A stretch of DNA of 62,370 bases, the filler included, from Collodictyon triciliatum (taxonomy: Eukaryota): assembly GCA_043381765.1 (NCBI GenBank). It is 6 parts of 6 records of this genome, joined end to end, with 100 filler letters (N's around TTAATTAATTAA, not from the genome) between each part and the next. Parts side by side here need not be neighbours in the genome. Positions count along the whole stretch, not along the records: positions 12,753 to 27,157 come from JBHJMP010002955.1; 5 more parts are not named here. The stretch is one strand, 5' to 3'. The translations under genes and the position numbers were made by a program. Below are positions 1 through 62,370 of the stretch, piece by piece. Numbering within the stretch: the first letter of the stretch is position 1; every line of letters begins with the position of its first letter. The notes under the pieces were generated by a model. The model was given only the letters and a program-made list of their open reading frames with translations. It made no database searches and had not been told where the DNA came from.

Positions 1-98
1 TTCTTTTTCTTTTTCTTTTTCTTTTTCTTTTTCTTTTTCTTTTTCTTTTTCTTTTTCTTTTTCTTTTTCTTTTTCTTTTTCTTTTTCTTTTTCTTTTT
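1..98. repeat. (TTCTTT)n microsatellite
   Basis: Perfect hexamer tandem at the window start. Confidence 0.95.
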
Positions 99-312
99 AA
101 AAATGTCACATCTCCGACGCACACAAGCCTGCTCCGCAAGAATCACGACAGAAAATAGCAGTTTGCGAAAACGGCATCATTTGGCACGAAGCTTCACAAT
201 TGTACCGTTGCGTCATAAAGAAAAAAAAAAACGAATAAGCTTGTTGAGAACTCCAAACTTCTCTTTTCTAATCGACATGGAAGAAGAAAACATATGCCAG
301 AGCCCAACAGTC

Positions 313-313
<1 letters not shown>

Positions 314-372
<59 letters not shown>

Positions 373-650
373 TCGACTCACATATCGCAGCAGCTGATCC
401 GAACATTTCTCAATATAAATCATGGATAACAGAAAAAAACAGAAAAACAGAAAAACAGAAAAACAGAAAAACAGAAAAACAGAAAAACAGAAAAAACAGA
501 AAAAACAGAAAAAAACAGAAAAAACAGAAAAAACAGAAAAAACAGAAAAAACAGAAAAAACATAAAAAACAGAAAAAACAGAAAAAACAGAAAAAACAGA
601 AAAAACGAAACAAAAACAAAAACAAAAACAAAACAGACAACAACAAAACG
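314..650. repeat. (TCTT)n followed by an A-rich (AAAAAACAG-like) tandem upstream of the ankyrin gene
   Basis: Seen directly; these repeats produce the spurious K/F-rich ORFs at 103-929. Confidence 0.9.
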
Positions 651-727
651 GAACAAGCGCTCAGAGAACCCCCCGCTCCAAAGGCCGAAAGAAAGCAGAG
701 GAAACACAGAATCCAGCCTGCCGCCCC

Positions 728-3700
728 ATGAGCGCAGAGGACTTCCTCCAGGCCTGCCTTTCGGGTGATCACGTGCGAGCAGAAGAGCTGATCCAACATG
801 GCCAATCAGTCGACGAGACAGACGAACACGGCCGCACAGCCCTTCACATAGCTTCACAGTACGGGTTTCTCTCCCTCGCGATGATTCTCTTATCGCACAG
901 CGCAGATGTAAACGCACGCGTCCACACAAAAGGCACTGCAGACAAAGCCGCAGCCTTCGAGACGGGCCATCGAACCCACGGACTGGCCAGGCCTTTATCA
1001 GACGGAACCACGCCTCTCATACTAGCTGTACAGCGTGGAGACCGCGATTTTACTCAGCTCCTGCTTGACCGTGGGGCTGATGTGGAAGCCCGTATTAGTG
1101 ATGGATGGACACCGTTTCTAATAGCAGCAAATGCCGGGTTTCTTCACGTGCTGGATGCTTTCTCGATGGACTCTATCGCCCGTTGTATCAACCGGGCTCA
1201 TGATACGCTGCGATACACTCCCTTGCATTTGGCTGCGCATAGGCAAGATCATGACATGATTCGATGGCTTCTGCATCACGGGGCTGACCCATCCGTCCCA
1301 GATGCTAATGGTTATACACCTGCCGCATTTATCCAACAAACCCGTCCTGATTTGGTGGGTCTGTTTGATGTTGATGAAGACTCGCAATATCCTCGATATA
1401 GTCCTGATTTGTCTCGCATAGACTCAATCTCAAATGCATTCCAGTTTCAAGTCGCTGATGGCTCTCAAATGCCTGATTCATATTCCAGTCGTGATTTGGA
1501 TAGCCTCTCTGATGCAGATGTTGGTTTGGGGACATTTGCCCAGGTTGCGGCTCAAGTACCTTTCTCTCAATATGCCATCCAGACAAACGGCTTTTTGAAC
1601 GATAGTCTTAATTACCTTCGTAGTCCTTCGTCTCCTCCTCAACTTCCGGACCCACACATCGAATTTGATGTGGAGCCGATCAGAGACTTGCCTCCTACAT
1701 CACCTATCGACGGAAATGCGTTCCTTTCGATGACAGGGTCTTTGTATACCTCGGAATCGTTTGTTGACAAAGAATTGGAGCAGATAGTTCATGATTCAGA
1801 CGTAATGAGTCGTAGTTTCCCAACTGTTTCATCTCCTCGACCAAAATCTGCTGCTGTGACCACCAGCACAACAAATAAGCCTGATTTACGAGGCATAGTT
1901 TCATAATACTTCTGTTTTCTTTTTTCTTTTTCTTTTTCTTTTTCTTTTTCTTTTTCTTTTTCTTTTTCTTTTTCTTTTTCTTTTTCTTTTTCTTTTTCAC
2001 AATCATCAACTAATACAATTTTTCAACATTTCCAGATACTGTGTCAAGACCATTGATTGATCATTCCGCATCAAACACTTCTATCATTATCCCTGTAGCC
2101 ACTATATCGAATATCGAAACCAAAATAATAGAACAGCCTCAAAAAGGACTTTTTCCTCAAGATGAAGTCGATGATGAACCTGCTCGTAGCTTAATAGAAA
2201 CTCCAAAATCTGATAGAAGCCCTGATGAAGAATATGCTCCTTCTCTTGTTGCAATTTCTCAGCCATATAGTTTAAATCATGAATCAATCTTAGAGGGAAG
2301 CAACATTCAAATAGAGCCATCTATACCAGTTGTTAACCATGGACCCACACATAATGAACACATGATACACGACCAAGAAACAATCATAAAACTGAACTCG
2401 CTTCAACAACAAATAACCGAACTTGATAAGAGAAACAAATTTTTAGAGCAAATATGCCTTAATGTTCAGCATCGATTCAACTTGCAAGACTCTTTGGAGC
2501 ACACACCTAGGGAAGAGCCATCAAAACATGACAATCAGATTCGATTTCAATCACCTGTCCAGAATTCTACACAAACATCCATTCAAGCCTCCGTCCAAAG
2601 CGACCCCCAACCGCCTCGCCGAGTTCCCTCTGTAATTCTAATCAATGAGCTCACAAACCAGCCGGAAGAGGCCGCTGTCAACGACGTCAACCACGAGTAT
2701 CAGAAATTCTATAACCACAAATCTGAAACACTGGAAGATTCTCAAAACAAAACCATTCAAAGCAGAGAGGATATACAAACATTAGAAGCTAATACATCGC
2801 GCTCTCTCTTTCGACCTCCCACACGTGGAATTACTCCGCAAGAATCCATGTATATAGCGTCTTATTCCCTTCCAAACCAAAGTCTGCAATCCGATAGCAG
2901 AACCAATCACCAAAATCACAAGCATCACTCACAATCTGTTCCTCAAATTCGAGACATACTATTGTTTCAAAACAACACTTCTCCGGCAGGAAGAGAAACA
3001 CATATTGTAGGTAATCCTTTGCACCTGCACGAGCCGTCATTACGTGCCATGCCAACATTGGATCCCCATCCATTTGGGCATCAGACAAAAGCGACAGAAT
3101 CCTTGTCTACATTAAATACAGCTGTAGAGTACAGAAATAGTGGTGCATTGCCCCATTCATACGTTCAACCTCAGTCCGAATCACAATCATCAAACATGTC
3201 ATCTTCACTCCTGAGAGATGCGTTGACACGTCAAGTAATGCAAACACATAACGGTCTATTTAGCTATTCGGTTGATAAACCTACAAGTGTGGTGAATAGC
3301 ACGTTCAACCCTGGACAGGTAGATCAAGTCATTTATGATAGAAATAGCCACCACATGATTCAACAAGGACACGCAAATGTATCAAATCAGAAAACCTCTC
3401 TTAATGCAAACCCTGCTCATCGCATGGAGCCAGCAAATCCTGTGCATTCCTGTGATGGTCAAAATTCATATGCACATCCATATTTTGACCAGAACATTCC
3501 CAGGAGCACCCCATCATCGTCACAAATACCCACACTCCCTGAAAATGCGGAAGCATTCCAGTCAATCAGAAGTGTTGGTTTGTATTCTCCCCTTTCACAA
3601 TCGCAATATTTGAATCCACCAATCTTGGTCGCTGGTGGGAATTTCTCACAGCCAAACCAGATACCTTTGCAAATGAGCAACCATCCAACGAATCGGTCTT

Positions 3701-6279
3701 ATATGAACATTGGTGCACCCCAATCTTATAGAGAACTACAAAATACTACTAATATGTTGGACCCACAGACATCCCCTCAAGTTTCTTTCATTAATCAAAC
3801 ATTACCAGGTGCGCAGTCATCTCTAAATACACAAGTCCATTACCCCCAGCACCAGCCATCGGCTAATTCACCTAGACAAATAGCACTTGTCGATGCTACT
3901 TCGTTGGTGTTAAATCAGCAGCTTCAACTGCACATCCAAAAAGAAGTAGAACATCAAGTAAAACAGATATTTGCAACGCAACAAAACTCTAACTCATTTA
4001 TGAATCATTCCAACCTGAATCAACAACAAACACAACAAACTGCCCAAGTTCACCAAAGCCCTCATTTAGTTTTGCCTCAAGTTCCCAGTCAACCAATAGA
4101 TCCAATACAGACTCATGCAAATTCCTATTTACATAATAGCCCTAATATTGCCCATGACAATCAAACGATACTCCAAAAGACATCAGACCAACTAGTATCA
4201 GGCTCATCAACATCTCAGTTATATGACGCACGTGCACCTCAGGTTTATCCGCAACAAGTACTTTTACCTCCATTCCTAGTGACGCCAACACACGGTCATC
4301 AAGAAGAACAATCAAATTCTTCGGTTTCTTTGCTACAAAGCCTTCAAAATCAACCAATTTTGTATGGTGCACAGCTGCCTCCTCAAGAGAATTACAGGCA
4401 AAGTAATTCCAATATAATTAGACCCGGCTTAGCTGTACAAACATCTCCACAGCTAATAAGGCCTTCAAATGTATCGCCGGTCTTACAGACCCAGAATCTC
4501 CATTCTATTTCAACAAGTCCCCAGGGTGTCCGTATCGAACCGCAAGTGCAATCTACCAATCAATCCTTATTACCCACTGCTCCTTCTGTCATATCTGCAC
4601 CTGTGGTTGTTTATGCACTCCAACCACAACACCCAAACGCTTCACTGCAAACAAGCATATCTCCTATTTCCGCCCAATACAAGTCGTCTGAATCTATCCA
4701 TCACAACTCAAATCAAATGCAAGGTTCGTCCTATGCCATTATCAACCCACATTTGGACGCAATATCTAGTACTGGAATAGACAGCTCTAAACTTACTGGC
4801 TCGAGGTCAGTAAGTCCATCTAGCATGCACATTTTAGGCACTCAAAACCAAACTCGTGATGTGTACAATTCCCAGCAATTTACAAATCAGCAAACATCAC
4901 AAGCTTCTTTTGGTAGTAATCTGCATGCTCATGGTACAGATAAAATGTCACACAACGCAGCTGACAATTCATCCTTGAGCGGTAATCAAAGTCATCTTGT
5001 AAATCATGTCCCAGTCCAATTTTACGTTCCATTTGATGAGATTAAATCTCACACAACCCCGCAACAACCCCCTGTGACACTCGTTCCCCATACCCACGCA
5101 AATCATTCTGCGTTCGCGCCTCTTATCCGTCCTGTTTCCCCTCCTCAGGCACCTCGAAGCCAAAATTCACACTACCCATCCCCTCCTTTGGATTATTTCA
5201 GGAACCACCCAGCCTCTACAACAAATCCTGCTTACACAAATGGTCAACTATTCCATCCGAACAATCCTAGACATAACGCAAGCCCTTCTCTACAAATGAT
5301 GCGTGGCCCATACCAGCGACCATTAATTTCTGACCAAATACTTCCCCGTGAACCGTACAGACCAGGTCCTATCCCGCCACACAATATCAGTTCTGACATA
5401 CCGCCTTTGTTTCAGAGGGATTCGCCACCAAATTATCCAAAAATCCCATATTTTGTGACTCCTTACCAACATGTATCCTCCAAAGACACCGGAAGAAATA
5501 ATGACTTTATCCCACCCGATACAGAAGCATTCAGGCGTGAAAAGAGATTGCTGAGCTCGAGTGTTGATGGAGACATTAACACATCGTATCACAACCAATT
5601 GAGTCGCCGTTATTTATCCCCGGCTGCCCTTGGCAGAGGATTAGAACCTCGACGGGAATCAGCAACACCCACTTCGTATGATTATCAGAGCACGCATGCA
5701 AATCAGTTTGCTGTCAATTCCTCATTACGTGGGCGAGCGGGTGCACAACAACGCTCCGGTCAGCTACAACCTCGAAGTATGAGCGCCACACAACAACACA
5801 GAGCAAGTGGCGCGAATGATCGACTGTTTATTCAAAACATACCACAAAAACAAGTCGCACAACCCACCATGTTTCACTCGAACAGGGTAGAACAAGGAAA
5901 TGGGCCTTGGATGGAGGTTTCTCGGTCGAGACCACGATTTTATGACCAACGATATCGTGATGACGATGCAAGAATGCTTTCATCTCGCTCTAGGGACTCA
6001 AGAACTTACCCAGGTTCTGACAAAGGCGAGCCACTTGCGACTCATTCGCATTTCCAATCAATAGATTATCAGTATCGTGCAGAAAATAGACGGGCATCGC
6101 TATCATCCCCGATACATCCACGACGTCGAGAGAATTCTTCCTATCAGCCCGCAAATAGACAGGGTGATTCTTACCCACGCTGGCCTAACACCGATAATCC
6201 ATTGACAGTCGAAAGGCAACAGCAAACGCAAAAAAGAAAAGATAGAAGACCGACATCCGAACGAGAACGCCCGCTGTGA
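728..6279 (+). CDS. Ankyrin-repeat protein with a long Q/P/S/N/H-rich low-complexity C-terminus (probable exons 728-1892 and 2036-6279)
   Basis: Ankyrin motifs GRTALHIAS, GTTPLILAV, GWTPFLIAA, YTPLHLAA. The ORF breaks at a (TTTTCT)n tract ending in TCCAG (2035), followed by a 1412-codon open frame. The frame-preserving join needs a GC donor at 1893. The join is inferred. Confidence 0.75.
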
Positions 6280-7107
6280 CCTGTAATTACACTCGTTGGT
6301 GCATATAAGCAGCGATAAAATAAAAAGCATGAATCCTCTCTGTTTATACTTCTCAGGTGAAATACAAAGGGGCGTTTTTCTTTTTAATAAAAATAATATA
6401 ATGAAGCCGGTGACCGATTGGCCAGATATCTTCTATAATTCTTGTATATCGCGGTAATGTATTCCAAGTGATGATCACAATACTGAGGTTACTGCGTGAG
6501 TAAGCGATTTCCCCTCAACACTTTTTCCAACGGAAAAAAGAAATACTGGTCAGAGTAATATAAGGGCGTACTTGCGTTATGCTAGAGATGGTCTTTCGGT
6601 TGCACAACCATACCCTCTGATTAAACAGCCCAGCTCTTTAACTCTTTTCACATTTCAAACGAATTCATTCACCCAGATACGCCGATATATGACACTTTTT
6701 TCCTTTCTTTTTTTTTTCTTTCACGAATTTGACCTCATCGCTCTTAAATCACATTCTACCATATGCGAGTGGGGGAGGAGGGGGAAAGAAAAAGGAAGAA
6801 GGAACGAATAGCCTATCACACAATCCGAAGTTCTATGTTTTGCAAGGTTTTTAATAATAATTTCTCCATACCAAATTTTGTGAAGCAAGAAGAAAAAAAA
6901 ACCTGAGACTATAAAAGTATGAATATGGCGCAAATAGAGCAAAAAGACAAAATATACTTTGGAGCACGGCATTTCTGCTCCTATGAGGAGTAGAATACAG
7001 GGGCGGGTGCAAAGTGTGATACTGGTGGTATGTAGATTATTACGGAAGAGGCGGGAAAATTACAGGCAACAGCAACAAGATTGGCCAGAAGGAGCAATCT
7101 CAGTGAT

Positions 7108-7161
7108 TCAGCGTCTTCGAGCGGGTCTGGCTGGGGTGCTTGGCGTGTGACTCCGACCCTG

Positions 7162-7240
<79 letters not shown>

Positions 7241-7872
7241 TTGTTTGTGGCTTGGTGAATTGGATTTGGAATCGGGGTCGGGGCGAGCGTGAGCCGAGCG
7301 CGAGCCTCTGCCAAGAATGCGCGCAGGATGGACTCAATGCGGGCAGGGTCTATGACTAGGTGGAAGCGAACCGCTGCGAGAAATTCCAGTTCGAGCGCGT
7401 TGAAGAGCTCCACCGGGATATCACCGAGCTGCGCAAACGTCAGATTGTTGTATGTTACATCCTCGATGTACTTTGCGGCTAGTGTGGTGGCCACCAGAAA
7501 GAGAGGGCGCAAGTTGTCCTGCGTCAGAGTGCAATCGCGGGCCCGAAGATAGCGCTGCATGTATAGGATACCGCCGCATATAGCCTCCTCTGAAACTAGC
7601 TGGAATCGGCGGACAAGGCGCAGCATATCTTCGACTGTCCGCGGCACGACAACAGCATCGAACAGGTTGATCATGCCCAAAGCGTCATGATTGCCCGGTG
7701 GTGTGGCTACTGCCGACGTGGAAGCGTTGTTGGGTGATAGTGTTTGGCGGGTGCAGCTGTTTTGCAGGTACTGCAGCACCTGAGTCAGCAGCTCTCGTCG
7801 CACAGTGTCGGGTTCGTCCTTCAGCAGGGATTCGGGGAAGCGGTCCACAGGGTTGTTGCGGCCTTCGCTCAT
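7108..7872 (-). CDS. PHO80/PREG-like (cyclin U/P-type) cyclin, intronless, with a (QS)n tail
   Basis: Cyclin box GILYMQRY...NLRPLFLVATTLAAKYIEDVTYNNLTFAQLGDIPVELFNALELEFL. Likely start is MSEGRNN at 7872 (the ORF is open to 7932). (CTGGCT)n at about 7159-7240 encodes the QS repeat. Confidence 0.85.
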
Positions 7873-8858
7873 TTTCTGGCAGCAGCAGCAGCAGCAGCAG
7901 CGATGTCTTTGAATCTGTGTGGATGGAGCCATCTTTTCAATACTTTTGATTTGAATCTGATTTCATTTTCTCTGCGGCCCGAGCCAAATCACGTTGAGTT
8001 CGTTTTTTTTAAAAAAAAATCTCAATAACGATTATTGATTTCATCAAAATAATGTGTTCTTTGTGGTTGGTTATTGGCGGGTGATTGAATATTAGTTGGG
8101 GGCATAGAGTCTCGTTGAATCGGCGGTATTACCCTGTGGGATGGCTATGGGTTCGAGTTATGCTCGTGCTGGCTGAATAAAAGGTGGAGAATCACTCTGC
8201 CGCCGTTTTTATAAGTCCTCTTGCGGCCCTGGAGATTCATGGAATTGGTGCGCACATGGGCAAAAATGCATCCCTCCTGAAATTCCCTTTCTTGTCTTTC
8301 AGACGGAAAAACTTTGGAAATTGTGATGACCACGATTCCATATTAGGCAAAACACTAATTTTCCATATGTGTCTAAAATTATGTATCCTGTTTAGGATAA
8401 TTATCCTGTCCAAATATGGCGAATTCAGCTTTATATATACTTATTCGTCAATGTATTAAAACCTTATTAGGAGGTCTTCCTGGGATTTTCCAACACCCCA
8501 AAGGCCTAATGCGTCGATATTTCTAGTTTTCATCCAGAAAAGGAGACGTGGTTCAATGAGAATTGCTATTAGTGGATTTTAATTATAAATATATAATTTA
8601 CGTAGCGATATAGCATAGGAGATTAGATCGTACAAAAAAAATTATCCTGTTTATGTAACACATCTGATATCTTTGCACTGTATGTGAGCACCCCATCGCC
8701 GCACTCCCACCCGACGCTGAGAGGCGAGTCGCACAGATACCTAATTCTGTCAAGCCATCACGCTGTCGTGCTGTCCGTCGTGCTTTCATGTTCGGTTTAT
8801 ATGAAAATATAGCACTCAGCCCGGTGGTAAGTACAAGTGGCCCACAAATTGGGCGGCG

Positions 8859-9429
8859 TTAGGACACAGAGAAGAGCGCTTTGAGGCGACTGTGCTCGAT
8901 TCCTCTAGTTTGGCATCTACGCCATGCAGAGAACACAAAGGGTAAGACGGAACTCTGTCACAGCCTGCACACACTCCCACTCCAGAAAAGAATGAAAGAG
9001 CAAAATAGAAAATAGCGAATGCTTGTTTACCCTTATGAATAAAAGTGAGGATGGATGATTGATTACGGGTGGATGGAAAATGACTTCAACATACAAATCT
9101 CGAAATGCCCCTCTGATTTCTTTGCACTTGATTCTGGTAGGCCCTTCAAAAATTAGTTTGGCAAAGTCGACTGGAGATTTTGTGCTCAGTATTTCCTCGC
9201 CAAGAATCGTATAGATGATCACGCAGAAATCTTGAATAATGTCACAATCTAGAAATATTTAAAAATAAGAAATAATACTGGAATAGTTTTCCCTTTATGA
9301 ATTGTGAAAGAAAAATAATCAAATTTAGAAGAGAAGGCGAATTTTCAATAAAATTATGAGCACTATGAATGTCTGCACCGGTTTGAGATTCGACCACGAA
9401 ACAAAGAGGCTTAAGAACTGAAGTTTTTC

Positions 9430-9528
<99 letters not shown>

Positions 9529-11745
9529 GGGGATAAATACAGTCTTGAGAAAGGTTCACCTATCAAGCAGCACTGATCAATTATATATATGATGGAAGTA
9601 ATGTCGAGTATTGCACCAAAGCAGGACGATATCCACCAAGTCGCTTCATCAGTTTGATGTGATGTATGAAACGGAATACGTGTATTTAGATAATTCAAAT
9701 AATANNNNNNNNNNNNNNNNNNNNNNNNNNNNNNNNNNNNNNNNNNNNNNNNNNNNNNNNNNNNNNNNNNNNNNNNNNNNNNNNNNNNNNNNNNNNNNNN
9801 NNNNNNNNNNNNNNNNNNNNNNNNNNNNNNNNNNNNNNNNNNNNNNNNNNNNNNNNNNNNNNNNNNNNNNNNNNNNNNNNNNNNNNNNNNNNNNNNNNNN
9901 NNNNNNNNNNNNNNNNNNNNNNNNNNNNNNNNNNNNNNNNNNNNNNNNNNNNNNNNNNNNNNNNNNNNNNNNNNNNNNNNNNNNNNNNNNNNNNNNNNNN
10001 NNNNNNNNNNNNNNNNNNNNNNNNNNNNNNNNNNNNNNNNNNNNNNNNNNNNNNNNNNNNNNNNNNNNNNNNNNNNNNNNNNNNNNNNNNNNNNAAAGAA
10101 AAGAAAAGAAAAGAAAAGAAAAGAAAAGAAAAGAAAAGAAAAGAAAAGAAAAGAAAAGAAAAGAAAAGAAAAGAAAAGAGAAGAAAAGAAAATGAAAATG
10201 AAAAAGAGAAAATTAAGAAATATCATACTTTCTAACAGAAAAAGAAAAAGGAACCCTTGATAAATAATTACCTTCCTCATAGCCGATGAAGCAGTTTCCT
10301 TTACGAAGCTATCGTCATTAAGTCGAGTCATATCAAGAAATCGAGTATACATTATTGCAATGTCTGATATAGGTAAACATTCCAAAGACCGAGAAAATGC
10401 GTAAGCGAGATGAGCATAGTTTTCGCCATAACAATCGGAATAAACATAATAAAAATTCAGTAATTTCGACACTAGTTCCTCGTGTTCTTCTTTAATTGCA
10501 GTGTGCGTGGAGATCAGCACGAGACGATGAACAATACTACGAATCATTTGGTCCATAGGTGATTGAAAAGGAGAACACTTGAGTTCGTAGCATCGTGAAT
10601 CGACAATTTTTTTGACTAAATGAAGTTTAAAGCATCCAACACTCAGAATAGGTCGAGTCCATTTTCTTCATTATTGATGGATAATAAATCTCAACCTTAT
10701 AACTTTCGAAGAGCATATATTTTGGGTGTAATATTCCACTTACTCCGAGAAGCTGCCTCGTCAGAATTCAAGCTCGTTTTCCATACATAAATTCTTGCTT
10801 TTGGTGTGAGTGTCCGCCCGATGAAGCTTAATCGAGTGGCATTATAATCAGCTGTTGATGCCGAAGACATAAGCGATGCAATAGATGAATCCAGCATGGC
10901 ACGGCGATTGATCAATAGTGTCTTTTCAGTTGGTTCGATAGAAGCCGTATCCTTAGCGCGCAATAGAAAATGAATCAACCACCATTTTTTTTTTCATGAA
11001 AAGTCGCATGAGGACAATTAAGTATTCTCAAAAGATGAATTAAAAACGTACAGCCGAAGACATCTTGTTTGATGATGTGCGCAGCCTTGGTGTGATTGAA
11101 AGCAACATAGTTAGTAGAAAAGGCCTGATAATAGGTGAATACCAAATTTCAATATTGAACTTGCCTTGCCTGCATCGATTCAACATAGTATTTTTGGATG
11201 TCCGCCTGGAACGCTTCGTAAAACTAATTCACCGACTACATTTAATACCTGCGCATTTGAATTTATCCTCATAAAATCGATTTAAACAAACCGGTTCTGA
11301 ATATAAATGATTGCGGGAAGCGTGTAATTTTACACAAGACATTAGATATGAGGTTATTTCGCTGGTTAAAAGCATTCTCCTGGCCGATTCCATATATTCA
11401 ACAACATCCCGATTAACCACTTCTGCAAAATGAAAAACAATGCCAAATCAAAACAAGATCGGATTATTGCCGCTATTTGTGACGGCATGAATAGAAAACA
11501 TCAACAAGTTAACAAATCGCATGAATAATAAGAGTGATAAAGTGATAAAATTACAAATTAAATATAAAGCCAATTAGACACACCATTAGGAAAGCATATT
11601 CGGTTTAATGTTGGACCAACGACCATGAGAAATACTTGCTTGTTTTCAGGGCTACCAAAAAACCTCTCTGATGCAGCCTTTCGTCAGGAGAAAGAAAAGT
11701 GAAATAATAATAATGATAATAATAATAATGATAATAATAATAATG

Positions 11746-11842
<97 letters not shown>

Positions 11843-12128
11843 AAACATCAGAACAATATGTTTTATTAAAAAAAAACATTTTAACAGTGGTAATGAAGGG
11901 TAAGAAGCGAAGGATGCAGAGCGAAGTAACGGAAAGGGTACTGGAGACCAAAGCCGGCTCGCATGAGAAATATACTGACATCAGGGCACAGACATGAAGA
12001 GCTGAAGTAACACCGCAAACCTGAATCGGCTCTTTCAACCATCGCAGAAGATCACCAAGACTCTTCCCTGAAAGTGCTGCGTATTCCTTCGCGTGGGACA
12101 CCCACGACAGCTCGTCGATCGACTGCAT
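8859..12128 (-). CDS. Multi-exon hypothetical protein
   Basis: Series of open, protein-like segments on the minus strand (MQSIDELSWV..., VNRDVVEYMESARR..., DTASIEPTEK..., DQMIRSIVHRL..., IPFHTSHQTDEATWW..., SSVLPFVFSAWRR...*) separated by microsatellite-filled GT-AG introns and an N gap. No family recognised. Confidence 0.5.
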
Positions 12129-12652
12129 CGTAGGCCTTCTCCAGAGGCCAAGCGTCCGCTGAAGAGCAAACTCTGTTCTAGCTGGTCTTTTCGTCCATGC
12201 GTTATTGTTGTTATTACTTTTTCATTCATTTATTTACTACTACTTCATTTATTGACGAGACTGGAAGGGGTATGCCATCTTTCGATTGATAAACTTAGCG
12301 CACTAGTATCCAAGATCTCCCCACTTTTTTTCACAAAGGCCGCGCAGTGGTGAAGGCTCCCAGGAAAGACCCGACAGCCTGTTTTTTAGATGAAAGTGTA
12401 TGTTTTTTTTTTAAAGGATTAAAAGAATTTTCTTCAGTGTATTTTTAGCGCTGTTAAGTCCCTTGTCAAGAATACACTTTGTTTGCTTTCTGAACGGTTG
12501 CATTCTTTACATATGAGACATCTAGACATCTATACAACTTTTTTGAATTTCCCTTCAGTTGCATACAACCAGTTCTTTTTCGCAGTTGCAGCACATCTTG
12601 GAGTTCTAAATTCATCTACACTAACTATTTCAAAACGTTTGGATAGTATTTT

Positions 12653-12752
12653 NNNNNNNNNNNNNNNNNNNNNNNNNNNNNNNNNNNNNNNNNNNNTTAA
12701 TTAATTAANNNNNNNNNNNNNNNNNNNNNNNNNNNNNNNNNNNNNNNNNNNN
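12653..12752. other. Artificial scaffold-joining spacer N44-TTAATTAATTAA-N44
   Basis: The 12-mer has stop codons in all six frames; the identical 100-nt construct occurs five times in the window. Confidence 0.97.
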
Positions 12753-13797
12753 TTGTTTGTTTGTTTGTTTGTTTGTTTGTTTGTTTGTTTGTTTGTTTGT
12801 TTGTTTGTTTGTTTGTTTGTTTGTTTGTTTGTTTGTTTGTTTGTTTGTGTGGGATAAAATCGTAAAGATGATCTGTTCTTTCCCCACGGTGTGAAAAAAT
12901 GTAGTAATCCCAGCGAGAGAGACAGGGTTGAGAGAAGCAATAAAAAAACAAAACAAACGCAATGGATAAGAAAAAGTCTCCTTTGCTGGGGAATAAACTC
13001 ACCGAGAGAATAAAAAGACCCATTCTTCAGAATATAATATTATTACACTGGCGTTCTTTCCTTCTTCTCCCAACCCGCCACATCATGAAGCCGAAAAAAA
13101 AAAAGCAAGCGATTGGAAGAAGCGATCCCGAGAAGAAGGACGAGACCGACGCCACAGCCCTGCCCCATGGAACGCCTACTGATCGAACGCAAACTGAGGA
13201 GGCCGACGCAGAGAGCGAAAAGGTCACTTTACCACATTCCTTGCTACACAGGTTATGCACCAAGACACACCGACGATCAAGACACCAGCTGCCACCGACC
13301 CGTGAGTACAATAGCCTATGAATAAGACGGAGCAAGCCCCTATGATGGAGCAAGGTAGAAGGGAGCTAATAGTCTTTTGCACTTGGAGCACAAGCACGCA
13401 ACACGCAATGAGCACAACTCCGTGGCACGGACGACTCCAACGCTCCTAGCTTGCCATCACAATGAGATCTCAAAACATACAATACTGCGGCCCACAGAAC
13501 AATACATTTTTTTATTCTTATTATTTCGTATTAGGATTATGTGAAAGATGAAAAATCAAGTAAAGCCAAGGATTTCCCTCAATGAAGTGGGTTAAAACAA
13601 TTACGTAAAAAACAGGGAATACGTTTTATGTCATTCAAAAATGATTGAGATATTCTGTTGAGAACTTTTATGATAATAAATGATATTTTAAAAAGTTTGA
13701 ATATCGAATGACATATTAATATAATAGAAAAAACTATATAGTCCACTTTGACGATGCAATCATATAAGCAAAAGGTTATTTTATCGCGTTAGCCAGC

Positions 13798-14196
13798 ATG
13801 AGCGACGATCAAGTTTCCAAATATTTGGGTAAAATAAATTAAAATAAATATGATATTAAATTATTTTTTAGTATTTAGAATAATTTAATATCATAAGAAA
13901 AGTGGCTGCAAAATGAGGAGCAAGATGAAGCAAAAAAAAAAAAAAATAGCGAGGGAGAGAAAAAGCGGTCTTGCAAAAGTCAATAGGTAAAATGAGAGGC
14001 CTGAGGAAAGAGAAGGTAGACTAGCAAAGATGCGGGTTACGATAGACAAAGACGGCAAAGGGAGATTCTCCAGCAAACAGATGAAAGGCTCAATGACCAA
14101 GCGATTTGCGCAGGGAATCGAAGAGAACAAGAAACAACTGAAGAAAGGATTCATAGGCTTCAGGCTCTAGCCATCGACCCACGGGTAGCAAGTTAA
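13798..14196 (+). pseudogene. Degenerate STPR-like 23-aa repeat coding fragment (Helitron-associated type)
   Basis: Allowing one frameshift at about 14036: ERPEEREGRLAKMRxYDRQRRQR / EILQQTDERLNDQAICAGNRREQ / ETTEERIHRLQAL, a 23-residue period with E1 and R9-L10. Possible first exon from ATG 13798 with a GT-AG intron; in-frame stops are present. Confidence 0.55.
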
Positions 14197-15011
14197 TTAT
14201 AAGTATAGTGCTCAGTATTAGTTGCTCTGATTCAATCACCTTTTTTTTTCCTTTTCTTTCCTTTCCTTTCCTTACCTTTCCTTACCTTTCCTTTTTCTTC
14301 GTTTCTCATTCAGCCTGTAAATGGATTAACTTCATTACAAAGGTTGTGATGAACTTGGTTTTATCCCTTTCAAAACACAACACTTTTTATATAACGAGAG
14401 TGTACACATATATAGCAGTTTGTTGCACAGAAAACCATCGAATTAAATCTGGGTTGACAAAAGCAGGAACTTTGATGAATCCAAGAAACAACCTGAATAA
14501 TATAACAGTATAATTAGTATATATGATAAGCTTAAAAAATACTTAATTATCTAATTCTAATCCTGTAATCAATTTATATTATATTTTTCATTTATTAAAT
14601 ATTAGTTCAAATATTCAAAAATTACCAACAAGCCCTTGCCTTGGCCCAGACAGAACCCATCCTATAAACCTGCCACCAAACACGCATTTCAAAAAAGCAT
14701 ACTATCCACACTTGCGGCGGTAATCATGTTGTTTGGGGCCGATATGTTGACTTTCAGTCGCAATGGCTATACGGCCGTCCTTTCGAACTCGCCGAATCGG
14801 CGCTCAGCGTTTTGTCTCAAATCACATATAATTTTTTTTTTGTGTGTTTATTTGCCACAATGCGCACATTTTGAGAGTCTTGGTAGATGCTTCATTGTAC
14901 ATAAATTGATTTTATGCAGTTTTTTTTTTATATATATTAAATTGACTTAAGTTTTATTAAATTGAAAACTCGGTGGTTTTCTAAAGGAAAAAGTAAAACA
15001 AAGACTTTCAG

Positions 15012-16810
15012 ATGAAGAAAAGAAAACGGCTTCAGTCCGAGAATCTAAAGTGTGTAAAACCATGCTACCGAAATGTAAAAACATCTCTAAAGTCGGTTGT
15101 AAAGAATGCGTATGACTATTACAAAATCAGCGATACGGTTTTATTGTGTCATAATTTGGTTACCGACACTTATCTGTTTGCAAGATGTTACATACTGAAA
15201 TCACAACAACTCCCAACAATCAATGAAATGTTGTTTTTGTACGCTTTAAAGATAGTAGGTATAGTTTCACAAGATAGACCCGCATATTTTTTTAAAAAAA
15301 CCAGATATGAGAAATGACATGATGACTTTTTATCTCGATTATTTTCTATTCCTTTTGTCCCGATAAGAACGCTTTCTGTTGGTTAGACTGTCTCATGCAT
15401 TACCGTACTCAGCGAAGCAAATGTTAACAGCTTATCGTAATAACATTAAGGAGCATTTTGTTAAGAGCTTACTGCGCTTTATAAACCAAACAGTTCCTAA
15501 GAGATGAGAATATCACGGAAGCTAGTAAAAAAGGCAGAGTTACGAAAGCTAAAAAAAAAAAAAAAAAAAATCACAAAAACTAAAAAAAAAGGCAGAGTTA
15601 CAAAAAAAAAAAAAAAAAAAAAAAGCCATCTTCAAGAAACTCGAAATACCAAAATAATACAAAGGATGGGCTGCAATGCATATGCATCATATCATTCCCA
15701 GCGATATTGTAAAAGGTATCGAATATAACGTCAAAGTCAATCCAAATAAGTGCATTCCATGTCTGATTTACATGAATCGCATTTTTGAGGACATTGGAAC
15801 CAAACTATTTCAATCAATCTCTATAAGAACTAACAATATATCATGTCATGTTACTCTAGGTACTGCGTGTTTGATAGATCTATTAGTATTGTCTGAAAAA
15901 AAAATCATTAATGAATAATATATTGGATGCAAAGAGACCCTATGGTATAACTTCTTTGAAATGAAGAAGAGGGTCTTTCATCAAAGAGACTACAATTTCA
16001 AATACATGATACAAACAGACGGCTTGGCAGTGTCATTATTGTTTGAAAAAAAAAAAAGGTATTTCAAATTCAAAATACAAATATAACCAAAAAACCCCAA
16101 GAATATGTTTACATAGATGAACTTTCCGAGGGGCAGTTATCTTTATTAGCGAAATAAAAAAATAGTTGGAGTTGATGCAGGCAAGTTTGATTTGGTTTAC
16201 ATGGTGGATGAGATAGGTAAGAAATTACGTTACACGACTACCAAACAAGACATGATAGCAAATCTCTTAAAAATTCACAAAATACACTTGCGCGAGAAAA
16301 AAGAAAAGCACAATTCTTCAGGGATATACATGGTAACAGATTTACAGAATGCTGTTTCTTTGGGTCTCGTGTCTTTTGAAGAGAATCAGCAGTTTGAGAC
16401 ATCAAGAGTATCTTTAATCGATTTAGAGACAAAACTGAGTAGACATATTTCATGCACGGTCGATTATGAAAAATTTCGAAAATATGTATCTATGAAATCA
16501 AGACACCAGATAGTTTGCCAGATTTTATGAACAAGTAACTTTTCGAAAGATGAGATGGAGACCGTATGTCAATACATAAAGAAGTGAACAGTTGTTTATG
16601 GACTAAATCGAAAAGGCATTAGGCAAGGATGTTGTTCTGGCGTATGGAAACTGGAGCAGAAAATCTCAGATGAAACATTTTATGGCAACAATCGGAAGAG
16701 GATTACGAAAAGTACTATTCATGTGTTTCGAAGCAGTTAGTGTAGATGAATTTAAAACCTCCAATATGTGTTGCTACTGCGAAAAAAACTTGATTATATG
16801 ACACTGAAAG
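15012..16810 (+). pseudogene. Fanzor1 (TnpB-related RuvC nuclease) pseudogene, 3' end interrupted
   Basis: Collinear motifs across several frames: VKTSLKSVV; LPYSAKQMLTAYRNNIKEHF..LLRFIN; YNVKVNP..LIYMN..KLFQ; FKYMIQTDGLAVSLLF; RuvC-I KIVGVDAGK (D 16174); VDYEKFRKY; FRKMRWR; LAYGNWSRKSQMKHFMAT; VDEFKTSNMCCYC (E 16748, then the first CxxC). Multiple frameshifts and stops. Confidence 0.85.
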
Positions 16811-16811
16811 G

Positions 16812-16911
16812 ACCCAACAATGCACACTTTGCAGCAACGGTGATGAATCCATTGAGCACACATTTGTGCAATGTCCCTTCGCTCAAAACCTGCGCGAAAC
16901 AGCCGGTGAGA
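16812..16911 (+). mobile_element. Non-LTR retrotransposon (L1/Tx1-like) ORF2 zf-RVT fragment running into the N gap
   Basis: Reads TQQCTLCSNGDESIEHTFVQCPFAQNLRE, the CxxC..E..EH....CPFA knuckle. Nucleotide match to the reverse complement of about 42310-42405, e.g. ACTTTGCAGCAACGGTGAT(G/A)AATCCATTGAGCACACAT. Confidence 0.75.
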
Positions 16912-17563
16912 NNNNNNNNNNNNNNNNNNNNNNNNNNNNNNNNNNNNNNNNNNNNNNNNNNNNNNNNNNNNNNNNNNNNNNNNNNNNNNNNNNNNNNNNN
17001 NNNNNNNNNNNNNNNNNNNNNNNNNNNNNNNNNNNNNNNNNNNNNNNNNNNNNNNNNNNNNNNNNNNNNNNNNNNNNNNNNNNNNNNNNNNNNNNNNNNN
17101 NNNNNNNNNNNNNNNNNNNNNNNNNNNNNNNNNNNNNNNNNNNNNNNNNNNNNNNNNNNNNNNNNNNNNNNNNNNNNNNNNNNNNNNNNNNNNNNNNNNN
17201 NNNNNNNNNNNNNNNNNNNNNNNNNNNNNNNNNNNNNNNNNNNNNNNNNNNNNNNNNNNNNNNNNNNNNNNNNNNNNNNNNNNNNNNNNNNNNNNNNNNN
17301 NNNNNNNNNNNNNNNNNNNNNNNNNNNNNNNNNNNNNNNNNNNNNNNNNNNNNNNNNNNNNNNNNNNNNNNNNNNNNNNNNNNNNNNNNNNNNNNNNNNN
17401 NNNNNNNNNNNNNNNNNNNNNNNNNNNNNNNNNNNNNNNNNNNNNNNNNNNNNNNNNNNNNNNNNNNNNNNNNNNNNNNNNNNNNNNNNNNNNNNNNNNN
17501 NNNNNNNNNNNNNNNNNNNNNNNNNNNNNNNNNNNNNNNNNNNNNNNNNNNNNNNNNNNNNNN

Positions 17564-17636
<73 letters not shown>

Positions 17637-17716
17637 AAAACAAAAAACAAATCAAACAATGAACCCCAAAAGGCATGATTCCCAAACACACAACCCACTC
17701 ACGCAAACACAAGCAG

Positions 17717-20700
17717 ATGTATCCGTATTACCCCGGCGTCGGGCGCAGCAGCACAATGGGAGGCGCGGGAGGCACGTCCACTTCCACACGCTTTGTGGGG
17801 TCTGCAGCAAACGGCCTCGGCCAAAGTGTCGTTGCCTTTCCCCCTGCGCTTTCCCCACGAGGCGCAGTCAGCACAAGCACGCCGATCGGCCCAACCGCAA
17901 GCACACCACGAGGCCAAAGCAGAGACAACTCGTTGTCGGACGAGAAGGCAAACGCTCGACGCAAAGAAAAAGACAAGGAAAAAGAAAAAGAAAAAGAAAA
18001 AGAAAAGGGCAAGGACAAGCACGGAGAAGTCGTTGGCCAGTGGCGGCTCGGCAAGAGTCTGGGCGAAGGCGGCTTCGGGCACGTCTTTCTGGGCACGCAT
18101 CTTCTCAGCAAAGAGCGCTCGGCCGTGAAGCTGCAGACGGACGACGGAGACGCGGCCGAGAAGGAAAAGGGCCGGCTGGAGCGCGAGATCGAAGCCCTGC
18201 AGAGACTCTCGGGGCATCCAAACATCATCGCCATGGCCGAGGTTGTGCGGCAGCCGGGGCGCCTGGCTCTGGTCCTGGAGCTGGCGCCAGAGGGCGACCT
18301 GCTCGATTACACATGTTCGCGCGGATGTCTGTCCGAGGCGGAGGCGCGCGTCTTTGTGCGGCAGATTGTCGCGGCGCTGAGCCACTGCCACACACACCGC
18401 ATCGTGCATCGCGACCTGAAGCTGGAAAACATCCTGCTCTTCCCGGGCCATGTGGCAAAGCTGGCCGACTTTGGGCTGTCGGCATCGCTCTCGGTTGCGG
18501 CCCCGGGCTTTGCCTCTGCGCTCGGGCGCGCGGCTCCGGATGACCCGGACAGTCTTCGCACGCTGTGCGGCTCGCCCACGTACCACGCGCCAGAGATGCT
18601 GCTGGGCAAGGCGTATGCGTACGGCGTGGATGTGTGGGCACTCGGCATCGTCATCTACGCAATGCTGAACGGCTCGTTCCCCTTCGACAGCCCGTCGCAT
18701 CCGGTCCTGTGCCAGCAGATCCTGCACGGCACGTATCCGCCGCTGCGCTCGGCCTCTGCAGACGCAAAGGATCTCGTGGCCAGGCTGCTGCAGCTGGACC
18801 CCACCCGCCGGATCACGCTCCACGACGCAGCCGCCCACCCGTGGCTGGCCGAGCCGCAGATCCGCAGCTCTTCGTACACGCCGGCGTCCGATGCAAAGCC
18901 GGCCCTGGGCGGCTCCCATGCGGATCTGCAGGCTCAGGTCCAGCAACTCATGCAGCTGATGGAGACAGACAAGCGCCAGCGGCTTGCAGAGAGTGAGGTC
19001 ACTTCCAGTCGGATGCGGATGCTGGAGGCAGAGTTGCGTGTCTTGCGCGAGGTGGTGACGCCCGATTCGCACACGCGGTCCTCTGAGATATCCCATGCTG
19101 CCCAGCTCGCTGATCTTGCTCGGTGGAGGAAAGACGTCGACCGGGATAGAAAACACCTGGCAGACGTGACAGATAAATCCTCCACGCTCCTTGCGAGTCT
19201 TGATAGGTCTCTGCAAAGGATATCGGCAGATGTGGCTCCTTTCATCCAAAGCAGCAAGGCCCTCGGTCAGGCACAGTCCTCCCCACTATCGACTCAGACA
19301 TCCCAACTTACCGAGGCTGCAGTGGCTTCTCTTCAGACACAAATCGATGCGCTCTATGAACACACAAAATCTGTTTCTTTGGATATATCGAGAAACATGG
19401 ACCAGGTTCTTCAATCAAAACTCGAGGCAAAAACGTTTTTGTCTTGGAAGGCGCAAATGGAAAATGATATGCAGGCTTCTAACTTGCACTTGGAGATGTT
19501 GAAAAACAGTCTCCAGGCAGTCCAGAAGGACATCACAGAGCTACAAAAAGTCACTTCACAGCAACCGGCAGAAATGAAGGAAATTCAAACATTGGTTGAA
19601 CAAAATCATGCAGAGTATATTACAAATTTACATGACCAGCGCGCAAAGTTCAATAACTATCAGAGAGAAATCGACTTATTCAAGAAGGAGCAAACAAAGA
19701 TGAGTTCCGCAATCATACAAATGCGTGCGTCAAACCAACCACAGCCACAGCCACAACCACAGACTCAAATACAATCTACAAGTCCTCTGTTATTGGCTCT
19801 AGAAGAAAATATACAAGCGATGGCGACACAGATTCAAGATTTATACTCGTGGAGAGAATCGCAGGAAAATGTCAGTGCAGCGCCTCCGCTCTTTGCTCCT
19901 GATACAAAGACACCTTCCAACCAGGTCACGTCCACTGCGGTGAAAGGCTTAGAATCATGGAGAGAAAATATTGAGAAACAAAATACGGAGATGATACATG
20001 AATACGAAGCAGAGCTAAAGGTACGTACCAATTTATTCATTTTCTACCTTTTTTTATTTTCCTTTTCTTTTTCCTTTTCTTCTCTTTCCATTTTTCCCTT
20101 TCGTTTCGTTTCGTTTCGTTTCGTTTTAATTTAATTTTTATTTATCTTTGCATAATTTCTTGTCAATATTGCCTTGTTACTAGAAATTCAATCAAGAGGT
20201 CAGCAGGATGTCTCAGATGGTGCCCAGTTCGTCGTCTGCTACAGGGCAATCAGTTCTTAACTCTCTGGCATCTCCTGACTCTTCTGAAGTAGACACTGCA
20301 ACACAATCATCGTTCGGGGAATCAAAGCCCATCGAGCTCTCTATCCTCGCAAAGCTCGAACGAGAACTCGAACTACAGAAGTCCAGAATCTCCTTTATCG
20401 ATGAGAATCTAAGAATATTCTGGAGCCTGAAGGCTTCGAATATGAAGGTACTAGCTCTATGACAAGCACATATTTTCTTTCCACCAGAGACTATTCAAAA
20501 ATGGACGGTATATGTACACCGATTGTGAAGTAACGTTATTTATACTGCTGACATTACCTCCTTGCAAAGCGACGTCAGGAAATTGAGGAGGTAAAACGTT
20601 CGGTTGACTTGAGTGGAATCAAAATCAGAACAACAATAGAAGATATTAAAAAGAAGCACCGAAGCGAAATGGAAGAGCTTCGATCAAAATTTGATACAGA

Positions 20701-20800
20701 AATGAGAATGCTCCGAAACATGGTAAATTCCAAGCATGATTTCGACATGCTCAACTCTGGTCTTACAAGGTCTTCTGGAGAGCAGGTTTTTCATTTGTGA
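17717..20800 (+). CDS. CAMK-group Ser/Thr kinase (SNF1/MARK-like) with a long coiled-coil C-terminus, multi-exon
   Basis: LGEGGFGHV, SAVK, REIEAL, HPNII, HRDLKLEN, DFG, CGSPTYHAPE, DVWALG. First exon ends at AAG|GTACGT (20020), with further short exons to about 20800. The start could be 17675; the 3' end is approximate. Confidence 0.88.
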
Positions 20801-21570
20801 CTATCATGATTCTTTTTATTGGTGTGTGTTTGTGTTTCAAAACACTATTCGAATAACTAGCAGTCCAATAAAAACCATAATAAAACTACTAGAGAGCAAG
20901 CGAAACAGACGACGATACAGACAGCACAACGAATACACAACAAAAACCCGAAGTGAGGATTATAAACAACTACAAAGCCTAGTCATGCGTGCATTCATAA
21001 CTCTCCCGATTCACCAACTAACACAATGTGTTTTAGGCGATGTCATAACTATGGACTGAAACTTTCATTTTCATATTCGAATTCCCTTCTGTTTGGTACT
21101 ACAGCGGAATATCCAGACACAACCCAATATAATACCTCCAAAAAAGAAAAAAAATCACAACCTCGGGGTGCAAAAATTAGATTTAAAAATAACATGCACG
21201 TACGAATCTAATCACCATGATATTATCCGAGACATTCTCCAACCTGTCATATCACACCATGTCCAATTCATACCTTTCTTTTCCATTCGCTCTTTTCACG
21301 TCTCTCCCAGAAATAAATAGTCGCTCAAAGTTCCTGTCATTTTTTTTCTCTCGCCCCTTTTTCATTCATCTAATCATATGGGAATCATATAAATTTTATT
21401 GAAAGATTGCAGTCTGCAGTGAACTTACGAATGCTTTTTTTTTTCTCGTGGTATGCTTTTGATGCTGAAGAGATGACAAAGTGAGAGGAACAGAAAGAAA
21501 AGAAAGAGAAAAGAATAAAAATGATCGCTTTGTCTTTTGCCTTCTCTTTTCTGCCAATGGACATCGACGG

Positions 21571-24500
21571 CTAGGAAACACTGGCCTTAAGGAATGCTAA
21601 ATGGTCTGCGATTACAATACGCACGCCATGAAGCCACTGTAGCGAAACCAAGTCTGGGTCGTTGTTGAATTTCCCGTATGTTAGAACCCAACGAGCAGAG
21701 CCGTATTCCGGACGACCTGCTCGGTCCATCAGCACAGGCGCACTCAAAAGCGGAGTTGAATTCGAGACGACACCAGCAAGGTCGGCCTTTTGCGCAAACG
21801 CAACTGCCTCACGAAACGAATTACGGCGAGCATCATACAAACTTCCAACCACACCACTCGTCAAATAAAACACTGGATACTTTCCTTGCTTGCGGCGACA
21901 TAAGAGACAGATATCTGGGTCAAAAGACGAGAAGTAAATCTTGCGGTCTCCAGCCTCATCAAAGACCTGTGCCAGAATTACGTCCAGATACTCATCCATC
22001 TGGAAGTAACCCACAAGATGCTCATCGTCGGCTTCGTCAAGACTCGGATACTTCAGCTCGATGTTAAACCCTGTTGATGGGCTGACTTTTGAAAACAGCT
22101 CTCGCAGGGATGGGAATGGTTCACGAAAGGGAGCAGGTGAGTAGTCTGTTCTGGTTGCGGGTGTTGGCGGTCTGTAAGGGCTCCCTGGTTTGTATATGAG
22201 CGATAGATTCATATTAATAAAGTCCTTCATGGTTTTCCCATCAACTGCTGCCGCCGCTTTGGTGGTTTCTTGTTTGCTTCTCAGGAGTGGAAGGGTTGGG
22301 TCCGAAAGTGACCTTTTTCTGGTCTTCATAGTGGTAGATTCTTGGTCAATATTGGTCTGGGCTGGCGGAGGTAAATGAAGGCCATCAAAATCGTTGGGTG
22401 TTTTCATTAGCTCAGATAAGGTTTGGTGGTGGACGCCCATCAAAACACCTCGGCGCTTCATTGAAAAATCATGGAAAATGATGCAATCTCGGTCGCGGGT
22501 AACATGCGCATCAAACTCAACCTTGTGCCGCACATATGAAAATAATGATGTTGATGTATATTCTTCTGAATAAGTGCAATTGAAAAGCAACATTTTGGTG
22601 CTTTTACAAGAAAAAAAAAGCTCTTACATATTCCATTCCAAGGCTGGCTGCATAATTGAAGGACGATATTGTATTTTCCGCAAAATGTGTTCTGCAATCA
22701 TACATAATAATTTTAAAAAAATATAAATGATAAGCTTTCCATAAAATTGCAAGGACACTTCGTCATACGAAAGAAAAGAGGGACATAAGTCTTGCAGTAT
22801 TACCAATTCAAATGAATATACATGGAAAAAAAACCTGCGAATATCCCCTACAGACGCGCCTTTCTCTGAACCACATCCTCTGCAATAATTCAAATTAAAC
22901 TTTACATAATTAAAATACCAAACCTGCATACACGATAATACTTGCGATAGAATCTAGTACCTGTGGCCGCATAACCTTCGGGTTAGAGAAACAACGCCAC
23001 TATCTGATGTGCTGCATCTCTTGTGTTTAAATGGTGAAACAACCAAGTATTCCAGGAATAATCGCCCAGTGATAGTGTGAGGCTCTCTGTAGCTGTACAC
23101 AAAAGTCGACAGAGCGCCATATTTCTATGAGCAAAGACTTCAATAAATTCTCTTTCTTTTTTTTTATGAATGAATTAACTAAAAGACAAAAATATCATAT
23201 CCATATTGTAATCAAACAAATGCTCAAATTCACAGTTTCTAGTTGCTCTGGGTGGAGAAATGCTTTCCCTATTATTTGACCCCATTCGTCAAATAGGTTT
23301 ATTTCTATCGAGAGAAGTTCACTCTCTACGCCTCCAGTAAAAACCATAAAGCTTTCCTTACTTTCAATAAATGGTGACTCGACTGAATAGTAAGTTTTGG
23401 AATCGCCTTTGGAGCGGAAGATGAGCTGTTTGTTGAGACACATAGTTGTAATTTTTTCGTGCATTTGCGAAAAGAAAATTCTACTATTTTCTCAAGGTAT
23501 ATGTCTTAAACAGAGAGCACAAAATACCTTAGAAACTTCGACACCATCTTTCATCTCCACCACTTTATGTTTGATTCGTTGGGCTGTATGTCCAAGTGTG
23601 ATATATAGCTCTAGATTATCAGCTCCATTGCGAAAATAAAATCGTTCACCTTGCTGGTTTTAGAAAATTGTTTTATATGATCTCTTTAGTTCGTGTAATT
23701 ATCACCTAATCGGAGAGAGATATAAAACAAAAGCAAAAAAAAAAAAAAAAAAAAAACCAAACAAGATTGACAAGGTGTTATGGTGTATAGCCTCACTTGC
23801 ACAATTTCCCCATCAGTTACATAGTTGAATGAATCGACTACATATAATGACTTGCGCTCAGACTCGATCGTCTCCGGAAGTTCATCATTTATGTTGGGTG
23901 ATGAATAGTAATATGTAATAGTACTTTTGAGAGGTATTTCCACTTGAACGAAGAAAGTATCTATTAATATTATATGGCAAATTACTTTTTACTCAAATTG
24001 CCTATCGGTTGCAAATGTTAGACATTACATATTTGTAAGAAAGTCTGGCTTACCGGGGTATCTGGGTAGATTGCAAATGACTCGACTTTTATATTCATTT
24101 TCAAACAAATTTGGTTCCTCAATATGCATGTCTACTTTCATTTTTGTGGGATTTACAGAGGCAATTTCGTAATTGAGAAGAAGCTGAGACTTTTTCAAAA
24201 ATGATGCAACCTAGGAAGGCCGGTATCCATTTTTAAATTAAGAATGAGATGAAATCGAGTCATTGAACTTACTTTTTTTTTCTTTACAAAGGAGTTTTTT
24301 TTATTTATTTTATTTTTATTTTTATTATTAAAGAATATCGAGTGATATATTTTACTTTGAACAAAACAAAGCCGTTGCCTGCTGAGGGTGACAATCCATC
24401 CAGCATATGAGGCATATTTGTGACCAGACCCTCAGGGTGGGAGTCACTAACAGCATCTTGACTGGAAAATATCAACTCTTTGGGGTGTGTGTGCAAAGAG

Positions 24501-26991
24501 TCTTGTGGATGAATTGGAAGCATCGCAGCAACTCTTGCATGTCCCTCCAAAATAGCCCTTACTCTCGGTGTAAATCCTTCCTTGTCCAAAGCATGCAACG
24601 AGACTCCTGCATCTATCAACATCTAGTATAGCAAAGCCAAAATTGATCTTTTGGAAAAATAATAGGACATAAGAAAAGAAAAGAAAAGAAAAGAAAAGAA
24701 AAGAAAAGAAAAGAAAAGAAAAGAAAAGAAAAGAAAAGAAAAGAAAAGAAAAGAAAACTGGCGGTTTTTTTTGTAAAGTTATTCCCCACCATAATTATCG
24801 ACGCATGTCCATTCGAAGCGGCGAAATGTAATGGGGTCTCTCCTTTCAAATTTTTCATCGTTGCTCTGGGTTTAAATGTTTTGTTATTGTCTGATCGTCA
24901 TCGAACGTGAAAAGAAAATGAAAGAACAATTGAAAACATATTTGTGACAAAAAAACCTACAGTGACGCTAAATCACTATTGTACTTGATCAACAGTCTTA
25001 AGCCCTCTCCATTTCCAACATGGCAAATAAAGTGCAAGAAATTCCATCCCTACAAATAGGAAAGATAGTACCTGGATTTAAGGAGACAATCGATGATGTT
25101 TTCCAATTCGAAGCCAATAAATGAAATTATATTTCCGTGATTTTTTCCTCAACAGATTTGAGGTTCACATATCTCTATATATGGCGATTGTTGATGATAG
25201 CAATTATAGTGCAAAACCTGGATATCATGTGACGCCACATTCGCACCGAACTCAAGTAGTTTTTCCGCCGCTTCTATATTATTGTTCAAGATTGCGTGAT
25301 GAAGGGGTGTTCGACCTTTGCTGTCATGATTATCAATAGGAATGCCTGTGTTTATTTTAATTAGTTAATCATTTTACCCTTAGATATCATAACAAGAGAG
25401 GAGCATTAATGTTGTTTATTTATAGAAGATTCGAGATAATGTTTTTATACGTATTTTACAACACGCCCAATCATCCAAATATACTTCATGATATTACAAT
25501 AATGATGCTTAATTTTAAAATACTTTTTGATAAGAGAATATCAAGAAGTCTGCTATTTGAGGCTGACACACACAGTATTAGGAGACATCGTCCCCATATA
25601 TCTCTGATTGAGTATTTTGTAGCAAAAAGTATTGTGTGAGATGAAAGTAAATTTAATTACCTAGTGTACATTTATCAAATCTATAAGGAAGTAATAAAAA
25701 AAATGTATACCTTATCAAATAATTGGCGCCATATTCCATGAGCTTCGAAGCAGCTTCGATTTTACCAGTTTTGACAGCGACACTTAAAGCAGAATGTCCG
25801 TGAATGTCCGTTTCATCGATCTTTTATTATGTCAATTTAGTATACACTTGTTTTCTTCAGGTGAGTTTTTTTTTCTTCGTGTTGTTTATGACTCCATGTA
25901 TTACCTGTTCTCTGAGCTTGGGCATGAGGCTATCAATCATAGCAGCCGTCCCATGGAGAACCACAAGATGTATAAGTGAGTTTCCGAACGAGTCTTTCCA
26001 GTATTTCGGAATCACCTGTATTGATTTAAGTAAAAAAAAAAATTTAAAGAAAAGTGATAGGAAAAATATTTTAAAATAGGAACAGAAAGCAAAGTCTCCC
26101 AGTACAATCGATATACATACGTCTACAAGTTGTAGGAGAATTGTTGGGTCTCCTGCTGATATGATGCAGTTGAGCATTGCGATTCCACCCTTCCGGGGGA
26201 TTGTATAAACCATGTGCGCATATGAGCCAAACATTTTTGAAGCGATACTACTGGCCATGGAAAAGAACGCATGTGACAGAGTTTTTGGGTCATCATCGAC
26301 CATTGATAACAATAATTCGGCCAAATCAACACATTCGGACGATTCATAGTCAAAAATACGATTTTCCGATAAGCATCTTTCTATCTGTGAAAGTAATATT
26401 AGAATCGATTCAATCCTGACAATTTTTTCTTTTTTTAAAAAAAATAAAATAAAAAATCTCCAATTATTGAGTAAACAATACTTGTTCAAGATGCATTTTC
26501 TTTCGGGATGGGCTACAGAAACATCTCCTTGAATCCTGTAAAAACTCAAGAATCTGGTTTGTCTGGTCGAGAGCTACCTTTATTTGACACACATTATGGA
26601 TTGATGCTCCTTGGTCTATTGACCCTGCCAAACAAACTTGCATCTCAACCTCTCGTTTCAGTTTCTCCTCTAACACAAGTTTTCTAGCAGACTTTGAGAT
26701 TTCGAGTGACTTTTGGATCAAAACATATGTTGCCTTCACACGGTCTTCAGCTCCTTGACTGATAAGCACTGTAAGCTGATAAATATAATTAAGCATTATT
26801 AACGGAACATATGCTCAGTTTTTGTCTCTGTGTTCTAGTGAACTTTGATATGTGTTTCGAGCGTGGAACAACTTTGGAGGGATGGGCAGGATAAGGCTGA
26901 CATTTGCATGCCAGTGGCTTCGTACCTGCTCGGACAGACTCTCGATCTCGACTTGGATAGCTTTGAGCTTTTCGTGGGAGTCTGACGACAT
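21571..26991 (-). CDS. GDE1: Gde1-like glycerophosphocholine phosphodiesterase (helical N-terminus, ankyrin repeats, GDPD domain), many introns
   Basis: Spliced GDPD motifs CGHRGCG, FAENTISSF..AASLGMEYVEFDAHVTRD, FNIELKYP, YFSSFDPDIC, LTYGKFNND, VIADH. Ankyrin motifs GNSLIHLVV, GETPLHFAASNGH, GFTPRVRA. Confidence 0.85.
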
Positions 26992-27094
26992 TTCTATCCT
27001 ATCGCTCGCAAGTGCTCAGGCCTTACTAGCTGGCTCTACGAGGTTAGGCTGTTATTGCGGTTCATTCTTGGGTGTGTTGGGAGGGCGGAGGTGG

Positions 27095-27157
<63 letters not shown>

Positions 27158-27257
27158 NNNNNNNNNNNNNNNNNNNNNNNNNNNNNNNNNNNNNNNNNNN
27201 NTTAATTAATTAANNNNNNNNNNNNNNNNNNNNNNNNNNNNNNNNNNNNNNNNNNNN
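27158..27257. other. Artificial scaffold-joining spacer
   Basis: N44-TTAATTAATTAA-N44. Confidence 0.97.
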
Positions 27258-27277
27258 AAAAAAAAAAAAAAAAAAAC

Positions 27278-27321
<44 letters not shown>

Positions 27322-27364
27322 AAGAAAAAAAAAAAAAAAAAAAAAAAAAAGAAGCAGCACGGAA

Positions 27365-27886
27365 ATGGCGCTCACTCTGACCGACACGCAGGGCCTGCTT
27401 TATCTGCAGCAGCAGCTGAGAGACGCCGTGGCCGCAACAGCAGATAATCCCGTGCTGGCCCAAGCCACGCACCCGACTGTGCGGCAGCTGACGGCAATCC
27501 TCGCCATGGCCAACGAAGCCGGCCTCGACCTCTTCCCACCCGACATGCTTCTGCGGCGCATTCGACACTACGCCGTGTCTGATGATTCGGAGGTTGTGCT
27601 TGCCTTGATCTACATCGACCGACTCATCCAGTCTGCACCTGCCGTGCTGAATCCTTACTCCTTGCGTCTTGTCTGGACCGTGGCCTTGATGCTTGCGGCA
27701 AAGTACAACTTAGACAGTGGCTATAATAACCAGGCCTACTCCACCCTCAGCGGCGCCCCGCTTGAGATGATCAATCGGGTCGAGGCCATTCTTCTGGCTC
27801 TTCTGGATTATCAGCTTGCGGTTTTGCCCCAGACGTATGAGGATGCACTGGCCCTTATCCTTGAAGGCGACTTGGCTCAGGAGTAG
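27365..27886 (+). CDS. PHO80/PREG-like cyclin, intronless
   Basis: VVLALIYIDRL...SLRLVWTVALMLAAKYNLDSGYNNQAYSTLSGAPLEMINRVEAILLALLDYQL. Confidence 0.88.
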   Translation: MALTLTDTQGLLYLQQQLRDAVAATADNPVLAQATHPTVRQLTAILAMANEAGLDLFPPDMLLRRIRHYAVSDDSEVVLALIYIDRLIQSAPAVLNPYSLRLVWTVALMLAAKYNLDSGYNNQAYSTLSGAPLEMINRVEAILLALLDYQLAVLPQTYEDALALILEGDLAQE

Positions 27887-27939
27887 CTTGGTCTATGTTT
27901 TCTCGTTTTGCGTGCGATAAGTCATGTCCTTCTTCTCTT

Positions 27940-27991
<52 letters not shown>

Positions 27992-28700
27992 TCTCCCTCT
28001 CTCATTCCCAAGTCCTTTCTTGTCCGTTTTTCTTTTTCTTTTTTTCATTCCTTCCTTCCTTCCTTTTATCCTATGTCACCCGCATTTCTTCATTCCTCCC
28101 CGTCTTGTTGGAACAGAGTGTCTTTGGATCAAATGTAAAACTATGCCAAAGTATATAAACATGAAAAATTTCCGCTTTGGTTCGATCCGCCCGTGTCGCT
28201 TGGAATGCTTTTGTATGGATAAGCCTCGCGCAATGCAGAAGCCGTAGAAGCCGTACTCAGTCCGCATAGCTCACTTCCATGGCCACTTGAGGCACAAGTC
28301 AAGGCATGAGGGAAAGCCGTACTTGTTCTATCGCCCAGGGGCTGTTTGCCTTGCTCTTCATTCCGTCTCTTTGCAATATTTTATGTTTGCACAAGCGCAT
28401 ATGTGGCATATAAGAAAGGAGCAGAGTTAAGGATAGTCCTCCCACCAACGAAAAAAAAAAAAAAACATGGTCGGTGGACAATAACAATGTAGTGTTATCA
28501 AGATATGGCTTTGAAAGAGTGACTGAACCATTACTGCCTGTTTTTTTTTCTTTATTGATTGATTTTATTATTGTTTTGTTTTGTTTTGTTTTGTTTTGTT
28601 TTGTTTTGTTTTGTTTTGTTTTGTTTTGTTTTGTTTTGTTTTGTTCTATTTCGTATTCTAAACAGATCTATCGTTTGCAACAGATCCGCAGAAGTCTTCG

Positions 28701-33315
<4,615 letters not shown>

Positions 33316-33730
33316 GTTATCAAGTAGAGCGCTACTATTTACATTCCGCTAAAAGCTCCAAAACCAGTAACTGAGGCCTACCGTCTTGTTGCGGCTGTCA
33401 GTTGACTTTTGTTTTCCCCTCTTATTATCCCGTTTAGATTTTTTTATTTTCATTTGTTTTTGTGTCGTATCTGCGAGCGAAATTGTAGATTAGCACCCAG
33501 AAAGAAAATCCTAGCTTTACTTTCTCTTACTGAAAAATAAAATAAAAGTGAAATACATATATGCTCAAATTGTTGTTGTGGGGTTGTTTGGGTCTTTTTT
33601 TTTTCTTTTTTTTATTGTTGTTAATGATTTTATGCGGGTCTTTGTCTGTATGCGCGTTATGTTTTGTCGGGATAGCAATTGTAGTATCATTTGCCCATCA
33701 ATTATTTTGTTTGACATCACAGCTCTCGCC

Positions 33731-36405
33731 TCAAGCTTGCTGTTCATTTCGATAAATTGTCATCTCTGCTGATATTTGTGGATGTGATTGCAAAGTACTT
33801 GTGAACTTATACAAGACATACTTTCCAACAGCTTGAGAAAAGATTGAATAGTAGAAACTTTGCTCTGACTGCCCGGGCTGAGGGTAGCTCAAGGATAGTT
33901 TTCCTGATGGGTGGTAGATATCTCCTCCAGGAGAGTTACAGATTATAGAGTTGTAAGGGCCGGCCGAAATGTTAGAACCTTGCCCGTTTATCTGAGTCTG
34001 ACCCTCGCGCTCTCCTGTCACTTTGAACTTATGTAAATATTGTGTTTGGGAACTACATATATATAGATATCCATCGTCCGTCACCGCCATAGAGTCCTCA
34101 CAACTGGATTGTGTGAGATTTGTCGGAAACTGGTGCAGAAAATCTCCCTCCACTTCAAAGACAGATATTAAGGCGCCTGATTGATGCAAAATGAATATCT
34201 GCCCGGAGTTGTCGAAGCAAAAACTGATAATACTAGTTATAGGAGTTCTCAGTTTTGCTGAAGCTCCAAAAGTTCTGATGGGAACAAGGTCACTCGTGTA
34301 TATCCTGACTTCAGTTGCTGCAGAGTCGAGTATCCCAACCTCGCCGTTTGATGAAATACGTAGCAAACCAATGGTATTATGCAAAAAGGGTTCCAGCTTG
34401 ACTGTTTTAACTAATTCACCGCATGAGCTGTAAATAGAAATCTCCCCATTCCCATAAAAATAATATATTTGTTCGTTCTTCGGGTGAATAGCAAAATATT
34501 GAGACGGACGCATGTAAGAATGGTGATTAATACCTCCATATTTGCTGTGAGCCCGTGATTCTCCTATTGAGAGGGGCAATTTTTCCCATTTTGGGAAACC
34601 GATGACTGTTTTACTAGTAACATCCCATGTTATGTTTTTGCTCCTTATCGAAAATCCAACATCGCTGCTCCTTAGTTGCTCTTCTTTCGAGAAATTAAGC
34701 AACAGAGTTTTTCCGGGCTTAAATGATATGGTTTCTAACTCAGGGTTTTGATATCTCATTTCGTCGAGCATGACTGCATCAATTACACACTTTCCGTAAA
34801 GTTTCTTCGTCATCGAAGAGTATTCATTTGTTGTATGTTTTGACTGCGAGAGTAAGCTGTATCCGAACAGAAGTTTACTTTTGGCTGCTTCGAAGTATTC
34901 TTTTTGGCTCTCTGCTCGCTTTACGGTTTTATTGACTTGCTCTTCTAACTATTCGGTTATTATTTAACCACATGCCAACTATTCAATTCAAGCGAAATCT
35001 TTTCATATGGAGGCTTACATTTTGGATTTAAAAAATTATATTACCTTCATAAAGATATCTTCTTCAATAGTTTTTAAATCACTGATGTATTTGTTTATTG
35101 TTTCTCTTACGTCCTTACGAATATTCTCTGCATTTTCATAAACCTGCAAAATGCACGTTAAATACTGAAGTTGCGCGATAGTATGTATGCCATTTCTTTT
35201 CGCATAATATTTTTTTATAGATATTGTTTACGATTTTTAAAATTACTGAATCAATATGATTTTGAAGATCGTCAGTGTATTTTTCAATTTTCTCCATTCG
35301 TTCTTCAGATTTTCGCAACAATTCACCCAACTCAATGTCTATCCAATCGCCTGTCCCCTCAAACCGATGGTGGTTATGGTGGGGGTGTGCAATTTTATCT
35401 TCATAGGCACAGGTTAGGCAGAATAAGGGTGTCGATAGACAATTTTGGCAAAAGTATTCTATCCTTTTCGAGTGTTGTGCACATGTCATTGACGGTGCAG
35501 TTCTGATAACTGATGTAGGTATGTCTGGCATCAAACCATCGAGCGCTCTAGAATAATAAAAATTAATTTGTTTTCCTCTGATAAAAAGCAAACACGTTTT
35601 GAAAGCGAATTACATACTCTGTGTTGTGAGACTTGGTTATCTTTAATTTTCCATGTGATGCAGAACATTTTTTACACATGTACCCACAGCCATCAAAGCA
35701 AATAATAGCAGGCCTTTCCTGACAACTTTCCTCAAATTGACAATTAATATTTTCATGAGCATGTGCACCGATTGTAGATTCTATATCAGAATCCACATCA
35801 CTGATTAATGACTTGAGCTTTTGGCCATATTCCGTATGATATTTAGACTCCGGGAAAGCTTCTGGAGTGTTAGTCAGTATTCCAATCTTAACTGAACAAA
35901 ATGGGCACTTGGCCATGAGTGCGCTATTCAGCTCAGCCTCATCTTTGTAGGGGTTGTAAGGTGCTGATAGTATTTGCTTCTTTCTCTCGTTAGCATTCAT
36001 TACCAAGGTACAGATGCAATTAGAGCAAAGAACGTGTCCGCAGGGGAGAGACCTGGGATTGTCCCATATTTCGGTGCAGATGGGACACAGGCCTTCTGTA
36101 TCAACGCTGAAGTGGCTATCGAGAGCTGATAACTTTTCACGATCAAAAACGGTGCTGCTTGTTGGCGGGGTTGTTGGAGTTGTTGAAGTTGTTGACATGG
36201 TTGTTGCTGGAATTGTTATGGTTGCTGGAGTAGATAGAGTTGGTGCTTGGATAGGAGAACCTGTAGTTGTAGCTAATGCAATTTGGCCATGTCCGAACGC
36301 AAACTGCAGATTAGTTGCCCCAGTTGGTTGTGATAAGTTGAACACGCCCATAGAAAAATCAGCCCTTTGCGATCTGCGTACACTGCGCTGTCTTCTGTCT
36401 CCCAT
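33731..36405 (-). CDS. TRIM-like protein: RING, two B-boxes, coiled coil, NHL-type beta-propeller
   Basis: RING CPICTE..PRSLPCGHVLCSNC..CPFC; B-box1 CQF..C..AIICFDGCGYMCKKCSASH; B-box2 CAQH..YFCQNC...FCLTC...H.HH; propeller repeats such as ISFCFDNSGQIFI and MAVTDDGYLYI. Confidence 0.8.
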
Positions 36406-36734
36406 TTGACCTTTGAGGGTTCGCTGGTCTCAAGCTGCCTGTTTTCAGTCCTGGTGGCAGGTTGTTTGTTTAAGAAATGTCTTTAGCGATGACAAGTCGT
36501 GTTACCGTGGTCTTTGGGTGGTTGTCCGTGTCTTTTTATTCCGGGCTGCCTCTGTTTAAATGTCATTTTGATCGCATCACAAATTTCAGAGAGAATATCC
36601 TTTTTGGTATAAAATTGGGACATTTTGTCCCTGCTTTATGATTATTCTGTTTCATTCTGTGTTAATCTCATGGTGCGCTCTCTTTTCTTCTCCATTCTTT
36701 TGTTTCGTTCTCTATTTATTGAACTAGTCTGTTT

Positions 36735-36842
36735 TTTATTCTTGTTTTTTTTATTATTCTTGTCTTTTTTTTATTATTCTTGTCTTTTTTTTATTATTCT
36801 TGTCTTTTTTTTATTATTCTTGTCTTTTTTTATTATTCTTGT
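36735..36842. repeat. About 20-bp tandem repeat (TTATTATTCTTGTCTTTTTT)n at a scaffold end
   Basis: About five near-identical units. Confidence 0.85.
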
Positions 36843-36942
36843 NNNNNNNNNNNNNNNNNNNNNNNNNNNNNNNNNNNNNNNNNNNNTTAATTAATTAANN
36901 NNNNNNNNNNNNNNNNNNNNNNNNNNNNNNNNNNNNNNNNNN
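36843..36942. other. Artificial scaffold-joining spacer
   Basis: N44-TTAATTAATTAA-N44. Confidence 0.97.
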
Positions 36943-37173
36943 TCGTGTCCAAAGTGGTGTGGGTTTTCTGAACAGTCCCGAAAAGAACATCTAAAGTCCA
37001 AGCATCATCGGAATCAGCTTTCTCTGTTGGCTTCAATGCAATGCAACTCACCATCCAAAACAGTTACGAACCCTGGTATGCCGAAGGACGAATACAAGCC
37101 ACGTCCATTCAACTACTTTGATATTGTCATTGCTTCTCCTCTTTCTTCAGAGGAACAAATCTCTGGCAACTAG
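36943..37173 (+). CDS. Possible 3' fragment of a gene with a matrin/U1-like zinc finger
   Basis: Open frame from the scaffold edge: SCPKWCGFSEQSRKEHLKSKHH...*. The 5' part is missing. Confidence 0.3.
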   Translation, partial: SCPKWCGFSEQSRKEHLKSKHHRNQLSLLASMQCNSPSKTVTNPGMPKDEYKPRPFNYFDIVIASPLSSEEQISGN

Positions 37174-38195
37174 GATGAAAAGCCGTCTACTTTATTCAAA
37201 AGCAGCTATTTAATCAATTCAAGGACTTGACTTCTCAAACTATTAAACTCATCCTGACCTTCAAGTTTTAAAAACAGAATATTTCGCATCGTTCATGTCG
37301 GAGAAAATCAAAATTTCCCCTTTGTTTAATTAAAATTGTAAATTTATCTATTTTCTTGCAATCTGAATTACTTATTTACTCTTTGCTATAATGCGCCCAC
37401 ACGAAGCAGAATTGGGTCAGATATTCTTATTTCTAATACAAATCATATAACAAAATATCAATTTAAGCCCGGCTATTGTATATTTATTAAAAAAAGGTAA
37501 CCCCTTTACAGTCCTTATTTTCTTTAGAAGTAGTCCTTTGCATTATAAAAATCCAATGCTGTCTTTTTTTTTTCATTTTATCAAAACATAAAATCAATGG
37601 ACGATATATAAAGACGACACAGAATACATATTCAGTTTTAGTATATAAAGCGCAGTTCTCATAAATATTACAGAAATTCTTATTTATTCATATAGCGAGT
37701 GTGTTTCATATGCATATGAGGGTTAGGTGTTTAAAAAACATAATCGAATAGCTTTCTTTTTTTTTATTTAGTTTTCGATTTTACAATAAATCATAGAGAT
37801 TGTATTTCTTGATTGAAAGTCTATGTTAGGGTTCTTTATTATTATCATCAATTATGAGCTCTTTGAATCGAATAGAGGAAAAAAAATCATCAATTATGAG
37901 CTATTTTTGTTACATCAATGTTATTTTTTCAAGTTCATGACCCTAATATACTTGTAGTATCAAAGCTTTCGTAGAGAATTTATGTAATTTCCAGATCGGT
38001 TATCCCATAGATACCTTTGAATGCTTCAAGCACGTCATTTTCTGCCTCAAGTAATTAAGAGACGTGTCGTGTTATTCTTCAAAACAGTTTTGGTTAGGCA
38101 TTTGATCGAGGTTGAATTGAAAAAAAAAGCTTTTCTTTGTTACAACAAGACACAGATATCTCTATCAACACACATATGTACGTATATAATGTAGG

Positions 38196-40452
38196 ATGCA
38201 CAGCTTCTTCAAAAAGGTCTGCTGTGCCATTGCTTTTGTTGTGTGCATTTGTTTCTCTTCTGCTAGTCTGCTGGAGTTTGGAAATCAATTTGATAGACTC
38301 AAGGACAAGCAGTATGATTCTCGTACTTGCTTCAACTCGTCTGCTGTCTCTTTACTGACAGAGTTTATCAACATTCCTTCTCTGAGCGGAGAAGAGTTGC
38401 TTTTCTCCAATGCGCTTGAGGTAAAAAAAATATTTATATTCTATAGCATTTTATTGATACGATTTCATCTTTAATCAAATAGCACTGTGTTGATAAAGCA
38501 TCGTCATTTTGAACATATTGAGTGAAGGGATAGAAGAAAAACATCCCATAGTCAAGTTTTATGTTGCAATGAAAAAAAAAGTATACACACATATGTATAT
38601 TTAAAACAGGTCTTTTCATTTCAATCAATAAGGTGTGGTTTACTGAGCGTGGTTGGAAAGTTGTGAGACAGCAAGTTTCCGTCAACAGAAACAACATTTT
38701 TGTTAGTAGAGGCTCTTCGAGCAATCCTCGTCTTCTGTTTAGCTCTCACATGGATACTGTTCCCCCCTTTATACCAGCTTCGGTCACAGGGGATAAAGTC
38801 GTTTATTGTTATATTTTATCCATTCTTTGAAATTATAATACAAAACTTTACAAAATAATAATAATGAAGGATAAATATATATATATATATATTTCATGCA
38901 GTTGACTCGATATTAAATACTTGCTCCAAAGATAATGGGAAGAGGTGCTTGCGATGCAAAGGGAATCATCGTAGCTCAAATGCTGGCAGTTGATTATCTG
39001 GTTCAGAATAGATTGGTCCGTGATGAAGACATTGGGTATTTATTTTATTTATTTATTGATTTTATTGTAGATTGCATGTTATATCTAGAATATAAATCAT
39101 TTGAAATTTTTGTTTGATTGGTTTTTATATCAAACCTGCAAAGATTCCTGTACGTTGTGGGAGAAGAAGTCGATGGTGTTGGCATGAAAAAGGCAAATGA
39201 GGTATATATTTGTTTGTCTTTAATGTTTGGTTTCATGGCTTAAAAATGGTATATTTCTGTTCAATAGTGTATATATGTCCATGTCAATCATTTCAGAACT
39301 ATATGATATGGATATTGTAGTAGAGATGTAATATCTTTGAGAAGAGGTTTAGAATTTTTTTCTATAGCTTCAATTGACCCCATTCTATTTTGTCAACGGT
39401 GAGCCTACCGAATCAATCATGGCAGAGGGTCACAAGGTTTTTGCTTTGTTTAAATTCTTTATAAAAAACTGAAATAGAATAAAATGAATCAATCATAATC
39501 AGGTATTGTCAATAAAGTAAAAACAATCAGATAGTTTCAAACGACTCTGCATTTTATTAGGGCGTATTGTCTTTTGTCTTAAATACCACAGGCGTGGCTG
39601 GTCATTCGGGTTATCCAGAGTCTGGTATATCAGCCATATCTCCGATGCTGGATATGTTACAGGACTTGGAGAACGAGGTTATATTTCAAAATATAAAAAT
39701 AATGCTTTTATTTATATATTATGTAGATATGAATGAATGAATGTGATGAAAATATCCAGATAGTAAAAAGATTTATTATTTTTTGTAAAATAGGGTAAAT
39801 TTTTTACTATTATTTTCAATACACGCAGAAATGGCCGATAGATCCTTTCTTTGGCCCTACAACGCTTAACATTGGTAAGATCGTAGCAGGAGTTGCAAGC
39901 AATGTAATTCCTGACTATGCTTCTGCTTATGTTATGATCAGAATAACGACTTCAACAACAGAAATATTGGATAGAGTACTTGATATCGTCAACACTAGGT
40001 ATTTCATTAATAAGAAAATCATACAGCGAATATGGATTCTTTATTACAATTTCAGATAGGGTATATTTATAAATATTTGGAGTGGTCATGATACTTTGTG
40101 TATGTTGATTATTTTAACCATGATCTTCAAATTAATGTAAAAGGGGCATTGTTGAAGTGGTGAATAGAAATGAACCTATTTCTTGTAATGTGCTGCGCGA
40201 TTACCCATCTGGTATAATGTCATATGGAACCGACATTCCATATGTACGTTTCAATGCTCTGGTATGTACATCAAACCCATAACAATTTTTCTATTGTATG
40301 CTGATATGATGTTTCTTTCAATTCAGAAATATCTCTATGGACCTGGTTCTATCTTGGTGGCTCATAGCGAGAACGAGTACATGAATATCAATGATTTACT
40401 TTCTGACATTGAAAAGTATAAGGATATAGCATTACGCTTGTTATACGGTTGA
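38196..40452 (+). CDS. M20 family metallopeptidase (ArgE/DapE-like) with a predicted signal peptide, about 9 exons
   Basis: INIPSLSGEE, FSSHMDTVPP, GRGACDAKG, VVGEEVDG, NGEPT, AGHSGYPE, LNIGKI..GVASNVIP, YGTD, YGPGSILVAHSENE. Hydrophobic N-terminus. Confidence 0.92.
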
Positions 40453-42099
40453 TTCCACGTCCGATATTAACATAAAATACCGGAATGATCCGAAAAAGTT
40501 GATTTTGCTTTCTTATAGACATCATTATTTGATTCATAGTCCTTTTTTTTAAAAAAATAACATAACATGTCTCTTTATTTCTTACCCAGTTATTTTTTCT
40601 TTTATTCCATTCAAGTGAAGGAAGGCTTTTTTTACATTATTTATTCCCCAGATATACTTTCGATTTATGTATGTATGTATGTATGTATGTATGTATGTAT
40701 GTATGTATGTATGTATGTATGTATGTATGTATGTATGTATGTATGTATGTATGTATGTATGTATGTATGTATGTATGTATGTATGTATATCTTTTTCAAG
40801 ATATTTTTAATCGATAGAAGCAAATTCTAATAATATAAAGCTTTTTCCAAAAAAATAAAATGTAATGTATGTATTTATACTTTATAATACAGTTTTAACT
40901 ATTAATGACCCAGAATCGTTCATTATAACTGAGACAACTTCGATTTCAAATATATAAACACGCTGAACCCGAAGAAGGGTTGATAATATCCGGTCCATGT
41001 CATGAGAAGGAAAAAATACTTACGAATAATCAATTAAAATTTTCAAAAAAAAACTGATAAATACGCAAATGGAAGCTTTCCATCCATTTACTCTCTTTCT
41101 ATCCCAAACAGCCTCGGAGGTGAATTTAAATATATAATTGAACTACAAAAAAAAACATATATAGATATTCTGCGCAACCATCTATATTCCTAATTACATG
41201 CCTCGATAAGACGTATCCCTGAATCATATATGCTATTTTTGGCATTCTTATCTATCTGAACGCAAAAGAAGTGAGAGAGAGATAGGAATGTGCCATGAAA
41301 TATCTCACAAAATATTTAACCATGCTACTCACGTAACCAATTCACCACTTGTAGCCCTACCCGATCAACCCATTCTCTATGACTTCTTTTCATAATGTGA
41401 TTATTTGCAATAAGATCTCATAGTCTCATATTCTCTTTACTTTAAGCACCTATTCCGCTCATTTTGTGAATTATCCCTGATCCACTTGGAACATAATAAA
41501 TTAAGAATGATATAATATGGTCTAATGATTACGATAGCTAATTTTCTTTGGATCTTATATATTTTTTTTCAACAATAACTTTGCGTTAAAAAAGTATAGG
41601 ATCTTTCCCTTTCTATTCAATTCAAAATGAAATCATAGGAAAACTATAATTGAACACGTCCAGCGCATATAGCAAGCAACTTAATATTATCAGTAAAAAT
41701 TAGAACTGTAATCTGAAGTGGCTTGAAACGACACCAGAATTTATCATATTTTCGAATTCAATTTTTTTTTGTTTACGATTAAAGGATAGAAAAAGTTAAA
41801 AACTGTTTGCAATATTTTCTGCTTTTTATATGTGTAGTATTTTCCTGGTCTGATATCTTTCTTCATTAGTAGCTATGCGAGGAGTTTCTATATGGAGATC
41901 TGCCTTCACACAAGTTATTGCATAAGTTGGTTATATTCATGGCATAATTAGTTACGAACCCATACAAACAATACCTTTTTTTCAATATAATCACGATTTG
42001 ATAGGCTAGCTTCCACATGCCTCTTATCACAGGGTATGACTAATAAAGAATATGTAAGTGGCCAAAGCAGCTGATGAGAAAAGAGATCTGTATGATGTC

Positions 42100-42590
42100 A
42101 TCCATTCTATTATCAGGAATGTGATTTTGGTTGTAGAATGTCGCTTTGCGCGAGTATATGCGAGCTATTCACACAATTCAAAGATGATGGCCTGAAGTCA
42201 CTGCATAGAGTGTTTTCGCGTGTGGAAAAAGCTATCGCAGAGGCACAAATATCGCCTAGATTGGATCAACAGCTGCAGCCGTCTTGAATTTCAGTTGGAG
42301 AATCCAACTGGATATTTCGTGCAGATTTTTGAGCAAAATGGTATTGAACAGATGTGTGCTCAATGGATTTATCACCGTTGCTGCAAAGTAAGCATTTTTT
42401 GGGTGACTCTGCCAGCTTTTACCGCGCGTGTACCTATCCATAACTCTCTATTGGTGATATTGAGCATTAGAGAGCAGTTATTTGCAAGGACTTGCAGGGT
42501 TCGTGCTTGTCTCCAGCTTGCGGTGAGCGGGGTATGGATGGTGGCTAGTGTTTCTCTCCCATCATCAATGTCTTGACTTTTTCTCAAGGT
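42100..42590 (-). mobile_element. Decayed non-LTR retrotransposon 3' fragment (zf-RVT region)
   Basis: SWRQARTLQV...LMLNITNRELWIGTRAVKAG, then after a frameshift KCLLCSNGDKSIEHTSVQYHFAQ. Homologous to 16812-16911. Boundaries approximate. Confidence 0.65.
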
Positions 42591-43875
42591 TTAGGCAGCA
42601 ATATTTTGTGTCGAAAGGATTTAGGGTAGGCCATAGACGCCGAGACTCGCCAAAATTTTCATTTTATAAAAAACTGAATATGAAATTCCAGTGTATGCGA
42701 CAATAAACGAACGTATCAACCAAAAAAAAAAAATTACGAAAGGATTAGAATAACATTCATCCTCGCTAAGAATCTATTTTTTTTTAAAAGCAAGAGGTGA
42801 GACGTATTTCGAAAACATGATCTGGAAAGACTCTCAATATTCCAATATTTTCATCTGAATTGTGCATAAATATAATAAGATAATTATAACTTTTATCAGA
42901 CAAAGGGAAAATGAGAAAATCGTTATATTCATCTGGACCTCGACTCGCTTTTTTTCTGTTATCTGATTCTATCAAAAGTAGTTTTTTAAAAAAACGGAGT
43001 TATTGTTAAACAGTGATATATTGAAAGGAAAAAAAAGGATGTTTATCAAGAAGATATCTCTTATCTTTCATAATATAAACAAGGAGAGCCCAAAACGGTA
43101 TAGAAATCCAAACCAACAAACCGATCTCGTCTCTACTGTTTCTTATTTAAATATACTCTTATTATTATTATAATAATAATGATAATAATAAAATAAAAAA
43201 TTCTTCAATAAACCTACCAAGGATACTATTTTGACATGTATCTACAAAAATCTGTTATATGAAGGAGAAGGGTCGCTTTTATATATTTTATTTTGTGTCC
43301 AGTAATAATATTCTGCTTAGTAAGAAAATGACTATCTGGTATATAAGACATTAGAAACTTTCTCACTTTTCATGGCGTTCGTAAAAAAAAATCAACCGAT
43401 TTTTTTTTTGGAAATCATAGTATGAATATTTTATAAGGTTGTTTTTATGTTCTTTGAATCAAATAAAGGAAAAAGGGTTAATTTAGGGTCAGACTTTCTT
43501 CTGTAAATATTCTCAACCCTCTTGAGTCTATGGTGATGAGCCGTGAATCCAGTTTCTGTACTAAGCTGGCCTGGAGCCTTGTCCAACACGAGTCACTGCT
43601 TTCAACCGAGGCGCATATAATTACATCAGACTGTAAATATAATCTAAATGACTTCTTTCAATGGACTTGAATAAAGGTAAAAAATGACAGTTTCTTCGAT
43701 TTTAAAATAAAATATAGTGGTTTGATTTTTTTTTTATTCTTCACAGGCTTGGCTGTTTATGCTCCTATCAAGAAAACAATGGCTGGCGAACAAAAAGACA
43801 ACATTTCCACCACCCTGCACAAAATTGAAAGAGAGAATAAAAAAATGCTCCTATCAAGAATCTTGTAGGTCAGTT

Positions 43876-46523
43876 TCAAATTGAAAGTAGCTGATCTTCT
43901 ATCCGTGAGAAGGATGGCCTTTTAGTTGGATCACTATCCCAACAGTCTTTGATTATTTTCGATAATAATGGATGAACTTCAGATGGAATGACAGGTCTGA
44001 TCCCATTTATCACTTCCATCGCAAGCTTAAATGGGTCGATGTTATCGTACGGTTTTTTTCTTGTACAGACTTCCCATGATAATATAGAGAAGCTGTAAAC
44101 ATCAGCTGACTCGTCGTACTTTAACCCTTTTAATACCTTTATTTTTTTTTAAGAAATTAAGAAATCAAACCTTTGTTTCATTTTTCATATAAATTATTTA
44201 GTGGTAGTCCAAACCTCCGGAGCTATCCATGCTTTTGTGCCGCATTTTGTCATCGTTTGATTATTAGCCTTAACTCTAGCCAATCCAAAATCTGTTATTT
44301 TTGCTACCACTGGATCATCTTGGAACATCTAATATTTTTTATTTATCGTTCATTTTTAATTATTTATCTTGATTATCTTTGCACAAGAAGAAAAAATCAT
44401 TTCGTAATCATACCAAGACATTATCACTTTTCAAGTCTCTATGGAAAACCGGTTTTTCTCTTGAGTGAAGATATTTCATAGCACTTGATACATGCCTCAG
44501 TATCGTTTTTTGTTTTTCAAAGGTTATAATATTCTAAAGGATATATTTGTTGTGTTAGCAAAGAAGAATTATCTATTATACATATCCACATAAGGGTTTT
44601 AAAATATGATATCAATGAAAATACCGATTTGTTTTCTAAATAAGTCGATAGACTCCCTAATGATGCATATTCTAGGACTATACAAAGATTCGGCTGTTCT
44701 AAGCACACCCCATGGAAATTGACTATGTGCTCATGACGAAAACTCCTATTTTGCGTTTAATATTAGTAAAAAAAATATGTAGGGGTATATGGTCCTTTTT
44801 TTTTGGCTTCAGTTTAACAGTTAATTGAGAAAAAAAGCCGGAGAACCACTTTGTATTGCATGTTTTATCTGTATAAATGTGTATTATTTTTTTTAAAGAA
44901 TGCATGGTTTTCTTCTATAGGCAAAGAAAATTACTTAATTGTAAGTACTTCTGACATCAATGAAAAAAGCTGCTTCTCTGGCATCTTTTGCCTTATAAAT
45001 TTCTTCACAGCGACTTTTTTATCTCCTATCATTCCTAAGTAAACGGTTCCGTATGATCCAGAACCTAATTCTTTCGTGCTTATGTTTATATCCTCGTATC
45101 TTATTTGGTATGAATCCTACATATTTGGCAATTAAGTCTGTGTAAAAAAAAATCTCCATTTTTTTGGGTCAGATAGAGTATATTTCTATGATTTGATTAT
45201 TTCTTTTGTCCTTTTTTTATAAAAAAAAACCTCATCAGATGTCACATCTCTTTTCTCCTCATCACTTATTAACACAGAGGAAGGGTTGAGTTCATCCGAA
45301 AAATACTTTACTCTCTCTTTCAATATTTCAGAAGTGATCTTTTTTTTTTAAAAAAAATAAAATAATGAATTTAGTTTATATAATAAAGTTTAATAATACG
45401 AAACAAAAGAAATTGCTTTCCTACCTCGTAAAGATGCTCCGGAGCATCAAGGCCTTTCATTTCGTGATGTCCGAGGTCTCTTACAGTTATGTTACCAAGA
45501 GTGTTCAGTTCGTTGTAAATTGCCTATTCATTGATCTTTTGTCAGTGACATTAGACTACAAAATGTATATTTATAGTATATATAATCATTATCAAAAAAT
45601 GTATATTATGGCTATGTGCTGACATTGTAAACTGCTTCCCCGATAACGATTTGTCCACCTTTAGGATAAGAGCCAATCCTTGCTGCTGTATTTACTACTG
45701 GTCCATAGTAATCCATTCTACCAGTAACAGGGTCTTCTCTACATAGAGGTGCACCCGTATGTATTCCCTTAAAGAAAATATGAAACATATTTTTAGTTTT
45801 TAATTTGGCATGCTTAGATTTTTACTCTCCACTCTTCAAAAGAGATCCAAGGAAAAGCGAAACAATAAAGACATGATTAGTGAAAAAAATTAATTTGGTT
45901 AATATATTCAAATTTTTAACAACCATTCGAACTCTTATTCCTCTAAATATCAGCCCTTTCGGGGTTCTAACAATCGAAGTAGAAGGATGATTCAGTATAT
46001 TTGATGGCCAATCTGCTAGTAGAAGCATTTCTTGGGCTTGCAAAGCAAACTTTACAGCATTCAATATTGAGTCAAATGCAATCATGAACGCGTCTCCTTC
46101 TGTTTTAACTTCATAACCCTGAGGAAAAATATAATAATGGAGGTCATTGATTGCTTTGAATCAAATAAATTGACACTATATGTTTATACCAATTGATGTT
46201 TTTTTTTATTATATACACTTGTATAAGATGGTCAAATTAATCTAACCTTGTTTCTTTTAATAACATCTCTCATCGTATCGTTGTGGAGGTTCAACACGTC
46301 GATCATGTCTTCTGGAAATTTACCCCAAAGGGAAGTGGAGCTCTGGATATCTGTAAATATAAGTGCTATTCTTCCAGTAGGAGGAACTTCTTTTGACTTT
46401 AGATTTTTTTTGGTACTAGTCATAGAACCAGAGGTGAAAGAATTGGACGCCGATTCATTTCTTTTAAGACTTATCTGCCGTGTTATTTCACTGAATGTAG
46501 GTCTCTCTTTCGGATCATGAGAC
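43876..46523 (-). CDS. Class III nucleotide cyclase domain fused to a TKL-group kinase (5' end cut by the scaffold end)
   Basis: Cyclase: LIFTDIQSSTSLW, YEVKTEGDAFMIAF, RVRMGIHTG, RMDYYGPVVNTAARI. Kinase: LGSGSYGTVY, VAVKK, HRDLKSDN, DFGLAR, CGTKAWIAPE, DVYSF, CWDSDPTKRPSF. Confidence 0.92.
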
Positions 46524-46623
46524 NNNNNNNNNNNNNNNNNNNNNNNNNNNNNNNNNNNNNNNNNNNNTTAATTAATTAANNNNNNNNNNNNNNNNNNNNN
46601 NNNNNNNNNNNNNNNNNNNNNNN
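46524..46623. other. Artificial scaffold-joining spacer
   Basis: N44-TTAATTAATTAA-N44. Confidence 0.97.
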
Positions 46624-46686
<63 letters not shown>

Positions 46687-46941
46687 AAAAAAACAAAAAA
46701 ACAAAAAAACAAAAAAACAAAAAACAAGAAAACAAAAAAACAAAAAAACAAAAAAACAAAAAAACAAAAAAACAAAAAAACACAAACAAAAAACAAAAAA
46801 ACAAAAAAACAAAAAAACAAAAAAACAAAAAAACAAAAAAACAAAAAACAAGAAAACAAACGCGCGCCACGTTTCGACAGACATCGACCTCCTTACTGCC
46901 ACCGCCAAGCCACCCCCCTCTGCAAATCAGCTTCGGAAAAA

Positions 46942-48051
46942 ATGGTGAAGAAGCTATCAACGAAAGAAAAGGCCAAGAAGGCTGCAAAGTCTTCCACCTC
47001 TCTCAGTGATGAAGCGGTAAGCACAACACAAACACCCCTTCTTTTCGAGCAGTTCCCCAAGTCAATCTCTCTTTCTTCGCCAGAAAGAAACAAGTACCCA
47101 ACAAGTTGCGATAACGCTGCCGTTTTCTTTGCTGAACGCCTCAGATGAACGACGATTCCTCTGTGCAAAAGACACCGACTCTGTCCCAGCAGCAGAAAGG
47201 GATCACCAAGAAGGACAAACTTCGTGCAAAGCGGAATGTAGTTCTCCAAAAGATCGAGTCCAAAGTCAAGCAACCGAAGAAGGCTGCAGCCAAACCGAAA
47301 ACTCCTGCAGAAAAGCTTCAGGAAAAGAAAAAGGAGGCCGTCATGGACACGTTTGCCGAGCTCCACTTGGATCTACCGCAGACGAGCACAAAGGCAAGCT
47401 TATCCCTCCTAATAATTCATTTTCTTTTACATCACATGTATTTATATCATGAGCCTTCCAATTATCCCTAACAGGTTTTTTTATTCTTCTTGATATATCT
47501 CTGTATCCATGTAGCCATTTTCCCCAAAATATTTCAATGATACTTTCATTATCTTGCTACTGAAAAAAAAAACAATGATAAGGTCTTCTCAAGCCTTCTG
47601 TTTTCTATAACTTACCTCATATTATGTTGATAGAGACATGACCCGACTGCTTTCTCTATCGAAAAGAACAAAATTGTATCCAAGATGAAGCAAAGACAAA
47701 AGATTGTGTAAGTGCACCGATTCGTATTATTTGTAGATAAATGACATAAATGTATCGTTCGACGCACGCACACACGCTCAAGTCTTCTAGTATATATATA
47801 CAAAAAAAAACGGTATTAATCGCATATGTGTGTGTGATGATTCTTCACGTAGAGGGAAGGAAAGTGAACACTTCAAAGCTGTCTTGCAGCATCCTTCATT
47901 CAAGGCTGATCCCTTTGAAACCATCCGGCAGCATCTGACAAACAGCATTCAGCTCTCCAATGAGTCATACAATACGCCGCAGGCATCAACTCCCACACCC
48001 CAACCAAAACTGCCACACACAAATACACCAAAGCCTTCAAAGCGGAAGTAA
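46942..48051 (+). CDS. SLX9: Ribosome biogenesis factor SLX9/FAM207A-like, 4 exons
   Basis: Small basic protein with TKKDKLRAKR and C-terminal ESEHFKAVLQHPSFKADPFETIRQHLTNSI. Confidence 0.75.
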
Positions 48052-48374
48052 CCACAACCCTGATACTCTTGACCATTCAGGCCAAAGTCTGCATCGGCTT
48101 GCGTACCATTCCCTCGTATTCTAACAGAACCACGACGCAGGTTATAAATGGACTCGATTCCTTCTTTTCATTTTCTTTCTTTCAAGAATACACAATCTTG
48201 CATATTTTCGTGGCGTGGCTGGATGACAGTTTAGGAAAAAAATTTTTTTTTTCGAAGATACGTGGACTGGGTTGTATTTTTTTTCCATTTTTTTTTAGGG
48301 GTTTATACTGTTTATCTCGAAGGATTCCCTCGTGAAAGAATGCGGCGCATTCGTAGCATTTCGACCGAACGGCT

Positions 48375-51300
48375 CTAGGAAGACTTTGGCTTCTCCACAT
48401 ATGCACGGATGAATGTGAAGAAGGCAAACTCGGCGGCATCTAGCCCCATTTTGTAGACGTAGCGGGAGGCGAGGTAGGCTCCGAAAATGGCCTGCAGATA
48501 GGCTTCAGGGACGCGCTTGCTGAAGTTTTCGTATCCAATCAAAGCAAGCAGCTTCTTTGGAGCAGCCTCTCTATATGTCCCACATTATGTATCATTATTA
48601 TTTAGATTTTTTTTTTTAAAAAAAATAAATTAAGTTCATCCGTCGCTTGTCTATTAATTGTGTGGTATTCAATTCTTTTCTTCCTTTTTTTCACTCCACG
48701 CCACCGATTGCAAGAATGGGCATTAAAGAGCTATGAAGCAGATAAAATATGCTGTTTGGGTTTGCATAGACTTAAATGCGGATGCGATTTACAAAGACAT
48801 ATGTCTAGCTTACGTCAAAATTCTCTGGCGAAGATACATGTCCTTCCATAAAACTGATTGCTTGACGGCATCATTCAAGTTATTGATTTTGGCAGAGATG
48901 CTGTCGGAAAGCAGTGAGCGAGAAGTCCCGGACTTTGCCGATTCGTTCCAGATGCACTCAAACTCAAGTCTGCATATGTTAAGCGAATCACAAACGCTGT
49001 AATCACCTCATATAGTTCAAAATTGAACTGACAAAATAATCCCATCTGTTTGCTTTGTTCCCTCTATTTTGCTTATCAGAATTATTATTATATTATATTA
49101 TAAGGGGGAAAAAAAAATTCAGTTTAAAAGCTTACCTGGCGTTTTCCTCAATCTTCTCTTGTACCTCCTCAACATATTCTTTGTAGAAGTTTGGAATAAT
49201 ACCTTTGCATTTATCACATGGTAACAAAATTAGAATAGGCAGGAAACAAACGTGGTTTACATCTAGAGAGACCCACTATCTGAGCAGGTATATATATATG
49301 AGAAAGTCACCATCCTTCACAGTCATATGCTCGGTAAACTCTTCGTCAGTTAAGGAGAGCGCGGCAAGAACCTCCAACGATGAAGATGTCACACCACCTT
49401 TTGGTGAGTGGACCATCCCAATTTTACAAAATAATGTGGCATTGGGTCTCGATTATTTCTATCCAAAATACATATGAAAGAATATGGAGTATGCAATGCT
49501 GGAGTGGACATGATGGGCTACCTTTGTTTGCAGCTGAATCCTTGAACATAATGACACCAGATGACTCGATTTTCTCTCTGGCCTGGGCTGAGAAGAACAA
49601 ATTCGCTCCCTCCACAATGTACTACAATTTTATCAGAAAAAAATTATATCAAAATTATGAAAAAAAAAATCAATAGAATAGAACAGGGATTGATTCGAAG
49701 GTGTTGCTAGGAGTTATTTAACAAATGAAAAGGGCCAAAGTTGTGAGGAATATCTCATGTCAACCTTGAAGTTGGGCTTCCCTGTCGCTTGGTCAAACAT
49801 CAGATGTACCTTTGATAGTTTCCATCAATCAATTGAACACAATGGCATAAATTAATCACCCCAGCGCGTGTAAGTTAAAAATTGGTCTTCTTGTGATAAA
49901 AAAAAAATTGTTGAAACTCATTCAAGTGTATTGTTACGTTGCTAATGTTGACAGCCTCAGGGCGCCCACCACATGGGACAAAAATGTCTGCACTGGCGTA
50001 CTTTGTAAGATGGAAGTTGTTTCGGAAGATAAGACCGCTGTGTAATGGGCAACACAATTTAGAGTTTGCGTATCTTAGCATGATGATTAATCTGGTTGTT
50101 TCTGAACGACCTGCAGTTTCTCATGAAGGAAAAAAAAAACTGAAACAGGATATTTGTGAGCAAACTAAAATACTTTTCCACAAGAGTTCCATCGGGAAGC
50201 GATCGATTTGACTCATCGATCAAAACCAAGAATCCTTCAGGACTCAGTTTTTTGGAATCAAAGAACTTCACTAAAGCATTTGAAATTGTTAACAAAAGGT
50301 GGAAAAGCGGATATAAGTTCAAATATTTTTGGCTATATAACTAAGATTATATGCGTTTTTTTTTNNNNNNNNNNNNNNNNNNNNNNNNNNNNNNNNNNNN
50401 NNNNNNNNNNNNNNNNNNNNNNNNNNNNNNNNNNNNNNNNNNNNNNNNNNNNNNNNNNNNNNNNNNNNNNNNNNNNNNNNNNNNNNNNNNNNNNNNNNNN
50501 NNNNNNNNNNNNNNNNNNNNNNNNNNNNNNNNNNNNNNNNNNNNNNNNNNNNNNNNNNNNNNNNNNNNNNNNNNNNNNNNNNNNNNNNNNNNNNNNNNNN
50601 NNNNNNNNNNNNNNNNNNNNNNNNNNNNNNNNNNNNNNNNNNNNNNNNNNNNNNNNNNNNNNNNNNNNNNNNNNNNNNNNNNNNNNNNNNNNNNNNNNNN
50701 NNNNNNNNNNNNNNNNNNNNNNNNNNNNNNNNNNNNNNNNNNNNNNNNNNNNNNNNNNNNNNNNNNNNNNNNNNNNNNNNNNNNNNNNNNNNNNNNNNNN
50801 NNNNNNNNNNNNNNNNNNNNNNNNNNNNNNNNNNNNNNNNNNNNNNNNNNNNNNNNNNNNNNNNNNNNNNNNNNNNNNNNNNNNNNNNNNNNNNNNNNNN
50901 NNNNNNNNNNNNNNNNNNNNNNNNNNNNNNNNNNNNNNNNNNNNNNNNNNNNNNNNNNNNNNNNNAAAGAAATTGCAAATTATTAAATATAAATCATGCC
51001 GGGATATTAGTACGAATGAATGTGAACCCGAGTGGGTGACTTTCCCGTAGTGAAAGCCTTCCAGAAAGATGCGCCCCTTTGCTTCGCTCGCTCCGATGCC
51101 CAGTCCATGTAATCAGCTGTCCCTACAGAATTAAAGTTCCAGTTGGTAAATATGATTCGGGCAAAGTTAAAGCCTTTGGAATGTGTTTTATTCTTGTTTT
51201 TAAAACAAAAAGGAAAAGGAAAAGGTAAGCCAAAAATGAAAGGGAAAAAATAAACAAAGAGAGAAACAAAGAGGAAAATAAAGTATCTCAAAAGCACCTT

Positions 51301-54300
51301 CATCTGGGCCCATGAAGAGAATTTCCGTTTTCCCATAATAGTCCACCATGTCATCAGTGGGAAGAAGCTAAATTGGCATTTAGTTATACTGTCTCCCATT
51401 TTTATATATTTTATTTACACAATCAAGGTATGGAGTTGCAAACCAGGTCAATAATTGCATCAATATATTTGCGGAAGGCTATCAAATTTTTGTCCTGATG
51501 GTCCAGGGAAAGAAGGCTGTTATAAAAGTGGATGTTATTAGCTTTAGAAGATTATATCCAAGGAATCGATATGTGAATGGTTTTTATGGTAAAAGTGTCT
51601 GCGTGGAAAGATTTGTATATATACATGGTTCCCTTTGAACCGCCCTCTGGAATGTCCTTGTTCTTTTTCTTTTGAGTGTGAGCCAAATTGTAGTTTTCTT
51701 GGAAGAGACTCGAGACATTTGAATTAAATTGCTACAAAATTTGTATATAATCATTATACTCTTTTCTTCAAATAAATATAAATGTACAGATAAAAATAAA
51801 GAGAAGTGAAGGTAGAGGCAGGGAGGAAGGGGGAGGGGTGATAATCAAAGCATGAGAAAACTGCGAGGTAGGTTCTTCCGATTGCATGAAGAATTGATTT
51901 TATATTTGATTGAGATTATATACGGTCTGTGAAGCAGAACGAATGATACGTATTCCTCCTCGAGCGACATCATCGAAGCGAACTTTTTTTTTTGAACGCG
52001 GGTTGTTTTTAGAGTATTATCAAGATAAAGTGGCACAATGTAGAATATTACTATGAACCTAACTCTAAATTCTCAAAGAAAATAATTGACCAAACCATGA
52101 AATCCGCGGAATTCGGCTCCAATCACGAAGGAGACGGCAAATGGTGTGACTAGGTAATCCTGCTTACTCAAAAAGCCTGTAAGTTTAATTAGTGAGTATT
52201 GATGGTAACACAAAAGAAAACGTAAAGGGTTCAGAGACAGAATTGCATTTTTGTGGCAAATTAGCTTTAATGCAGGGGTAAGAGCTATTCCAGAGCATAA
52301 TCACGTGAATCAAAATCTGGTATTGAATATGGTCGAGTAAAGAAAAGACCTGGGTCCAAGCGGAAAGAAAGAGCTGTTTTATTGGACTTGAAAAAGTTGG
52401 TCTTAAGGATGTGCTTGTTGAAGATGATGAACGAAGAAAGCACCTGGACAGTCAACTCTAGACGAGAACATAGAATATTGAGGAAATACAATGAGGCTAA
52501 TTAATTGTCAGGTAATTATAAAATGTAAAAAAAAAAAAAAGTTTCGTTTTCCAAATGTGCGCATCAGAAGCGGTCAAGTGATGAAAATACAATACAAACC
52601 GTTCTGGGCAGCTCTTTTAATCTTGGATATCAAAGCTTGATAATCAACAGATGAGGGTGCAGTCAGAGGATTAGAGCGGTCAAACGAGACGGCGAAGGCT
52701 TGGTATCTATTTGTTATGGAAAAAAGAATCAATAAGTATCAAAAGGAATAAAAGGATAATGCGTGATTAAAAAAAGTCATGAAGCAAAAAGTAGAAAATC
52801 CTTGAGCTATGATATATAAAAAAAATATTCATACAGGTCTTTGATGAGTGCAGCATTAGCCATAACAACATCCTTGACGCGGTCTAAAGAAAATAAATTA
52901 GAAAAATGCCAGCGATGTAACATATAAGCGCCATATACAAGTACGTCAAATTGACACTGTTGATGGAAAAATTAATGAGCGTTCACATGCAGCAAACAAA
53001 CCTTCACTCAACGCATCGTCACGTAGGCGAGTTCGCAACTTTGACAGCAGCGATGTATAGTGGGAGTCGCGGCTCAGAGTTGAGAGCAACTCAGCATATT
53101 CAGAATCAAAACTGCGTTCATAGTTAGATTTAAATGCAATTTTTCTTTCTTCGTTTGTTCATTTCATTTGTCTCCAATCTGTTTGATTATAAAATCATTT
53201 TGCAAACCTGTTCAAAAATTGATGAACAAACTTCCATCCACAATAAGCATAAGCCACTTGGCTAGCGGTAAGACTGCCATCCAGAAACATTGGAGTGAGC
53301 GAACTTCGGGGCAAAATATAAATCATATTCACCTTTGTACAAAATAACCAATCAGTGTGAGTTGAATTATTAAAAAAAAAAACCTAATTATTTGAATACT
53401 GTAATAAAAAGGGAATATTCACCTCTTTCATCATTCTATTTGCTCTTTCCTCCATGGCGCTATATAAGAGCGACACTTATTTAGATGTCGGTATAATTAG
53501 GATGAAAAATGGAACCAGATAGTGTTATTTTGATTCCTTTCTTATTTTTCTTTTATGCACGCGGAGTAAGATCTGTAGATAGCAACGCTGACGTTTACAA
53601 AATACTCACATTTCTGGGGAAATCGGTGTGTCTGGCACTTTCTTGAGGTTCAAGCTGAAGATGACAGCACCGGTAGAGAATCGCTCAATGTACTTGCGGG
53701 TCGAGTAGAAGCCGTGGGAATGATATCTGCGAGAAAATTCATGGAACATTTTGTGTAACGCAGATGACTTTAATAAAAAGCATCAAAATGGAATAAAATT
53801 GATACCCGGTTACTCGAAGGAAAACCTTTCTTTTAAAATGACTGGAAAGATAAACCATGAATCAACTTACAAGCTTGAAATACCAGAGAAGAAGCTGTGC
53901 GTTGTTCCGTGGTGATAGGCAACGAGCAGTCTGACTTCATCATGTTTAGGATTGTAGGATACTCGGGTGATTGGATGAAGAGATTTTGCCTAGGTGAACA
54001 TTACTATTTGACAAAACTGATTGTAATGACACGAATTAAAGGTGAAAAAATCATCAATTATTATAGAAAAAAAACCAGTTCATTCAACATCTCTTGGAAG
54101 AGAACTTTTGTATTTTCAGACACCCTGGATAACGCACATCAATTCAATTAATGACTTGATGCAATAATGCTATCTACAGACTTGATTTTCTTTGGGGAAT
54201 AAAGTAACTGATACCGATTATTTAGAGAAAGATCAGCTATCTTGCTTAGCTCAGTGACAGAGATATCCTTTGGAGCATTGGACGGGAATACTGGGGTCTA

Positions 54301-55980
54301 GTGGAAAATAGAAAAGCATCCATGATAAACAATTATATGAATTTGAGCACAGCACAAATCATGATACTACAACCGTTGGAGTATCAGGTGTAAGAATTCA
54401 GTAGCATTAGATAATATCATGAACTGTACAAAAGTGAAAGACATTTTATTCGGGAAGAGTGATATGCAAAACAGAATATGAAATTGTAATATAAAAGATG
54501 ATTTGATATGAAAGGAAAACAGAAATAAGGGGGACTTCAGAATATCCCGATCTTTGGCAGTTCATTCACTAATCAACATCGTTTCAAACCTGAACGAAAT
54601 AGAAACGCAAATGCATGTTTGAGTCGGGGGATACTGTGCCAGACGTGCGGTAAACTTGAATTCTATATCCATGAGGCGATGGGATGAAATCTACATCTCT
54701 TTTTTTCGAACTAGAATATCATTAATCCATCATCACTACGGTATCATTTTCTAAGGAAAATATGTATATGTAGAAGCATATCAAGATTATTTATGTCTCC
54801 ATTTGATTGTCAGGGAAGTATCAAGGAGCCTCATAGAAGAATATATCTATGTGTATAGAGGAATCTTACTATCCTTCACCCAAGTAATTCAGCTCGAGGC
54901 GATACTCGACATCTTGCGAGGGCGTTGCAAGCACACCGGGAAAGCTTGGGACGATATACAGCGCATCTTCGGGATGTTCGTTTTGGATACGCAGGTTGAA
55001 CTTGTCTCCCACCGTCTCGGCAAGAATCTTCGCCGAGTAGATGGACAGGATGTGTGATGCAATGCTTTCATCACTGATGGTCTTGAAGTAGTAATCATCC
55101 AAGCCGAGGCAGCTGCGAATCGAGACGCCAAGCAAAGCAGCGAAGAAATCGAACATAAGGCATAAAAGTGTAGATGGTGAAAAGGTATAAGATAGTCATC
55201 TATGCATATTTATCTTCTTTTTTTCTTACAATTTCATATATTTATTTAGTGAGGACTAAGATCGTAGAGAAAGATCAATGCAAGCCTGTAGGCAAAGAAA
55301 TAGCATGCAGTCTTACTTGAAGAACCAGTTAGTCTCTTGACGGACTTTGTCAGGATGAATCAATCCGCGGCGATTGATTTCGTCCTGCACAAGGCGAAGG
55401 CGGGTCGATCCAAGCGACGTTTCAGTAGAGTCCTGATCGATATGTGAATGACGAGTGATAATACCATTAAGGTTTGAAACCCGCAAGGAAGAAACACATA
55501 AATGAGATGAGAAGCCACCACATTGCAGGCCATTCCATATATATATAAAGAAAAACATATCCACAGCTCAAGATATTAGAGTTTAAGACACAAAATTCAG
55601 ACAGATGGTAAGTTATTCTTGTGAGATTATACGGTGGAAAGGAGGGTGTTGTTTTTTATTTTAGAAATGAGAAAAAGCAGCCGATTGAAATAATCTGACT
55701 TGGAGTTTGAAGAAAAAAAGGCTCAACAGCGTAGGCTTTGATGTACTTGACATTCGACGAAAAAAAGGAGGGTGCTGATTCAAGATATGCTCTTTTCTTT
55801 TCTCTTTGTATTTTATTTATTTGTCTATCATGAAGGAATACTCACAAGGTCGGCAAAGAAGTTGGACGGTGGGCTTTTCGGGGTGGAGCTTGCGTTTTTA
55901 GGCCGAGTGGTATTTTCGAAACTGTCCATCGCAAAGACGGCGTTGCTGCTGTTTCCTTGTGATCCAGCGTTATGCTGCAT
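48375..55980 (-). CDS. GDH2: Large NAD-specific glutamate dehydrogenase (fungal Gdh2 type), many introns
   Basis: LGLDDYYF, LKTNFF..KTALSFRLDP, GFHVRFDDVARGGIRII, KNKDIPEGGSKG, FMGPDEGTADYMDWA, FTTGKS, FVPCGGRPE, VEGANLF, KDSAANKGGVTSSSLEVL, IFGAYLASRYVY. Confidence 0.95.
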
Positions 55981-56162
55981 GGCTCTTTGTTTGTGAAGTT
56001 TGTCTCTGAAAGGGAGCGAATAACGAGTAAGAAAATGGTTTACTTTATGGAACACAAAATACGTAAGGATTCCTTCTAACCTTCCTTTTGGGGAGCTTTT
56101 TTTTTTTTTTTGTTTTGTTTTGTTTTTATGTTTTTGTTTTTTTTTTGTTTTTTTGTTTTTTT

Positions 56163-56202
<40 letters not shown>

Positions 56203-56302
56203 NNNNNNNNNNNNNNNNNNNNNNNNNNNNNNNNNNNNNNNNNNNNTTAATTAATTAANNNNNNNNNNNNNNNNNNNNNNNNNNNNNNNNNNNNNNNNNN
56301 NN
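56203..56302. other. Artificial scaffold-joining spacer
   Basis: N44-TTAATTAATTAA-N44. Confidence 0.97.
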
Positions 56303-56349
56303 TATTTTTAATTTTTTTTTATTTTTTTAAAAAAAAAAAAAAAAAAAAG

Positions 56350-59300
56350 GAATTCTCGATGCCACAGTCGAGGCAACGATCGATACACTTCATGCACAGA
56401 TAATTCCTTTTGAACTGAAGTCTAGCAAGAAAACAACCCCAACTCCAACGCACCAGGCTCAAGTTAGTGATAGTTAGTTAGAAAGTTTAGAATAATTACC
56501 AGACCCACTTATCTCTGCTAACGTGATTAGGTTGTAATATATTCCATGATGCTTCAGGAGAGATATGGTTTAATATTTTTATAATAAACCCCCATACTAA
56601 GGAAAATAATATTATGCTATCAAACCATTATTCTCATAATATTCAATTGCACTTGTCCTCAGAATCCTATCCATAATTTTCATGTGTATTTTTTGGAGGA
56701 ATCCTATTTTATCATTTACTTTGACATCACATTCAATGGTGAAAAAAAAATATTGTCCATATATGTAAACGAATAAGTGAGCTATGGCGATACATCTTAT
56801 CAAGTAATTTTGTCACTCTTCCAATAATTTTCTCTCCCGTCACAGGGTTGAATGTTCCGTTTGGATTATTGTATTACATGCCAACAAACACGATGTCGGT
56901 AATTAAAGTAGATTGGAGAGAAATCAGAGGCGTTATACACGCCAGAAATGAGTTAGTGGCCTACCTTAGCGACCATGACAAACTCCCTGATATGAAGAGG
57001 CAAAAATTTTCGTGTAAAAATTGCAGTGCAGTAGATACTTGTATGATATACCACAAGGTATAGATAAATAGTTTTCTCCTCCTCTTAATTTTCTTTTTAA
57101 AACTTCGCCTAGGTTAAAAATAATTTATTTTTAGATGAATCGGTTATATTAAGTTAAATATAGGCCCTTGAAAATGGAACAGAGTTCACTGCTGGTGTGG
57201 GTGAAATATTTGAAGAATGGACTGGGCATTTATCCTCTCAACACACTGAATTTTTAGTCAAATGGAACAGATTGATAGATCTGGAGTTGAGATCAGCAGA
57301 ACAAAATAGGATGCAGATATGGAGTGAGGACCCAAAGGAAAGAGAGTCCTCAGGAAGGTAAACATAAACAGCATTATTATTTATGAAATTGATGCTAGCC
57401 AACATTTTGAGAAATGGTATTCTTATTCGTACATGTAACTTTGGACTATTGTACCATCTCTTGTCGATAAGCACTGACATGAAGCTATCTGAAAAACAAG
57501 AAGAAGAAACAGTCCGTAACTATGTGTATCTGTCTGTGTCCTATCTACTAGTATGATATCTTGTTTATTTGAATCTGAATAACTAGATCACTGTCTCGAA
57601 TGTCCCTTGTGGAGACAAAACACGACACCTTAGATAAAGTACAGCTAGTTTTTGAAAAGCAAGCTGATTATCAAGATTTATCCGGGAGAGGTTTTTCGAG
57701 CCAAAAGTCTTTACATGCTCTGGATACTCATTTTTCTGTGGGTGAAAAGTATGTTGTAAATATGTTAGTTTGCATCAGGCAATCTTTACATGAATATGTT
57801 TTATTTTTTCGTCTTTTTTTTGTTATTAATATAATAAAGTTACATTTTATCTAATTAATCTTAAATTAACCGTTGTTTCTTTTCTTTTAGTTTTTTTTTA
57901 AAATTTTATAGTACGTAATTAATTGGTTATGTTCTATTTTTTTTAAATAGAGTCCTAATGACTCAAAGCTCCCAAAGAATGGTGGTATTTAACGGAATTG
58001 TGACTAAAACATCTGTTACATCGATTCAGATAGAAATGAGAATGAAAAAAAACGTAACATTTTACGTAAATTAACCCTAAATTTTTATTTTTCCTTTTAA
58101 TTAAAATAAACATGCGCATTTGTATTATTACTCAGGGTATGAAGTTGTAGTCCAAGCATCATATCCCTTTGGACCTTTCCGCGTGCTTTTAAATGTTTTA
58201 TTCATCATATTAACACACATATATATAGTCTTTCTTTATTGGATCTGATGCTGGGCATATTGACATCGAAGACTCTCACCTAGGAAGTGACTCCCAGAGT
58301 CAGGGGTCCATGTAGTTTGCTTTTATATGTAAATATAATAAAATGGTCTTATGAAGGGGTTCCAAATCTAGTCGAGAATAATTACTTCTTTCTTTTGTGT
58401 ATTGAAAGCCGCGCCATGGAAAATCGACTTATAAAGACGGGTAGCTTGTGGACAATTGATAAGGAAGAAACAACATTAAGTTTTGCTTCAGCCAAAGACA
58501 ACATACTTCGTCTCTTATCGAGCGAGAGTGATGGAAGATTGAGATCTCTACTAATTGACCTTGAATGCCCTGGATTTAGTGAAAGAATCCCAGATGTCAT
58601 GTATCATCATATTCATTTGCATTTCCAATGAAGCAAGAGAAAAAATATATGGCACTGATTTACATGCGTGATTAATAAATCGTTAATATAAAGAGCTTGT
58701 CTGATATTCATAGATAATCTTCCGTTTAGGGATTAAAATCATTCTTTTCAAAAAAAAAAAAAAACTAGACAAAAAAACCTCCTTGACCCTAGATTAAACC
58801 AAGACCAGACCAGAGCGATACGGCACATATTTTCTGGTTCTTGATTTTAAAATACATTTTCTTTAATTCCTTGTAAACGAATGATAATCATCTTACACAA
58901 TTGGATTGTAGCGAATGATTATGCTATGATATTGGGGATGCCAGGAACGGGAAAAACAACAACCATATCCAAGTTAGTGGAGTTGATGGTACAGAATAAT
59001 TGTAAAGTTTTGATTACGTCGTACACTCATACAGCCGTCGATACAATATTGATGAAATTGAAAGAGATTGGGATCAAATTTATTAGATTTGGCAGAGTTG
59101 ACCAGGTTTCCATTTATTTTAAAAGATTTACTTTAAAGATTATCATAGAAGTGCTATTTATCATAGTTCTTTTCTGCGTTCATTACACTTCGACCACCCG
59201 CTGGTGTTTGTAAACCTGTTTGCATTTATATATTCATCCATGAAAGGTACATCCCTCATTACATGAGCATGTGCTTCACCTCATGCCAGAGATGCAGTCT

Positions 59301-61201
59301 GTAGAATCACTGGAACGTAGGAAACATGTTCTACATTTGAACTATTTCTCAGCAAAACCAACCAGAAAAATTTGTCGATTTAGATCTATTCCAGGATTGC
59401 AAAGTAATGGCAACGACTTGTCTTGGAGCCAAACAGACCTTCATGGGGAAGGTTTCGTTCGATTATTGCATCGTCGATGAAGCTAGCCAAATATCACTGC
59501 CAGTGTGCATCGGTCCGTTGTTCTTGGCAAAGAAATTTGTTCTTGTTGGGGATCATTACCAGGTCTTTCTTTACCCACCCAGAGAACTCATTGGAATTTT
59601 CTAGTAGTTTGGGGATTCTATGTTATGTTATTTATCATCGCCATTGTAATTGTCAAGATATAATTGGAGTTGAATTAAGATATAATGAATTAATTGCCTA
59701 TATGAACGACTTAATTTTTTCTAAAATAATAAACCTTTGATGCGAAGCTGCCTCCACTGGTGAGAAATGAAGAGGCACAGGAAGAAGGCATGGGTGAGAG
59801 TTTATTCAAGTACCTCACAGAAGCGCACCCTGATTCCCTCGTGGAACTCCAAACGCAATACAGAATGAACGAGGATATAATGAGCATAACAAACGAGCTG
59901 ATATACGGAATGCGCTTGCGCTGTGGCTCCCCTGAAGTTGCCATGGTATCTATATTTTCGTTTAAACAATGATGGTGACAACGAGAGCTTATTTTCAGTG
60001 TTATATATAATGATTAATTAAATAATCTGTAAAAAAAAAATTAGAAATTTTATAATCAGACAGGGATGTTTTTTTTTTTTAAAAAAAAGTTAATAAAATT
60101 CAGGGAAGCTTGATCATTCCAACGCCGCATAAAATATTTGAAAATTTCATTTTTCAAAGTGACCGCGATTGGATTGAAAAATTACTTCTTCCAGGGTGAG
60201 CTTATGACTTTTTCTCACTTATACCACATTTCACATCTTTTCTTGATATTTGTGTAGTTGACATTTTAGTATTATCCTGACAATATTTCAGCTTTTCCCA
60301 CAAAAATGTAGATATACTTTTCCGATTACACGATCCATTATTAGTTTCTTGGATTATTGACTGGGATATTATTCTTTTAGTCCCGTTTTCCTATGCTGAT
60401 ATTCATTCTTATCCTCGACCAGGACAAGAGTAGCATTTTTGGATACTGACAAGGTTCCTTGCCCAGAGAGTCGAAGAGAAAAGTCAGTTAAAAATGTTGC
60501 TGAGGCCCGTGTTGTTTCTTTGGTATTTTTTGTTTTGTTTTGTGCTCTAATCTTATTTTACACCTTATTTTCATATACATGTGAATGAGACCCATATATG
60601 AAGAGGATTGTACTGCTCAACCCTGATTGAATTGGCATGTACAAAAGATTATCCAAAGCTTTACGACTGGCGGCATCCATGGGCACCAGATTGGCGTCAT
60701 ATCACCGTACCACTCCCAACTAAATGAGATCAGATCACATTTGGAATCAGAGTCAAAATCATCCATCGAAGTTGAAACAGTTGACCGTTATCAGGGTCGA
60801 GACAAAGATTGCATCATCTTATCTCTGGTAAGATCAAATGACAGCCAAAAAGTGGGTGACCTTTTGCGTGACTGGAGGAGAATCAACGTCGCCATTACCC
60901 GAGCTAAAAAAAAGTTGATCGTCATTGGCTCCAGAAAAACAATAGTTAACCAACCGATGTTAAGACAATTAGTTGCAATATGTGATTCAAAGAGTTGGGT
61001 TTGTTTGTATACAATCTTATCAAACCTGGACCAATCACCACCCCCACTCCGATTTCCATTCCCAAATAATTGAGCTGTGGCATCTAGTAATGTGTTACGG
61101 TTCTCACGCTTTATTGCTACTTTTGATAAATATCATAGGCTATCAGTCTTCCACAAGGAGCTGACCAATTTCATCCTAGAGTTCAAAATACACAGACGTG
61201 A
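56350..61201 (+). CDS. DNA2: DNA2 nuclease/helicase (5' part missing), multi-exon
   Basis: Nuclease ILDATV..PFELKS..HQAQ, GLLYY, RNELV, FeS motif CKNCSAVDTC. SF1 helicase GMPGTGKTT, TSYTHTAVD, VDEASQ, LVGDHYQLPP, QYRMN, TVDRYQGRDKD, RRINVAITRAK. Confidence 0.95.
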
Positions 61202-61235
61202 GCAAATGAAAAAATTAAAAAAAAATCCTATTTCT

Positions 61236-61285
<50 letters not shown>

Positions 61286-61836
61286 ATAATTCCAAAAAAA
61301 AAAAAAAAAAAAAAAAAACGAACCAAATATTCCCTAATATTCTCATCAGCGAACAATTCAAATCCTAAAATCGTTCATGCGAGTAGTTATCTTGTCTGTA
61401 ATCCTTTCGTTGTTGAGAAGAAGGCCTCTTAACATAAATATATTTCGTTACGTAATTATAGGAAATCGCAAACATCAAACCTAGAGTCCGCACATGATAC
61501 AATACCTTCTCTTGTTGACCTGCTTGGATATGATATCCTCCCATCCGATCTTGATTTTGATGAAGAGCATTTTCAATAAACAGCATCGAAAGAATATTGC
61601 GTATAATAATGAAGTAAACAAAAAAATGTGCCTCGCCTCTTACTCCATGAATCGGTATTATCAAACTCTGTATAGTTCCTTTCGTGCTTGGACATGTTTT
61701 TTTTTTTTTTAACTTTGGTTAGGGTCCAGGTGTTCTTTTGGAATTGTAGTCTAAATTGGATGGTGATAAGTTCGTCTTTTTAAGGATTGATATCTTTAAG
61801 ATTGAACCGCCAGGCCTCTCATTGATAATGACGCAT

Positions 61837-62060
61837 TACTTTCTGTAGGCGACTTCAACATAAGCCTTCCACCCCTCTCCTTGCTCCCATTCTTCTATTA
61901 AGACGCCAGTAGAAAGGGGCATTCTTCCAATCAAAAATGATATCATCAATGTCCGAATGCGAATACTATTGATTAAAGAAAACTTTCTCGTTTAGGGGAT
62001 AGATTCGGGGCAGTGTTACTGGAACCCTCGAGTGGTTGATTTCCATCGTCATTGTTATCT
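61837..62060 (-). CDS. Possible last exons of an unknown gene
   Basis: DNNDDGNQPLEGSS...PKRE, a GT..AAG intron, then MPLSTGVLIEEWEQGEGWKAYVEVAYRK*. Weak support. Confidence 0.25.
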
Positions 62061-62370
62061 TTTTTTTTTTTTTTTTAACAAAGACATATCTCTCATAGAA
62101 GGAAAATTCTAAAATATGCTGCTAATGAGAAAAATAAAATACCCCGTTTCATTTGGAGCAATAAGGAAGATTAAAAGTTTGGTAAAAGTATATATGTCCC
62201 AGTGGTAAAGCAAAAAAATGACAATTGTATTATTTTTCACTTCGCTGATACCGTGCATTTATATGAATATGCCTGTGTATGTATGTATGTATGTATGTAT
62301 GTATGTATGTATGTATGTATGTATGTATGTATGTATGTATGTATGTATGTATGTATGTATGTATGTATGT

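Follow-up and report, generated by a model that had tools for sequence, protein, structure and literature searches.

The window examined here, a stretch of 62,370 nucleotides joined from six parts of the Collodictyon triciliatum assembly GCA_043381765.1, contains on its + strand, at 15012–16812, a broken coding region (copy 1) that begins with an ATG at 15012. Across three reading frames it is collinear with residues 2–544 of P0004, a 634-aa Fanzor1-type protein and its nearest full-length relative. It is preceded by a non-coding stretch (14500–15011, +) and followed by the tail of a 5′-truncated LINE (16813–17640, +), while a second, shorter Fanzor1 relic (copy 2) lies on the − strand at 12440–12652. 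A tblastn search with P0004 placed aa 2–89, 103–447 and 449–544 collinearly at 15018–15260, 15307–16503 and 16496–16792, with a summed E of about 1e-75, and 211 of 532 aligned residues were identical. When the relic was read through, with X at the breaks, it matched P0004 at 35% over 604 (E 7e-108). An initial annotation had assembled a near full-length Fanzor1 from fragments in all three + frames. The alignment bears this out for 543 of 634 residues, the shortfall arising because the last ~90 residues are missing; a correction concerns the frames, the main body (15289–16515) lying mostly in one of them with two local shifts.

Further searches supported the Fanzor1 assignment of 15012–16812 as one resting on tests, beyond mere resemblance. 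With a profile built from 26 full-length relatives, a six-frame search of the whole window returned the relic pieces at domain E-values of 8.9e-11, 2e-63 and 2.6e-40, and bit scores were negative everywhere except in these pieces and in the second relic. A 95-aa C-terminal piece, used as a phmmer query over 1.84 billion proteins, produced 1088 matches at E ≤ 1e-3, the best at 1.4e-30. The same piece matched three solved chains, PpFz1 of Parasitella (E 6.8e-9), SpuFz1 of Spizellomyces (E 5.3e-5) and GtFz1 (E 0.063), and the family profile matched all three over their full length (E 1.4e-93 to 9.2e-77), upholding the identity first proposed. The remaining six of the nine PDB rows obtained with this profile had E ≥ 1e-3 and covered the zinc ribbon alone, with TranC and Cas12m next in line. 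As had been claimed at the outset, no single ORF reveals the gene: Pfam gave no Fanzor-related family for any of seven single relic fragments or for the read-through C-terminal piece, a 126-aa RuvC-I fragment found no match in the PDB by phmmer, and word-indexed protein searches with the relic found nothing. Among ten relatives scanned, six showed a weak match to Cas12f1-like_TNB (Pfam), five of these falling below the curated cut-off.

All of the motifs originally listed were found on the + strand, at the places and in the order given. Downstream of the ATG stand VKTSLKS, NNIKEHF and IQTDG, followed by the RuvC-I sequence VGVDAG, whose Asp codon (GAT, 16174–16176) falls in the column of P0004 D372. 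This column is Asp in 26 of 26 relatives and aligns with SpuFz1 D383 (residue 777 of chain 8gkh_P). At the canonical RuvC-II position the relic reads GNWS (16646–16657), aligned with GDWS in SpuFz1 and GNWS in PpFz1. The Glu codon of VDEFKTS (GAA, 16748–16750) lies 34 codons downstream of the GNWS Gly (16646); it aligns with P0004 E530, Glu in 26 of 26 relatives, and, in a direct match, with SpuFz1 E541 (E935 of chain 8gkh_P). Both catalytic columns are thus occupied as predicted, D16174 by way of D383 and E16748 by way of E541; the numbering of these two metal-binding residues follows a passage of PMC10432273. Replacement of Glu by Gly at the RuvC-II position of Fanzors is described in a section of PMC10530073; the rearranged Fanzor1 site has Gly or Pro at the canonical position with a conserved Glu ~45 residues downstream, immediately ahead of TS and the zinc ribbon, and G500 is named as a conserved Fanzor1 residue in the relevant part of PMC3627910. 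The motif definition in that part of PMC3627910 comprises a [TS][TS]-x-x-C4 zinc ribbon followed within 5–50 residues by the RuvC-III RD. In copy 1, ACC TCC (TS) at 16757–16762 and CCYC at 16769–16780 form TS-x-x-CxxC (TS NM CCYC, 16757–16780, +), the first half of the ribbon without its second CxxC; the remainder is cut off at 16812. The RuvC-III RD belongs to the family and its Asp is present in copy 2, but copy 1 has lost it.

Copy 1 is dead, as first described. It has no open reading frame: there are four frameshifts (near 15289, 16071, 16150 and 16517) and nine in-frame stops (15364, 15505, 15523, 15526, 15550, 15655, 15916, 16577 and 16604), and ~90 C-terminal codons are gone. Four of the nine stops fall within an A-rich low-complexity expansion (15505–15650, +) that includes a 58-nt tandem duplication (15509–15566 and 15567–15624, 83% identity). 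A further 33 codons at 16315–16413 (+) are absent from P0004 and inserted in frame; this segment is not an intron. A sister copy read as P0002 has an insert of 33 residues at the same place, with little sequence likeness. The absence of introns, noted earlier, fits the collinearity of the relic with uninterrupted viral ORFs.

The LINE meets the relic at 16812/16813. A zf-RVT match (PF13966, E 3e-7) at 16794–16909 is followed by a scaffold gap of 652 N (16912–17563) and then poly(A), and 16813–16907 is 81% identical to 42402–42307 elsewhere in the window. Likeness of copy 1 to copy 2 stops at 16812, and contigs in sequencing runs X1, X5 and X6 carry unlike sequence before 16813. Because the LINE cuts copy 1 at this junction, the copy lacks the RuvC-III Asp and the zinc finger's second half.

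Copy 2 corresponds to P0004 aa 517–584 and is 80% identical in nucleotides to 16709–16812. The profile of 26 relatives detected it at E 8.9e-12, with an additional piece at 0.052, and weak profile likeness beyond it reaches about 12390. It retains VDEFRT, both CxxC pairs and, near 12460, the RuvC-III TRDL Asp, aligned with P0004 R580–D581. The copy carries at least three frameshifts and is cut at 12653 by a contig end or linker.

Public sequencing runs were found to hold many more copies. Contigs aligned to 14500–16911 at 80–99% likeness numbered 358 in run X5 and 381 in run X6; in both runs 29 of 30 bins had depth, with up to 17 different contigs at a site. Judging from these contigs, the Fanzor1 element is multi-copy in its eukaryotic host. 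Among the 40 of 653 differences listed, nearly all covering contigs have G at 15364 and 15916, the positions at which the window reads the T of a TAA stop. In the same listing other copies also have G at 16605, and the codon there would remain a stop, TGA, without a further difference at an adjoining letter. Indels at A/T runs differ between copies; P0011 is the same frameshifted reading as the window's, and P0002 is an open 209-aa reading. The suggestion that intact copies may exist is therefore supported in part, by the multiple copies, by sense codons at two of the stops and by the open P0002. Among the runs listed as carrying the element, all shares were 0.12 or less and none was an RNA run. 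Metagenomes yielded no relative in a scan with exact 8-residue patterns; a scan with alignment A2 yielded 474 relatives among 599 stretches, and since the best of these, on a 254,533-bp contig equal in length to that of viral locus L001 and overlapping this locus in range, was just 54% identical, no close family member with its flanks was obtained from this source.

The closest labelled relatives of the relic share 35% identity with it and are intact genes, located on metagenome contigs of giant viruses. Relatives were encoded by 259 of 293 candidate stretches in viral contigs, and the Atlas clusters nearest P0004 are 92–100% viruses, mostly Nucleocytoviricota. In a FastTree phylogeny of 143 rows, the relic grouped with P0002 and P0008 (local support 96), inside a nine-row group with the viral loci L001, L002 and L004 (local support 89); the rows comprise no labelled eukaryotic Fanzor1, so the direction of virus–host exchange cannot be read from this tree. 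The resemblance to giant-virus Fanzor1 that had been noted in motif style is accordingly upheld by contigs, clusters, identities of 33–35% and phylogeny alike. Fanzor1 genes on Tc1/mariner elements of giant viruses, of the PGv-1 type, are described in part of Bao & Jurka 2013 (PMC3627910), and the genes at loci L001–L008 belong to the relic's protein clade, with 33–35% identity over about 600 residues. These elements have a DDE_3 transposase and 33-bp inverted ends, whereas the window shows neither, and the host family has the 33-codon insert, unlike the viral genes. Of 79 viral loci, 12 additionally encode a homologue of a 346-aa HTH + DDE_3 transposase, and in seven the unit is flanked on either side by the exact 18-nt core of the 33-bp ends. 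The viral end motif had no match in the window at up to three mismatches, the best ungapped match (21–22 of 34) being within the shuffle range; no transposase was found among the scanned window ORFs.

Could the relic be an endogenous viral element, derived from a giant-virus genome that had integrated, instead of belonging to a host transposon family? Its nearest labelled relatives would fit such an origin, as would its GC content of 33%, against a median of 32% for 80 viral Fanzor ORFs and 43–55% for neighbouring host ORFs. However, when the ORFs neighbouring Fanzor at the 79 viral loci, the transposase included, were searched against the window by tblastn, none matched at E ≤ 1e-3, and the window ORFs of at least 150 aa that were scanned belong to cellular-type families (ankyrin, kinase, GDPD, cyclin, RING) or to none. 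Many diverged variants of the element occur in the runs of two organisms, a LINE has inserted into the relic as expected for an old nuclear repeat, and the viral proteins are only about 35% identical to it. We consider an integrated viral genome improbable, and a dead copy of a Fanzor1 gene, belonging to a multi-copy family, very probably the correct reading of 15012–16812 (+).

It is a good deal less probable still that the organism carries the gene intact, errors of sequencing or assembly having produced the breaks. The assembly is in fragments and contains gaps and linkers, run-length indels vary among copies, and three of the four frameshifts lie in or near A/T runs: two are in or beside runs of 6–7, and one follows an A12 by about 14 nt (the runs being T7/A6 at 15287–15299, A12 at 16046–16057 and an A run from 16156). 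Frameshifts near such runs could be assembly errors. That at 16517, however, is away from any run, and five TAA stops, all in conserved blocks that align well, result from substitutions and not from errors in run length. LINE sequence replaces the 3′ end, and the second relic is frameshifted independently. An alternative genetic code was also considered and rejected: the stops comprise TGA and TAG besides TAA, the frameshifts would persist under recoding, and two of the TAA codons begin with G in other copies.

Comparison with characterized systems places the decayed gene within Fanzor1, the branch of the TnpB superfamily that occurs in eukaryotes and giant viruses. PpFz1 is reportedly the Fanzor1 of Parasitella parasitica solved by Xu et al. 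in 2024 (PDB 9CF0–9CF3); among solved proteins it matches the relic piece best, with FRKMK/RW, GNWS and IDEFRTS..C..C in common. PpFz1 is intact, active and larger, while the relic is dead and truncated. SpuFz1, the Fanzor1 of Spizellomyces punctatus (PDB 8GKH, 9CEU–9CEZ), is treated in parts of Saito et al. 2023 (PMC10432273). It has the same order of blocks as the relic from the N-terminus to the zinc ribbon, with the Asp, the Gly-for-Glu and the relocated Glu in identical columns, and it aligned with P0004, the nearest intact relative, over aa 14–607 (E 9e-37). SpuFz1 is nevertheless distant, and the relic is frameshifted, stop-ridden and without the part matching SpuFz1 D606. In TnpB (IS200/IS605, e.g. 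ISDra2) and Fanzor2, as outlined in a section of PMC10530073, the RuvC domain is split by the zinc ribbon and the 3′ end of the gene encodes the guide RNA. At the position of the relic's Gly, canonical TnpB retains Glu; the N-terminal half of TnpB and Fanzor2 is unrelated in sequence to that of the relic, and other TnpB-superfamily chains match the zinc ribbon only, at E ≥ 1e-3. That the relic comes from another branch of the superfamily, Fanzor2 or a contaminant prokaryotic TnpB, is the least probable reading of all: the D...TS-x-x-C4...RD motif is common to all branches (as set out in part of PMC3627910) and relatives show only weak matches to Cas12f1-like_TNB, but the full-length PDB matches are Fanzor1 chains only, no chain named Fanzor2 or TnpB appeared at E ≤ 10 with the profile, bar a ‘Transposase’ whose zinc ribbon matched at 0.62, the relic has the N-terminal blocks of Fanzor1 (KTSLKS, NNIKEHF and TDG), and a LINE and eukaryotic genes lie on the same contig.

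The flanks were also analysed for the ends of the element, its omegaRNA and its TAM. The non-coding stretch upstream of the ATG is part of the same repeat unit in other copies: single X5 and X6 contigs run from 14636–14691 into 15012–15101, with 10–12 contigs per site. Ends, omegaRNA and TAM were not definable within the window, in which neither 30-nt inverted repeats nor an omegaRNA region comparable with those of SpuFz1 could be recognized. A repeat search of 11900–17000 for terminal inverted repeats returned only low-complexity pairs and the likeness of copy 1 to copy 2, and comparison of the non-coding flanks with the viral loci (blastn) gave only short, chance-level matches. Predicted folding was no better than that of shuffled sequence, either for 14600–14830 (+; z −0.48) or, as a single decayed sequence, for 12230–12470 (−; z −1.06), downstream of copy 2. 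Rfam gave no match at gathering thresholds on the whole window or at E ≤ 1 on 12000–15100, and ARAGORN found no tRNA.

By analogy with the Fanzor1 family, the intact protein of about 630 aa would have been a double-strand DNA endonuclease guided by an omegaRNA and having one RuvC active site, built from the VGVDAG Asp, the relocated VDEFKTS Glu by the C4 zinc ribbon and the C-terminal RD Asp. The gene would have been carried as cargo of a DNA transposon, and may have served in transposon maintenance. This copy has since decayed neutrally, through its four frameshifts, nine stops and the A-rich microsatellite expansion, and the 5′-truncated LINE inserted at 16812/16813, with the last ~90 codons lost along with that insertion. 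Decayed and cut by the LINE, copy 1 is functionless now. A more extensive proposal, that the family was exchanged with giant viruses, moves on a vehicle other than Tc1/mariner, has a lineage-specific 33-residue insert and includes intact, active copies with their own omegaRNA and TAM, is offered tentatively and as a whole seems rather unlikely.

The relic is real, yet an ordinary molecular fossil, Fanzor1 being already known from eukaryotes and giant viruses; its structures and its spread in both are published, and one dead copy adds little alone. It does flag a multi-copy host family whose closest labelled kin are in giant viruses, a case in which virus–host exchange of RNA-guided nucleases could usefully be studied. 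If intact sister copies exist, they would offer further natural Fanzor1 variants testable as compact genome editors. For annotation of the contig, the relic accounts for an AT-rich interval between host genes that would otherwise look ‘empty’. Host genes were initially described as intron-dense; the window also contains ORFs of 823 and 1421 aa without interruption.

The Fanzor1 reading (copy 1) runs on the plus strand of a eukaryotic scaffold containing N gaps, from an ATG at 15012 to about 16812. As the initial annotation had claimed, single ORFs do not display the gene: the reading shifts across three frames, Pfam recognised none of the individual fragments, and word-indexed searches returned no match. 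Every motif named in that annotation was found at its position, including the Asp codon GAT of VGVDAG (16174–16176), GNWS (16646–16657), the Glu codon GAA of VDEFKTS (16748–16750), TS (16757–16762) and CCYC (16769–16780). The relic has a basic start, MKKRKR (15012–15050), and its nearest full-length relative, the 634-aa viral protein P0004, opens likewise (MKRKKADKEPPDLKRKP). This start looks like a nuclear localisation signal, a theme raised for Fanzor in PMC10530073.

Database comparisons showed that the likeness of copy 1 to Fanzor1 exceeds chance. The last piece (16514–16801), with its two TAA stops read as X, gave a 95-aa sequence (P0001) that matched the solved Fanzor1 chains of Parasitella (PpFz1, E = 6.8e-9), Spizellomyces (SpuFz1, 5.3e-5) and Guillardia (GtFz1, 0.063). 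An exhaustive phmmer search of 1.84 billion representatives with P0001 returned 1088 proteins at E ≤ 1e-3, with 176 at E ≤ 1e-10 and a best match at 1.4e-30 and 64% identity. P0004 residues 2–89, 103–447 and 449–544 mapped collinearly to 15018–15260, 15307–16503 and 16496–16792, with a summed E of about 1e-75. Profile A1, built from 26 full-length relatives, was run unfiltered on all six frames of the entire window. It scored 8.9e-11, 2e-63 and 2.6e-40 on the three pieces of copy 1, 8.9e-12 and 0.052 on the locus of a second relic (copy 2), and only negative bit scores elsewhere. These data support the identification as a decayed Fanzor1; the original observation is confirmed overall, and its interpretation supported.

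Sequence comparison also places copy 1 in Fanzor1, rather than in Fanzor2 or TnpB, since only Fanzor1 chains match P0004 or the A1 profile beyond the zinc ribbon. P0004 aligned to SpuFz1 over residues 14–607 (E = 9e-37), to PpFz1 at 7e-34 and to GtFz1 at 7e-16, and to nothing else in the PDB at E ≤ 1. The profile matched the three Fanzor1 proteins in the PDB at 1.4e-93, 1.8e-88 and 9.2e-77; the other six of its nine PDB rows (TranC, Cas12m, 'Transposase' and LIM proteins) had E ≥ 1e-3 and covered zinc-ribbon columns only.

According to Saito et al. 2023 (PMC10432273), SpuFz1 binds two Mg ions via D383, N385, E541 and D606. These are residues 777, 779, 935 and 1000 of chain 8gkh_P, the offset of 394 being taken from the P0004 alignment. 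The Glu of VDEFKTS aligned directly with E935, and the Asp of VGVDAG with P0004 D372, itself aligned with D777. P0004 residues D372, E530 and D581 were invariant in all 26 relatives of A1. The initial annotation had staked its reading on D16174 and E16748 falling in catalytic columns; the reading stands, because the two residues occupy the SpuFz1 metal-binding columns of D383 and E541, invariant in 26/26 relatives. The canonical TnpB RuvC-II Glu position is occupied by the Gly of GNWS. Jiang et al. 2023 (PMC10530073) describe a Gly/Pro substitution there, compensated by a Glu some 45 residues further on; in the window the relocated Glu lies 34 codons downstream of the Gly. The spacing from the RuvC-I Asp to TS is about 194 codons; the motif given by Bao & Jurka 2013 (PMC3627910) is D-X(125,275)-[TS][TS]-X-X-C4-X(5,50)-RD.

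The frameshift-aware alignment that had been proposed as a check was made by dynamic programming against P0004, and gave 211 identities over 532 aligned residues, with four frameshifts and nine in-frame stops. The frameshifts lie near 15289, 16071, 16150 and 16517, and the stops at 15364 (TAA), 15505 (TGA), 15523 (TAG), 15526, 15550, 15655, 15916, 16577 and 16604 (all TAA). An A-rich expansion at 15505–15650 contains four of the nine stops together with a 58-nt tandem duplication; the five stops within conserved blocks are substitutions. The shifts at 15289 and 16150 are in or beside A/T runs, an A12 run precedes the one at 16071 by about 14 nt, and all three could be due to slippage or sequencing error. 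Besides the A-rich expansion, the sole extra material relative to P0004 is a 33-codon segment at 16315–16413. An intron reading of this segment was rejected, as it is in frame and P0002, an open 209-aa reading on a 767-nt contig, carries an insert of equal length (33 residues) at this site, with little sequence likeness. The segment is a family-specific insert. Inserts aside, the relic follows the uninterrupted viral ORFs collinearly, in agreement with the earlier remark that no introns are evident.

The likeness between copy 1 and copy 2 ends at 16812. The sequence starting at 16813 matches a different repeat (42402–42307) and encodes a zf-RVT motif (Pfam, E = 3e-7), followed by a 652-N gap and a poly(A) run, after which no Fanzor sequence resumes. 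Contigs from three runs that match 16813 onward are unlike the sequence upstream of that point. A 5′-truncated LINE thus stands in for the last ~90 codons, and with them copy 1 has lost the second CxxC and the RuvC-III Asp. Copy 1 is confirmed as decayed and truncated, and its family is well known. The non-LTR retrotransposon fragments span 16813–16911 with 17564–17640, and 42307–42402 on the minus strand. The LINE fragment region had the greatest contig depth of the whole aligned stretch in public sequencing runs X5 and X6 (>1000).

Copy 2 (12652–12440, minus strand) shows 80% DNA identity to 16709–16812 and corresponds to P0004 residues 517–584. It retains VDEFRT, CCNC, the second CxxC and TRDL with the RuvC-III Asp, and has at least three frameshifts. 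It adjoins an N44-TTAATTAATTAA-N44 block at 12653–12752, whose 12-mer gives stops in all six frames. 44-N runs also stand in pairs, separated by 12 bases, at 27158–27257, 36843–36942, 46524–46623 and 56203–56302, these four being spaced about 9.68 kb; the letters between runs were read only at 12653–12752. A-rich runs flank several pairs. The blocks look like linkers joining concatenated contigs. Sequences on either side of a block may therefore not be true neighbours, and the ~4-kb distance between the two copies may be unreal.

Logan contigs of four public runs were aligned to 14500–16911. X5 gave 358 matching contigs (39, 84, 122 and 113 at ≥99%, 95–99%, 90–95% and <90% likeness) and X6 gave 381 (38, 98, 136 and 109), while the freshwater-metagenome runs X1 and X7 gave 38 and 11 pieces. 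In X5 and in X6, 29 of 30 bins had depth, the exception being the A-rich repeat, and up to 17 different contigs covered a single site. Since contigs of varied likeness stack on the stretch in both runs, the Fanzor1 element is repetitive, with many diverged copies, in two organisms or more. Single contigs span 14636–15012 and 14691–15101, so the repeat unit continues past the ATG on its upstream side, as far as 14500 or further. Among the 40 copy-to-window differences listed of 653, positions 15364 and 15916 have G in nearly all covering contigs in place of the window T of TAA, and at 16563 the other contigs' letter encodes the P0004 residue. This makes several lesions specific to copy 1. At 16605, in the same 40, other copies have G, by itself still a stop. 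P0002, P0008 and P0011 are sister readings in public data, and P0011, an NCBI record, matches a frameshifted reading of the window. Upstream of the relic, 14606–14830 is a mixed-composition block within an AT-rich region, with no Rfam match, tRNA or excess fold; contig depth at 14662–14742 was 2–3 times that over the Fanzor body in each of the four runs. The block may be an end region common to shorter, ORF-less derivatives of the element.

The suggested resemblance to giant-virus Fanzor1 was borne out. Atlas clusters closest to P0004 are 92–100% viral, mainly Nucleocytoviricota, and relatives are encoded by 259 of 293 candidate IMG/VR stretches; many of the 79 retained viral loci are giant-virus bins. 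The relic read-through, with X at every break, is 33–35% identical to P0004 and to five of the viral loci (L001, L002, L004, L006, L007). FastTree was run on the relic together with 66 viral ORFs and 76 unlabelled proteins, 143 rows in all; proteins below 550 aa were excluded except five close ones. The tree grouped the relic with P0002 and P0008 (local support 96), inside a nine-row group with L001, L002, L004, P0003, P0004 and P0009 (support 89). The tree, unrooted and without labelled eukaryotic Fanzor1 rows, upheld the viral grouping. P0003, a clear Fanzor1 fragment (378 aa, JGI/IMG), is named '6-pyruvoyl-tetrahydropterin synthase' by one source, probably a mis-annotation.

On giant-virus metagenome contigs, L001 2620–5970 is a 3.3-kb Tc1/mariner-like element with an intact 634-aa Fanzor1, also present in L002, L003 and L005–L008; 2631–5952 is 74% identical to L002, L003 and L005. 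The unit is delimited by 33-bp inverted ends, the right end beginning about 15 nt past the Fanzor stop codon, and a divergent 346-aa HTH + DDE_3 (Tc1/mariner/IS630-type) transposase gene adjoins the Fanzor1 gene. The transposase occurs in 12 of the 79 loci, and in 7 the unit is flanked on either side by an exact match to the 18-nt end core. This is the PGv-1-type architecture described by Bao & Jurka 2013 (PMC3627910). The window, in contrast, has no trace of the transposase or inverted ends: viral neighbour ORFs found no match in it, and the end motif had none at up to three mismatches, its best ungapped matches being within shuffle range.

Judged by homology and the conserved catalytic columns, the product of the ancestral gene would have been an RNA-guided RuvC endonuclease resembling SpuFz1 or PpFz1. 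Copy 1 now does nothing. TnpB has an established role in keeping its transposon at the donor site; Fanzor might do the same. No omegaRNA, TAM or element end was readable in the window. The 3′ end of copy 1 is missing; sequence downstream of copy 2 showed no excess structure (z = −1.06 versus shuffles), gave no Rfam match and did not resemble the viral loci.

The surrounding host-type ORFs encode ankyrin repeats (566–1906), a cyclin domain (7108–7962, minus strand), a protein kinase (17663–20134, an 823-aa open frame with 55% GC), a GDPD domain (21571–22623, minus strand) and a RING finger (35563–36429, minus strand); Pfam gave no family for the 1421-aa ORF at 2014–6279. Long microsatellites translate as (TNKQ)n at 12753–12850, (YVCM)n at 40650–40800 and poly-Leu/Ile/Tyr at 11690–11860.
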